Shown here piece after piece: positions 1-64,000 of a DNA stretch of 64,000 nucleotides. Source of the DNA: Oikopleura dioica. Its lineage: Eukaryota > Animalia > Chordata. The notes under the pieces were generated by a model. It had not been told where the DNA came from and did not search any database. It was given only the letters and a program-made list of their open reading frames with translations. Within the stretch, counting starts at the first letter, position 1. Each line of letters starts with the position of its first letter. Location of the stretch: NCBI GenBank assembly GCA_907165135.1, contig OU015567.1, positions 6,944,001 to 7,008,000 on the forward strand, in the 5' to 3' direction. A program made the translations under genes and the position numbers.

Positions 1-16
1 GTTGAAATATTATTAG

Positions 17-1513
17 CGTTTGTGTGGACAATGTTTTCGACTTCACGACTGCCTTTTTATTCTCTTTGGAAGGTCAAACCACCATCGGCTACGGATCACG
101 TGGCCCTACCGTAAGTTAGAAAAATGAGAAATTGTTTATCAGTAATTCAGATAGAGTTGCCTGAAAAACACTTTTTATTTTAGTCTTGTTTCTGTCAAAA
201 TGCTTTTTACAGCAATTTCAGTGCTTTAAAATCTGATTGGCTTTAGTGCTCACATTTTCGAATCTGATTGGCCAAGAAAGAAACGTTTCTAGAACAAATT
301 GTTTTTAAAAATTTTCAAAAAAAAAATATTTTTTTTTCCAACTACAACTAAAAAGAAAATTTGAAAAAATAATGATTTTTATCGTAAACAATTTGTTCTA
401 GAAACATTTATTATAGATATAAGCCAATCAGATTTGAAAATCGGAAAACATAAGCCAATAAGATTTCAGAATTTAAGAAGAAACTTATCGAAAAATAAAG
501 ATTGATCATGTCGTTGGTATTTTTTTTGTAAATAAAATTTTTAGATTCAATGCTGGTTTGTTGTTGTCGTCCAATTTATCCAGTGGCTCCTCGCTTACGC
601 CTTCGATTCCCTCGTCGTTACAATCATTTTCACGAAACTAGCTCGCCCAAAATATCGAGCAAAGAGCATCGAGTTCTCAAAAAGCGCGGTCATCAACGAG
701 CGCGACGGAAAGCTGGTGCTGATCGTCAGAGTCGCCAACCTCCGCGACTCGCTGATGCTGGACGTAACCGTCTCTGGCAAGTTATTGAAAACGCGGCGAA
801 CTCCGGACGGCGAATGGCTCGCACTTGAAGAGCGCAACGTCGAATTCGACAATTCTAAGGCCCTTTTCCTCACTCAACCGGTCGGTAAGTGCATTCTTCT
901 GCATCAAGAGAACTGAAATCATTAAAATTGCAAGACTATATCCACACTATTGACGAGAGATCACCGCTTTACGAGTTGTCGCAGAGTATCCTCGACCGCG
1001 ATGAAGAACCACTTGAACTTGTTGTGATTATGTCCGGTAAAATTTTACTGTCACTGACTTTTACTTACTGTGTTACAGGCATTGTGGAAGGGACTGGAAT
1101 GGCATGCCAAGTGAGAACGTCTTATATTCCCAATGAAATCTTTTGGGGACATAGATTCAGGCCAACGAATTGGGGCTCGAACGCGAAAAGGAAAAGCTTT
1201 ATTTTTCATAAATAAACGATTCAGAACAGGATTGAGCCCCAAAAAGATTACCAAAATAAGACGCTCAATCGATTCCAAGTCGACTACAAAATGTTCCATG
1301 AGCACTATCTGGTAATTAAACATCTCACTAGTCCTTTTGTTACAAAAATATTGGAAGATTGAGCCACTAATGTCTGGAAGAAGCGCAGAAGATCGCGACT
1401 TCGACCGAGAGTCGGAAAGATCGTCAACGACGCAAGAGTATGATACTATCACTCATGAAGTGGCCGTTCGAGCGAATATTCTGGCCAATATGATGACGAA
1501 TACATCCATTTGA
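17..1513 (+). CDS. Inward-rectifier potassium channel (Kir/KCNJ family), 5'-partial, multi-exon
   Basis: Exon 17-110 encodes AFLFSLEGQTTIGYGSRG (Kir pore). Later exons give [74 protein letters not shown] and RFQVDYKMFH. Stop at 1511-1513. Subfamily not assignable. Confidence 0.92.
228..470. repeat. Fold-back/MITE-like inverted repeat in Kir intron
   Basis: AATCTGATTGG...TTTCTAGAACAAATTGTTT (about 230-305) mirrors AAACAATTTGTTCTAGAAAC...AGCCAATCAGATT (about 387-465). Confidence 0.5.
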
Positions 1514-1617
1514 AAGTTCAATTCTGTACTCTGATTTTCAATAATGTAAAACAAACAATCTCTAGAACGGAAAATATATGCGCATATTTTAATTTTGAGA
1601 TGAAAAGGACTAGAACA

Positions 1618-2336
1618 ATGGATTTTGAAGAGATACAGAAGATACTAGGAGAAGATGATTATCAGAAGTCCCTTGTATGGTTCTTTCTATGTTTTACTCT
1701 TGGTTTAAATGCTGGGAAATATTTCGGCCGTATGATCCGTGCAGCTAAAGAATGTGAGTTCTCAGCTTCAAATTTTATCGAAAACTAAGACTTTTTTAGT
1801 CTTCCTCGATTGCTACGACTTTATTCTCGACTGCAACGATTTCGTTGGACGTAAGTTAATTTTTTAATTCAGAAAACGTTTTTGATGACGAGCTGAATTT
1901 AAATTATTTTGAAGGGATTTTGAAAGGATATCGAGAGCGATGCAACTACATCAAGCAAAAAGAAATAATGCATGATTTGGTGGATCGGTATTACAGGCCT
2001 GTCATAGAAAAGAGGCGAAGAGGGGATGAGATGAAAATTCTAGCGGCACTGATGGAATTCCTTTCGAACGAAGCCACCATTTGCACGAAAAAACTGCTTC
2101 ATCAACTGCGAACAGCTGCTACTGATTTGAAAATCATTCACGAAGTCCTGGAGAAAAGAAAAGCAAAAATAAAAGTGAATGTCCATTTTATCGACTCTAA
2201 TCCTAGATAGGTAGAAAAACTACATTGCTCTGTTACGCAGCAGTATCTCAATTCTGTTTTTTTATTTTGTAATAAATATTTCCATGAAACACTCAGCGGT
2301 CATTTCTATGCAGTTCGAAGCATGAAGAACTTCTAG
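1618..2336 (+). CDS. Hypothetical protein (paralog of 2374-3050)
   Basis: GT-AG joinable exons MDFEEIQKILGEDDYQKSL...NEATICTKKLLHQLRTAATDLKIIHEVLEK. No known family recognised. Confidence 0.5.
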
Positions 2337-2373
2337 AACCCACGTTTTGAAGACTTCTGTGATTGAAAAAAAA

Positions 2374-3050
2374 ATGCAGAACATGAAATTTGACCATCCT
2401 TCAAATCTTCCCGAATCAGTGCAGTTATGCATCGTCGGAGTTATTTTAGTGTTTCCTGGCTTCCTTGTCGACATTTATTGTAATGGATGGGCGTATTTTC
2501 TCAAAAGTGAGTAGCAAAGCATTCTCGTCGAAAAATTCATTTTGTTTTTAGAGCAATGGTTACGCCTGAAGCTTTTGTTTCTACGGCTCTGCACTTGGGG
2601 AATACAAATCGCTACATATGTTTTGATTTGCATAAAGGCGATTCAGGTTTTCATCATAAAATTGAGGCTGATTCTGGTTCCTTTCTACATGCCTTTCGTT
2701 AAGTTTTTCAAAAGTAGGTTCGGAAATTGAACGATTCTTCCTAATTGCCTCAGAAATAAGGAAGGATATGAACCGCGATTTTCAATTCACCGAGAACCTG
2801 GCGATAGTAGACCGCGTGCTAAAGGTTCGGATGTTCGCTAAAGTCCTCTGAATTATCGCCTCTTTCATAGAAATTCGCACACAAGCCATTCTCAGCGAGA
2901 AGAAAAGAAAGCACCGTGGATGCTCGTTTCTACGATCGACCCAACGAAATTCAATACCTCAGTACTCAAGAAAAGAACAGGTTGCTGAGAGAAAGCATGA
3001 TTGATTTGAAGACACTGCATAGAGTACTGCAAAATTCTTTTAAAAAATAA
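2374..3050 (+). CDS. Hypothetical protein with hydrophobic N-terminal half
   Basis: Exons MQNMKFDHP...LCIVGVILVFPGFLVDIY / EQWLRLKLLFLRLCTWG... / ...NEIQYLSTQEKNRLLRESMIDLKTLHRVLQNSFKK*. Confidence 0.5.
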
Positions 3051-3342
3051 AGGCAAAGCATTCCTTATAAACGTCTCAAAGAAAAAAGGAAGAACTTTTG
3101 AGTTATACAGAGTGTTATGGATGGTGTAGATTGGAAGTCGTAATTCTGTTGTGTTTAGGGATAAAACGGTATATTTATAGAAAAAACTGGAAAGCTTTGG
3201 AAGAATATAATTGACCTTTGCATCTCTGTTTTGGCGAAAATAATAGAAGCTCATGTTTGATCCTCTTTCTAGTTCGCTCGGATGGTAAATTATAAGAGAC
3301 TCGTATATTGTGTATACGAAAAAAGGTAGTTTATTGTGTGGG

Positions 3343-3611
3343 TTACATATAATCGAGGAATTTATTCGCATGTCCTTTGTGCTTCGTCAATTCTTCGTGG
3401 TTGTTCGAGTTCGAATTATGCTTTTTGCTGTTGAAAAATAAGTAGCTATTGCTTCCTTGGTTCTTTTCCGTGTTCATAACTCTACTCGTTTTAATGAAGC
3501 CTAAAATTTTTAATTTTCAATTAATGAACGCTCCAGAATTTGCATTGGCGAGATTCTTGAGAAACACTCGGCGGAACTCAAAAGCAGGAAAAAACTAGAA
3601 AACGCTCTCAT
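3343..3611 (-). CDS. Possible small secreted protein
   Basis: ATG 3611 gives MRAFSSFFLLLSSAECFS (signal-peptide-like), joinable to an open Asn-rich exon. 3' end uncertain. Confidence 0.28.
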
Positions 3612-4318
3612 TCTTGTGATTTATGCACTTTCTTCGATTTTGCGCTCGTGTTAAATAGCGTCCCGGTTGATTGAATATTAACGCACGATCAGTGAGAGTT
3701 GTGAGTACTATACTACAAGCTATTAATATTAGTGCCACGGATTAGCTCTCTAATCCGATGGAAGGCCTGTATCTTTCCGGAGTTCAGACTCAGAACTTAG
3801 AAGATCGCGCTCCTGCAAATAAGAGCAACTTCGATGCGAGAATATGCTCTTCTGACACTGTTATTTCTTGGAATTCAAGTTCAACAGAATTTAAAAAGGG
3901 CGTCTCTATTTTACAGGGCAAATACTTTTGAGAGGTCTCCACTTTAGCGGGTACCCGCAAAAGGGTCGCCATTTCAACGGATTTTCTTTAATATAATTGC
4001 GTAAAATCCGTTTTTATGGGGACTCTTTTGTGAGCGCCCGTTAAAATGGAGACTTCCCCAAAGTATTTGAACGAAAAAAGAGGAGACCCTATTTTAAATC
4101 TTTCCAGATTCAAAGTCAGTCAATCTGTTTATTGTAAAACCTCACATGTGAAACGAAAGAGAAGTGAACTCAGACAGAAGATTTTCAAGAGAAATAAAGA
4201 AACAATTAATTAAAAAAAAAGAATGCTTATTTTTACAGAATTTGGTTTTGAAGAGATGAAAAAACAAATCGACTAAATTGTGAAAAATGGGGGCAGTGAG
4301 TGTTAAAATCTTCTAAAT

Positions 4319-6633
4319 TTACTTCTTGTCGATGACAATAATAGCGTGCTGTCCTCCGCCAGAAATGGCCACAACCTAAAATTGGCGTTAAAATGCGTTG
4401 TCAAAAGTTATATTCGGACGAGATCCACGCAAGTACTAATTGAACAAAACAACTTCCCAATTCTATTTCTGATTACCTTTTGTCCTTCAATCTGTTTGCC
4501 AGCAACTTGCACGGGCTCCCACTCGTCGTCTTCCGATCCGTTGGTCAGCTGAAGATTGCTGCCCATTCCCCAGGCAAAGGCGCTTCCATCTTCGGCCAGA
4601 GCATAGGAGCAACAACTAATTGACAGATTAGATCCAACAAATATCGACACAAAAGACTAACCTTCCAGTTCCAACAGAAACGATTTTCTTCTCAATCGCT
4701 ACTTTCCTCAAAACTGAGCTTTCTCGGAGAGTTTCCTTTTCTCCGACTCCTAATCGGCCGTAATCGCCGCATCCGATCGTGAATACATCACCTTGAGAGA
4801 ATTTGTTCATTCAATTAATTTTAAATTAAGTATGTAATTGAAAATCAAAGCCGATAAATTATCGGCGATAATTGAGAAAGCTTGGGGCTTCTCGATTATT
4901 AGATTATACCGAAGATTTCGTACCTTCTTTAGACAGCAGGACGGAATGATGCATTCCCGAGGAGATTTGCTTGACTTCTACAGCGTTCCCTTCGAACTTG
5001 TAAGGCACTACTTCGGGACTGAAAAGAAGAAGATGAAATAAACGCTCGAGAAATACAAATCTTACCTGAATCTGATCTCCCGATCGCCGAATCCAATCTG
5101 GTAGCAATTATTCAATCCGAATCCAAGAACAGCTCCAGAAGACATGATCAAAAACGAGCTGAATTGACCGCATGCAATGTCCTCTACTTCTCCATATACG
5201 CGCTAAAAATACAGCTCCTTATTTCAAATTGCGACAATTCATATTTGATCAGATTTGGCAAATTGCTCTAGCAATACTTGGGTTTTGAGCGCTACTCAAA
5301 ATAGAAAGAAAAAAGAAAGCATGTCCACTTACCTTGTACTTTTTCTGCAGATGGATCATTTCAGCTTTTAGAATTTTGCCAAGGCCTCTTCGCCCACCCT
5401 TGGTGCAGAAGTGCGACGAAATCTAGTCAACTCGATAAAAAACGGATCAATTTTTGATTGCTTACTCTTCCAAGCTGTCCACTTTCAGCACATCCCATAC
5501 TCCAAACATTTCCTTCCGTGTCCAAAAGGATCAAATGATCCGCTCCAGAGGCAATTCTTACTACCTTAAAAGAAACTCTTGATCCCTCTATCCCCCTTTT
5601 CGATTTACCTTCTTTGAGATTTCCAGCTTGGCCGGCTCCTTGATGATCGCTTTACTCATTTCTTTATCGTCAGTATTTCCAGCAGTAGCGCCCATTCGCC
5701 CGTTCGCATCTCGGAAAGTACCCCAGATCCACACAGCTCCGTCATTGGTCAAAACAGCGGAGTGCGAATCCCCGGCGCAGCAGAAGATCGCATCTGTCAC
5801 TCCTGCGACCCTTGAAAGAACATGAGTTTTAGTCAAATTTTTTGATTGCTTACTTTGCTGGAAGAAAAGCTTCCTCTTCCTCTTTCGTCTCGCGGCCGAG
5901 GGCGCCTTCGTCGTTGCAGCCGAAAGTGTAAACATCGCCCGAGTCGCCGATGCATACGTTGTGCATGCCTCCAGCTGCCGCGCAGAGAATTGGCTCGTCC
6001 AATTCTTTCACAAGAGCGGGCTTCTTTCGCTCTGAAAAATTCTTTTCCTTCAACTTCGTAATTCTCGCTCTTACCCATGATATCTTCTCCACAGCCGAGT
6101 TGTCCAGCATCGCCCATTCCAAACGCCAGCAAGACTCCATTCTCCGGCCACTGTTCCCTCGTGAACGGCTTCGCGAAGCTCTCCTGCCTCGACACCGTTT
6201 CCAACAGCGATCGTCTCCCCTTTGGTCGGCCTCGTTTCTTTGGCATGTCTGGAAGCTCAGAGAGAGAAGACGACTTTTTCATTTTCGCCGGAGAATCGCC
6301 GCCAGAAGGATGAGCGCGCTTTTTCGGTCGCCCGCGTCCCCTCTTAGGACTTTCTTCCACTTCTAAAGTCGTTCTCAAGATGGAGAGCGGAGGGAGATTT
6401 ACCTAGATTGGCAACTTTGTCGACGATTTCCTTCGTCGTCTCGGATCCCTGGCTCTCTTGGCTAGCCGGCTCTTCTTCCTCTGGAACGTCCTTTAGCACT
6501 TCTTGACTCTCTTTAGCTTGGCTCTCAGTTTCTGCCATTTTCGTTGCTTTCTGAAATAAAGAAGGTTATAACCGATTCATCTCTCTATATTATTAGGCAG
6601 TAAATTGAGCAAGAGTACCTTCGGTCTCGCCAT
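4319..6633 (-). CDS. RCC1: Regulator of chromosome condensation 1 (RCC1 repeats, Ran GEF)
   Basis: RCC1 repeats [99 protein letters not shown] and [14 protein letters not shown]. Basic/acidic N-terminal tail with AT-hook-like RGRGRPKK. Confidence 0.92.
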
Positions 6634-6836
6634 TTTCAAAAAAAGAGCCTCCTCGAGAATTCAAAAAATAGGCTTTTGCTGCTCTCTGTAAACCGATTTT
6701 CGATCGAAATGAGAGCAGTTCAAATTTAGAACAACAACTTGATAAAATCAGAAAAACAAAAATTCTCTCAGGCGGTAGATTGAGATCGCGGACCGTAGGT
6801 GAGTTGATGAAATCAAGGAAGAGAAAGGCAGAAATT

Positions 6837-7524
6837 TCAGCGCTTGAAAAAGCGACTGATAGAACATTGATTAACAGCGGATGTGTTTTTGTTCTTATTT
6901 CTTGGGACGCGAGTGAAGCGCCCTTGCATTTTCTTGCTTTTCTGCGCGTTTTCTTCTAGGACTTCTTTCATCGACACTTTCGTAAGCTTGGCCCGAGCGC
7001 ATTTTCCTTCAAGCTTTTTTCTTCGCTTTTCGTCGTAACGAATCCCATTCCAGAATTCTTCAACGCTCGGCTTTTCGCCTTTTTCCGCATCTAAAAAGAT
7101 GTGAAGAGATCTTCGAGACCCTGACTCAGGTTTTCTACACAGGTTACCGAATACACAGTTTGAATTACCTCTGATAGAAGTAGAATAAGGACTGTAGAAA
7201 GATTCATGAATGGCAGCTCCGATTTCCGCTCTATTCTTTCTCGCCAATCCGTAAATATCTTTGGAAAACAACTGTGAATTTGAACATTTCTTCTTCGAAT
7301 CCAACTTATCCAAAGACACTTGAATTGCTCCGTTTTTATCTTGGCGAGTGTTGTAAACGACGATGTCGAGGGAAGCTTCGTCGTTTTTTGCGAACTCTTC
7401 TTTGGCTCTTCTTTGGTTTGAGAACGAATCAGAAGGGGGGATAGTCGAGCCGCGGCCCTGAGAGAGCGAATTTCGCCAAATTTGGGGATGAGCCACATTC
7501 GGATGTTATTGAATCGACTGTCAT
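6837..7524 (-). CDS. Hypothetical basic protein with C-terminal PIP box
   Basis: Long open frame ending QCSISRFFKR* (QxxIxxFF). Contains a 78-nt GT-AG intron-like segment at 7091-7168. Start exon uncertain. Confidence 0.5.
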
Positions 7525-7603
7525 TAGCCGCCCTGTATCAAAGGTTTTGAATGAGTAGGAATAATGATCTCATTATTCGGAGATTTTTGGAATTATTCCT
7601 GGT

Positions 7604-7646
7604 TTTTGATTGGCTGAGGCAAAAAATACTGGCCTCTGATTGGCTG
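7604..7646 (-). promoter_or_regulatory. Two CCAAT (NF-Y-type) boxes 30 bp apart
   Basis: Minus strand reads TCAGCCAATCA twice (ATTGG at 7609 and 7639 on +), upstream of the PIP-box gene and RCC1. Confidence 0.42.
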
Positions 7647-8196
7647 AAATTCCCCATGGACCCAAAAATAGCCTTATTTTCTAGTCAACATGGTATTTTA
7701 TAAATTCTTACAAATTTTGATATTTTTTCAAACTAAAAAAATTAAATTTGAAATTCAACTTAGTTTTTTAACCTTTTTCCTTCATCCAATCCAGCTGCAA
7801 TAATAGTCTTCAGCAATTCGATTTCCTTCTTTTTGCTCATCTCTTCTTCTTTTTCTCCTTTTACAAAAATCGTTTTTTGGAACGTTCGTTTTTTCCAAAA
7901 CTCTTGAATTCGTGATTGGCCGTTGAATCAGGCGCGCAATTTGAATCGCCGCCGGGATCAGATGGTTTTTGGCCTTTCTCTTGTGAGGTGGCTTGTGGGT
8001 GTGGTGGATTTTGAAGATCGAAGCGAATTGATATTGAGCAGGGACGGAGCTGCTCAAAGGAGCCAATAAGCGACGAGCGCTGAGCCAAAAGCAGCTCAAG
8101 CTCCAGAGCGCCCGAACCCGACTCCAGCTCAAAAACAATTTCAAAAAAGAGAGAGAAAAGAAATTGAACGAAAAATAACGGAAGAAGATTTTTAAG

Positions 8197-8590
8197 GAAG
8201 AGAAAGATGTGGAATTGCGTGGAGGATCGAGTGGGAAACGACAAATACGGGGGAAGAGTGATTCGAAGAATCATTTTCGACGACATTTACGCCGATCGAA
8301 TCGCAGTTTTGAGTCAAAATCCAATTTCCAGAGCAGCTTATCCTCATCTAAAGGTACTGTAGCGCTAATAAATTGTCGTTTCCAACCTTTTTTTCAACCA
8401 GAGCGGCGACAAAGTGGTCTTCTACGACAACTGCGAAATCAAAGAAGGGAGCTTTCTTCTCTCATCCGAGCAGAAATCCACTTATCTCAACCCAAAAACA
8501 ATCATCGGCGAAGTTTTATCGACAGAAGAAGAGATCAGAAACTTCTGCAAATCGCATGGAATCGCCAAGAACGCACAAAGTTTACACACG
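8197..8590 (+). CDS. Hypothetical protein fragment
   Basis: Two joinable exons MWNCVEDRVGNDKYGGRVIRRIIFDDIYADRIAVLSQNPISRAAYPHLK / SGDKVVFYDNCEIKEG... Ends uncertain. Confidence 0.3.
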
Positions 8591-8743
8591 TAAGTTGAAG
8601 TTTATCAAAAATGAAATGAATAGAAAGCGAGAAAGCCGCAAGCTTTTCTTCGTTTTTTTTTTCAAGCGAAAGTATCAAAAATCGGATGACTTTCAATTCG
8701 TTTTAGTCTGGTGATCGAAGCTTATTTATTCCTGGAACGAAAA

Positions 8744-9421
8744 ATGAGCAGCGCGCGAGAAGCCCACTTCCCAGATAATACTGGTTCACGGATGAGCAGC
8801 CCGATGAGCCGAAAGCGTCCAGCGCCCGTGATGAACGAACAGCTGGCGCAGGCGAAAGCTTCGCGGATTCTCAATGCGATGGGCTTTCCCAATCCGGCTT
8901 TGGCTGTCTCTCCTCTTTCATCTGCTCCAAACTTGTCACCAATCGCGCTCCAAGCGCAACAACTCGCTCTTCAGCAACAAATTTCTTCAAAAAACAAAGA
9001 AGAAAACGATGAAACTCAAACGAAAAAAGCTAAAAACGAAGCCGAATCGATCGAGGTAAGATTAACCCGTCTTAGAGAGGGTTAACCCAGGGACAGAAAT
9101 AAACCCATTTCTTCAAGCCCAAATCCCCTGAAAAGCAAGCTGCAAGTGAAGACTCAAATTCAATGGACATTCAGGCAAATTCCCAAATTGAAAATAACAC
9201 TGAAGCAGGTATGAAGCGACCTTTTTTGTTCATCTCTATTTTTTTTTTTGCAGAAATCTCAGAAATTGAAATAAAAACGGAACCAACTGGAGGAGAAATC
9301 GCCGTCGTCGAACTCGAAGAAAATAACGACGATAATCTTCCTCTCGATCAACTTCCAGGGCCGAGCAATACAAACAACGTCTTTCAAAATCCCTCCGACT
9401 TCCAGCTTCCTAACAACCAAT
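8744..9421 (+). CDS. Common N-terminal exons of a modular DNA-binding protein locus
   Basis: MSSAREAHF...MSRKRPAP (NLS-like), Q-rich and acidic segments, IKTE. Three GT-AG exons, the last ending in a phase-1 donor at 9421/9422. Confidence 0.7.
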
Positions 9422-9692
9422 GTAAGTTCTTTTTTAGTTCTCCTTGGTTTTTATTCAAGAGGGAGCATCTTTGCTCGGCTGTGAAAAAAAGCCTAAGTCA
9501 GGGACTTGAAAGAGCTTCAACTAAAAGCTGCGAGGCGGCTTTTCGAAAAAACGAAGCCGCAAAGCGGCTTCGCCAAAGTTAGCATCTCGATTCTACACGG
9601 TTTTTCGTTAAAGATTTTACGGGACCCTGACTCAGGTTTTCAACACAGGTTTCCGAGCCATGGGGAGTATTTTTTCTAAAGAAAGTCTTCAG

Positions 9693-10244
9693 TTGTATTC
9701 GACAAGCATGAAATGTCGACCGAAGGAAAGCCCTCTTTGAATGATATCGTGCTCAATAAAGTGGTCCGACACGATAAAGGAAACAAGTTTCCAATTATAA
9801 CTTTTCACGTGAGCATCAGCGGGAAAGAGTATCAATACCTAATTCGCCGGGCGGGCAGGGGTTCCATCCATATTCGATGCAGGAAGGAAAGGGACTGTCG
9901 AGCGGGGCTCAGGTCGGGTTGGAAAAGTCCTCCTTTTTCGCCTCTTTTGGTCGGCTTTTTGACCGCTTTTGGTCATTTTTCAACCTTTGAAAAGACTCTA
10001 TTGCCCAGCGCTGATTTACCAAAACCCGGATTCGGAAAAATTCAAAAACGCCAAGTTTAAATTCGATCGAAACCACCCACTAGTCGAGGACTTGTCGGCC
10101 TATCGAATCGCCCAAGCCGCCCCTGAAATGATTCAGGAGCATACTTGTCCTCTTGAAGTTCATGAAACTTGGCAAGTTAATTATGAGCTTCCGACCATTC
10201 AAATTCAGCAAGAAGACGAAGACTCTTTTCATATTCATAACTGA
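9693..10244 (+). CDS. Alternative terminal module A: FLYWCH/WRKY-GCM1-like zinc finger
   Basis: Phase-1 acceptor at 9692. YQYLIRRAGRGSIHIRCRKERDCRAGL-RLYC...QEHTC (C-x4-C...H-x-C). Own stop at 10244. Confidence 0.6.
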
Positions 10245-10335
10245 AAATCATTTTTTGACAAAATTGCATCTTACCCATTTATTTTTCCATCAAAAATCCC
10301 ATTTCAGAAAAAGCAACTCAATATTTTTCTTTCAG

Positions 10336-10514
10336 TATCTCGGAATGGAGTCTTCCCAAACGTCCCCGTATCCGACCAAAACGATCCTGCCTCGCAGCAC
10401 TGGGCATTGATGCAAATGAGCGGCTTAACCATCCAAAACGGACTTCAACAACTGGCCAATACGCAGAACAGTAGAACTCCACCTAGACAATCTTCAAAGA
10501 CCTACTCGACCAAG
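10336..10514 (+). CDS. Linker exon B (phase 1 in, phase 0 out)
   Basis: Open only as SRNGVFPNVPVSDQNDPASQHWALMQMSG...KTYSTK, between a TTTCAG acceptor and a GTAAG donor. Confidence 0.6.
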
Positions 10515-10812
10515 GTAAGATCCTAAAAGCTCGTTTTTCGGAACATTTTGGTGAAAGTGGTCTATTTTTAATGAATGAGAGCTTCATATATAAATTCATA
10601 ATCATACTGTGATTCTGATTTCAGAGTGACTTATTTTCGCGGAAACTCGAGATCGGACAGTCACTCTGGAATCAGAATCGCGGTAATTTAATATGGCATT
10701 TGTATGCATCTTTGCGAGTTTTTCCTTGCATCTTGTCTGTAACGCAAAAAATGGGCCTCATCCACAAAAAAAGTAGTCACGTTCCATCCGAAACGTAATA
10801 TTTTCCGTTCAG

Positions 10813-11239
10813 GTCGCGAAAAATAGACCCGATGGACCAACTACTTGGAGGCCTGTTGTGTACGACAAGATGGAGCAAAAGCTCGCGGAAATGCGCGAAG
10901 AGGGCATGACCATTGACGGCATTGAAGCAGAATATACCCAAGCAGATCTCCCCACGGGGTACATTCGCTGCGTCGGCCCTTGTCGGAATAAAAACGCGCC
11001 CATGTTGTCCCACACCGGCACCGGCAACGAAGTCAAACTTAAATTATTCAACGGTGAATATTTTTATTTCTTCCTCAATCCATAAAAATCTAGTGCGCCG
11101 TCACGTGATGCGCTATCACAATCCGAACTGGAGGCCGGGGGAGCGAGGGAATACCGACAATCCCCAAAATTATCATTTGAGCATCGCTACTGCTAATACT
11201 GCCAATCCAAAAGAATACATGCAAATGCCATATTATTAA
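10813..11239 (+). CDS. Alternative terminal module D: BED-like zinc finger
   Basis: Phase-0 acceptor. GYIRCVGPC...GTGNEVKLKLFNVRRHVMRYH (C-x3-C...H-x4-H). Own stop. Confidence 0.62.
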
Positions 11240-11315
11240 ATTGTTGTCAAAAATGCAATAATCTGAAAGCTCCTTATTTATAGTTTTTTTAATGAGCTGA
11301 AACTGGTTTAATTAG

Positions 11316-11685
11316 AGGCAGACTAATAAAGCGAGGGATGAGGATCCGGACGCTACGTACGAGCCGTTAGTGGTCGAGAAAGTAAAGCGCAAAGTGCGAG
11401 AGTGGAGTAGCAAGGGGTACACGATCGAGGGATTTGAAGGCGAGTTCAAGAACGGCGAAGCGACAGGGTACGCGCGCTGCGTTGGCGAGTGCAACCAGCC
11501 CGGTCTCCTGGTCAAAGTGACCGGCTCGGGCACTGCGCTGAATATTTGGAGACGTAAGTCTTAATCTTTCTTATTTCGCGATATATAGAATTCCAAATAT
11601 TTATCTCATTTTCTCTAATTTAGTCGTCCAGCACATAAAACGGAGACATGCGCCGCCGCATCCCATGCCCATGCTTGAACAATGA
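11316..11685 (+). CDS. Alternative terminal module E: BED-like zinc finger (paralog of D)
   Basis: Phase-0 acceptor with no ATG. GYARCVGEC...GSGTALNIWRLVQHIKRRH. Own stop at 11683-11685. Confidence 0.62.
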
Positions 11686-11910
11686 ACTTTTATCATTTAT
11701 CTTCTTCTTCCAAGAAAGCTCAGAACTCAAATCCGACAAATATTTGAAATATTCCTTTTTCCGCTCTTCACTTCAATTCACAAAAATGCCTTCCCTCATT
11801 TTCCGAAACAATAATTTTATTTGCAATAAAGAAAAATCAAATTTAAAATCTTCTCGATTGTAATATTGAAGCATTTTAACCAAATTGAATTCATGGATTC
11901 CTTTTTTCAG

Positions 11911-12465
11911 TTGACGGATGAACAACGAATCGATATCATTAAAATCTTCGTGTTGCAGAAAACTTCGAAGGCGCAGCTCGGCAGAATGTACGGGGTCTCG
12001 GACGTTTCAATCCACAAAGTCATCAAGAACAAAGAAAAATGGATCGTCCGGGCGCTCAACAAGCTTCGTAACGACGACCCTGATAACGAAGACGAGCGGC
12101 AGCTGCTTGGAAGACTTTTGGAACAAGCGATGATCGAGCAAAATCAAGCTCGCTTGGAGCAAACCAAAGCGAGTCAGATTCAAGGGCCTAGCAACAATCC
12201 TCGATTATATCCGCAAGTTGCCGCCGGTCCCTCTCAACTAGCAATCGGAAGTGGGTCTCAAATTGTCCCTGGAAGAGTGGCAAGTGATCCATTGGATCCG
12301 AACAATCAGCGAACTTCTTTAAATTTGGACATGAGCTTCGCCAGGTCTCCCTATTTCGATCAACCAAGTGGCTTTGCTTCCACTGGACAGCGAATCGTTC
12401 AAGACGGATTTCCAGCTGGAGAGTTGCCTCCAACGATGAAAGTAGAAGTGCTCGAAGAAAATTGA
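11911..12465 (+). CDS. Alternative terminal module F: psq/CENP-B-type HTH
   Basis: Phase-0 acceptor TTTTCAG. LTDEQRIDIIKIFVLQKTSKAQLGRMYGVSDVSIHKVIKNKEKW. Stop at 12465 with AATAAA downstream. Confidence 0.68.
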   Translation: MTDEQRIDIIKIFVLQKTSKAQLGRMYGVSDVSIHKVIKNKEKWIVRALNKLRNDDPDNEDERQLLGRLLEQAMIEQNQARLEQTKASQIQGPSNNPRLYPQVAAGPSQLAIGSGSQIVPGRVASDPLDPNNQRTSLNLDMSFARSPYFDQPSGFASTGQRIVQDGFPAGELPPTMKVEVLEEN

Positions 12466-12638
12466 ATGATCACCAATCACCTTTAAACTATGCCGATTAA
12501 AACTGCCTTATTACATGTTTCAAAGTAAAAGATAAATAAAATTTTTCCGTCGAAGAGAATCTGTGTGTCTTTGTCGATGTTTATAAAGCGTGAAATTGAT
12601 ATTGGTAACTCTCAAACTGTAGCTTTTAGAAAAACGTT

Positions 12639-14394
12639 ATGAGTTCTTCCGACGAGTCATCTGATGAAGATAATTATATTTTGTTCAAAAATCGAGAAGG
12701 GACTGGTTATATTTTATCGCTGACTCGGAGAATCGCAAGTTTTATAATTCAATAAAGTCTTGTCAGAATTAAATTTTGTTGGATTATTCATTTTAAATAT
12801 TTGAACGGTTTACTTTCGTCGAAACTAACTACTTTCGGCTTTCATTTTCTATCGATTCTAGAGCTCAATTTGTTATTTTTGAAAACCTAAAAAAGAGTGG
12901 CGAGACATAACACCGCTAAACCCAGAGGACAATTTCGAACATGAAGTTGTCCGAATCGCCTATTCCGAAGACTTCAAGGATTGTTTCGACTATTTCCGAG
13001 CTATTTGCGAAAAGGAAGAATATTCGCAGCGCGCTTTAGAGCTCACCGAAGAATGCATCAAAAGAAATCACGCGAATTATTCGGTTTGGGAATATAGAAG
13101 GCGCATTTTGAAGAAACTTGGGAAGAAACTCGAGCCGGAGTATGAGTACACTCAAAAAATGCTCAAAAGACACATCAAAAACTTTCAAATTTGGCATCAT
13201 AGGTGAGCGAATATTGGGATTAATTTAATTATAGACAAAGAAGCCGCTTGCGGCTTCGAATAGGAGAGAAAGTGAGCCGCTTTTTTCATCTTGAAATATG
13301 ACTTTTTATGAATCAAAAGAAAACCAAGAAGCCGCGTGCGGCTTCGAGCTGGAAAAGACGAGAAAGCCGCTCAAAGCGCGGCTTAAGTTTTCTTCCACTC
13401 TAATCCGCGAGCGGCTTCTCGATTATAAGTTGATTCACAAAAAGTCGTGGTTTCTGTCGTTTGGAGAAGGAATTTTAAATCGCCCTAGAAGTCGGTTTGT
13501 TTTCGGAGATAACGAGCGTTGAAGGCGATATTTATACGATTTGACGGGTATAATCTTTCATTTTTGCGCTTTAGGCAGGTCCTCTGCGAATGGGCAAACG
13601 ATGGCTCGCGGGAGAAAGCGATGACGGAACTGATTTTCAAGCAGGATCAGAAGAACTACCACGCCTGGCAGCACCGACAGTGGGTTGTCAAACGCTTTGG
13701 GCTTTTTGAAGGAGAGATTGATTTTGCCAGAGAGTTGCTGGTAAAAGACGTGTACAACAACTCGGCGTGGAATCACTTGTACTTTTGTATTCAAAACTCG
13801 ACTGGCTGGAGCGAAGAAATCAGAAAGGTAAAGAAAATTTAAAAACTTCCGAGAAGGCTACTCCTAGAAGCTAAGAGTTCCATTCAGAGCGAACTTTCCT
13901 TTGTCCAAGAAAAGCTAGAAGTCGCTATTGACAATGAATGCGCGTGGAACTATCTGCGAGCCGTTCAAAACCACATTCTCACCGCTAATCCACGTAACTA
14001 TCTACACTTTTTCTGAAATAGAGACTCTTGTTCAGAGTTGGCGGACAAGTTTGTGAGCAAACTTGAAGTAATTGAGGACAGGGGAAATTCGCACAAGCAT
14101 TTGGCCGCGTACGTCGCCGATTATTTAGCAGAAAAGACGGAAAGGGATAGTGATAAAGAATCGGGAACCAAGGCGGTTCAAATTTATACAGTAAGTTAAA
14201 AAAAATAAATGTTCATTTACATTTTTCTTTTGCAATTTTTGACGTCCGTGACATTTTCCATGATGTCATAACTTTGCGTCATTTACGGAGATGAACTAAA
14301 GTAACCCTTCTTTTAGGAATTATCCTCCAATTTGGACCCTGTGAGGCGAAATTACTGGAACTATCTCTCCTCCTGCCTCTCCGCCAAAATTTGA
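12639..14394 (+). CDS. FNTA: Protein farnesyltransferase/geranylgeranyltransferase-I alpha subunit
   Basis: VVRIAYSEDFKDCFDYFRAI, SQRALELT, NYSVWEYRR, KNFQIWHHR, KNYHAWQHRQWVV, NNSAWN, NECAWNYLR, DPVRRNYW. Confidence 0.95.
13238..13425. repeat. GAAGCCGC-TT-GCGGCTTC hairpin repeat family (FNTA intron copy)
   Basis: The same hairpins recur at about 9525-9570, 32935, 41222-41272, 42665-42855 and 44418-44480, apparently all intronic or non-coding. Confidence 0.75.
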
Positions 14395-14621
14395 AAAACA
14401 TGTACCTTTCAATACTCAGAATAATAACTGATAATCAAAGTCTTAAATCTGCTGATGCAACTGAATGCATTAAGTTAATTACCGCTCTGCCCTGTGGGCT
14501 CTCGGACTTGCCTTGCTCTTTGCAATTATCGGTGGATGCGACGCTAGACAAAGTCGCTTATTAGAAATATCCTCGAAAAAGTCATTTTTGTCCACTCAAT
14601 TTTTATTGAGATCATAAATAG

Positions 14622-16624
<2,003 letters not shown>

Positions 16625-17078
16625 ATCAATTCAACCCAAAAAGCCAAGAAGTAGCAAAGTATTTAACAAAAAATTATGGGCCACCGCGCGGTGTGACTTT
16701 TACCTACTCGACAACCACTCTATCATAACCTGTCTTCTTTTCAAATGACTGACTTGTGCAATATATCAACTCGTTTATAAATTATAATGATCAATCTCGA
16801 CAGTTCATTCTTATTCGCAGCATTTCATACGAAATTCTTTTTTTTCATTAGTCAGAAAAAATTTCCAAGCATTTTCATCTCTAGCGATATTCTAGCGCTA
16901 TTTTCATTCAGGGATTTAGCCCCACTGTTAACAATTTAATCTGCAACTTGACTTGAAAGGATATCTCATTATTTTACTCACTAAATATATTTAATTCTTA
17001 TAACCAGAAATTTGCCATAACGAATTTGACCATGATTTTTATAATTAAGACTTATGCAAAGTTTGCTTATTCACGGTC

Positions 17079-18092
17079 ATGCGTTTCGACTTCAGTCAAA
17101 GTAAGCTTCATTTTCTGGGTTTTTGGACGAGATGGATGTGTTACTTGAGTTTTGGCATCATGCTTTCTTACAAGGAAATGATTTTCAATTGAAATTTGCA
17201 AATAAATTTTTCCAATCTTCAATCTTAAAAATTCATTTGTTGAATTCGAAAATAAAGTTGTCATCAGCGAGCAGCAGATTGAAATGGTCATTCATTTTCT
17301 CGCCGATTTGGATTCTCGATTTCTTGATGATTACAACTGCAATTGCGCATTTATCAGAAAACAAATGCGCGTATAAAAACGAAGCATCGAAGGATGTAAG
17401 TACTTTTTGTTTATTCGAAGATCTAAAGCAAATTCTTGTGGCTTGTTCTGCTGTGTTCCTCAGTTGATCGGGCGAGAAGATCTTGCATTCGCTCGAATTG
17501 GAAGACTTCCAGCTTGATTTGATTCTCCGTCGGTTTCGCCGAAGAAGTAGCTGTAATTGTCAACGCTAGAATTTTTGAAAATCTCATTTTTCTGTTCTAT
17601 TTTTGTTTGATTCCAGCCCTTTTTATGCAGAGTTTTTATGTAAGTGGCGCCATCTGGTGACTCGAGATAGCAATCAATCAACCCGCGGGTGACAAAAGCA
17701 GAACAAGCTCTGAGAAAAAATGCCAGGCCCAGCTGGTCCTCTCGGCATGTATCTAAACAAGAAATCGAGGCCACTTCCCATCCCTCCTCGATTTTCACGG
17801 TTTAGATCTGTCGGACGCTCTCGTCAAATCTCCTCAGAACTCAATTTCCCCCGTTTCCCACAGAATTTCCCACTTTCTCAGCTTCAATTTTCAGTTCGAA
17901 CTTGGAATCACGAACTTATCGAATGGAATATTCTCGAGCTTGTTTACCATCATGCTCTTTCTCAAATTAGAAGAACCCAGTTGGATCGAAAGGCCCTTGC
18001 CCAACTTGTGTATTTTCATCCCTCTTTGGTCCCTTCTACTTTTCAACATAGTCCTTTATTCTTCAAAGCAATACAAGCAAAGGGGCTTTTAA
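17079..18092 (+). CDS. TMEM185/TMEM60-family membrane protein
   Basis: N-terminal GIMLSYK-L...KWSFIFSPIWILD and C-terminal FTIMLFLKLE...IFIPLWSLL match the family's LxLxLD..W..F.P.W repeat. Middle exons unresolved. Confidence 0.55.
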
Positions 18093-18278
18093 ATCATTAC
18101 TGTATTGAGATTTATTTCAATTAAAAAACCCTCGAAAGTTTATCAAAACTGCCGCTGAAGCTCGAAAAGATACTTGAACTTTTCAACTGAAATTTGTATA
18201 AATATAAAAAACAACGAATCTTCAAAATCGAATCTTCAAAACAAGGAAATCCCGTTTTCAACCGAACCAAAATTGTAG

Positions 18279-18875
18279 AATGGAATCGGCCCCACCAGTA
18301 GCACCTCCTCCTCCACCGCCAGTTCCCAGTTTTACTCCTCAAATATCAATTCCTGTTAATGAAAGTGGCCTGAATAACGACCCGTCGAAAATAGCAAAAG
18401 GTAAGAGTTCAATAGTTTCATCTGTCGTATCTCTTTTTTCTAGCGGCGATTGAAGCGAGAGAAACAGGAATTTTGAACCTTTCAAATTGCGGCTTGAGAA
18501 AGTTTCCAATCGGCGTGATTAAACTTGCTGGACCAGAAGTGAAAAGAATTAATTTGTCTGGGAACCAGCTAGAATCGCTGCCGACTGATTTCAAGAAATA
18601 TTCAAAGCGTAAGTTCCATTTTTCAAAACTGATAAAGAGAAGGTTCAATAGTGGAGCATTTGAATTTGGAACGAAACTTGTTTTCGCGCTTTGCCGTAGC
18701 GATGGTGGAGCTACCCGATTTGAAAGTTATCAACCTGTCGAACAACTGCTTCGAAGAATTGTCAGCTGAGCATTTGGACAGATTCAGTGGAAATGCAATC
18801 GTCGATTTGAGAATCAACAATCTTACTGCAGAAGCGCAGGATTTGGCTTCAAACTACTCTTTTATACAGTTCTAG
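18279..18875 (+). CDS. Small leucine-rich-repeat protein, LRRC20-like
   Basis: LNLSNCGLRKFPIGV, INLSGNQLESLP, LNLERNLF, INLSNNCF. Proline-rich N-terminal exon. Start not located. Confidence 0.7.
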
Positions 18876-18999
18876 TCATTTTTTGTTGATTTCTGTTTGC
18901 CTACTTTTTATCAAACTGATTTTTTGTAAATATAATTTTCCTAATTCAGTGTTTTTGAGATTTCTTTATTTACGGAGCTCCAACATTGAATCTGTTAGA

Positions 19000-20706
19000 A
19001 TGAAACGGATTAAAGAGCTGTACGAGCTATTCGAAAAGAATGTAAATATACCAAAGAGGGAAGAGACACTAAACGCGATATCAAGTCATTCCAAAAGAGA
19101 CGAGCTTGCCAGACTTGTATTTGAAAGAGCTGATGGAAATGTTTTTGCCTTCGCTAAGAATCAGCTTCTTCCAGCAAATGATGCTGATGAATACGGCCCA
19201 TTTGATCATCTTCTCGAAGCGGGTCATTGTATGAGGATCCTCAAAATGATGGCTAAAGAAGATTATGTAATCAACTTGTTGAAGGACGATTTCCGGGCTG
19301 AACACGGTCGTGAGCCGAACAGCTTGTCGGATATTGCCAGAATTTTTGCCGAGCGAGAATATATCACGAAAGAATCATCCCTTGCAAAGCGGAGAGCTGT
19401 TTTTCAAACCGATGGGACAGCAAAAATTGGAAGTACTTGGATCATAACCCTTTTGGGTATTGAAGGTGTCGACGACGACGATGATAGATGGCAAGAATCC
19501 GTGTACGTTTATAAGATTTTACGAAAGGAAGGAATCAGTTTGGAGAAGGTGAATTTTCATAGATCGTCCCTGGATATCAATATCTGGTACTTTGACGAAA
19601 CGTTTCTCTTTGAGCCGTTTCTCATTATGTTGAATTCTGAAGAGAACACATATTATGTTTTAAATTTACTTGAACCAAGTGAGCCGCCAAGGGCCATAAG
19701 AATGGGAGGCCGACCATGGTTTATGTTGCAGAAAGATGACATCGGTCAATATCGATACGACAGTGATGTCCGTCTTAATGGCGAGCTTCGAGAAGCTGTC
19801 CTCTTCCCGCTCATCTACGTTCAAGATGATAACAGCTTTTGTATCGAATGTGCTCAAATCAGTTCATCATCGATCGAAATTCTTTGGAAAGAAACCATTA
19901 TTGTACCTGAAATGTGCTTTGAAAAAAGGCTTTACCTGTTGGACAATGATAACTTGATCCTTCATATCATCTTAGAAGTTAACGAAGACCATGGAACCGC
20001 CAATGGATTACTTGCTTTTCATATCATTCTTTCGAGAAGAAAAATAATTCGCTACGATTTTCCGCAGATATCGGGGTATGTTGACTTTGGAATTATCAAG
20101 GAGCGCCTCGCAGTGATGATTTGGAATCCCAACAATTGGGAAGACAGCGATGACGACGACAGTGATATAGAATTCAGCGACGCAGAAAACAAAGATGCAG
20201 ACGATAGCGATGGAGACGATAGCGATGGAGACGACAGCGACGAAGACAATGACAAGAACGAGAATGGCGATCCTGGCTTCACCACCTTTTGTTGGTTGTC
20301 AGAAGAGAAAGATTTCGAAATTGTTTGTTTCTTCGAGCTTTTATTCAAGCAGGATATTAGCATACATGGAGGGATGATAGTACAAGACAACCTGCTGAAC
20401 AAAACGCGCAAAAAATTTTGCACAAAACGCCTGATTAATCAACTGGGCGAACTAAAAATGGATCAGACCCCCGAACCTTTTTCGACCAAAAAAATAAATG
20501 GTGTCGCAGTTAGAAGACCCTTTGTTCAGTTAGGTAATATCTATGAGATTTTGTCCACAATTAACGTCAATTTAGAAAGGCTTTTCTCACGAGAATGTTC
20601 AATAAAGAGGGCGAAGAAAGAAATTTGCGTGAAAGATCGGTCAAAAATAGGATGCGTTACCTATCAACCAAGAAAAGAAGCATTCTCCATCGAAATATTC
20701 ATCTAG
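19000..20706 (+). CDS. Intronless hypothetical protein (about 570 aa) with Asp-rich insert
   Basis: Uninterrupted ORF. Likely ATG at 19000 after a TTAG acceptor. DSDGDD repeats near 20150-20260. No family recognised. Confidence 0.7.
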   Translation: MKRIKELYELFEKNVNIPKREETLNAISSHSKRDELARLVFERADGNVFAFAKNQLLPANDADEYGPFDHLLEAGHCMRILKMMAKEDYVINLLKDDFRAEHGREPNSLSDIARIFAEREYITKESSLAKRRAVFQTDGTAKIGSTWIITLLGIEGVDDDDDRWQESVYVYKILRKEGISLEKVNFHRSSLDINIWYFDETFLFEPFLIMLNSEENTYYVLNLLEPSEPPRAIRMGGRPWFMLQKDDIGQYRYDSDVRLNGELREAVLFPLIYVQDDNSFCIECAQISSSSIEILWKETIIVPEMCFEKRLYLLDNDNLILHIILEVNEDHGTANGLLAFHIILSRRKIIRYDFPQISGYVDFGIIKERLAVMIWNPNNWEDSDDDDSDIEFSDAENKDADDSDGDDSDGDDSDEDNDKNENGDPGFTTFCWLSEEKDFEIVCFFELLFKQDISIHGGMIVQDNLLNKTRKKFCTKRLINQLGELKMDQTPEPFSTKKINGVAVRRPFVQLGNIYEILSTINVNLERLFSRECSIKRAKKEICVKDRSKIGCVTYQPRKEAFSIEIFI

Positions 20707-20975
20707 GAAGGTTTTAACCAATGACGTCTTCAGGTTTATCAATTTGTTTGTAGTTTTACTGCGCAGAAATTACCGCGATTTTCATCCGATCGACGAATTT
20801 TAATTTTCTTATAAAATCTTATGTACATTCACCGGCAAGTTATTATCGCTCTTCATTTTTTTATATTGCTCTGAATCGGACTCATTTTTTTACTGTACAT
20901 TGAACTGCTCTGTAGTGTTTCACTGCCCACATAAAATATTACCTCTACAATTGATTACTTATTTTTCGTTAGATC

Positions 20976-23900
20976 ATGGCTCGATCTGTAGACGCGTACG
21001 CAGAGTACGAAAGAATCGTCGGCGGTGACGACAAAGGAAAGACAGTGTTTTTTTTAAATTGCACAAAATCTGGGGAGTCCTTTATCTCCGAGCAGGATCG
21101 CCGTAGAAAGTCCCCAAAGGGCTTAAAATCTAGCTCAGGGTCTAATCTAGTGCGTAAGGGGGTTTATAAATTCTAGAGCCCACGTGATATTACGTAATAT
21201 TACGTAATATAGGAAATATCATGATTTTTTCCAGTAAGTAAGGTTACAGATATCAAAAAGTATACCTATCGACGTCATTTTTCATCCACTTTCTCGACTG
21301 AGGTCACTTGAGGTCACGTGACCCCAAATGACCTCGATATAAATAAAAAACTTCCTAATAATGAGTGATATATATTTTTGAATAATTTTGAAAGATGATT
21401 GACATTCACACTTGAAAGAGGTCATTTGGGGTCACATGACCTCAGGTGACCCCAAGTTTTTTTTTTAAACGAAACATTATGAGTCATACATCATTTTAAA
21501 GCCCTTTTAAAGCCGTTTCAGCCCCGTCCCTTGATTTTTAAATTTAAGGGGCTTGACGGCCCTTCGGGCCGTTTCAGCCCCGTCCCTTGATTTTTAAATT
21601 TAAGGGGCTTGACGGCCCTTCGGGCCGTTTCAGCCCCGTCCCTTGATTTTTAAATTTAAGGGGCTTGACGGCCCTTCGGGCCGTTTCAGCCCCGTCCCTT
21701 GATTTTTAAATTTAAGGGGCTTGACGGCCCTTCGGGCCGTTTCAGCCCCGTCCCTTGATTTTTAAATTTAAGGGGCTTGACGGCCCTTCGGGCCGTTTCA
21801 GCCCCGTCCCTTGATTTTAAATTTAAGGGCTTGACGGCCCTTCGGGCCGTTTCAGCCCCGTCCCTTGATTTTAAATTTAAGGGGCTTGACGGCCCTTCGG
21901 GCCGTTTCAGCCCCGTCCCTTGATTTTTAAATTTAAGGGGCTTGACGGCCCTTCGGGCCGTTTCAGCCCCGTCCCTTGATTTTAAATTTAAGGGGCTTGA
22001 CGGCCCTTCGGGCCGTTTCAGCCCCGTCCCTTGATTTTTAAATTTAAGGGGCTTGACGGCCCTTCGGGCCGTTTCAGCCCCGTCCCTTGATTTTAAATTT
22101 AAGGGGCTTGACGGCCCTTCGGGCCGTTTCAGCCCCGTCCCTTGATTTTAAATTTAAGGGGCTTGACGGCCCTTCGGGCCGTTTCAGCCCCGTCCCTTGA
22201 TTTTTAAATTTAAGGGGCTTGACGGCCCTTCGGGCCGTTTCAGCCCCGTCCCTTGATTTTTAAATTTAAGGGGCTTGACGGCCCTTCGGGCCGTTTCAGC
22301 CCCGTCCCTTGATTTTTAAATTTAAGGGGCTTGACGGCCCTTCGGGCCGTTTCAGCCCCGTCCCTTGATTTTTAAATTTAAGGGGCTTGACGGCCCTTCG
22401 GGCCGTTTCAGCCCCGTCCCTTGATTTTTAAATTTAAGGGGCTTGACGGCCCTTCGGGCCGTTTCAGCCCCGTCCCTTGATTTTAAATTTAAGGGGCTTG
22501 ACGGCCCTTCGGGCCGTTTCAGCCCCGTCCCTTGATTTTTAAATTTAAGGGGCTTGACGGCCCTTCGGGCCGTTTCAGCCCCGTCCCTTGATTTTTAAAT
22601 TTAAGGGGCTTGACGGCCCTTCGGGCCGTTTCAGCCCCGTCCCTTGATTTTAAATTTAAGGGGCTTGACGGCCCTTCGGGCCGTTTCAGCCCCGTCCCTT
22701 GATTTTTAAATTTAAGGGGCTTGACGGCCCTTCGGGCCGTTTCAGCCCCGTCCCTTGATTTTTAAATTTAAGGGGCTTGACGGCCCTTCGGGCCGTTTCA
22801 GCCCCGTCCCTTGATTTTTAAATTTAAGGGCTTGACGGCCCTTCGGGCCGTTTCAGCCCCGTCCCTTGATTTTAAATTTAAGGGGCTTGACGGCCCTTCG
22901 GGCCGTTTCAGCCCCGTCCCTTGATTTTAAATTTAAGGGGCTTGACGGCCCTTCGGGCCGTTTCAGCCCCGTCCCTTGATTTTTAAATTTAAGGGGCTTG
23001 ACGGCCCTTCGGGCCGTTTCAGCCCCGTCCCTTGATTTTTAAATTTAAGGGGCTTGACGGCCCTTCGGGCCGTTTCAGCCCCGTCCCTTGATTTTAAATT
23101 TAAGGGGCTTGACGGCCCTTCGGGCCGTTTCAGCCCCGTCCCTTGATTTTAAATTTAAGGGGCTTGACGGCCCTTCGGGCCGTTTCAGCCCCGTCCCTTG
23201 ATTTTTAAATTTAAGGGGCTTGACGGCCCTTCGGGCCGTTTCAGCCCCGTCCCTTGATTTTTAAATTTAAGGGGCTTGACGGCCCTTCGGGCCGTTTCAG
23301 CCCCGTCCCTTGATTTTTAAATTTAAGGGGCTTGACAAAGGCTGGGAAGCCTGAGTTGATCATTCTCAGTTGCGTCCCCAACCCCACCCACCTCCATCTG
23401 ATGTTAAAATTTATTTAGACCTCATTTTTAGTTTTCTTATGGTTTTTATTAAATTTTTTAAGTAAAGTTTACAGTCGTCAAATACGTGTATTCTTCCCTC
23501 ATTCTTTCTTCCAGTGAGGTTTCCCACAGAGTCCTCCGGGTCCTCCGCACCAATTTTAGAGAAGGTGAACTTCGAGCGTCGATTACGCAATGATTTAGTA
23601 ATTTCTAGAGCTAGGCAAACCCCTTACGCACTAGATTAGACCCTTAGCTACATTTTCCACCCTTTGGCATTTCTGTAGCATTACTGTAGCGTGAGAATAA
23701 GCGCTCCCCAAGAAGCCCGTTTTTTGTGCAATTTAAAAAAAACACTGTCAAAGCTCTTCTCAGATGCAGAATTCGACGCTTATAAAAAACGTGTTACGCC
23801 GCTGCGCATCAACAATCGGATGTTCGTTTCGTGGCAAAATGAAAATGGGATGGATTGCAAACTCATCGGTCCAGAGACCAAATGCCTCTGTCAGTGCCGG

Positions 23901-24454
23901 TACAAACGACACCAGACGGATGTGACGGAGATAAATGAAAAGACGAAGAAGATTCCTTGCGCCGAGTATGTTCAGATTTTCGGAATTCATTTTCATTCAC
24001 TTTATAGCTGCGGGTGTAAAGGATTTACATATGTCCCGGCAAATGGTCCCCGACAGCTCCGATGCGGGCGATGCAAGTGCGAAGCAAGTGTTCATAACGC
24101 GAAAGTGACGCCTTTTAAGTGCCTAAAGGTGTTTTGGAAATATACAATTATTCAATTATGTAATATATTTTTGAATATAAATATGTTAAAAATGAATTCT
24201 AGTGCTCGAAATGCCCTGGTTTCATGACTGCTGCTCGTTGCTCTTGCGGAAAACTCGCGCCAGCTCACCGTTTGGTTGTGGAATCGAAAGAAGAACGCGC
24301 TGCTGCAGGAAAACCGATCGGAATTGATTGCATTTACAAAGCGATGGGTGGAATCACCGGCTTCTCAAGTCTTCTCGACGGAGCGCAGAGGCTTGATCCA
24401 AGTGGACTTGGCGACTTTCCTTCGATAGCCGCTGCATATAAAGCTCTAGAGTAG
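20976..24454 (+). CDS. FAM221A: FAM221A-like protein
   Basis: VDAYAEYERIVGGDD / LFSDAEFDAYKKRVTPLRINNRMFVSW..GMDCKLIGPETKCLC, ESKEERAAAGKPIG..YKAMGGITGFSSL. Intron 1 is 21045-23753. Confidence 0.9.
21101..23676. mobile_element. Non-autonomous TIR/foldback element inside FAM221A intron 1
   Basis: Left AAAATCTAGCTCAGGGTCTAATCTAGTGCGTAAGGGGGTTT (21125-21165) is the near reverse complement of 23617-23656. There is an internal inverted pair GAGGTCA(C)GTGACCCCAAATGACCTC at about 21310 and about 21418. No transposase. Confidence 0.7.
21512..23336. repeat. 56-bp tandem repeat, about 32-33 copies, self-complementary unit
   Basis: Unit GCCGTTTCAGCCCCGTCCCTTGATTTTTAAATTTAAGGGGCTTGACGGCCCTTCGG. Copies differ only in T4/T5 and G3/G4 homopolymers. 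No spacers. Confidence 0.98.
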
Positions 24455-24660
24455 CCTCTATGCAAGATTTATCTTCATCAAACGTCGAACTTCCAAGAAA
24501 AACATTGTTCAACATCGGCTAACCGCAGCCCTAATTCTTCTTTAATTCCTGGCCCAGCATTCTTCTTCTGACTGAAATCATTCTAATCTTATATTTTCGA
24601 AATTTAAAAGATATTTATTTTTTTAATTGATCAGAATTCATCACTTTTTCTTTTCAAGAA

Positions 24661-25407
24661 ATGGCAAATAGACGGTCAAGATATTTCGGAATCGTGCAAG
24701 TTCTTCTTTGGTACTTTATTCATTTCGCAGTCAGCTCTATCTCCTGGTTCTTCAAAATTGTGCGAAGATTGAATCCTTTCAAGACAAAACTATCGGTGAG
24801 TTTTTAATCTTGATTCTTGACGAGCAAAATTTTTAAGAATAAATTTCATCATGCCCCAGAACACATCGCACTCGTTGCTTACAAAAACAGTCTGATAGAC
24901 TCATCACAAATGAAATCTGTTGCTTTGGAACTCCTTCAGCGTGGATGCAAAAAGATATCGATTTGGGATCCAGATCGTCGAATGGAAAAGTAACTCGCTT
25001 TTTTGTCCTAATTTTTACTGAAATTCTAGGTCGAAAATTGACTGGTCAGAGCTTCATTGCAGACTGCTAACGCCGAAGAATGGTGGAAGCACAGTCTCAG
25101 AAAGTATAAAAAGGATGAAGGCCAGCAGTGTCTCGGTGAAGGAAGTAAACTTGGAATTGCTCGACCATTTTATTGGTCCGAACGGGGAGGAACCACACCT
25201 CTTGCTGAGTTGTGGAGCGACGGATCTTGTCTCTACTCAGGGTTATCCTCCATGGGTAAGCTTCATCTTCCCTTTTTTATTTCTACAAGAGGGCTTTAGG
25301 CGTTGAGATTGACGACGATTTACCCCCTTCCATCGCCGTATTCGAAGTCTCAAATCAACGAAGTGCTCGCAAGATACTCTACCGTTACGCAACGCTTTGG
25401 AAAATAG
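24661..25407 (+). CDS. NUS1: cis-prenyltransferase complex subunit NUS1/NgBR
   Basis: N-terminal TM, PEHIALV, EPHLLLSCG..VSTQGYPPW, and C-terminal YSTVTQRFGK* (RxG motif). Confidence 0.8.
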
Positions 25408-25658
25408 TCTTTCCATTTCCTTTTAAATTCAAGCTTCACGCTGCTTTTTTTGAGATTACTTCATTACCGGCCTTTCTGGGTGCAATTAGCAAAATCCTTC
25501 TGTATAATTTTCTTCCATGATTGCACCACTTGCTGGCCTACTCTCTAAGTCTGCCTTTTTTATTCGAACTGGAAGAAATATTCTCAAGCTTCATTCTTAT
25601 GCAATTAGATAAATAAATAATTAAACATTGAATAAATCTTTCCTTTTTCTTTCAAAGA

Positions 25659-27069
25659 ATGGGTAAGAGAAAGTCAGTTTCATTCGGCGAGCCGCAAGTC
25701 AAGGAATTCACAAGAGACGAGGTTGAGGGTTCAAAGAAAGAAGATGCTCCCGCGAAAATTCGCAGAAACAATCGAGTTATTGAAAACACAGACTTCGATT
25801 TTGGCACTGCCGATCAGCGAGCAGAAAATCAAAACTTCGTCAATGAAAAAGTAAGATCTTCTTCTTGAATTCCTCTTAAAAATAAGGGGACGCGGATGAA
25901 AACAGGTCTGCATACAATCGATTCCGACGACGAAGAAGAAAACGCGCAGAATGAGAAGAAGCTCAAGTACAAAAAGCTCGATATTGAGAAAGTGCAGGGC
26001 TTGGAAGCCGACACCTATCACGACAACCTCGACGAAGATGGTAACATGATCACAGGCTTCAATCTCAAAGACGAAGAAGAGGAGGGCGAGTTTGACTCGA
26101 CCGGACAGTTTCACTTCAAAAAACGAGATGGTAAGTTAAAAAATCAGTTTTCAAAATGAACAAGCTTTTCAGATCGCGATGAGTGGCTCGACACAGTCGA
26201 CTGGAAAAAGATCAAAAACAAGGAAAAAGAGGAAGAAAGCACGAAAATGGAAGAAGACGCGAAGCCCGACGAAGACGAAAAACTCTCTGAGCGGGAAATT
26301 TTAGAAAAGATCGTTGCAAAAATGAACCCAAAAGAAACCGTGACGAAATGCCTTCAAAGACTTGGAAGTGGCGCTTCAGCTTCAAATATTCCAGCTTGGA
26401 AACAGAAAAGACTCGATAAACTCGCAAAGGTTCGCCTTTTTTCTTTTGAAAATTTGTCGACTGAAATCATAGAGGAAAGCGGCCGCCAAGGGTCAAAACG
26501 CGAGCACTTCAAAATACGAGGTTAAAGAAGAAGTGAACAAGGAAGAAGTGGCACAGCTCACGAATCTTGTTGACCAACTGAGTCGACGGGGCTACTACGA
26601 TATCTACACTGATACGTATGAGAAGATCAAGCATAAAATTAGCTCCATGCCTGCGGATGAAGGTTAGTTTTTGAGAAATAGCTGATGCTTGATACATTTG
26701 CAGACGATGTGCTGGACATGTTTGGCGAGGCAATCGAAGGCGGAAAAAGCATCGCTGAACAAGCAACAGCAGAAGTTGGCCTTTCTGACTCGGACACCAA
26801 GTGGGAGTATAAATTCAAAGACAAGGACGACGATATCAAGGGCCCTTTGTCAACGCAGGAAATGGAGCGCGTAAGTCACCAATTTTTTAAAGCAAGTTCC
26901 ATTTGTTATTATTGCATTTTCAAGAGCTTTTCTAAAAACTACTTTATCCATTAACAATGTGTTTTAGCTGAAAGATACGCACAAACAAGCAGCCGATATC
27001 TTCTGCCGTCGCACCAATTCGGGCAACACGTGGTACAGCATAAAACGCGTCGACTTTGACTTGTGGTAA
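25659..27069 (+). CDS. CD2BP2: CD2BP2/U5-52K (GYF domain)
   Basis: TIDSDDEE, ITGFNLKDEEEEGEFDSTGQFHF, DEWLD, ETVTKCLQRLG, LTNLVDQL..RGYYDIYTDTYEKI, DMFGE, WEYK..GP, RVDFDLW*. Confidence 0.92.
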
Positions 27070-27152
27070 AATGACCACTTCGCTTTCACTGCCTCAGTTA
27101 TTTAACGAGTGACCACATGTAATAAATAATTCTGGAAAATGAAAATTTCAGA

Positions 27153-28528
27153 ATGGATTTTCCAAAGACTGAAAAGCTGAAACTTGAACTTTTTCCAAAA
27201 GGGCTTCATTTTTCTATTTCTGAACTTCTTCTCGAGTTAGTTAATGAGCAGGAGGAGTTTTCCAGGGCATTGAAAAGGGTTGAGCTTCTTCGTGATGTCG
27301 GTTAGTTACTGTTTTTTTTAACAGGCAAAGCATTTCTTAGCGCACGATCAACTGAACGCTGGAAAATACTCTGACGTTGACGTTAAATGGCGGCGCGCTT
27401 ACTATCTCTTCTCATTTGTGGAGGCGTTTTGCAAATTTCGCATGAATCAGAGCTCCGTAGAAATTTTGAAGAGCTGCGATGAAGGGCTTCTAATGGGAGC
27501 ACCTGTTGACGGATTCAGTATACATGACATTATCGCAGCGACGCGTCCAGCCTACAGCTCTGACGACAAGCCGTCAATAAACTGCTCAATTGAGGAGCAA
27601 AACGCATTGCCAGCTTTGAAGAACCCTATTACGCGTTTGTCGCGGCTACCGACTTTAGAGGAATGGATAAATATCCGGATGGCGGGAAAACCAGTTCTTA
27701 TCAGTCAAGGCGCCTCCTCCTGGCCGGCGGTGGAAAAGTGGAGCTTTGAGTTTCTCTGGGAAAAGCTCAAAGGACGCACAGTGCCGATTGAAGAAGGCGC
27801 TAAATATACAGACGAAGATTGGGGACAAAGACTCAGAACTTTCGACGATTTTCTTCGCTCGATTTTCAAAAAGAAGGAGGAAAAGGGGATCAAAAGCTAT
27901 TTGGCTCAGTAACGGGTTTTGAATTAATCTGCAGCCTGTAGCTTGTTGAACAGAGTACCCTTCTTTCGAACTTGATACTTGACTTTCTTTTGCTTTTCTT
28001 TTTGCGGTCGAAACAGGGAACCCTTAGTGCAGCATCCGCTTTTGGAACAGGTGCCCGAATTGTATGATGACATTGAATTTCCTGACTACTGTTTTACCAA
28101 TTCCTCCGACGACCCTGAAGGTATCCAATTTAAACAGCCTTTCAAATCGTTTGTTCAAGTGAATGCATGGATAGGCCCAGCCGGGACAGTTTCAAGCTTG
28201 CACACGGACAACAAGTTCAATTTGTTCGCCCAAATTCGCGGAAAGAAATACTTTGTTCTCGCCGACCCAAAATACTCTTCCTTGATACCTACTGTCAGCA
28301 AGGTAATGTTCAATTCAAGCAAGTTGGAAGTCGAGGACAAAGAGGTTTGGGACAATTCTGGGGTGGTCTTTGAAGATTGCATTGTCCAAGGTATTTTTGA
28401 CACCCTTGAAAGAGTCTTTTGAAGATGATTCTATTTTAGAAGGAGATCTTCTGTATATACCAAAGCTGTATTGGCACTATGTTCGCTCATTGACACCGTC
28501 AATAAGTCTGTCGATTTGGTTTGAATAA
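27153..28528 (+). CDS. KDM8: JmjC protein JMJD5/KDM8
   Basis: CDEGLLMGAP, KPVLI..WPAVEKWS, RTVPIEEGAKYTDEDWGQRL, YLAQHPLLEQVPEL, NAWIGPAGTVSSLHTD, GDLLYIPKLYWHYVRSLTPSISLSIWF*. Confidence 0.94.
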
Positions 28529-28928
28529 AACAAAAACTAGTTCACTTTCGTTTGCTAGAAAATATTAAGAACTAAAAATCGAAGACGTTGTTAGTAGTGC
28601 GCTGGATAGAATGCTCTTCACCTTCAACTTGAGTAATTCTGGCGTCCGCAAAGGGCACCACGAATCAGAAAAAGCTGATCGCTGCAGGTCGAAAAGGCCG
28701 TGAACTTCACCTATCCGAATCGATTTGTCTGAACGACTCAGTTTTCAACGGAAAGTCCCTGTACTTGGATTTGACGGCTTGTATGCAATCAAGTTGAATA
28801 ACCAGCGTTTAGTTACACCCCTTCGAACCATATACAATCGAAATCTTTATTTTCATATAGCTAGTAAAGGAGCAACAAGTTTGGGTTTTCATGTGGCCGC
28901 GAATCTGCAAGAGTTCTTTTTTTGAAGT

Positions 28929-31715
28929 TTATGCCACAGAAAGAACAGTACATGAATTGACCGGAGTCAGCATAATAATTGGTTTAAAGATATATTTTTC
29001 GTGAAAGCCAATTGTTTCCGTTTCCATAATATTATCTCCGTCTTTAAGATCAGTTGACGAACAAGTTTCGTCCTATATTTTGTCAAGAGAAAGCTATCTA
29101 ATTCAAAGTAAATTTCTTGAGAATCGATCAACCTTTCCTAATTTGAGACGTTGGATAAGTCTAGTGGATTCATAGCTCTCTCCTGGAAAAAGATAAATGT
29201 TCATGTTGTCGACAAGAAGCGCAGAGCCAAAGTAATTTATCTAAAAAATAGATTTTTCATCAAAAAATAATGATGAAAATATCTCTGAACAAAGTACTTA
29301 GATTATCTTTGTAATGATCATACTTGTAGTAAAAAACCCATTATTTTCCAGCCAGATTCATTGAGCACCCAAGTCTCACTTGTGTATACTTCTTCTTTGG
29401 TATCATAACCTCCCAAGGTCGCAATATTTCCTGATGGCAATGTGACTGCACAATGATCTGTAATCTGTCTAAAACAACACTCGAGAAAAATCGCAAAACA
29501 TAAAAACCTTTCATGTTTTGTGGTAATTTTCCATCCGATTTGAGTCAAGGATTCAGTATTTCCCTTTGTCGAAGAACCGTAAGGCACTTCACCGCCGGTG
29601 ATTGTTGGAAGTCCTTGATGATAACCGATTGCTCCTCTCCAGTGTGACTTCGTCGTTTGGAATGGAAGAGGTCTGACATCTGTGCCATTAAAGACATCGC
29701 AATTTCTTTGTGCGAAGTTTTCCGCAGTCGACTCAAAACAAACGAGACCTTCGAAAACAATATAAATCATCGGGTTTATTCTACTACCTTCAGTTCCATT
29801 TGTTATTGAAAGAGCTGTACTTCCGGCCCAATATTCCCTAAGAAGTCGACTACGAAGAACGGAAATTTGGCATCCCTCTAGTCGCATAATCTAATGGCGG
29901 TGCTTGTCGGGAAGAATTTAGCTTTTCAATAGGTAGGCCTCGGACGAAAAAAAATCGACCCCTTCAAATCGCTTAGATGCTTAGGAAATTCTTTGAAGAG
30001 GGTGTAGATCAGGCCAAAAGAACCCTTAAAACCAAAAAATATCAAAAAAAAATTATGATTTTTCGAGAAACTTTCAAAAAATTGAGATATTTTTCGAGTA
30101 AGCTATAGAAAAACGCTTATATGATCCTGTTCCGGACGAATTTTGGTCTTGCTACGTAAATATTAAGAAAGCCTATGAAATTTAGCCAGCCAAGTATATC
30201 CAAGCAAAGCCTAACCCAGTCAACTAAGCTCAGCCCAGCCAGGCCTAGCCTTACCCAGTCAAGCCGACCCTAGTCAAACTCAGGTCAGTTATGCCAAGCA
30301 AAGCCCAACCCAGCCAGGCCCATCAAGCCCAGCCTAGCCAAGCCCAGACAAACTTAGCTAAGTCAAGTCAAGCCAAGCTTATTCATGTTGATTCTATTCT
30401 TACCGCCCAGCCTAGCCCAAACAGCCAAGTTTAGCCAAGCCTAGTCTAGCTAATCATAGCTCACAAGTCAAGCTTCGCCAAGCCCAGTCGAGCCAGGCCA
30501 GCAGAATTAAGGGGGAGGTCGACGAGAATAAGAATTCTAAAAACAATTTTCCCGAAAAACCCGATTGTGTAAGTTTATTTTGTCTTCTCGATTGGGAAAA
30601 GAAGGGTATTAAGAATCTATCGGCAAAGAGTTTCGCGAGTCTTCGCAGAAATTTCGTGCACTTCTTTACCAAAAGTGTCCGAAAAAAAATGACGAAAAAA
30701 TCAGAAAATTGCCAAAATTGCAATTTGGGGTCCACTTTGAGACAAATTTTCGACCATATTTTTTGGTCAAAATTTTATCTCCAGGTGAGAAGAAAACCTT
30801 TTTCCGATGGAAAGAAAATTTTTTTCAATAAAAACGGGTGTAGGGCGGCCACGTTCGCAATTTGCGAACGCCGTTCGTAGTTCTGCGAACGCCGTTCGCA
30901 ATGAAATAAAATTGTGTCGCGAGAATGCGTTTCGCGCATTTTCTGGTAGAGAACTCATTGCGTTGGCAGGGGCAGTCTTTCTCTACCGCTGGGACACATT
31001 TTGAAAAAAGAAGAATTCGATTTTCGACCGAGATTTTTTCGATTTTGCGAACGCCGTTCGTAAATTGCGATCGCCGTTTGCAATTTAGCCGTTGCGAGCG
31101 AGGCCGCCCGCCACCCATTAAAACAACCAAAATAATTTGCTTAAAATTGAGTCGAAATTTAGATTCTCGTATATTTCGTTGAAAAATATAATTCACGACG
31201 AGCACCGCCTTAAATGCAGCTGAACAAATATATTCATATGCTTATTTACTATATGTTTATCGTCAAAGCCGCCAAAGAAATGCACCCGACCATTCACAAT
31301 AGCTGTTTTCGTGTATTGCAAAAAGTTTTTAACACTTTCCGTTATATTAATTCTGGCATTGACGCTTTTAAAGCCATCTCCATTTAGTGCGTACTGTTGT
31401 GGTCCTTCGTTCTGATGATTTATTATCGCAGAAATTTGGTGAAGTCGATTTTTGAAGAAATAAACATTTCTTATTTCGGTTTTTTTGTCGAATTTGAAAA
31501 CTCTTATCCTTTTCTCTTTCATTGCCCGAATATCCTCCATTTCTATACGTGCAATTTCGGCTTCTTTTTCATCGTGAATTAAGAATAATGACGAATTATT
31601 TTTGAGTTGATAAACAAATTCAAGTGCCGTCCAGTCGATTCCGAGAGTTTTTCGAGGACAAGATTTTGATCGAAAAAATCTGATGCGATTCCGATTGAAC
31701 GATTCTTGAAGATTT
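28929..31715 (-). CDS. Kelch-like/beta-propeller protein (5' end unresolved; apparent 1-nt frameshift near 29188)
   Basis: VNGRVHFFGGFDD, CDVFNG, HWRGAIGYHQGLPTITGG, DHCAVTL..IATLGGYD..TWVLNESGW, and C-terminal FKPIIMLTPVNSC. IYLF and PGES lie in different frames at a T4 run. Confidence 0.55.
30180..30500. repeat. Degenerate 5-mer (AGCCC/AGCCT/AAGCC) low-complexity repeat, intronic
   Basis: Runs such as AAGCCCAGCCTAGCCAAGCCCAGAC. Confidence 0.75.
30836..31116. mobile_element. MITE-like element, intronic
   Basis: GGGTGTAGGGCGGCCACGTTCGCAA and TTGCGAGCGAGGCCGCCCGCCACCC form imperfect TIRs. Internal TTGCGAACGCCGTTCG repeats. Confidence 0.6.
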
Positions 31716-32334
31716 CAATTTCCAAAAAGGATCTTTCGTCGAAAAATCTAAATTCCAGCATTTTTGCTGCTTTATTTAAGTTGGTTTTCATCTACGGAGC
31801 CATATAATGCTATTCTTTGAGGGGCAGTTGTCTGAAACCGACAGAAAAATCCCTACGATTTTTGTCATTTTTCTTTGAAAAGTTTAACAGTTTTTATTGA
31901 AGCGTCTTTTTCTGAAAATTTTTGTCGGGCTTTTTTTGTCGATTCCAGACGCCGACCCTCTTTGAAATGCCATAATTTTATTTGGGACTCTTTCCTTCAA
32001 CTCAAGATGTAATTTTCGCGTTTCGTTGAAATTGAGTTCGAATGAAGTAATATGAAATAATGACTCCTGGAAAGATAGAAAAGGGGAATCAGGAATAATC
32101 GACAATGGATATGGCGGAGATAAACTACTTGCTTTTCGAGACTCTAACAACGTCCATTTACAATAAGATTTTCTTAGCTACCCAGACGATCAAAGACACC
32201 CTTAAAAGATTTACGTTTGAGCCTTGGCTAATTGTGGAAAAGACTGGAGGTCTTTGGGAACAGCGTTTTTGGCGAAGTTGGGAAAGACATCATCATGAAA
32301 AGTGAAATACGGGTTGCTAGTTACATACATATTA

Positions 32335-32775
32335 TTAGAGGCCTCTTGTTGCTGAAACTCCAGCTCGATTTTCTCTAAGAGAAGGATCAAAATATTTATG
32401 AAAATTTAAGGGTGGATCATTAAGATTTGCAGTAAGATCCTTTCCGAAATCAAAGAACATTTCAAAAGTTGAGTCGAAGACAGTGTTTTGAATGTATATC
32501 CGATCGTTGTTCGAAAACGCGTTGACGAAATACTCACACTCATCGTTATTGCTTCCAAATGGATTCGAATAAGCGAAATCGTCTGGAGCATACAAACCAG
32601 AAAAACACCGCGCGTCTCCGGCGTATTTGATCAGTGATCCAACCCATTCACTTCCGAGTGTAATAAACTTGCCTTCTTTTTCGAGAAGCAACGAGTACTG
32701 CATGTTAGAGAGAACAATGCTTCTAGTGACAAGAATGAGCATCAATTGACCAAGGTCAACCTTTTTAAGATTCAA
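32335..32775 (-). CDS. Hypothetical protein (single open segment)
   Basis: 146-aa ORF with aromatic-rich, protein-like composition. No family recognised. Confidence 0.35.
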   Translation of the reverse strand: MNLKKVDLGQLMLILVTRSIVLSNMQYSLLLEKEGKFITLGSEWVGSLIKYAGDARCFSGLYAPDDFAYSNPFGSNNDECEYFVNAFSNNDRIYIQNTVFDSTFEMFFDFGKDLTANLNDPPLNFHKYFDPSLRENRAGVSATRGL

Positions 32776-33032
32776 AATTAAGAGTAAAAGACCTCATATG
32801 CGTAGAAAAGGTGCATCGGGGTGTGAAAGATCTACAATGAATTGTCGCGAAGGAATTTTTGAAAAAAGAATTCGCGAGTCTGCTTCGCCTGAATTTATGA
32901 AAGATCGTAAATATAATATCTACGGTTTTTCAAAAAGCCGCTTCGCGGCATTTAATAAGAGATATTAAAGACCCTGATGCAGGTTTTCTACACAGCTTGC
33001 CGAGCTTTGATCAGAGAACTACTGAAGATTTA

Positions 33033-35828
33033 CTATCGAATCCATTCCAGAGGGATCACATGAACTGGCTCGAAATCTCGGAACATAGCAGGAAGAGCTA
33101 TTTCATCTTTGCGCCAGCCTTTTTCGAATTCTTCCGTTGGCCTAATCGAATTGAGGGCGATTGTCTTGGAAAGAGTTATCCAATTCATGCGCAGCCTAAT
33201 GCTCATCAGGATGAAAGCTCCGTCGTAACTGACGGAAGAAGTTTTTGCGTTGAAATGGTTGCTTGCAATCCAGCCCTGAGCTGATTCGAATCTGTTTATA
33301 TTATAATCCGGTGCATAATAGTAGCATTTGTCAGCACGGTATTCTGGAGAACTTCTTTTGGTCAAAAATGCTTTTCGAGTGCAAATTTAAGCTATTGATA
33401 TATATTTTTTTTATCAAATCATATAATTATGTTCATATGATTTTCGTTCATTTTAAGTTTAGTATCCTGATGAAGTCTTTAAAATAAATGAAAACAATTG
33501 ATACATATCATTTGATCTTTGTTAGCTATTGAGTAATGTTCAATACCTTTATTTTCGACCTTTTCAAAGAACAACTACGGGAAAAACTAGTGTGTTTTTC
33601 TCCTTATTTCTTATTTTGATCTCGTGGGTTCCGATCGACGATCGAAAATGGAATTCGTAGTCGCCAGTGCTGAAATGATGATTTAACTAAGGAAAGTGTA
33701 CTGGGAAAAACCATAAGTCAAAAAAAGTTATTATTATTTAAATAAATCTCAAAGAATATTAAGGAGGTAGTCCCTTCTTTTTGCGATCTCGGCACTTTTT
33801 GAACAGCGCTCCAAAAAATTCGCGCTGGGATTGAGGGATAAAAACTCTACGAATAGCAAGGTCGAACCCTGATGAAAGTTTGAATTCACGGAAAAAAGTG
33901 CGATTTTGGGGTTTTTCCTCTTACATTTGGAAAAAATGATCAACAGAAAATCTTTAGCTCTTCTAACGAGCTTTCAGAATCTGCTAAGAAAATTTGAAAA
34001 TTCCGATTTTTTCAAAAGCAAGGACTAACCCATTAACGTGATTTAAAAATTTAGATTTCTGAAATTTATCAATTTTCAATAATTATTTTTAATAAATTAC
34101 TTCGTTTTTAGTAAAATTTGTCGTAGGATTCGTTTTTTATTTTCGGACTATTTTCGTCCCCCGATTTCCAAAAAAGTCAGGAATTTTTGCCTACATCAAA
34201 AAAATATCGACGAATCCCCGCGTATGAGCACGGGACGAAACGTACATTCGAATGTCATTTAAGCAAAAACTTGAATAACTCATGAACCGCTCGTCCGATA
34301 TTCGGAATATCATATTCCTAAAATTTTCTTGTGTCCCACTCAAACCCCTTATAATCTAAGAAATGTCCTGAAATAAGGAATCCGGAAACTCGGCAACAAA
34401 CTGTACAACGAGTTTCGTTAATTTCCTCCAGGTTTGAGCTTAGAGCTATCGGAGTCTGTAACCAAAATTATACAATAATTAAACTTTAAGAGCCCGTTAC
34501 TGCAAAAACAACTTCCAAACCTATGGTGAATACGATTTTCGATAAAGAGCGATTCATGTCCGTCTTCGCGAATCCGCTTCAAATTCCCCTTTCGATCGAC
34601 CAAGTAATGTTCTCCGTTGAGAAATGTAGCTCCTATTGCCTTTTTCGTTTTTTTCTTAAAATTGATTTCTGTCTCAATTAATTAATTTATTCAAAAAACG
34701 TCCATAATGATTTAAAGGTGCACTTGTTTGGTCGACGAGTATCTGAGTTGAAGTAAGAACTCGAGTTTGATCAAAAAATCTAAGAGTCCCATTTTGAATC
34801 ATCTTTGATTCTGAGTCTTTTGGAATTTTTTAAAAGTGACAGGTATGAATCTGACGGCATTTAAATATATTTTAATAATTCCCTTCTTTTTCTGTTTCGG
34901 TTTTTCGACTATAATTACCGCTTTTAAAATCAAAAACAGGAATATATTTCTGATCCTTGTCGGTTTTTTCGCATTTATAGAAAGGGCAGGGACATCCTTT
35001 TATGCAATATTTTTCGGTTGGACAGGCACCCCCAGCTGATTTAGTTAACCCGAAGCAGATGTCTTCACAAGGTGAGATTGAATGCGTCTTTGATGATCTC
35101 AAAATAAGCGTGTTGGAGCAAAGATGGCGGCAAACTTTTTGGTCCAAAAACTGTTTCTTTTTGCAGCGGTACAGATTCACTTTATTTTCTTCATCAGTAA
35201 ATTTGATCGGCTCAGTTTCTTGTGGCATGATTAGGGAAATCGGCTTAGGAAGAATGAATTCTTGAGTTTCGTGGCATTGCTTCATCAGATGGCCGCAAAG
35301 GTCCATTGACTCGATTTTAACGCATTCTTTGTAGTTTCGGTGGCAGGTTGAAGTCAAGAAAGTCGTTACTGCTTGCAAGCTTTGAAGCGAGAACCAATTT
35401 GCTAAAAAATGTCTTGTTTCGAAAGTATTAATGATCCATACTTATAAGGATGATGGTTATCCAAAAAAGTGAGCCAGTTAATAGATATGATGCCAGCTGA
35501 GGGTTCGTCGAGAAACCATGCTTTCCGAGCGTCAATTTTTGTTTTATCCTTCTCTTTGTCATTCCTTCCATTGTCTTTTTCGTCCATGTCTTCTCTTTCT
35601 TTGATTGTATAATATCATGCTCTTGAGTATGAATGCTTCTTATGGTTAGAACTTCTTGAGGCAATAAATACACTTTTCTTTCCTTTTGTCTCAAAACGCC
35701 AATGCAATCGCAGTCAAGACACTTTTATTAAGTTTAATTCTCTAAATTTTTATTGAAATCATTGTTACCTGTATTCTTGTTTGATAAATTTGACCCGCCA
35801 TTTTCTCATTCTCTTCTTCTATTTCCAT
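33033..35828 (-). CDS. Predicted type-II membrane protein with Cys-rich region and degenerate propeller
   Basis: In-phase exons CLDCDCIGVLRQKE...YLLTGSLFWITIILI (TM) / TNWFSLQ...CPTEKYCIKGCPCPFYKCEK. The link to the 33033-33365 segment (SNHFNAKTSSVSYDGAFILM) is tentative. Confidence 0.45.
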
Positions 35829-35960
35829 ATCGAAAATTATCGAAGGGGATTCTGAGACGAAAAATTGAGCGACGCTTGCTTTTAACGCCGAAAACCACGA
35901 CTGCTTGACTGACACTTGGACAGTTTCAATTCCGTTTTCATTCCCAAAAAGGTCGCAAGA

Positions 35961-36376
35961 ATGTCAGATGCTACTCTTAATCTTTGTGAGCGCTAGCAAT
36001 AGCAATTTTATGCAGACATAAGGCAAAAACGAGTAAAAACTTGCCACGACGCCGGTACCGTCTTCAATATCGAGCTCAACGACCAGTGCGGAAAACTCGT
36101 TCCGAATATCGTTGAACAAGCAACAGGAGAAGCTGGCCATTCTGATTCGGACACCAAGTGGGAGTATAAATTCAAAGACAAGGACGACGATATCAAGGGC
36201 CCTTTGTCAACGCAGGAAATGGAGCGCGTAAGTCACCAATTTTGAAAAGCAAGTTCCATTTGTCATTATTGCATTTTCAAGAGCTATTCCAAAAACTGCA
36301 CTATCCATCCCATTTAGATTATTTCTAGCTGAAAGACACGCACAAACAATTTTTCGCCCTGGAGAGAGTCTTTTGA
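35961..36376 (+). CDS. Candidate chimeric ORF (94 aa): novel N-terminus fused to a duplicated CD2BP2 GYF fragment
   Basis: Exons 35961-35985, 36016-36227 and 36329-36376 join in phase: MSDATLNLYIRQKRVK...VEQATGEAGHSDSDTKWEYKFKDKDDDIKGPLSTQEMERLKDTHKQFFALERVF*. Confidence 0.4.
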
Positions 36377-36775
36377 AGATGATGTTTTAGAAGGGGATCT
36401 TCTGTATATACCAAAGCTGTATTGGCACTATGTTCGCTCATTGACACCGTCAATAAGTCTGTCGATTTGGTTTGAATAAAACAAAAATTAGTTCACTTTC
36501 GTTTGCTAGAAAATATTAAGAACTAAAAATCGAAGACGTTGTTAGTAGTGCGCTGGATAGAATGCTCTTCACCTTCAACTTGAGTAATTCTGGCGTCCGC
36601 AAAGGGCACCACGAATCAGAAAAAGCTGATCGCTGCAGGTCGAAAAGGCCGTGAACTTCACCTATCCGAGTAGATTTGTCTGAACGACTCAGTTTTCAAC
36701 GAAAAGCCTCTGTACTTGGATTTGGCAGCTTGAATGCAACCAAGTTGAATAACTAGCGTTTAGTTACACCGCTCG
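36112..36775 (+). pseudogene. Local duplication of CD2BP2 3' part (about 26755-26990) joined to KDM8 3' end and downstream DNA (about 28410-28820)
   Basis: Long near-identical stretches including intron sequence. Junction near 36350-36360. Confidence 0.9.
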
Positions 36776-37257
36776 GGTCCAGGTTCATCAGAAAAAAAAG
36801 AGTGGGTCAAAGAAGCTCGAAAACTCGCCAGAAATGACCCGATTCTTCATGAACCACGGGAATTATTAAAATTCAGGAGTCGCTACTTTGGTATTCATTT
36901 TCATGGTCTACTCTTGGGGATTTGTCCCAAGCTCCAATACTAATATTATGCTACTGAATTCCCCTGACCTAAAAAAGCACAGGAACTCTGACCGAGGAGC
37001 AAAAACAAAAAACAAACCGCAGACTGAACAGCTGATCCTAGATCATCAAGTAAAAATGGCCACGAAGTTTTTTCTTTTTGATATCATGACAGCTCCTACT
37101 CAGCGAGGGTGGCGCTCGCGAGCTGCGCGCTGCTCCGACGTTGGTGTCGGTTTCTCGCCGATTTTCTCGGAGGAGCGGAGGCGCTACTGTTTGACTTGAA
37201 AGAGTGAAGAAAGAGATAACTGAGAAAAAAGAAGAATGGAATGATCGAGAAGAAAGA

Positions 37258-40200
37258 ATGGTTGAAGGATTGATAGATACAGGCCAACAGTCGTCGCTCC
37301 GTGCCGCTTTCGGTGCAACTTCTACGGCCACGTTTCCCCAGTTTGCAGTTTCGAGCAATATGGAACAGCAGTTTTACGGCAGTTCCATCGCCGGTCAAAG
37401 AATTTCAGAGAATGAACAGAAGATTATTGCGCAAGCAGAGTTTTATCTCTCCGAAGATTACTTGACGAAAAATGCATATCTTCTTAGACAGGTATTTTCT
37501 TCAATAAGAAGCTCCTTTTTTATTCCCCTTTCTGACAACTTTGTATATTAGAAGACTCTGTAGCCTACTGTAACATTATCTACAGTCGAGTTACAGTCTA
37601 TGCAAATCTGATAAGCATCAACTAGGTCTCCTTAAAGTTTCGGTTTCCAAAATGAAGAAAAAAACCCCAAAAATTGGCAAAAATTCAAGAGAATCGCCTC
37701 TTTTCGCCGCAAAACGGCCGCCATTTCCATTTCTAGTGACATAATTGCTCATTATTCTTGCCCCTCTTCCAATTTTTCTTAATAAAAATCATTAGATAGG
37801 ACATTTCTTTTTTTGCTGACAGTTGCGGAAACGGGCAATAAAATCGGGCGGCGGGAGTTTTTTTCGGAGAAATTTGATTTTCATGCTCATCGTCAATTTA
37901 ACCGCTGAGAAGGGGAGCATGCCACCGTAGCGTCACGACTTTCCTAAAAATTCGAAGCTACCTAAAACTGTATTTTTAGAAATAAAAAAGAATCGTAATC
38001 GCAAATTTCAAAGTTGGCTACACGTTGCCGCCAATCCAAGTCCCATTTTAGATTACAAACATAGCGCTTGTTTATATTTTATCCAAAATATTTGCAACAA
38101 GCGCGGAGATAGAATTGATTTTCTATCTCCGAGCTTTGATTTCTTATTATTTTAATTTCATGATTCAATTTTTTCGAGAGAGGCGATTTTCTGGCAGTTA
38201 GACTTTCTGGCAGTTAGACTTTCTGGCAAAGGCGATTTTCTGGCACTGCCAGAAAATCTAATATGCCAGAAAATCTAATTTCCAGAAAATCGCCTCTTTT
38301 GATTTTGAATCTGCAGTTAGTGATCCTGGAAGGTAAAAATAACGGAGAGGGTTTTCGACAGTACCACCAATTTTTTCTTACATTTTTTATAAAAATTCAT
38401 TGACAAAAGCCACTTTTGACCCATTTATTCAAGATTATTGGCTGTAGCAAACATAAATCAGCTTCTTCCAGGAATTTTTGTGTTAACCCGTTAACAGGGT
38501 GGTCGATTTTGTCTACGCTTTTGCCGGTCTGTGATTGAGTGAAATCATTTCCACGCGTGGCCGTGAGACTGCCACGCGCCTGTTAACACCCGGTGTTATT
38601 TCATCTGATTTCGAGTACTTGGTCACAATGGGCACCCACTGAGATAATGGCGCACGCTCAAATAATATCCATCCTATAAAGGCGATTTCACCACCTGAGG
38701 AAGAATTTTCTGGAGAGCTTTATAACAAGTTCAGTTTCAAAAAGCATTAGCGTGCGCCATTATCTCAGTGGGCGCCCACTGTGACCAAGTACTCGAAATC
38801 AGATGCAAATAACACCTAGTGATTAACACAAAAATTCCCGGAAGAAGCTGATTTATGTTTGCTACAGCCAATAATATTAAATAAATGGGTCAAAAGTGGC
38901 TTTTGTCAATGAATTTTTAAAAATAACGTGTAAGAAAAAATTGGTGGTACTGTCGAAAACCCTCTCCGCTTTTTTACCTTCCAGGATCATTAACTGTAGA
39001 TTCAAAATCAAAAGAGGCGATTTTCTGGCAGTTAGACTTTCTGGCAAAGGCGATTTTCTGAAAGTTAGATTTTCTGGCACTGCCAGAAAATCGCCTTTGC
39101 CAGAAAGTCTAACTGCCAGAAAATCTAACTGCCAGAAAATCGCCTCTCTCAATTTTTTCGCCCATGCTATTAATCCTAATGCAGCAAATACCCAAATTTT
39201 GGACTAAACCAATAAAATGGAAGTGCATTTTTGGATAACCAATAAGATTGCTGTATTTGGCCTACCGGCCAATCAAAACCCTGATTCAGAAAATCTCTTT
39301 CATTTTTTGGTTCTGCCCCAAATTTCCCTATTTTTGGTCATTTTTGGCCATTATTCTTCTTTTTTGACCATCAATATTAGCTTTTATTATTGTCAATATG
39401 TTTTTAATGCTTCAATTAAAAATTGTCTCTAACAAAAAATTTCAGGTCGCGCGAAAACGAAACGGATTTTTATCAGTAAAATTCATTTCGTCCTTCAAGC
39501 GCATGCGGGAATTGACACCAGACTGGGCAACAACTGCAAAGGCACTCAGCAAATCGAACAAATTGGAGCTTTCTGCTGATGGGATGAAGGTAAAGTTCAA
39601 ATTGATCTTGTCCGGAGATAACCTTGAGAGTAGAGAAATTTGAAATTCACGTTCCACGGGGGTAATTCACGTGATTGATCTCAGGACGGGCAACAGGGGG
39701 ATCCATCAGTGTCTGATTTTTCATTCTAAGTATCTTCCAAAATTGCCATTCTTTGCTTTTTTAATTACTAAATGATTTTAACTACTATGATTTTCCGATT
39801 TATGTTGTTCTGTTTGCTCACCACTTATTATGTTTCCTTATAACTTTGTACCATTGAAAAATGGTGATAAAAACTCTCGACAGGAGGGGTATTTGGGAAT
39901 CGAGAGAAACCTCAGGGCTCGTGCTGCCTTTCGTCAATTTAGGGTTTAGTTGTTTCGGTCACTCTTATCGGTCATATGATATGACTCATATCCCATCTCG
40001 ACGATATCATTTCGTGATACTTAGTTTCTGGTATTTTTTGTTTCTTAGATTCTTCAGCTGCTTGTATTCCTATGAGTAGGCCTCGATTTTTACGTCCGAG
40101 GCCTACGTATGGGGATTCCACCCCTGGACCCTCTCCTCCGAGTAGCGACACACGACCACTACGCTACCCGTCCCCGATAGCCTGCCCTCTTTTTTTCGAT

Positions 40201-43200
40201 AATATCCGGCTTCAGGACATATTTTTTTTCGTGAATTTTAGGAGAAAAGTAAGGGGTGCTTCTTTCTTTTCAGAATTTAGATGAGGCCAATTTTCAATCA
40301 GAATGATCCAAGGTCAGAGGCGAATAACTCGTTGCTCGAACACACGTGACCTTCGAGTCCGATTGAGTTGTTTAATCCCTCGTTGAGCCGAGCCTAGTGC
40401 AATCGGCGCGGTAAGCAAATATCGCAAATGCAAATGTTAAGTCGGCGATGAATCGAACGCTCGCGCGATCGGGCTCGTCGTCTTTGTCTGAACTCAAATC
40501 CGTCGCCGGATAAGGATCATCCGTTTTCATTTACTCGCCACGTTAGAACACCTTGAGCTTGGAGCTGCTGTTCTAAAAGAAGGTTTAAGCCAGGGTAGAG
40601 CCTTAATAATAGTGCTTGCTCACTTCAGTAAGCGGATTCGCAGCTTCGTTTCAATTTTGATACTACCCTTTCTGACGAATCAAGCTTCTAACCAGGAATT
40701 AGCCTTGTAGAGAGATAATTGGCTCACTTAAAACTTTAAATTTTCAATTGCTCGTTTTTTCGTCTTGCGCATTCAGCGAAAAATTCGATTAGATGGACGA
40801 GTTAGAAGATTTGATTGAAGTTTCTAATGAGGCGGCCAGTCTAAACGCTTCCGCACTCGGATGTCCGTGGAGCCTGAACTTGGAACCCGCGTTTTTGACC
40901 TTCTGGTCGTGTCCCGTCGTGGCGCGATTTGAACCCCCCAAAAACAATGTTTCTTTTCCAAAGTGCTTAATTAAAATTAGCACAACCTTTTCATTGAACA
41001 TCGAAAAAATAGGTCAACTTCGATAAGATTTTTTCGAGGTAAGGTGGTACGGAAAGAAACCGCAAAACTATGTCCCCTAGAAAGTGAAATCATTTTCAAT
41101 AAGCATCAAAAATAGGTCAAACTGTGTTTTACGATTCTTTTTCCTCCTTCGCTCCGCATCCTTTGGACAAAACCTGAGTCAGGGTCCTCAAAATTATTAT
41201 TGCAAAATTTTTAAAAATTTTGGCGGAGCCGCTTTGCGGCTCCGTTTTTAAAAAAGCCGCTACGCGGCTTTTCATTAGGGATCTTTCAGACCATAATTCA
41301 GGTTTTTTTTACATAGCACAGCATTTAGGAAGCCTCTGTTTTTCTTTCCGGATCCAAAACTCTAAAAGTCTACTCTCTGGTTACCCACTTTTTAGTTATC
41401 CGGTAAATGTTAAGTAACCACAAAATTGAGTAAGAAACACTCCCTGCTCTAAACTTTAAGGGGATCGATTGCTCCCGTTTCTGTTTTTCTATTTTCGGGA
41501 ATCGCCAAGCGCCAGCCTCTCGAATGTCTTTCCACGTGTGAAAGAAGTGTGGCGGCAAGGGCGCGGGCCCTGGAATTTAAGCTTCCAAGGAGCTTACTTC
41601 TTGGATTTTAGAGTGGAAAGAGTTTGATGCCCGTCTATTCTTCTTTTTGGACTTTTCGCGAAAAGGGATATCCAAACTTGTAGAAACACCCTTCTTTTTT
41701 TAATCTTGATTTTGATATGGGGTTTATCTGCCAATTTGAGGCCCGTATTGCTTGTTTGAGCCAATCAAAAACAAGTCATGAAACGGCCAAATGCTTCACC
41801 TTGGTACTTGGACCACTGTACTTACTGTAATTCAGGTACGAAGACGACAACCGCTGACTGCATTTATTTCTTCGATCAAGGCGATTCGATCTGTCCTCAT
41901 CACGGCCGAAGAACTATCCCTTTCGAGTGAGTTGACCATCAAGATTAGAGACCATGGGTACTCATGTACAATTGAATTCAACTCCTCTGAGAACTTCAAT
42001 TAAAAATTTGATCAGATTTTACAAGATAAACTTGAATTTCATTTCATAAATTATCTGTTCGAAATTAACCAGCTGGCAGTTGATTTTCTACTTTAGTGAT
42101 CACGAATCTGCTCATTCCGTATGGCGAAATTGTATTTATACAAGTCATCAAACCTGGAATGGAGATCCCGGACAATATTCGGCCCTACTGTGCTCGAGTA
42201 AGTTTCCTAATTGAACAAAAAATGACCAAGAAACACGTGTTTTTTCCCGAGAATAACTGGTCATTTAGCATCCCGAACTTGGCTCTCGCCCCGTCGCCGT
42301 GGTCAAATTCGACACAGCTGAGGCGGCGCACCGCTGCTGCCGGGAACTCGATAGCCATGAAGAAGGAAGGGAGTTACTGAGGCTTATCCCCGCGCCAGAT
42401 CAAACTTCATCTTTTATTTCATTGAACAGAATCTGATTCAGCGGACTTAGCCCGCTAAACATTCTAAAGCACTGTGTACTCGACATTCGAGAAAGCGATT
42501 AGCTTACTTTGAAAGAGTACTAAAGCGGGGCTGTCGTAGAGACGGGTTTTAATTTAACTGATCGCGCGTTTTCGTATTTGATCTCTTTTCTGACAATCCT
42601 AGGGAAATTATTCTTAAACCGATTTTCAAGATGGCATTTCTTCTAAAATTAACTGTCAAAAACCGAGAAGCCGCTTGCGGCTTCGAGTAGGAGAAAAAAT
42701 AAGCCGCGCGAAGAGCGGCTTTTTCTTCTTGTTTACTCAATTTCAATATCAAGACCCTAGAAGCCGCTTGCGGCTTTGAGCAAACAAGGACAAAAAGCCG
42801 CGCTTCGCGCAGCTTATTCTTTCTCTTACTCGAAGCCGCAAGCGGCTTCTCGGGTCTTGAAGTTGAACTTAGCTTGAATATAACGTATTGTCTGTCAATT
42901 AAAACGAAATCCATCATTGAGTTGAATTTCTGATGATGGTCCTAAAAGCAGCATTGAAATTGATGAACGAAACTTGATGCTTTCACTTTGTAACTCTCGG
43001 AAAGACGGGGAGCTTCGCGTGTGTCTTCTGGGCACGAGGATTCGCTCTTTCGCCCGTCATCGGCGAAAGAAGGAGAAAAGCTGTTTCGGCGAAGAGTTCG
43101 AAAACTCGAAGACTGCCAAGGATCGCCTTTCGCCCTCCGACGCATCCGTGGACTCGGCAATCTCTGACGTTTCAAGTTCCCAAGAAGGATCACTCAATAG

Positions 43201-44324
43201 ACAGCCTACTTGGTAAGCAAAAACTGTTGCGTAACTCTTAATTTCACTGTGGAAAGAAAGTTATTTCGCGTTTTGTATTGTACTTCTGGTAGAGTTGCTT
43301 AATCTCCAGATGGATAGGTTTTCTTTTTGCAGATTTCCTGCAGGAAGTGGCTGTCCCTTTAGTTACAATTGTCATGTGGCTTCTCGGGGGAGTTATTTTA
43401 CTCGAGGTGGCCTTACTGTCGTTAAAACAGTATATCCGCTTGTCCAGAAAACAAAAGCAATTGAAAACGAGTTGAGTCCATTACCGGTTGATCTTTTAGC
43501 CAACGCGCCGAGTGGAGTCATCAATTACCGCGTTACAACACGCTGCAGTCGAACCCCGCCGCCGCCGTCCACCGTCAACAAGTCAGCCCAGCTCATGTCC
43601 CAATCGATCGCATCGCCTTGGCGCAGGCGCAGATCTACATGCAAGAAAAGGTGAGCTTTCTTGTTCTTGCTCGATTCTTCGTCCACAGTCTTTTTTACGA
43701 ATTTGCGGCCAGATAACGAATTCGGGCTTGTTCGTTTCACCTGTTCGGTTACTACAACTTGTTGCTACTTTGTTCTTCTGGGCGACCTACAAGTTCTCAA
43801 TCGTATTATCTCGCTGACGACAGTTTTTTGAAAACTTTCGTGTAAAGCCCCCCAAGTTCAGCGACCAAAGCTGTCTCTTTTTAACAGAAAAAATGCGGAA
43901 ATTAAGGGTGTCGCTTCAAAACGTGCAAAAAAGTTCAAAATAGAAAATTCTTTATTTTGAAAACGAAAAAAACAGCCACGTTTTCTGTTTTTGTGGTTGT
44001 TTCGACATTCAATTTTAACGAAAATTGTAGCTTTTGTTCACCGCGCGGTTGCACTATCAAAATGCGCTGATGACGGCGCGCAGCAAAATGCGATCTAATG
44101 AGATGTTTTCTCGAGCTGCTGGAAATCAAAACCAAGCACCAACAGCAAGCCAATACGGAGCAGCTACTCCTGGCTACCAAGTTTACCAAAATTGCCGAAA
44201 GAGCAGCGAAAGCGAATGGTCTCCACCGCCGCCGCCTGGACTCGAAGCGGAGAGCGAAGCGGAACACTCGCTCCAGGCAAATCAGCAAATTCAATCCTGG
44301 ATCGGCAAATTGGCCCTGCATTGA
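37258..44324 (+). CDS. LARP6: La-related protein 6-like (La motif + RRM)
   Basis: KIIAQAEFYLSEDYLTKNAYLLRQ / VARKRNGFLSVKFISSFKRMR..DW..TAKAL..SNKLELSADG / VRR / YGEIVFIQVIKPGMEIPDNIR / AVVKFDTAEAA. 3' exons less certain. Confidence 0.85.
38175..39150. mobile_element. About 1-kb nested palindromic foldback element in LARP6 intron 1
   Basis: Arms of about 320 bp (38175-38490 vs 38824-39150) begin GAGAGAGGCGATTTTCTGGCAGTTAG. An inner inverted pair lies at 38585-38660 vs 38748-38817. Confidence 0.8.
42665..42855. repeat. GAAGCCGC hairpin repeat family (LARP6 intron copy)
   Basis: Three hairpins in the same arrangement as 13238-13425. Confidence 0.75.
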
Positions 44325-46862
44325 AATAATATATTTTTGGAGTCGACAAGGAAAGGATATCACACACAATTTTTTATAAAAAGGATGCTGGTTTTTTATT
44401 TGTAAAAAGTTGAGAATCGAGAAGCCGCTTGCGGCTTCGATTAAAAAAAATTTAAGCCGCCCGGAGCGAGGCTCTTTCTTATGCTTGGAGCCGCAAGAAC
44501 CGATAGCGTTGCTTATCTCCATTTTGATAAGAATCACTAATCGTTGTTTGACAACAGCGCGTCGTCGGTTTTTTAGAGCGGGCCCAGTTGCCGGACATTT
44601 TGAACGGCGGTCGGGGCTTGTGACGCGCGCACACTCGAAGCGACATTTCGGATTTGCATTTCGCATGAACACCAAGTGACAAGGCTCTGATAGGTTTCGC
44701 CCGACACGCCCGAAAAAAAAGAGAAACTGGGTTAAATTTTCAATTTAGACTCGTCTCGCTATTCGTTAATTTTAAATTGGTGTTTTGGGAGTAATTTATT
44801 ATATCAAAAATAATATAATAATGAATTAATAAAAAATAATTAGCAGAAAAATCGTCGATTCGAGACGTCATGAATTCCCTGAGAAAGCTGTTGTTTCGCG
44901 AGAATCAGCCGCGAATTCAGGCAATTGAAAAGCTCGTTAGTCATAACAACATAATGTTTAGCCGAAGTTATTTAAAATAATTAATTAATGTCATTCTATC
45001 TGACAGGTCTGTTCAAGGGCGAACGTGGCATGCCATAAAATTCAATTACCGTTCATTCCAGAAACTGCTGAGCTCAGTTGCCACAGTCAGAGTTTCGGAA
45101 AGCGAGAGAAGCTTCGATACAAGATTAAGAGCTTATCAAAAGGTTCCAGTTTTTAATTCCCGGAGAGCACGAGGCGAGTAGACGTCCGATGTTACGCGTC
45201 GTCTAAAACAAAGTTCACCAGCTTTCTTTTTCCATAACTGTAATTTTCAACTAACTCTTGTCAAAAATCGAATCCCCGTAAAAGGTCAATCCTGCTCAAC
45301 GTGTGATATCCTTATTTTCAGTTTTCGCCGTGGCTTAACTTGTCAGCCGTTCCGCTTTTTGTATAATTTTGTAGATTTTTTATTCAATTTTTAATTCAAA
45401 AAACTATAATTTTTTTTTTCTGTTTCTGTTTTTATCGTAGATTATCGTCTAGTGAAGGGTGAATTGGCCGCCGTTGTGTTCACTGGGGGACCTTTGGGCA
45501 CGCGGAATCGGCCAATTCTGATTGGACCAATAAGAAGTTAGAAAAAAGAGCTGCGTCTGCCGCTTGGTGGCGCGCAAGCTTTTGGTAGTATCCAATCAGA
45601 ATAAGTAGTGAGGAGCGTCTAGAGTGGAGAAGCTACTGCCCGACTATTCTGGTGGATCAGGTGACGAGATCACGTGACACAAAATGACAACATGTCGACA
45701 TGTCGAAGTTTAACCCATCCGCACATTATTGACCAAGATTTTGGCGCCGCAAACAAAAACAAAAATGGGTATGAACAACGATGCTTCATATTTCCTGCTG
45801 TATATAATTACACTTTCTTTCCTTCCTGTACTTTTTTATTCGAGTTTGCAACACTGGTCCCACGGTCCATGGCCCGCCGGATCTTGATGGTGACAGGTTA
45901 AGATCTTGAATTGTGAAATAAGCTTGTTTCGTGCAGATTTTAGTTGAAATAATGCAATGAATAAATGAATGAACAAATGATTCAAAATCCCCTTTTTTCC
46001 ATCATTGAAGGAATACATATATTTGAGAAACTAGCAAAAGTATCGATCAAAAAGAGAAAAAGCTAGAAAAGAGTAACAGGTGATCTCTGGCTGTAGCTGT
46101 ATGTAACAGCTGTTCGGGGGCTAAGCCGACTCATCGCAGGCTCAATCGATGTTCCACGATAGCCGAAGTAGTAGTAGTTTTTTCATTCTTCGAGAAACTA
46201 GAAGCGAGAAAGTAAAAGAAGGACAGAATGAAAGAAGAAAGTAGAAGATGGAAATGATAGAAAAATTTGTTCAATCAGTTCAAATTCGCGCAGCATTACG
46301 TTTTCGAGCGGAAGAACATGGGAAATGGCTGCATCAAACATTTCATCATCACGAGACCGGACGCGCGGGTTGAGGGCTAAACAGTAATTACAAAATTTAA
46401 ATTTACCAAAGACTCTTTCTCAAACCCGCAAGGGAATAACAGGAATAGAAAACGAGCTGGAAGATTTTCTTACGTAGTGAAAATGCTTTCTAAAAACCCC
46501 GATTTTTACGGCTGATCTTTTTGAGCTGCATCTCGTGTCTTTCCTTGAAATTCAAGGAGAGCAGCGTCGATAATTTAAATTTAAACCCAGCTGTGTGAAT
46601 GTACCAGTGCTCGGTCAATAATCACGTGAGCGTTCATTTACTACGAGAGAGCGTCAACCTCTAAAAGGTGTCCCCGATCGCCCCCGCGCCCAATTTTCTG
46701 GAGACAACAAAAAAGAGGTTAGAAAATCTTCACGAAAACGGTGCGTCAATTACGAAAAGCCTCGGCGTAAATGCGTGGATCAAAGAACGACTTGAAAGTG
46801 TCAAGGTCAGCGGAAACTACTTTTTGAAATTTTTCAACTATTGAGAAATTCCAAACTCGAAA

Positions 46863-47887
46863 ATGCAGGCGTCTAAAAGCGCAACCCTTTCTTTCCAAGA
46901 GAGCTGGACACTGTTTGACATGGAACGAGTGGCACTAATGTCAAACTTAGGCTCAAAATTCGCCAGCAACGCTGCGGAAAAAGTTCAGGAAGCTCAAGAA
47001 GCGCAGAAGTACGTTTATTACAGTAGAAGGGGTCCAGTACAAGGTACGTGTTATTCGAAGATCTAAGGGGGGTGGACCCCGTTAAAGCCGATTTTCAAAC
47101 GGATTTTTCTACAAGCTTTTTCGTAGTGACACCCTTAACTTTCTCAATTGAAAATATATTTAGCTCTTTCTTGTCGAAACTCCTCTTGAAATAAGGGTGT
47201 CACGTTGAAATAAATCTAAAATATTATGCTCAACAATAAATCCTTAAATCCGAGCATGAGAAAATCTTCCACGTAGAGCCTTAATTTCAGCCTCTAAAAC
47301 ATTTAGTAAGGACCTAACGTTCCCAACCGTGTTCAGAACCAAGCAGAACAAAGTAGATATTTTGGCCTCACTTTATTTCTGCATAAGATTGAACCAAGTG
47401 CTTTGGTTCTTTCAATCTGTTGTTGATTTGAGCACGTGTTTTCCGTCGCTTTGGAATTTTACGTCCGGGAGGTTAAAAAAGGGGGTTCAAAAAAGGAATG
47501 GCATCGTCAAATTAATATTTGAACAAAGATTTTCCAAGTTTCAACGTTTTTTGAACGTTGCATCAGCAGAAAATGATTTCCCTGGCCTTATCAGTGAAAA
47601 AGTAATTCGAAGACGTAGCGCAGCGCTGAAATCGCGTCAACTGTGTAACTTTATTATTCTAGGTTTGCATGCAACGCGCCCAGAAACTCGAAAAAGGAAC
47701 GGCTATTATTTTTTTAACAATGACTAGGAATATCATAAATACGAATTCCAGAGCGCGCCAAATATTTGAAAACGTACAGGCGTTCAATTCAATTCAAGAG
47801 CTCTTGATTGAAAAGAAATTAGAAAGAAAAAAAGCCAAAAAAGACGAAGAAAACCCATCTTTCATGATAAAAGTTCAAAAAAAGTAA
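46863..47887 (+). CDS. Possible hypothetical gene
   Basis: ATG exon ending in a GTACGT donor plus downstream open segments. No homology recognised. Confidence 0.25.
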
Positions 47888-48744
47888 TATAACTGCACTT
47901 TGCTCGACAAGGCTCATTAACATGGGCACTCGATTCGGTAGCATGAACTTTTTTGCTTACTAGATTTTTTTGCCCTCCAAGCCAAACTTGATGATTTTGC
48001 CAGCTTGATAAATCATCATATCCTTTTAGTTCTTCTCAAGTACCCTTTTGGAACAGCAGATGGTACTTATCGTCCCAACTTCTATTAAGAGAGTGACACC
48101 CTTAATTTATCTGACCAAAATTAAGTTTAATGTTGCGTAGTATTGAAAAGCATCTGTTTATAATACAGTTCATTTTCAAGAAACCCAAAATACAACCAAT
48201 TGCAGGGTTCAATTTCGATTTTTTTCTAAGTTCATTTCTTCAACTTCGACTTATTATTTATCGAGAAAGGTAAATTTCTTAAAACGTGAGTGCAGAAATA
48301 AGCTATTGCCGCGTAAAATGGGTTTATACCTGGTTTTATGTAAGTCAAGCGTGAAGGCCGAAATCAAGTCGATTCGTAAGATTAAAATTACGGCATAAGC
48401 AAGGCTTTGATACGCTGCAACTTAAAACCACCAGATGCGCTATTTATCTTAATCCTTCAATTTTTGCCAAATTTGACAAAATTGAAAATTGTTGATGGCA
48501 TAATTATTAATTTTGATCGAATGAAAAATTAATTGAAAAATTAATAAAAAGCTGGAAGTCGGGGCCAACTTCCCTGCGCGGAAAATAAAAACACGAATGG
48601 GATTTTTTCCAAAATCGCAAAACTCGAATGGTAGTTGCCCGGAAATCGTTTTGCGCGAATGGCACTTGCACGAAAACCTCATTCGCGCAAAAACTTCCGC
48701 GCAAAACGATTTCCGCACAAAAAAACTCCATTTTTCTCGGATTA

Positions 48745-48965
48745 TTTTTTCTCGAATTTTATATTGCACGCGGAGCGTGCCATTCCCAACTGGCCCACCT
48801 TCCCAACTAACCAACCCTCCCCAACTTACTTTCTCTCGAATTTTATATTGCACGCGGAGCGTGCCATTCCCAACTGGCCCACCTTCCCAACTAACCAACC
48901 CTTCCCAACTTATTTCCCCTCGAATAATATAGGGCACGCGGAGCGTGCCATTCCCAACTGGCCAG
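48745..48965. repeat. 84-bp tandem repeat x3 containing hairpin GCACGC-GGA-GCGTGC
   Basis: Hairpin starts at 48766, 48850 and 48934. An isolated copy occurs at 57843. Confidence 0.9.
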
Positions 48966-48977
48966 CCATTTTTTACT

Positions 48978-49312
48978 CACGAAATGGTTGGTAGCTGGGG
49001 GTGGGATGGGGGAAATTTTTTGGTCGCCCTGTTGGACTTTTTTGGTGAAAGCGTCCCTAGGAAATGGATTTTTTGCGGAATTTATTTTTGTACCCACGAA
49101 ATGGTTAGGATGCAACGGAGTTGGGGGCGGGTTGGGGGAAATTTTTGGTCCTCCTGTTGGACTTTTTCGGTGAAAGCGCCCCTAGAAAACGGATTTCTCG
49201 CGGAATCTATTTTTGTACCCACGAAATAGCTAGGATGCAACGGAGTTGGGGGCGGGTTGGGGAATTTTTTGGTCGCCCTGTTGGACTTTTTCGGTGAAAT
49301 CGCCCCTAGAAA
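48978..49312. repeat. About 120-bp tandem repeat x3, G-rich
   Basis: CACGAAAT...GGGGGCGGGTTGGGG...CTGTTGGACTTTTT...CCCTAG starting at 48978, 49095 and 49220. Confidence 0.88.
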
Positions 49313-49862
49313 ACATTTTTTGCTCGAAATTGTGGTAACTGCATTTTATTAGCAAGAATTAAGATTTCGTTTTATGAATAAATAGCACGAGAATTTGATG
49401 ATATTTAAATATTCGGATCATATTGCTCGCAGATTTAATTTCTAAGCCTCGTTTTTGGCAGAAACGGGGTTTAGGTACGATTTTCCTTTTGGCAGAAGGC
49501 GAATCGTGGCTTATTTGATCTCCGAGCAATATGTTTGAATATTTTTGTTAAATTTGGTGTCTTTCTCGCAAAAATCTCGTGTACTGTTTTTGTCGCTCTT
49601 TTTGCGGCCAATCGTGTGTGGCAGCCTCATTATTCCGCCTACGCACGCTCTCAATTATATTTCCCCCTTCGGCGTTTCGAGGTATTTCTTAAAACCGGTT
49701 TCTAGAAGTGTTTGTTTTTATATTCTAATTACTCTTTTTTCCATCGAATTGGTTGTTTTTATATATAAATTACTTTCTAGAACAGTGGTTTATATCTTGG
49801 ATTTGTTATAAAAAAAATCAGTTCTTATTTTCCAAATACAGACAAGGCCGAAAGTTGGAAAA

Positions 49863-50415
49863 ATGCCGGTAAGTCCTTTGCTTAAATAGTTAATATTTTT
49901 GGCCAATGGATTTTAAATTTACTTAATTTAGAATACTAATGAATCTTCAACCCCCCCTCGTTTCACTGATGAACCTGACCTTACGGTTTCGTCGTCTCAA
50001 GTGAGTGAGGTTGAGTATCCTCGCATGGAGACAACTGGTCGCCCTCGTGAGCGCGAGTCTGGTACAAGAGCCCGTTCCTTCAGCGCCGAGCGGGTTCTGA
50101 ATGCTGAGCCCGTGCAGTTTGGACGTGCAGTTCCTATTCTGGGAGAGCAAGTTGACGCCAGATCCCGTCGCGGTATGTTACCCTTACTTGTTGTACTTTA
50201 CTTATGTGTGTTTAGCCTGCCGCCTTGATTCGTACCTCCTCCTGCGGGGCAACCAGCTTGGTCCTGTTAATCGTCGAGCACACATCGAAGCTCTTCGATT
50301 AGAAGACGACATTCTTCTCGGTCGATACCTGGCATTCGACTCCGACATCGAGAAAGGCAATTACACTGTCTCTCTCATCACTCGCAAAGGTCGATGCTTC
50401 CGCCTTGGAAAGTAA
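49863..50415 (+). CDS. Hypothetical protein (orphan), three exons
   Basis: ATG CCG|GTAAG, then NTNESSTPP...DARSRR / ACRLDSYLLLRG...GRCFRLGK*, with phases consistent. Confidence 0.55.
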
Positions 50416-52295
50416 GAACGACAGCAGCAATATGTCTACGAAGAACTCGTTCTGCATTGTTGCAAATTTCAAATAAAATATATACTCCTTTTCACCTAAA
50501 ACTGTGTTTTCATTGAGGTCGATGCGTAGATTTCCTTTATTTTTTCTGTTGGCATTTGAGCAATTGAGTTTGTTGGGTTATTATGTTAACTTAGTTAGTT
50601 TATATTAATTTTATGTGAGTTAAGAGTGAGCTTTGAGATTCTATGATAGAATGATTAATTTTTGCATTACGAGTTAGCATTTTCGCAGCTGGGTCCGTTT
50701 GCATTTGATTATTAAAGGAATTATCGTTGGTTTAATTATGCTCGTCTATCTATTCTACTATCTAACTTTAGAATTATGTGTTAAATTTATAGTAGGAGTC
50801 GCAAGGATAACCAATCTCTGTTGTTTGTTTTTTTATGTTCTAGAAACTCTTGGCCTAAGTCGAACGCCTCCATGATTTCAGTCATTGATTCGTATTTTGA
50901 ACGATAATCGTTTTCTATTATGTGAATCGCTTTGCAATTTTACGAGGGCATCATCAAGACCGATATTTCTAAATTTTACTCGATGAAGAAAAAAATAAAC
51001 GGTGGAAATTGAAGTTATTGCATTTATGAGGCTTAATATTCCGTTTTCGTAAAAGATAAAGCGAGTCATTGTAGTTGATTGTTTCTGGTAGATCACCATT
51101 TTCATGCATTTTGAGATGCAATTTCCAATTTTCATCCGATATTGACTACAATTAAGATTAAGCTAAATTTTGCCAGAAGTAGACCAATTGTATCAGCAGT
51201 TTCCGTTTCTTCGCCTTTTCTAGAATTGTTTATTTGTTGACAGTAGCGGAATGTTTCTATATTGTTATGGCGTTTGTGTCTTCGGTTTTATTCCCTCCGG
51301 ATAAAGCCATGGGATTATTGGAATTATTGTTGTCGTGAGTAAAGGCCCATTATCGTTGTTTTCAAAAATTTGGTTTTTTTTGCTGTGGTTCCGTGTTTGA
51401 GCCTTCTGCACTGTAGATCCCGCTCGCATTATCGGCATAAAGTATTAATCACTTCGCGCGCGGAACTTCTTCCTACCAGCCTCGCCGTGGACACTTCTTA
51501 TCTGATCTACGATCTAATCTTGATTTCATTGGTCGTCGCGGTGCACATGACTGGTGGAATAAGTGCGGATAATGTTTTGCGCGGAAAATGAGAGAAGTTC
51601 CTTGAGAATTATTGCTAACCGAAGATTGCCCATTGTTTCTACTGGAAGAGTGCGCGGAAATGTTTTGCGCGAAAATGAAAGAATTCTCCAGAGAGAAATT
51701 CGGTGAACGAAGATCACTTAAAATTTGTTGGAAAGGCGCGCGGAATTTGTTTCACCTGACTATTGCGAAGACTTTCTTATCAGTTTTCTATCTCATCTTG
51801 ATAATATTTGGCTATCGCGGTGCACATGACCCGTTGAATAAGTGCGGAAATGTATTCGCGCGGAAAATGGAAAATATTTTTAGAGAGAAATTGCTTAACG
51901 AAGTTTGCTCATGATTTTCCCACCTTTTGTGCGTGTTGATTAATTTTGATCCACATACTAGAACTTGATGTGTTAGATTTTTTTTTGCATTGTCGATTAA
52001 AATCTTCGTTGATTTCGTTTCTACTTACCGTATTTTTGCGCTAGCTACTATTCTATTGTAATTCGTTTAGGCCAGGTATATGGGCCATGAATTTTGAGTC
52101 AATCGTTTTGTCGCGTAATTACCTGGCTACTTACCGCAGATGAGCCGATTTTAGTCTATGCTCAATCCTTTCTTTTTAAAAAGAGCGCGAATTCGTGATT
52201 TCCAGAAGTTTCTAAACCCTATTTGGCTACAAGTGCTTTTATACCTCTGATTGAAAATTTTAGATTGACAGTTGATTTCGTGGCGGTCTATTATT

Positions 52296-55200
52296 ATGCT
52301 CCCTGTAGATGATCGTGCTGATCAAGACAATGACAACGACGACGAGTGGGAGTCTGATGACGACGGTTTTGCTCAGGTAAAGTTTTGCAAGGTGTTTATT
52401 TTTATCCTGTCTAATTTAGGGGGAAAAATCATTTATCCCTGGCGGAGGAATCAAGGGACTGTATGAAAAAAGCTTGAGTAAAGTAAAGGATGCCGGTCGA
52501 AAAGTATGTGGCGTTCTCAAACGTCCAACCAAGCGTCCAACCAAGCGTCCAGGTGTAGCCAGCCAACATTCTCGCATGTCATCTATTCGAGTAAGTACTT
52601 GGTTATACGCTCTCTTTAATTCCTTAATATTAAGTCGACGCGTCATAAGAAACATCGTGGCAATCAAGAAAATGTTCAACTGGCCGCGGACAGAACTGGA
52701 CTTGGAATTAGCTCAACTTCTCCCCCTACTCGAGAGCAATCTTCCAGACGCCGGTCAATACTCAAAGTTCCATCGCATCAACCCACGAAACTCACCCGGT
52801 CTTCCGCGCGCGATCATTGTCAATCTGGTTCCTCTCAAGCTGTTTCCCAATCAGCTTGTTTTGATGAAGACTTAACCCAAAACGGATCTGAGGGTATGGA
52901 TGTTATGGAGAAATTAGCCTTTTCGACGGATGTACCGAGCGCTCAAGAACAGTGCGAGAGCGCGGTCGCGATGTTCAATTCTGAAGAAAAAGAATACGAT
53001 TTCGACGATGGCTATAGGGCGTTTCAAGACAGAGTGGAAAAAGCCGCGGCTAACCTCAATTATCAAAGCGACGATACTGACACTGACGAAGGCGAACATC
53101 TTCAAGTGCGACCTTTTGGCTCTCCTGGATCCGACGAGCTTGACAATTCTCCTGGCCAACGCGTCAGTAAGGGGACTACTGCTGGTACGTCCGGGTTGAA
53201 TGTGCCTGTCCCTTCTGCAAAAAAGAAAAAGAAAAAACCTGTAGCGTCCATGCCTATTCAAAATTTCTTCAATGAGAGTACGCCCGCTGAATGTACGATT
53301 CCTGATGCGACCGAATTTGTGAGCGAGCTTCCAGCTAATGATATTCACATTCCTGCGACGGCGCTCTGTCATAGACGATTCGAATACATCTCGTCTCGTG
53401 GTAATCCTTCTTTCTTCATGGCTCACTATGTAAAAAAAACACCGAGAACCTTATCTCACCGGCCGCGGCGAGGTCTAAATCATGATGTGATTGCTGTTGG
53501 ACTCCCTTTGCCGGATGACGACGAAGAAGTTATATTTGCTGAATACCGACTCGACAGTTGTTCCATGCGGTATGATTAAATAAATAGATATTTTACTAAT
53601 AAGCCATTTAGTAATGGTGTTGATAAAGCAAGCTTCTACTTCCGTTGCAATGTGAGAGACTGTCAAGGCCGTATCATTTATTATGGGCCGCAGCACTTGA
53701 TTGAACCAGCTAATCGACATAACAAGTACAGATTGAAAAAAAGTGCTGTCGACGTGTTCTGGCAGCAGATGAGTATTGTGCCGCCTGATCAGGACGGATC
53801 AAATCACAAATGGGGCCCTAAAGAAACTATTCGTCACAGTTGTGGCTGTTTTTAGATCGCAGAGATGGCTGAAAGAGAGGTGGAACGTAGAATTATGGTA
53901 ACATAATCTGTTTTATTCGTTTTTGTTGATAAATCTGCTTTAGACTGCTGTGGATGAGGTCGGCCTAACCATTCAAAACTCAGTAATCGACACGATTTCG
54001 AAGAATGTGAAAGAACGCTACCATGGCTGGTCGATGCCTAACGAGAAGCATTATTACAACGCCCTTTTGCAACGAAAGAAGAACACTGTGCGCCGTAAGA
54101 GGGATAAAACTTACCTTGTCAAGGACGATCGTTGTAAGCTGGTGCCGGCACCCTTGGCCAGACTGCGATATCACGCGGCTTTCGAGGTCGACGATAATGA
54201 TCGATGGGCGAGTTATCAGTGTGAACACTTTCTTATAGGTGGGTGCCTTTTCTCTTTTTATTTTGCGAGCGGAGCGAGCCTCGTTTGGTTATTTTCTATG
54301 TATGTATTTTAGTGGTCGACTGGTTGCTCCTTGAGAAGTTGCCTTTGCGTAGCTTCTTGCGAATGATGGCTGATGGAACTTTTTACGTGTGCGGGGGTTG
54401 GAGGCAGTTGGTCACGATTATGATGGGCTTGAACACCGGTGTTTCCGAGAAGATGGTCAATGTTGCGGGCATTTATTTGCTGACTAAAGAGCAGAAGCAT
54501 TATGCTGCTGCGTTTACGAAGTTCTTTGATATGGTGCAAGAGCGCTTTGATCTCGTGCTGCAGTATGTTCTGTTGTCGACTGACATGGAGCCTGGTCTCT
54601 ATGGCGGGTAAGTTTTATTATTTGTTCCTTCATTATGGTCACTTATCTAGAATAGAGCAAGCGATTGAGAAAAGACGGATCAAGGCACGAACAACGGTAT
54701 GTGGTGTTCATGCTGAGCGTGCGATATACAAGGCGATCAAGAAGATTATCCCGTTTAAGATTATTCCAACTCCTGTCAAGATGACCACGTTTTTCATCAA
54801 GCATATGGTATTTTAATTGTTGATTAGTAGTTAATTATTTTTATCGTAGATGTTTCTCCGTCCTGATTTGATTTACGGCTCCATGCTGTTCTATTTCATC
54901 ACGATTGCGAAGATCCCTCGAATTGGCGAAAGACTTGCTCGATTTATCAAAGATTTTACGCTCAAAATCTTGCGCCACACATGGGGCTTGCGGTACAACT
55001 ATTGGCGGACGATGAAGCTTGGAAACTGTACGGGCATTCCTGTGTTTCTGAACACGAATCCTGCCGAGGCACAAAACAGTAGTTTAAATCACCGCTACAG
55101 AATTTTTCATGGAAGGGTAATATTCATCGTTTATCAATTTCTCTCGCATTTTATCTTTTATTGTGTGAAAAGTATTTACCGATCTTTTTAGGCGCAACGC

Positions 55201-58200
55201 AAGTTTGAGCGTGATTTGGAAATATTCAATGGCCACATGAATGATGTTGGCAAGGAAGTGGTTGCTGGCAATTACTACGAGCCATGGAAAAAATATGAGA
55301 ATGATGAGAGGAAGGAGGATCATCTTCGCCGAATCATGGCTTTATGCGATTCTTATCAAAAGGTCCCCGCCGGAGAGCCTGTGCCCAAGGAGTTTTTTCT
55401 GCAGCTAATGTCTCTCATCTGCAATGAGTTTATGGTAAATTTTGTCTTCATTTACTATTATTTTAATTTTTATAGGTCCGTGAGGAGTCGAATCGGTGGG
55501 CGAAGCCAACAGCTGATTTTTTGCGTCGGGAGAGATTATTAAGAGCAATGGAACAATCCGATGGACTCACGGCCGACACCGATCTCATCCACTTGTCCCC
55601 TGACGAAGTCGCCGATTTGACGAATGAACTCAAGTATGCTGGTGTCGACATGTCTGAGCCAGAAGTTGCGATTTTGACAGAATTAGGCATGGATGACGTG
55701 AATTTTGACGAGTTGGGACAGGGCTCAGCGGGCAGCAATCTAATGGATATCAGGGATATGCCTGCCTTGAATGATGATGATCCCGCCGACGACCAGCTCG
55801 ATAAAGTAATCTCGGAAACAAGCATGTTAACCCGAGCTACTGGCGGAAGCGATCAATTTGCTAGTACAAATCCCACAGCGCCCTCCACGTCAAGTGCGGA
55901 AAATAGCGCCGCGCTCTCGGCTTCATCAACCAATCAACCTGCGGGATCGGTGGTGTCTTCAAACGCGAGCGAAAATTGCGCCCTCTTGGATCGTCCTGAG
56001 CAAACTTCTACAATTGCTTCAACTTCCGCGGCTAAGTCTGTTCAAACACGTGGTCGAAAGAAGGATGATCGTCAAGAAACCATTGATCGTATTTTTGATT
56101 CTGAGGAAGACTCAACTGATAGTGCACATGCGAACGCTACTTCATCTGACGAAGACGTGTGTTTCACTGAGCGTGCGTATAGCAAGAAGCAACCAAAAGC
56201 TGGACCAGCTAGCGTCATGCGCGAGTCTATGCGAGTAAGGCCTGTTGTGCCTATGCCCGAGGCGAGCGAAGGACCATCTACGCGTTCGAGAGCGAAGAAG
56301 CCCACTAGACGTTCGCCGTCGAATCTCCTTACGCCGCCTGTTGGCAAAATGCCACGCCGTGGTTGCGCGAAACAACAGCATGTTGGACCTAACCGAAAGC
56401 ACAACTTCAAGTTGTTTAAGGAGATGGGTCTTCAAGCTGCTAAAGATAAGATGCTGAATGATGCTCGTAAGCTTCGTGAGAAGGAACCAGATGTAAATCT
56501 TGACGATTTTCATGCAGTTGTCGACCGAAATCGCAAAAAGACTCCTGAAATGAGCAAGGAAACTGCGGCAAAGCATCACAAGGCCGAAACAACGGCGAAA
56601 AAAAAGACGGCTGAAGAAACCCTCGAGGCGGAACTTGTTGAAAAGGGACTGTTTGTGCGTTCAGGTAGAAAAAAGGGCAGCAAAAAGCAGAATAATGATG
56701 CCAACAACGACATAATGGATCCTGGTCCGTCCGATCAGTCAAATTCTACGTCGAATACCGTGAAGGAACCCTCGCGAACAAAAGACATTCAGGTGTGAAA
56801 TGCTTGAATATTTTCTTAACTTTCTTCTCAAACTTATTCTCATTAAGGCGGCGTCGATGAATGCGAGCGCCAACCAACAACCTCGCAGCCGTGGTAAGAA
56901 GAAAAACGCGTCGGACGTCCTCTCAGACGAGAATGGTAACTTTGTCCAAGCCAGTGGCGAAGCACTTCCTCAGCCAAATTCACTACAGGTTGATACTTGT
57001 TTCCGATTCTCAGAGGTTTAATAGTGTCTTAGGCGGCGTCAAACAAAACGAAAGCGAAAAAAACACCTAGCACTCGCAGGAGGAAGAATACTAAGTCAAA
57101 GGACGATAACGCTGATTCGACTTCGGCCCGCTCTATGGAATATTCCCAAGCAAAGGCACATAAGGTTTGAATTTTCTCTAATTATAATAAATAATGTCTA
57201 AGATGGTGGCTTCCGAAAAAAACACTCAAAAACGAGTCCGAACTCAAAGCAAAAAAGTGAATTTCACGGAGGGCGACGGTGAAACGGCAAAAATTCTCCA
57301 GGTTGTCATTGCAATTCGTGATTATTTTTTTGACAGTGTTCAGGCGAAGGCAGACAAGGCAAGCGCCCAGAAATCATCAATTGGTCGTCGCACGAAAGAA
57401 TCGACCGGTGAAAATCTGCTAAGTGCTCAGAGCAAGAAAAACAACCCGCTCAAATCTGTTGTCAATAAGTCAGTTCAGGCTGGAGATGGTCGGCGAATAA
57501 TTCCTTCGGTTTAGATTAGTTTTGTTTACTTATAAATAATATGTTTTAGAAAAAAAACATTTGTACCGAAGAAAATGGCGAAGATCAACCGACGGATAAA
57601 GAAACTGCTAAGAGTAGTGAAAAGGCTAGTAAAACCACCGCGAAACACGTGAGTCCGAAGGAATCAGTTGCTGATACTCGGCAGATTGAGCAGCAACTCG
57701 CAAATCTCGGTCTCCCTGGCTATTCCGAAAAAAATGCCGACGACGGAAAGGTAGTTTTTCAAGCGTTTGCTACCAACTCGCAATCTGAAGAACAGTTTTT
57801 AATGCTATACTCACCTTTTGATTATTACCTAATGACTATAAAGCACGCGGAGCGTGCCGCATTACTCTATTTTTATACTTGACTAATAAATATGTAAGAC
57901 GCCGCCACCTCTGCCTACTTCTACTGATGCTACTGTAATCAACCGGCCAAAGCTCTCATCGGTTCCTACTCAGGTTTGTGACTTTTTGGGGGCTTCGTTA
58001 ATAATTCTTCTAGCCTTCGACTGCCGAAAATGGCAAGGCAACGCTTCAAGCGTCTGTTACCAGCTCTCCATCTCCAGAACAGGTTTGTTAACTTATTTTA
58101 ATCTAGTGGCATTCTTAATCATATCAAAATATACGGACTGTTCCGCTTTGTCTTTTTTTTCGGTAGTTGGCTAATTGCTATGAATAGATGCCGCCACCGC

Positions 58201-58331
58201 TGACAAATTCTACCGACGCCTCTATTATCAGTCAGCAAACATCCTCACCGGCTCTTCTCAAGACAAGCAAGAAATCTTCCCCGGAGTCACTTCCACGAAG
58301 GTCCGCGCGTGTCAAAGAACAGAAAAAATAA
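52296..58331 (+). mobile_element. Mutator-like (MULE) DDE transposase gene, about 19 exons, with FLYWCH-like finger and long disordered tail
   Basis: MMADGTFY (D, 54372), STDMEPG (D, 54582), CGVH (MULE CxxH, about 54700) and NTNPAEAQN (E, 55066). N-terminal YFRCNVRDC...RHSC. In-frame TAG at 53853. Confidence 0.9.
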
Positions 58332-58479
58332 TGAACTTTCCCTTTTTAATTCTTCGCCTTTAAAAAACTGCTCGTTAACTTTACATCTCTTAAAATCTTT
58401 ATAATGCTTTCTTTATAATAACTATGCTTTATAAAGGTCTTACTTATCTCATTTTAGTGCTGGCGAGTATACTGCGGCG

Positions 58480-59037
58480 ATGATTGATGAATTCATCGGC
58501 TATTGTGCAACCAATCGGTTAATACGGCCTCGAAAGAAATCATACATCAAGATTCTTCGCTTCGACATCTCATCGGAGGATGATCTACGCTTCATGTTCA
58601 GACAAAATTTCTTTGGTGGATATGTGATTGTTCCATTGGATAGTATGAAGTCCGTCGTTCTTGCTATTGTCTGGTCTCACAAGCAAGACCTTCGTCTAGA
58701 TAAAACGACCCGATGCTGGTCTCCTCGCGGGAAATATTTTCTTGGCACCGTTGAGATGTTCTGCAATTTTGTAACACGATTCATCCACGGTACGTCTATC
58801 TTGTTTTTTTTGATTGATGGATTTCTATTTCGTTCTTATTTTTAGCTGTCCGGATCTTTGGCCGACATAAGTCTCCTGTATACTGTGACATCGTCCACTG
58901 GTTGGACCAGTGCCACTCGATAAGAAGATATCCTCGTCAGTGGCCGCTGTCATCTTATCCATTTATTGGGAAACTTCCGGACATGGATGGTCACACTCTT
59001 AATATAACTGATCCAATCACTTACTACTACCTCTAAT
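58480..59037 (+). CDS. Hypothetical protein (orphan) between transposase and clamp genes
   Basis: Two exons MIDEFIGYC...FVTRFIH / AVRIFGRHK...YYYL*, in phase. Confidence 0.55.
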
Positions 59038-59133
59038 TGCGTTCTATTCTTTATTTCTCTGTTTCTCTATCTGTTTTTTTTTTTTATTTTCTATTTTTTA
59101 TTTGTTTGACTAAGGCGTAATCATTTTAGGATC

Positions 59134-60222
59134 ATGTTTGAAGGGACCTACAATTGCGCGGAGACTCTTAAGCGTATCGTTGACGCAGTGCTTGTTCTCG
59201 TTCCTCATGTCTATGTTGAGATTTCGTTGAGCGGGATTTCCGTACAAACTATGGATAGCGCTCAGATTTGTTTGATCCAGGTCGTTCTCCGAAGTGACTC
59301 TTTTGTCGGCTTCCGCATTGACAATCCCATGACGCTCGGAGGTACTGCTATATCATTTGTAATTTTTGATAGTTTTTAGTGAATTTCGATTATCTCAGCA
59401 AAATCCTGAAATGCGCCAAGGCTTCTGAAGTTGTGTCACTTGCTTGTCCTGGCATTGATGGCAAACTCTCAATTACGCTCAAAGATGAGGTATAATTTTT
59501 CTTGTTCCTTCGAATGCTGCAATATTTAAGGCTACCACAGCTTGCACCGAGTTTGAGTGTCCATTGATATACATCGATAGTGAGCAAATTGCGATCGAAA
59601 ATCAAGAATTCACGTAAGTTTTGGCTTGCCTATTCGTTTTATTTTTCTAAACAATAGCTGTTCCATCTCGATGCCTGCTCAAGAATTTCACCGGATCTGC
59701 AACGACTTTCAGAACATCGGTGAAATAATGACAATCAAGATAAGTCCATCGAAGGTTGAGCTTAGAGCCAAGGGCATGTACGGGACTGTCAGCAAGACAC
59801 TATCGACCTCGGCGCAATCTTCGGGCATGCCTCATTCTATTGACATCAGCACAAGCGAAACTATTGAGCAAAGCTTCAGCCTTAGGTACTGTTATCTTCT
59901 ATGCCTGTCACAATTTATTAAGCAAGCGGAGCTTGCTCTTTAAAATTTGAAAAATCGTTGTGACAATCCCTTAACACTGATTTCAGGTATCTTTGCATGT
60001 TCATAAAGGCTACTTGCCTTTCTTCGCGTGTCAATCTTCAGCTCGGTGATGGAACTCCACTTATCGTGACTTACGAAGTTCAGAACGTTGGCTCCATTAA
60101 GTACTTTCTAGCTTCTCAGGTCCGGGTCGTCTTCTATCTCTTGAATATTGTGAGGTACTCTGTAACTTTAAGTCTATCATATACAGTTTTTAACGACCCT
60201 TGTAAAGAACGATGAAGAGTAA
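59134..60222 (+). CDS. Divergent PCNA-like sliding clamp 1
   Basis: MFEGT..LKRIVDAV, GISVQTMDSAQICLIQVVLRSDSF.GFRIDNPMTLGVN, ISMPAQEFHRICNDFQNIGE, FSLRYL..FIKATCLSSRVNL....PLIVTYEV..VGSIKYFLA. Confidence 0.93.
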
Positions 60223-60332
60223 GTGATGATTGCCATGAGATAAGAGACGATTCGTTTTTTTACCTGCCGTTTTATATTTTGTGTGAACTGTGGTTAAATA
60301 ATAACTCAATTTTATCATTATTTTAATAGCTA

Positions 60333-61360
60333 ATGGGCACTTTTGTCGTTCGGTTCGCACTGACTGATAAGTTTGTGGATATTTTGGATTCAATGAACGA
60401 CTTCTGTGGTCATTGTATCCTGAAGGTAAACTCGTTTGGCCTTTATCTGGATATGGGTTATCCTGGCGAAATGACCGCAGCGCGTCTCTTTATTCGTTCC
60501 AGCTCGTTCGATCGTTTCACAATCACACGGCCATTCACTTTCGGAGGTAACGCTTCAATCTGTTGCATTCTTTTTAACTTTATTAGTGGATTTGTGCGTT
60601 GTACAAGAATTTCAACCTTGGCTTGGTGGTGATCTTTGCCTTACAATCGATGATCTTCAACAGTTGACCCTTACCCACTCTCATCCAGTAAGTTGGCCAC
60701 TCATGAAACTATGTAACGATGTCTAGCGCGATGGCGTGCTGCGTTCTCGAGTCCTTACCAGTTCCGCAAATATGGATCGTTTACGGAGGTTCAGTGATGT
60801 TGCTGATCGGCATCAAATTAATTACTGGTAATTATACTTATAATTTTATTCAAATTGAAACTGCACGACACTTATGATAATTAAGCTGTGAGGTTGATAT
60901 TCCAACGTACGGATATCGCCGGATGTGTGAGCAATTTGCAGACATTTCGCAGCGCGTCCGAATTCAAGTCGACAGCGATTGTGCACGGTTTAGTGTCGGT
61001 GAAGGACGTTGTTATGTTAGTCTCGTGCCGACGACTTCCAACTGCAAGATCGTCGTCAAATGCGATACTCCGGTTGATAGCTATTATCGCGTAGAGTAAG
61101 TCAACAAGCGTGTGCCCGCTCATATGTCCTTTAGACACTTGACGCTCTGCCTCAACGCTGCTGGTTTATCGGACAGAGTCACTCTCAAGGACAGTTCTGC
61201 TTATAAATATATTTATTGGGGAATTGTTGTGAAGTTTTTTCTTTTTTTACATTTGATTGCAGAGCTTTTTCAGTTGAGCACTGGGCCTGTGATGTCGATT
61301 CTCTACCGTATAAAGCACATTGGCTACGTTTTCTATTCTGTTATGTCAGATTCTATGTGA
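60333..61360 (+). CDS. Highly divergent PCNA-like sliding clamp 2
   Basis: FVDILDSMNDFC, RLFIRSSSFDRFTITRPFTFGV, VDIPTYGYRRMCEQFADISQRVRI, LNAAGLSDRVTL, LYRIKHIGYVFY. Intron positions match clamp 1. Confidence 0.78.
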
Positions 61361-61429
61361 TCTCTGTCAAAACATGAGCTTATTTTTGTTAGGCTATTTA
61401 ATTGCCGAAGGGTTTGTTCAGGCTTGGAA

Positions 61430-62429
61430 ATGGGCGACTCGTTGATGTTCGAATGCACCTTTCTTACGCCAAAATATATCAAGTTGGCAACCGAAGTGAT
61501 CGCGGATTTTATGCGTGATGGTATTTGGGAAGTTACTCAAAATGGGCTCTCCCTTCAGTGCAAAGATGATTCTCGCGTTACTCTCCTGCAGATAGTATTT
61601 CGACGTGGCGCTTTTTCATCATTTCACACAACGAAAGACGGGCTTCTGCTAGGAGGTACTAAGATATTGAATATTATTTTTTCCTATTTGGTTAAGTGAA
61701 GGTGAAAGGAATGCACGAATTCCTTAAATGTGTTCCGCCTGACCATAGTATTCAATTTTCCTGCGATGAGCACGACTACGATAACTTGATGATGAAAGGG
61801 CAGAATAAGGTTTGTGTTCATCTTTTGTATTCACATGCTTACTGTTTCTTAAAAGGAAGGGCGATCTGTCAAGTGTCTTATGCATCTGGTTGATCTTGAG
61901 ATCGAAAATTTGCTTGTTCCACCGGTTGTTTACAGGTATTGCTCAAATATTTTTATAAGAATTCAACTCTTTTAAATTTCAGTTCAACTGTGCGAATGCC
62001 GTCATTGGAATTTAAACGCATCATCACGAAACTTGTCCTTACTTCTGATACCGCAGAAATCTCATGCGTGCCTGGGTCGGTGACGATGTTCGCAGTAAAG
62101 AAAGACAAAAAAATGGGTGATAAAACTTCTAGGGTGAATATCGTTGAAGTTTCTGACCCTCTCCGGCCACAAAATAATATCTCTATCGATGTATCATGCC
62201 CTTTCAAGGATACTTACACTCTCAGGTGAGTAAAACTCAAAAGATTGACATGATTCGCTTGCCAGAAAATAACTTGAATGTTAGGTATTTGAAGAAGATC
62301 GCCAAGACGCAGGGAACGTCGCCGATGGTGAAGCTTAGTTTCGAAGACGGCGTTCCGCTAATGATTGAATACGAAATCGAGACTTTTGGCGTAGCGCGAT
62401 TTTTTCTTGCGCCGTTGATTCAAAACTGA
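61430..62429 (+). CDS. Divergent PCNA-like sliding clamp 3
   Basis: MFEC, GLSLQCKDDSRVTLLQI, LVDLEIENLLVP..YSSTVRMPSLEFKRII, YTLRYLKKIAK..SPMVKLSF..GVPLMIEYEIETFGVARFFLAPLI*. Confidence 0.93.
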
Positions 62430-62642
62430 TTTCTGTGACCATGTTTTCCTTATTATTTTCAACTTATTTTGACTACTTACTTTTATTTTTACTATTTTTA
62501 CTAACTGCCTTCGTTTCTTTAAAACACTATCTTTAAAGTATACTGCTTACTTGTTCCAACCAAATAACGCTACTCTGTCGCGAAGCGTTCTCTGCTGCTT
62601 TCTGATCTAACAAAGAGTGTTCAGAAATCGGTAGCTGAGTGA

Positions 62643-63319
62643 ATGAGCGATTACAAGAGATTCGTCCACAACTTGAAATGTACCCTCAATTGTGTAGTTT
62701 GCAGAGACGCCAGTCAAACTGCAAACCTCTACAGCTGCTGTGAGTGCAAAGTCATAATCTGTGGAGTTTGCATTGATGTGATGTCTGACGAAACCCGTCG
62801 CGACAGAGTGAAATGCCCACAGTGTAATTATTTTTTGGCTAAGGTTTTGGACAAATACGTTTTTTGAAGTAACAGCTCATTTAGGGCAGTTTTATCCATC
62901 TTCCTTGGGTTAACGCTGCTCTTCAGGATGTTCTCGGTACATGATAATTAATTGATCATTTTATTTATTTCTTTTTAGCCCTCGACGACCATTGCAGTCT
63001 TCAAGAAGCCACCATTTCAAAGTTGCAGGCGTCGATTGCCAATCTGGAAGAGGAAAAGAACGCCGAGCGTGCCGCAAAGTCGCACCAAAAAGCGCCGAAA
63101 TTCAAGGATGAAAATCAAGAAGACGCTCTTCGAGAAGACAAAGTAACGCCTCAAAAACGAAAATGGTATGTTAAGAAAGCTTATTCATATTGCTCCTCAG
63201 ATCTGGCATTATTTAGGCTGGCTATAAGCGGAGTTCAGTCAATCAAGACAATCTACAAGTCAACGCCTTTCATACCGAAAAAGACAAACTTAAAGGGTGA
63301 CAAACACGATTCTAGCTGA
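62643..63319 (+). CDS. Variant RING-finger plus coiled-coil protein (putative E3 ligase)
   Basis: CVVC-x11-CCEC-x4-CGVC-x13-CPQC, followed by the heptad-like QEATISKLQASIANLEEEK. Confidence 0.7.
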
Positions 63320-63482
63320 TTTGGTTGTTTTTTTTTTATTTAAATCGTCTGCGCTTCTGCCCAATAAAAAACAAATCTTTGAATTGATGTATTTGTAGGC
63401 TCTCCGTTTTGGATTCTGACAATTTGGAAATAGAAGCTTTGTTTAGCCCTGCTGACTTAAAACATACGTTAAGAATGTGAAT

Positions 63483-64000
63483 ATGGCTTCCGTCGTGTTT
63501 AAAAAGCCTGCCCTTATTATTCATGGCGTCTTCTCAACCTTCAAAAATGATAAGTTTATCCGAATGAGGTTCCGCGAAACGGGTTTCGAATTTCTAAAGT
63601 TAGTTGAAAAGGCGCCTCGTCCTTTACAACCAACAGAGCGCCTCTCAAACTACGTCTATTTGAATGAGAAGCGGCAGGTCTACGATTTTACAGGTAAAAA
63701 TATCAATAAAGATAACTTTTCACACTTTTTTACTCAACTTATACTTAATCCAGTGAAATGCCGCCAATTTAAAGAATTGCTGTTCAAAACGAGAAAAGCA
63801 GATTCACTGACATTAAAAGTCGAGGACTTCGACTCATCTAAACTTATGATAATTGGCAGTAAACGCGCGTTCGAAAAGCGTGTCGAGATTCAAGTAAGGC
63901 CCTTCAACGGTGAGCGGAAGCATGGAAGTGGGTGGCACGCGACCAGAACTGTGACACGATTCTATGACAAACGCGCAAGAATGCACAACGAGAGGGCAAA
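63483..64000 (+). CDS. Fourth, very divergent clamp-like gene (3'-partial)
   Basis: MASVVFKKPALII...RFRETGFEF...YDFT|VKCRQFKELLFKTRKADSLTLKVEDFDSSKL aligns to PCNA [31 protein letters not shown]. It shares the phase-1 intron position. Confidence 0.55.
   Translation, partial: MASVVFKKPALIIHGVFSTFKNDKFIRMRFRETGFEFLKLVEKAPRPLQPTERLSNYVYLNEKRQVYDFTGKNINKDNFSHFFTQLILNPVKCRQFKELLFKTRKADSLTLKVEDFDSSKLMIIGSKRAFEKRVEIQVRPFNGERKHGSGWHATRTVTRFYDKRARMHNERA

Follow-up and report, generated by a model that had tools for sequence, protein, structure and literature searches.

In Drosophila, the lola locus couples common 5′ coding exons, which encode a BTB/POZ N-terminus, to alternative groups of 3′ exons that carry their own stop codons and encode C2H2 fingers. 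A second Drosophila locus, mod(mdg4), has more than 30 alternative C-terminal exons, most of which encode FLYWCH domains, a domain class shared with transposases. The mod(mdg4) isoforms are reported to result from trans-splicing of 3′ exons that are transcribed separately (PMC13490949).

Here we describe a locus in the chordate Oikopleura dioica, located within a 64,000-nucleotide stretch of contig OU015567.1 (hereafter the window, to which all positions refer). It resembles lola in its common 5′ exons and in predicted alternative 3′ units that carry separate stops and separate putative nucleic-acid-binding domains, so that one scaffold could acquire many specificities; with mod(mdg4) it would share a common N-terminal part joined to alternative C-terminal exons. 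We consider it likely that positions 8207–12465 of the plus strand constitute one gene, the common exons of which are spliced to alternative C-terminal modules.

Gene extent and exon organization

The preliminary description placed the start of the gene at 8744. The gene instead begins 537 nt further upstream, at 8207, with exons 8207–8353 and 8402–8589 spliced onto 8707–9055. The features of the locus are as follows:

8207–8353, + strand: u1 (exon 1); conserved start codon, first half of the N-terminal domain
8402–8589, + strand: u2 (exon 2); second half of the N-terminal domain
8707–9055, + strand: c1 (exon 3); contains the earlier presumed start at 8744 and a conserved RKRPAPVMNEQLAQAKASRILNAMGFP stretch
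9118–9208, + strand: c2 (exon 4); acidic low-complexity linker, open-frame solution
9254–9421, + strand: c3 (exon 5); last common exon, phase-1 donor
9693–9912, + strand: module A exon 1; phase-1 acceptor, strands and C-x5-C motif
9995–10244, + strand: module A exon 2; conserved EHTC (H-x-C), stop included
10336–10514, + strand: linker exon B; phase-1 acceptor, phase-0 donor
10813–11053, + strand: module C exon 1; phase-0 acceptor, C-x3-C
11094–11239, + strand: module C exon 2; H-x4-H, stop
11316–11553, + strand: module D exon 1; phase-0 acceptor, no Met, C-x3-C
11624–11685, + strand: module D exon 2; H-x4-H, stop
11825–11830, + strand: AATAAA 3′ of module D; kept in L001, L010 and L017
11911–12465, + strand: module E; phase-0 acceptor, helix-turn-helix followed by a less conserved tail, stop
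12535–12540, + strand: AATAAA 3′ of module E

The u1 protein is 94–96% identical to that of relatives by sequence comparison, and u1 is joined to later exons both in mRNA contig L008 (protein P0007) and in the annotated protein P0006. Exon u2 (dN/dS ~0.05) and c1 form a single uninterrupted exon in genomic contigs L001, L010 and L017, which places u2 in the same open reading frame as c1; the intron at 8590–8706 is specific to the lineage of the window. A single splicing solution for c1 yields an open frame, and the codon at 8744 is Ile in relatives. The c2 orthologue is spliced in L007, L008 and L009. As originally read, 8744–9055, 9118–9208 and 9254–9421 form one open frame that ends in phase 1 at 9421; with u1 and u2, the five common exons total 943 nt.

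The reading of the downstream splice sites likewise held. The acceptors ending at 9692 (A) and 10335 (B) are in phase 1 and continue the common frame, B ends in phase 0, phase-0 frames begin after the acceptors that end at 10812, 11315 and 11910, and every module has its own stop (10244, 11239, 11685 and 12465). Four isoform models, N-A (470 aa), N-B-C (502 aa), N-B-D (473 aa) and N-B-E (558 aa), are all open with one terminal stop each. Short internal introns in A (9913–9994), C (11054–11093) and D (11554–11623) each split the metal-ligand motif. An A-to-B read-through suggested by protein P0009 was rejected, as the gene caller had used code 4 and so turned a TGA into the apparent "W"; the stop of A is TGA in all lineages. 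About 3 kb of constrained coding sequence is absent from the Genoscope annotation, in which the entire module region goes unannotated; the single model there (P0006) continues from c3 into the A exon, but enters it 10 nt upstream of the proper acceptor and so ends out of frame.

In the proposed arrangement, the c3 donor would select one of two phase-1 acceptors, leading either to A, a Cys/His module with its own stop, or to B. The phase-0 donor of B would in turn be joined to the phase-0 acceptor of C, D or E or, in sister lineages, of a further module, X. C and D are paralogous modules of the form C-x3-C...H-x4-H, and E would be a helix-turn-helix module. The product may be a single nuclear scaffold whose tail determines the DNA sites or partners that it reaches, with the modules as the putative DNA-binding elements.

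Spliced transcripts

Spliced mRNA contigs were available from sister O. dioica lineages. L009, a JGI mRNA contig, matched Genoscope scaffold FN653019.1 (L017) at 98–100% in six blocks with GT-AG at every joint, and joins c1-c2-c3-B-D1-D2 while skipping A, X and C. L007 (Logan, SRR5123517) carries joints of the L009 type in one 354-aa ORF, and L008 joins u1-u2-c1-c2-c3-B. The orthologous c3 donor is therefore joined to B in three mRNA contigs, two of which, L009 and L007, continue from B to D. The E exon of L007 lies 3′ of the stop of D, as 3′ UTR; D serves as a terminal or an internal exon. The RNA runs, labelled as the species but of a divergent lineage, contributed 1–15 reads per run mapped at a level of at least 90%, with the upstream junctions unreadable. 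RNA reads join 11553 to ~11624–11629, the same D splice as in L007 and L009, and sister-lineage reads cover 9869–9909 and continue into A exon 2 sequence without an intron. The intron-free A orthologue in L010 fixes the joint between the two A exons as lying between ...CRAGLR and L.CP....

Of the junctions expected of an alternative-tail gene, orthologues of 9421>10336 and 10514>11316 were thus present in sister-lineage mRNA, whereas 9421>9693, 10514>10813 and 10514>11911 were not seen. No read or contig with c3>A, B>C, B>E or B>X was found in the mapped RNA runs, in three protein searches whose queries were E, the common part plus B, or A plus B, which returned only genomic ORFs and the three D-type or unspliced mRNA contigs, or in a metagenome scan with linker B, which returned two known mRNA contigs and one genomic contig. 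An exhaustive representative search with exon c1 returned P0006 only.

All sister-lineage mRNAs skip A, C and, where present, X, and those that pass B (n = 3) go to D or stop in an intron. Together with the position of E behind the stop of D in L007, this pattern would suit an alternative in which the common exons yield the N-B-D protein only, and A, C and E are nested or downstream cistrons with their own, possibly non-AUG, starts, or are 3′ UTR sequence. Two properties of A and C point the same way, namely possible in-frame ATGs and the lack of a poly(A) hexamer. We regard this alternative as unlikely, on the basis of the comparative evidence that follows.

Conservation, phase and selection

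Genomic contigs L001, L010, L016 and L017 keep u1-u2-c1-c3-A-B-C-D-E in colinear order, and acceptor and donor phases are identical across these sister-lineage contigs. Five acceptors would fall in the required phase by chance with a probability of ~(1/3)^5 = 0.004, and the identical phases recur in at least three lineages with synonymous sites saturated relative to the window; the phase-1 acceptor of A, for example, is kept in L001 and L010. A phase fit retained at all acceptors argues against production of N-B-D alone, as does the expectation that a working acceptor 3′ of a free donor would be cis-spliced.

Every module is under purifying selection, with dN/dS of 0.04–0.35 across all modules and dS of ~1 or saturated relative to the window. 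Exon 1 of C shows 86–90% protein identity to relatives (dN/dS 0.06–0.07), and exon 1 of D 88% identity. The first 25 codons of E, which precede its first Met, carry 12 synonymous changes in 16.5 sites versus 6 non-synonymous changes in 58.5 sites; E upstream of its first Met evolves as coding sequence. Its first 50 residues are nearly invariant, and there is no ATG before the helix-turn-helix in six lineages. E is thus constrained as protein from its first codon, contrary to what a downstream cistron or 3′ UTR would predict.

The start codons of the other modules were compared in the same way. As the preliminary description had stated, D and E lack an upstream in-exon start: D has no Met before its zinc finger, and the first Met of E lies inside the helix-turn-helix; D in fact lacks Met in any lineage. 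For A, an in-frame ATG near the start occurs at 9713 in the window and just 5′ of the acceptor in the Bergen type, while L010 has none; in C, residue 20 is a conserved Met. On account of these codons, A or C may be translated independently. The ATGs of A nevertheless occupy non-homologous places, and the stretch of C that precedes its first Met is conserved and alignable to D, which again speaks against N-B-D as the sole product. Neither D nor E, nor A in two of three lineages, can initiate translation alone. Given the phase fit, the lack of usable starts and purifying selection across lineages with saturated dS, we infer the c3>A, B>C and B>E joints of the alternative-tail gene.

The distribution of poly(A) signals bears on how such a choice might be made. 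A is never followed by AATAAA or ATTAAA in the lineages examined, and C is so followed in L010 only. As AATAAA is confined to the 3′ sides of D and E (and of X in the Bergen type), selection would take place chiefly at the acceptors, and mRNAs that contain A or C would probably extend to the poly(A) site of D or E.

O. dioica makes wide use of operons and spliced-leader trans-splicing, and the spacers between the modules are short. These features lend some plausibility to the modules being separate operon genes, with a spliced leader added at each acceptor. Against this, D lacks any Met, E has none before its putative DNA-binding helix, D is cis-spliced to B in mRNA, and the spliced leader is not known to provide an ATG. 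We hold this explanation to be very improbable.

Least credible is that A, C and E are decaying transposon remnants in introns and the 3′ region, with D the real tail and the phase fit coincidental: mobile-element debris was found in the introns and none of A, C and E is called in the Genoscope annotation, but this explanation is largely refuted by dN/dS far below 1 at saturated dS in every module, by the absence of internal stops or frameshifts in four or five lineages and by the identity levels of C exon 1 and of the start of E given above.

Identity of the N-terminal domain and the modules

The N-terminal domain, ~110 aa encoded by u1 and u2, is strongly conserved. It is not a BTB domain, in keeping with the original reading (no BTB match in P0006 or P0007 at E ≤ 1), and possibly is OB-like, the OB fold being a five-stranded barrel. 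Its Atlas language-model neighbours include Rep-A_N, OB_Ssb-like and POT1 at 0.82–0.87, which serve as a lead only; it had no Pfam match and no PDB match in sequence and profile searches, and its AlphaFold model, built from a shallow alignment, reached a pLDDT of 44. The common part also encodes an NLS-like conserved stretch and an acidic linker.

Turning to the tails, Pfam scans of all pieces and of the spliced or intron-free modules gave nothing above threshold, Rfam gave no match, and the modules showed no significant similarity to transposons elsewhere in the window. The preliminary description had counted four different DNA-binding domains; C and D are paralogues (~35% identity), so the window has three domain types. 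It had called A FLYWCH-like, a class defined by a family-model match and by W-x-C-x(6-12)-C-x(17-22)-H-x-H. No Pfam family at E ≤ 5 and no PDB entry matched A in its intron-free L010 form; the conserved ligands are C-x5-C with H-x-C ~53 residues on, and Trp is absent. A is therefore not assigned as a FLYWCH zinc finger.

C and D had been called BED-like, which Pfam did not confirm: spliced D had no match at E ≤ 5, zf-BED (PF02892) included. The ligand spacing of C and D is C-x3-C-x23-H-x4-H, compared with C-x2-C-x(n)-H-x(3-5)-H in zf-BED, and the one lead towards BED for these modules is an Atlas feature score of 0.80 to BED clusters, so neither is assigned as zf-BED. D had no PDB match in sequence or profile searches; its AlphaFold model, from a shallow alignment, had a pLDDT of 51, and Foldseek with this model returned noise only. 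E alone was borderline among the proposed families, aligning to CENP-B_N (PF04218) with E = 8.6e-4 and 19.3 bits, below the cut-off of 21.2 (orthologue E = 2.4e-3); its helix-turn-helix aligned weakly to the P22 C2 repressor (E = 0.3).

X, the fifth module, lies between B and C in sister lineages and is absent from the window; its acceptor is in phase 0, and it ends in a stop of its own, followed by an AATAAA. Its ligands, C-x2-C-x13-C-x2-C-x4-C-x2-H-x9-C-x2-C, follow the C5HC2 order. The cross-brace C5HC2 of the piggyBac cysteine-rich domain, which binds specific DNA, is C-x2-C-x11-C-x2-C-x4-C-x2-H-x4-C-x2-C (PMC5861402). In phmmer searches X aligned to 5LME and 6X67 at E = 0.024–0.028, and with a profile at only 0.31. 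By these sequence features X resembles the DNA-binding cysteine-rich domain of piggyBac transposases, and this module of the relatives is the sole, indirect backing for the earlier suggestion that the tails are transposon-derived.

Comparison with known systems

Several features distinguish the locus from its nearest counterparts. Whereas lola combines BTB/POZ with one finger type, the scaffold here is non-BTB and its tails are of unlike types; the choice would be two-tiered, between A and B at the c3 donor and among C, D and E at the donor of B, with only ~4–5 tails in all. mod(mdg4) also differs in its BTB domain and its use of trans-splicing, whereas the modules here lie in order on the same strand and the B>D joint fits plain cis-splicing; nor is A a detectable FLYWCH member.

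Domesticated transposase domains (ZBED, CENP-B/pogo-derived, PGBD and FLYWCH1) offer a further comparison. E is similar to the CENP-B_N/psq helix-turn-helix, X of the relatives has the C5HC2 order of the piggyBac cysteine-rich domain, and C and D have a BED-like helix, G.G....L..[IL]....H....H. Those domesticated domains, however, form stand-alone one-domain genes, whereas here they would be arrayed as alternative tails, with the membership of A, C and D putative.

We tentatively suggest, as a possibility somewhat short of even, that a chordate independently built a locus of the lola/mod(mdg4) style by splicing a non-BTB scaffold to DNA-binding tails acquired from a range of transposon superfamilies (pogo-like helix-turn-helix, piggyBac cysteine-rich, two BED-like and WRKY/FLYWCH-like), and that modules are even now being added to and lost from the array between cryptic O. 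dioica species. If the alternative tails are in use, the multiplication of DNA specificities by tail exons evolved more than once, and an array of this kind can take in transposase DNA-binding domains by exon capture, as X, found in some cryptic species and absent from the window, would illustrate. We know of no lola-like domain-swapping transcription-factor locus outside arthropods; if its alternative tails are truly used, this locus would be the first known to us, and one with a non-BTB scaffold.

Exon layout and reading frame

This Oikopleura dioica locus, whose orthologous proteins and loci also bear that species name, comprises five common exons followed by an array of proposed alternative tail units, laid out as follows.

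Exons and introns of the locus (window coordinates)
8207–8353 and 8402–8589, +: upstream common exons u1 and u2
8707–9055, 9118–9208 and 9254–9421, +: common exons c1, c2 and c3
Acceptor ending at 9692, +: module A (9693–10244), carrying on the common phase-1 frame
Acceptor ending at 10335 and donor at 10514, +: linker exon B, 179 nt, phase-1 frame in and phase 0 out
Acceptors ending at 10812, 11315 and 11910, +: modules C (10813–11239), D (11316–11685) and E (11911–12465), each opening a phase-0 frame
9913–9994, 11054–11093 and 11554–11623, +: short internal introns of A, C and D, one each

Segments 8744–9055, 9118–9208 and 9254–9421 read as a single open frame with a phase-1 end, and every module is closed by its own stop codon. 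Module D is devoid of Met, and E has its first one within the helix-turn-helix; in A, C and D alike, the short intron parts the Cys pair from the His pair. The chance that all five acceptors fall in the needed phase is about 1 in 250. Frame reading at these coordinates thus bore out the splice phases, stops and absent starts of the preliminary description, while its gene start at 8744 must be moved upstream: relatives have Ile at this codon, which is therefore not a conserved start. The Genoscope-annotated protein P0006 and the protein (P0007) of the metatranscriptome contig L008 begin with 110 extra residues, corresponding to u1 and u2 spliced to c1; in the sister-lineage genomic contigs L001, L010 and L017, u2 continues intron-free into c1, making u2 part of the same ORF. 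The 116-nt GT-AG intron between them (8590–8706) occurs only in the window's lineage and is a recent gain. Once the 5' exons are added, each of the four isoform models has an open frame, with lengths of 470 aa for N-A, 502 aa for N-B-C, 473 aa for N-B-D and 558 aa for N-B-E.

In existing annotation, P0006 joins c3 to module A through an AG lying 10 nt too far upstream, so that A is read in the wrong frame and a stop comes after 24 codons. In L017 8001–9409 (GCA_000209535.1, FN653019.1), this model ends in the A exon; the remaining 3.3 kb, with A to E, is unannotated up to the prenyltransferase-alpha gene. An apparent A–B fusion, the public ORF call P0009 (L010 8567–9178), was rejected as an artefact of code-4 gene calling on metagenome and Logan contigs, in which the TGA stop of module A is read as Trp. 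The neighbouring gene, for a protein prenyltransferase alpha-subunit repeat protein, lies from 12639 onward, about 170 nt past the stop of E on the same strand, and is kept in all relatives.

Transcript evidence for the joints

The JGI mRNA contig L009 matches Genoscope scaffold FN653019.1 at 98–100% over six GT-AG-bounded blocks in the order c1-c2-c3-B-D1-D2, followed by the 3' UTR of D. The Logan contig L007 carries the same joints within a single 354-aa ORF, and in L008 the exons from u1 to B are joined, with the sequence continuing into the intron 3' of B. Modules A, C and X (a fifth module, present between B and C in relatives) are left out of L007 and L009. Together, these contigs establish the orthologues of 9421>10336 and 10514>11316, two junctions foreseen in the preliminary description, in spliced mRNA of sister lineages. 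In L007, a donor in the 3' UTR of D is additionally spliced to the E acceptor, removing a GT-AG interval that contains the AATAAA of D (L007 1075–1120 vs L001 3870–4005) and placing the E exon behind the stop of D; D thus serves as the last exon in L009 and as an internal one in L007. At the position matching this donor, the window lacks a GT.

RNA runs under the species label came from a divergent lineage, which fits the cryptic species reported within O. dioica (PMC11067885), and only a handful of reads mapped. These show A and D each spliced free of its internal intron, placing both modules in processed RNA; the reads did not reach the upstream junctions. Junctions c3>A, B>C and B>E were not found among public contigs or mapped reads. 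The proposal of one N-terminus with alternative tails is partly supported: the joining of the common exons to tail D is proven, and that to the other tails is strongly implied by constraint and phase.

Conservation across lineages

We compared the Bergen/Genoscope type (L001, L016, L017), L010 and L018, plus L019 for E. At least three further lineages share the order u1-u2-c1-c3-A-B-C-D-E on their genomic contigs, with identical donor and acceptor phases. Synonymous sites are saturated or nearly so against the window, with dN/dS of 0.04–0.26 wherever computable; between L001 and L010, dN/dS is 0.03–0.35 for the main exons. The 25 codons 5' of the first Met of E show 12 synonymous changes per 16.5 sites vs 6 non-synonymous per 58.5 sites, and residues 1–50 are almost unchanged in six lineages, indicating that E is translated from an upstream exon; the closest phase-0 donor is that of B. 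In module C, a Met at residue 20 is conserved, as are the preceding residues, which align with D. For module A, the window has an ATG close to the module's start and the Bergen type one immediately 5' of the acceptor, while L010 has none.

Two introns carry inverted repeats. The c3–A intron is 271 nt in the window vs about 95 nt in relatives and contains imperfect 39-nt inverted repeats (74% complementary) around 75 nt (9488–9640), apparently a MITE-like insertion. The internal intron of A (L001 1455–1730, orthologous to 9913–9994) is missing from L010; in L001 it has 17-nt inverted repeats just inside both ends and begins with CT, not GT, at the position set by the intron-free orthologue. It may be transposon-derived and non-canonical.

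Identity of the domains

The N-terminal domain is the best-conserved part of the protein (87–96% identity, dN/dS about 0.05). Pfam and PDB searches gave no match, and the domain is not BTB, in agreement with the preliminary description; all its language-model neighbours are OB-fold families, a lead only, and its AlphaFold model, at a pLDDT of 44, was too poor to use.

Among the tails, E contains a classical helix-turn-helix motif, as anticipated, with a borderline CENP-B_N score (19.3 bits, below the cut-off of 21.2). C and D are paralogues (about 35% identity) sharing the pattern C-x3-C-x23-H-x4-H and a BED-like helix; model scans gave no match, and BED was indicated by a weak Atlas lead alone. 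The AlphaFold model of D has a pLDDT of 51, and Foldseek with it returned noise. A has conserved strands, a C-x5-C and a distant H-x-C, and matched neither FLYWCH nor related models; the earlier labels of FLYWCH-like for A and BED-like for C and D thus gained no model match. In place of four different domains, the window holds three unlike metal- or helix-based types, with one more in relatives. We infer that the modules bind DNA.

That further module, X, is a 70–72-aa exon that opens at a phase-0 acceptor and closes with a stop of its own; it lies in the B–C interval, which spans about 650 nt in the Bergen-type and L010 lineages vs 298 nt in the window. It was found nowhere in the whole window; the module array thus differs between cryptic species. 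AATAAA comes immediately after X in the Bergen type. The ligands of the module, C-x2-C-x13-C-x2-C-x4-C-x2-H-x9-C-x2-C, have the same unusual C5HC2 order as the cysteine-rich domain of piggyBac transposase, which binds specific DNA (PMC5861402). Similarity scores (phmmer E = 0.024; three-sequence profile E = 0.31) make this relationship suggestive, not proven.

Proposed mechanism

We propose a single pre-mRNA with two successive choices: between A and B for the c3 donor, then among X, C, D and E for that of B. Canonical poly(A) hexamers lie 3' of D and E in every lineage, of X in the Bergen type and of C only in L010, and never of A; the spacers are 70–91 nt after A in all lineages and 76–199 nt after C. 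This distribution suggests that tails are chosen at the acceptors. Messages containing A or C would terminate further downstream and carry the later exons as 3' UTR, the arrangement that L007 has for D–E. The locus would work like lola and mod(mdg4), while standing outside that BTB family.

What the first reader, a model, noticed from the sequence alone, without database searches (positions are those of the whole stretch)
59134..62429. Three tandem, mutually divergent PCNA paralogs: possible heterotrimeric clamp lacking K164
The three proteins keep the clamp fold signatures but differ strongly from one another. By hand alignment to human VVISCAK164DGVKF, the K164 position is Pro (MTIKISPSKVEL), Ser (VRIQVDSDCARF) and Pro (AEISCVPGSVTM). 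Established: K164 is the RAD6/RAD18 ubiquitination and SUMO site, and heterotrimeric clamps exist (Sulfolobus PCNA1-3, the 9-1-1 complex). Inference: three subunits could form a new heterotrimer immune to host K164 signalling, with different partners on each face.
Basis: partly seen in the sequence, partly recalled or inferred. Interest (0 to 1): 0.86.

Follow-up and report, generated by a model that had tools for sequence, protein, structure and literature searches.

The report
Three divergent tunicate PCNA gene copies
The region holds three very divergent, intron-bearing copies of the DNA sliding-clamp gene PCNA, head to tail on chromosome 2 of the tunicate Oikopleura dioica and not in a virus; all three lack lysine K164, the residue through which cells switch PCNA to damage tolerance, but whether they form a mixed ring is untested.

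Summary
Window 59134-62429 (+) carries three PCNA-like genes, and the K164 column reads Pro, Ser, Pro.

They are not continuous ORFs. Each gene has 5-6 exons split by GT..AG introns of 38-101 nt, at the same four positions and phases in all three.

The window is Oikopleura dioica (Okinawa assembly) chromosome 2, OU015567.1:6944001-7008000.

- Gene 1 aligns without gaps to human PCNA 1-255 (E 2e-46, about 37% identity to a canonical PCNA).
- Gene 3 is weaker (about 29%).
- Gene 2 (about 22%) is recognisable only by profile methods.
- The copies are 20-23% identical to each other.

None has a stop or frameshift: 0 stops in the coding frames against 10-20 in the other frames. They are therefore maintained genes, not relics.

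Genes 1 and 3 keep the partner (PIP) pocket. Gene 1 also keeps most DNA-facing basic residues. Gene 2 has lost both.

A canonical Od-PCNA exists at another locus. No orthologue outside this assembly and no expression evidence could be obtained.

A heterotrimer is plausible (three genes, 69-213 nt apart, in an operon-rich species, with unequal retention of features) but unproven. The public gene model is a chimera of these genes and a neighbour.

The parts
59134..60222 (+). PCNA paralogue 1 (g1), the least diverged copy. Exons: 59134-59341, 59380-59489, 59531-59613, 59658-59885, 59987-60119. The 3' end is uncertain: either read-on to TGA at 60213-60215, or a short last exon ending at TAA 60220-60222.
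   Evidence: Exon model with GT..AG introns of 38, 41, 44 and 101 nt, phases 1, 0, 2, 2. Pfam PCNA_N and PCNA_C on the exons. Residues 1-255 of the public model P0001 equal these exons and align without gaps to human PCNA 1-255, E 1.8e-46. No stop or frameshift.
60333..61360 (+). PCNA paralogue 2 (g2), the most diverged copy. Exons: 60333-60546, 60587-60687, 60727-60827, 60886-61095, 61135-61193, 61263-61360. The last intron (61194-61262, 69 nt, in frame) is optional.
   Evidence: Exon model, same four intron phases as g1 and g3. hhalign to a PCNA alignment: exon 4 E 1.2e-5, exon 1 E 8.8e-4. Own PCNA profile: E 1.5e-4 and 5.6e-3 among 2858 six-frame pieces. Exons 2 and 3 have no detectable similarity. 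No stop or frameshift.
61430..62429 (+). PCNA paralogue 3 (g3). Exons: 61430-61655, 61697-61809, 61856-61935, 61983-62225, 62285-62429. A second ATG at 61445 matches PCNA Met1.
   Evidence: Exon model with introns of 41, 46, 47 and 59 nt, phases 1, 0, 2, 2. Pfam PCNA_N 8.8e-8; PCNA_C 8.7e-7 and 2.6e-4. PDB alignment. No stop or frameshift.
59746..59748 (+). g1 codon at the K164 column: CCA, Pro
   Evidence: Ungapped alignments to human and yeast PCNA; codon read.
60974..60976 (+). g2 codon at the K164 column: AGC, Ser
   Evidence: BLASTP to canonical-type PCNA P0160 and hhalign; codon read.
62071..62073 (+). g3 codon at the K164 column: CCT, Pro
   Evidence: HMMER alignment to PDB chain 7ep8_A, ungapped from the MPxxEF motif; BLASTP; codon read.
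60223..60332 (+). Spacer g1-g2. It is 110-213 nt depending on g1's true 3' end. An AG acceptor-like site lies 3 nt before the g2 ATG.
   Evidence: The trans-splice reading is inference.
61361..61429 (+). Spacer g2-g3, 69 nt, free of stops in g3's frame. An AG acceptor-like site lies 8 nt before the g3 ATG.
   Evidence: The conventional operon cut-off in O. dioica is 60 nt (PMC7986045).

Best explanation
SHOWN:
- These are three old, lineage-specific tandem duplicates of the cellular PCNA gene on chromosome 2 of the tunicate Oikopleura dioica.
- They share one exon-intron plan.
- They have diverged to about 20% identity, yet each keeps an unbroken reading frame and canonical splice sites. They have therefore been kept as coding genes.
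- All three have replaced Lys164.

INFERRED:
- They are made as three separate proteins from a tightly spaced, co-oriented and possibly polycistronic (SL trans-spliced) array.
- They serve as alternative sliding-clamp subunits beside the canonical Od-PCNA encoded elsewhere.
- Without K164 they cannot receive RAD6-RAD18 mono-ubiquitin or SUMO at that site. A ring built from them would recruit partners through its PIP pockets without the usual damage-tolerance switch.
- The retained features differ by copy. g1 keeps most DNA-facing basic residues and the PIP pocket. g3 keeps the PIP pocket and C-terminus. g2 keeps neither. This fits a mixed g1-g2-g3 ring, with g2 as a mainly structural third subunit, better than three independent homotrimers.
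- A role in one of O. dioica's variant cell cycles (endocycles, coenocystic oogenesis) is a guess by analogy with its other cell-cycle paralogue sets.
For: Identity and host: a search with g1 exon 1 returned P0001 = CAG5111607.1, O. dioica OKI2018_I69 chr2 g5896. Locus L001 is identical to the window over 14,867 nt.

PCNA kinship. Among solved structures, g1's best single-copy match is human PCNA (161.8 bits), ahead of plant (142-144) and yeast (about 102). This fits vertical animal descent.

Common origin: the introns fall at the same profile columns and phases in all three.

Maintenance: 0 stops in the coding frames against 10-20 in each other frame; 0 of 2000 shuffles had all exons open.

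Age: 20-23% mutual identity and no DNA repeats between copies.

Feature retention: conserved basic columns kept in g1 7 of 11, g3 5 of 12, g2 1 of 8. PIP-pocket columns (40, 47, 126, 128, 234, 250-253 in human numbering) are kept in g1 and g3 and lost in g2.

Canonical gene elsewhere: the Od-PCNA primers published in PMC3034685 encode SHVSLVQ and LVVAYEI and do not match the window.

Spacing: 69-213 nt between genes, with AG acceptor-like sites 3-8 nt before each ATG, in a species with about 1,765 predicted operons (PMC7986045).

Precedent for specialised cell-cycle paralogues in O. dioica: CDK1, cyclin B, INCENP and Aurora.
Against: - No transcript, protein or expression evidence could be reached.
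- No orthologue was found in any other data set, so conservation and dN/dS are unknown.
- No assembly could be modelled.
- g2 exons 2-3 show no detectable PCNA similarity.
- The g2-g3 spacer (69 nt) is just above the 60-nt operon cut-off, and the g1-g2 spacer is longer.
- Lys at column 164 is present in only 18 of 36 diverse reference PCNAs, so its loss alone does not mark a special function.
- g1 has Lys166 nearby.
- Duplicated cell-cycle genes in this species are known to specialise by time and place of expression, not by hetero-oligomerisation.
Confidence: 0.45

Rival explanations
1. Independent specialised clamps. Each paralogue forms its own homotrimer, or mixes with canonical Od-PCNA. 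The three have sub-functionalised by stage or tissue, as O. dioica's CDK1, cyclin B, INCENP and Aurora paralogues have. Their tandem position simply reflects how they arose.
For: Tandem duplication is the plain origin: shared intron plan. g1 and g3 each keep a largely intact PIP pocket and C-terminus, so each could work alone. Paralogue specialisation by expression is documented in this species. Each copy is as close or closer to canonical PCNA (37, 22 and 29%) than to its neighbours (20-23%).
Against: g2 has lost 7 of 8 assessable conserved basic columns and the PIP-pocket residues. That makes a g2 homotrimer a poor DNA clamp. The spacing of 69-213 nt suggests co-expression.
Confidence: 0.3
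2. Partly non-clamp or decaying. At least g2, and possibly others, no longer works as a DNA clamp. It is either on the way to loss or has become something else, for example a regulator or decoy for PCNA partners.
For: g2 fails Pfam thresholds. Its exons 2-3 are unrecognisable. It finds no solved structure by sequence. No orthologue or separate protein record exists for any of the three.
Against: All frames are open and every splice site is canonical, despite divergence near saturation. Exon lengths and phases are preserved in g2.
Confidence: 0.15
3. One gene, one chain. The array encodes a single fused multi-PCNA polypeptide, as the public annotation (798 aa) suggests.
For: P0001 joins g1, part of g2, most of g3 and the next gene. 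The g2 stop is followed by an open frame into g3. The g2 ATG is in frame with an acceptor 3 nt upstream.
Against: The model skips g2 exons 1-3 and g3 exon 5, and runs on into an unrelated zinc-finger gene. Each unit starts with its own ATG at PCNA position 1, and g2 and g3 end with a stop where PCNA homology ends. Only one contig carries this product. A direct join would leave almost no linker between rings' subunits. The engineered single-chain yeast trimer 3k4x has about 9-10 extra residues between units.
Confidence: 0.03
4. Viral or virus-derived clamp genes that evade host K164 signalling.
For: Many large DNA viruses encode PCNA (general knowledge). The locus sits near other replication genes: primase small and large subunits.
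Against: Four to five spliceosomal introns per gene at shared positions. The position is on a 16-Mb chromosome among cellular genes: FAM221, a JmjC/cupin gene, and primase subunits that look canonical. Among solved structures the best single-copy match is human PCNA. G+C is even across the window.
Confidence: 0.01

Closest known systems
Canonical eukaryotic PCNA (human 1AXC, yeast 1PLQ; O. dioica Od-PCNA GSOIDT00012375001)
   Same: Two-domain PCNA_N + PCNA_C plan and about 255-268 codons. g1 is collinear with human PCNA 1-255 without a gap. PIP-pocket residues are kept in g1 and g3.
   Different: Identity to canonical PCNA is only 37, 22 and 29%. K164 is replaced by Pro, Ser, Pro. Part (g1, g3) or most (g2) of the conserved DNA-facing basic residues are lost. 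There are three distinct genes instead of one.
Crenarchaeal heterotrimeric PCNA1-PCNA2-PCNA3 (Sulfolobus, Aeropyrum, Metallosphaera; PMC1636371, PMC4894655, PMC13224785)
   Same: Three mutually divergent PCNA paralogues in one genome. In the archaeal clamp, subunits differ in which partners they bind.
   Different: These genes are of animal descent, not archaeal. They are tandem and intron-bearing. 1:1:1 assembly is not shown here.
Rad9-Hus1-Rad1 (9-1-1) checkpoint clamp
   Same: A eukaryotic heterotrimeric PCNA-fold ring with unequal subunits and no K164-type switch.
   Different: The 9-1-1 subunits are ancient, dispersed families. Here the PCNA models win clearly. Rad1 gives only one sub-threshold hit (19.1 bits against a cut-off of 24) on g1 exon 1, and there are no Rad9 or Hus1 hits.
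Other eukaryotic PCNA duplicates (e.g. Arabidopsis PCNA1/PCNA2, PDB 2zvv/2zvw)
   Same: Extra PCNA genes that arose by duplication within a lineage.
   Different: The Arabidopsis pair score almost equally against one query (142 and 144 bits against P0001; 347 and 344 bits against P0160). That fits two closely similar, near-canonical genes. The Oikopleura trio is 20-23% identical, and all copies lack K164.
O. dioica cell-cycle paralogue sets (CDK1a-e, cyclin B, INCENP, Aurora; bioRxiv 10.1101/817783, PMC6986761, PMC6681789, PMC10733467)
   Same: Lineage-specific multiplication and rapid divergence of core cell-cycle or replication genes in the same species.
   Different: Those sets are experimentally characterised. 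I found no paper that mentions PCNA paralogues in this species.

Membership tests
Eukaryotic PCNA (Pfam PF00705 + PF02747) | N- and C-terminal PCNA domains matched above the curated cut-offs | tested here: met
   g1: 54.1 bits (cut-off 20.3); 42.7 and 40.0 bits (cut-off 23). g3: 32.4 and 29.6 bits. g2 alone does NOT meet it (best 12.7 bits). g2 is placed in the family only by hhalign (E 1.2e-5 and 8.8e-4), the profile search and the shared intron plan.
Eukaryotic PCNA | About 260 residues, collinear with solved PCNAs | tested here: met
   g1 aligns 1-255 to human 1-255 without gaps. All placed exons of g2 and g3 are collinear on the profile. g2 exons 2-3 could not be placed.
Eukaryotic PCNA | Lys164, acceptor of RAD6-RAD18 ubiquitin and of SUMO | tested here: not met
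   Pro, Ser, Pro. Lys is present in every solved eukaryotic PCNA chain whose alignment was shown, but in only 18 of 36 diverse reference PCNAs.
Eukaryotic PCNA | Hydrophobic PIP-box pocket and C-terminal residues | tested here: inconclusive
   Kept largely in g1 (M40, L47, I126, I128, P234, F250, L251, A252) and in g3 (L47, L126, V128, P129, Y133, P234, F-L-A-P). Lost in g2 (G40, A47, V234). Binding itself was not tested.
Eukaryotic PCNA | Basic residues lining the central channel | tested here: inconclusive
   Columns with at least 70% Lys/Arg in 36 PCNAs: g1 keeps 7 of 11, g3 5 of 12, g2 1 of 8 assessable.
Eukaryotic PCNA | Closed trimeric ring loaded by RFC | not testable with these tools
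   No multimer prediction is on hand, and the joined proteins were not built.
Heterotrimeric PCNA (crenarchaeal type) | Three distinct paralogues that assemble 1:1:1 head to tail | not testable with these tools
   Three distinct paralogues are present. Assembly is unknown.
9-1-1 clamp | Membership of the Rad9, Hus1 and Rad1 families | tested here: not met
   Only a sub-threshold Rad1 hit on g1 exon 1 (E 7.4e-4, 19.1 bits against 24), far below PCNA_N. No Rad9 or Hus1 hits at E up to 1.
Viral PCNA / processivity factor | Encoded in a viral genome or a recognisable viral insertion | tested here: not met
   O. dioica chromosome 2, spliceosomal introns, cellular neighbours.
O. dioica SL-resolved operon | Co-oriented genes no more than 60 nt apart, downstream genes SL trans-spliced | tested here: inconclusive
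   Co-oriented. Spacers are 69 nt and 110-213 nt; the cut-off is from PMC7986045. No RNA data, so trans-splicing is untested.

The most novel reading that the evidence does not exclude
A chordate has evolved its own heterotrimeric PCNA-type sliding clamp, convergent with the crenarchaeal PCNA1-2-3 ring and separate from 9-1-1. It would be encoded by an operon-like tandem array next to the primase genes and built from unequal subunits, with one degenerate subunit and two that bind partners. It would be uncoupled from K164 ubiquitin/SUMO control, and might serve the species' endocycles or coenocystic germline.
Probability: 0.2. Interest if true: 0.8.

Novelty: new member of a known kind. Interest (0 to 1): 0.5.

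Why it matters
PCNA is among the most conserved and usually single-copy eukaryotic replication proteins. K164 is the hub of DNA-damage tolerance.

An animal that keeps three extra, extremely diverged, K164-less PCNA genes side by side offers a natural experiment. It shows what a clamp can lose and still be retained. It also bears on whether eukaryotes can evolve PCNA heterotrimers as archaea did.

The finding adds a replication factor to the list of core cell-cycle genes that Oikopleura dioica has multiplied.

On the practical side, the public gene model (CAG5111607.1, 798 aa, named "DNA sliding clamp PCNA") is a chimera of four genes and should not be used as it stands.

Tried and rejected
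1. Reading the region as bacterial-type ORFs: only fragments of 60-105 aa. Replaced by exon models.
2. Rfam on the whole window: nothing.
3. Exact look-up of the 568-aa ORF at 19000-20706: not on record.
4. The search for homologous proteins with g1 exon 4: no candidate. With alignment A5 (two divergent PCNAs plus P0001): 17 hits, none an orthologue. With A6 (P0008 plus the g2 and g3 exons as separate rows): 3 hits, none related to g2 or g3. Because of the tool's length window and word index, these blanks are weak evidence.
5. A metagenome scan with P0001: no relative.
6. PDB search with g2 exon 4: no hit. hhalign of g2 exons 2 and 3: nothing.
7. E2F-type motif TTTSSCGC: 14 sites against 13.8 expected, none informative.
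8. A possible fourth clamp-like gene downstream (L001 17034-18639). One piece scores 11.5 bits on my PCNA profile. Pfam, hhalign and BLASTP give no support. Not claimed.
9. The downstream zinc-finger gene as a RAD18/TRAIP-like ligase: only sub-threshold RING/PHD-type hits. Not claimed.
10. Structure prediction was not run. The only admissible full-length input is the chimeric P0001, which would test nothing.

- Joining the exons into whole proteins for searches, folds or look-ups. All searches were exon by exon, or used the tool-returned P0001.
- A scan of viral contigs, because it could have fetched loci of animal viruses that encode PCNA.
Full report
WHAT IS THERE

Read with the bacterial code, window 59134-62429 gives only ORF fragments of 60-105 aa on the + strand. 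Reading the DNA and translating exon by exon resolves them into three co-oriented genes. They are split by short GT..AG introns of 38-101 nt.

- g1: 59134-59341, 59380-59489, 59531-59613, 59658-59885, 59987-60119. The 3' end is uncertain, somewhere up to 60222.
- g2: 60333-60546, 60587-60687, 60727-60827, 60886-61095, 61135-61193, 61263-61360. The last intron is in frame and optional.
- g3: 61430-61655, 61697-61809, 61856-61935, 61983-62225, 62285-62429.

The first four introns have the same phases (1, 0, 2, 2) in all three genes. They fall at the same columns of a PCNA profile: in codon 70, after about codon 106, in codon 134, and in codon 210 of human numbering.

There are no breaks to count. 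Each gene has 0 in-frame stops and 0 frameshifts, against 10-20 stops in each alternative frame. In 0 of 2000 shuffles were all exons open.

WHOSE GENOME

A full-library HMMER search with g1 exon 1 gave one strong hit, P0001 (798 aa, E 1e-40). This is CAG5111607.1 / UniRef100_A0ABN7T618, "Oidioi.mRNA.OKI2018_I69.chr2.g5896.t1 [Oikopleura dioica]". Its locus is OU015567.1:6993134-7017319, fetched as L001. L001 is identical to the window over the 14,867 nt they share. The window is therefore OU015567.1:6944001-7008000, chromosome 2 of a tunicate.

Other genes in the window are ordinary cellular ones: FAM221, a JmjC/cupin gene, an epimerase fragment and a CENP-B-type DNA-binding domain. G+C is even across the window. 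This is not a virus, a provirus or a human contig.

P0001 is an automatic, chimeric model. It contains all of g1 with some read-on, g2 from exon 4 only, g3 without its last exon, and then the next zinc-finger gene.

ARE THEY PCNA?

g1: Pfam PCNA_N 1.7e-14; PCNA_C 7.9e-11 and 5.1e-10. As residues 1-255 of P0001 it aligns to human PCNA 1-255 with no gap, E 1.8e-46, 161.8 bits. Plant PCNAs score 142-144 bits and yeast about 102. Human is thus the best single-copy match, which fits animal descent.

g3: PCNA_N 8.8e-8; PCNA_C 8.7e-7 and 2.6e-4.

g2 fails Pfam (0.15) and finds no solved structure. Other evidence places it in the family:
- hhalign puts exon 4 on PCNA columns 136-208 (E 1.2e-5, probability 81%).
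- hhalign puts exon 1 on columns 9-69 (E 8.8e-4).
- My own profile of 36 full-length PCNAs finds these two exons at E 1.5e-4 and 5.6e-3 among 2858 six-frame pieces of window plus L001.
- BLASTP of a canonical-type PCNA (P0160) finds g2's C-terminal half at E 2e-5.
- In the window, the best non-self match of each g2 exon is the corresponding g1 exon.

g2 exons 2 and 3 are unrecognisable but keep their length and phase.

Identities over profile-aligned columns:
- g1-g3 23%, g1-g2 22%, g2-g3 20%.
- To P0160: g1 37%, g2 22%, g3 29%.

No DNA repeats link the copies. No fourth PCNA-like gene lies in the window.

THE K164 COLUMN

From the conserved MPxxEF motif to the column, the alignments are ungapped.
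- g1 exon 4 residue 30 = Pro, against human, yeast and other chains.
- g3 exon 4 residue 30 = Pro.
- g2 exon 4 residue 30 = Ser.
- The codons are 59746-59748, 62071-62073 and 60974-60976.

Two caveats apply. g1 has Lys two residues further on. And among my 36 reference PCNAs, which are diverse and mostly from protists and metagenomes, only 18 have Lys at this column.

WHAT EACH COPY HAS KEPT

Of the columns that are Lys/Arg in at least 70% of the references, g1 keeps 7 of 11, g3 5 of 12, and g2 1 of 8 assessable.

The PIP-pocket and C-terminal columns (human 40, 47, 126, 128, 129, 133, 234, 250-253) are largely kept in g1 and g3 and lost in g2. That these columns form the channel lining and the partner pocket is established knowledge from PCNA structures. 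It was not tested here.

A CANONICAL PCNA EXISTS ELSEWHERE

Kugler et al. 2011 (PMC3034685) cloned Od-PCNA (GSOIDT00012375001). Their primers encode SHVSLVQ and LVVAYEI, which are canonical at columns where the trio differ. The primers do not occur in the window even with 3 mismatches.

SETTING

The spacers are 110-213 nt (g1-g2) and 69 nt (g2-g3). An AG acceptor-like site lies 3-8 nt before each ATG.

O. dioica resolves operons with a single spliced leader. Its operons are usually predicted with a 60-nt cut-off (PMC7986045). Polycistronic expression is therefore possible but unproven.

All annotated genes from window 52296 to the end of L001 are on the + strand. Downstream, outside the window, lie a primase small-subunit gene with its catalytic motif region (Pfam 3.7e-7; 52 bits to yeast PriS) and a primase large-subunit gene.

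INTERPRETATION

Shown: these are old tandem duplicates of the cellular PCNA gene, maintained as coding genes, all without K164.

Inferred: they act as alternative clamp subunits. Three points make a mixed ring the reading I favour, at modest confidence:
- There are three genes.
- They are tightly packed and co-oriented.
- They retain features unequally, and g2 looks unfit to be a DNA clamp on its own.

The main rival is three independently specialised clamps, by analogy with the CDK1, cyclin B, INCENP and Aurora paralogue sets of this species. Decay or neofunction of g2, a single fused chain, and a viral origin rank lower, for the reasons given under the rivals.

WHAT COULD NOT BE DONE

No orthologue or separate protein record was found. 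Given the length window and word index of that search, this is weak negative evidence. No expression data or multimer modelling were available.

I found no paper mentioning PCNA paralogues in Oikopleura. Heterotrimeric PCNAs are described only for Crenarchaea in the papers found.

STEPS LEFT OUT, AND SLIPS

- Whole-length statements about g1 rest on the tool-returned public protein P0001.
- I did not scan viral contigs, because that could have fetched loci of animal viruses that encode PCNA.

Noticed in passing
window 59134-63319 (public model CAG5111607.1 = P0001): The public 798-aa gene model named "DNA sliding clamp PCNA" is a chimera. It holds all of g1 with read-on, g2 from exon 4 only, g3 without its last exon, and then the downstream zinc-finger gene.
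   Followed up: yes
window 62643-63319 (+): A small gene 213 nt after g3. It has an N-terminal Cys-rich RING/PHD-like finger (Pfam zf_RING-like 1.5e-4, below threshold; PDB PHD fingers at 0.006-0.25) followed by a charged, probably coiled segment. Its function is unknown, and a link to PCNA is not shown.
   Followed up: partly
L001 about 15100-16560 and 21419-24186 (window-equivalent about 64233-65693 and 70552-73319, outside the window): DNA primase small-subunit and large-subunit genes lie 3-9 kb downstream of the PCNA trio on the same strand. The PriS piece keeps the catalytic motif region (52 bits to yeast PriS). This is a local concentration of replication genes.
   Followed up: partly
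L001 17034-18639 (+), outside the window: One ORF piece (17858-18004) scores 11.5 bits on my PCNA profile at columns 209-246. It is followed by a long acidic, Ser-rich tail, an architecture reminiscent of Rad9. Pfam, hhalign and BLASTP give no support, so it is not claimed.
   Followed up: partly
window 21512-23336: A satellite array of a 56-nt unit, about 33 copies, 98% matches, G+C-rich. It makes the 22-24 kb bin the G+C peak of the window.
   Followed up: no
window 48742-49314: Two adjacent tandem arrays (84-nt and 125-nt units, 2.6 copies each) with G-rich and C-rich runs.
   Followed up: no
window 18883-20706 (+): The longest uninterrupted ORF of the window (607 codons listed, 568 from the first ATG). 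It has an Asp/Ser-rich acidic stretch, no Pfam family, and no exact record in the protein collection.
   Followed up: partly
window 52296-59036 (+): The annotated upstream gene (1684-aa product) ends 98 nt before the g1 ATG. It has no Pfam hit on record or in my scans, and includes a Ser/Thr/Ala-rich 425-codon exon at 55521-56798.
   Followed up: partly
window 59334-59367 and 61648-61681: The only DNA similarity left between copies is 34 nt (71% identity) across the exon 1 / intron 1 junction of g1 and g3.
   Followed up: no
window 11830-12462, 23679-24224, 27322-28419: Ordinary cellular domains: a CENP-B N-terminal DNA-binding domain (possibly transposase-derived), FAM221 (1.9e-31), and a JmjC/cupin KDM8-like gene.
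   Followed up: no
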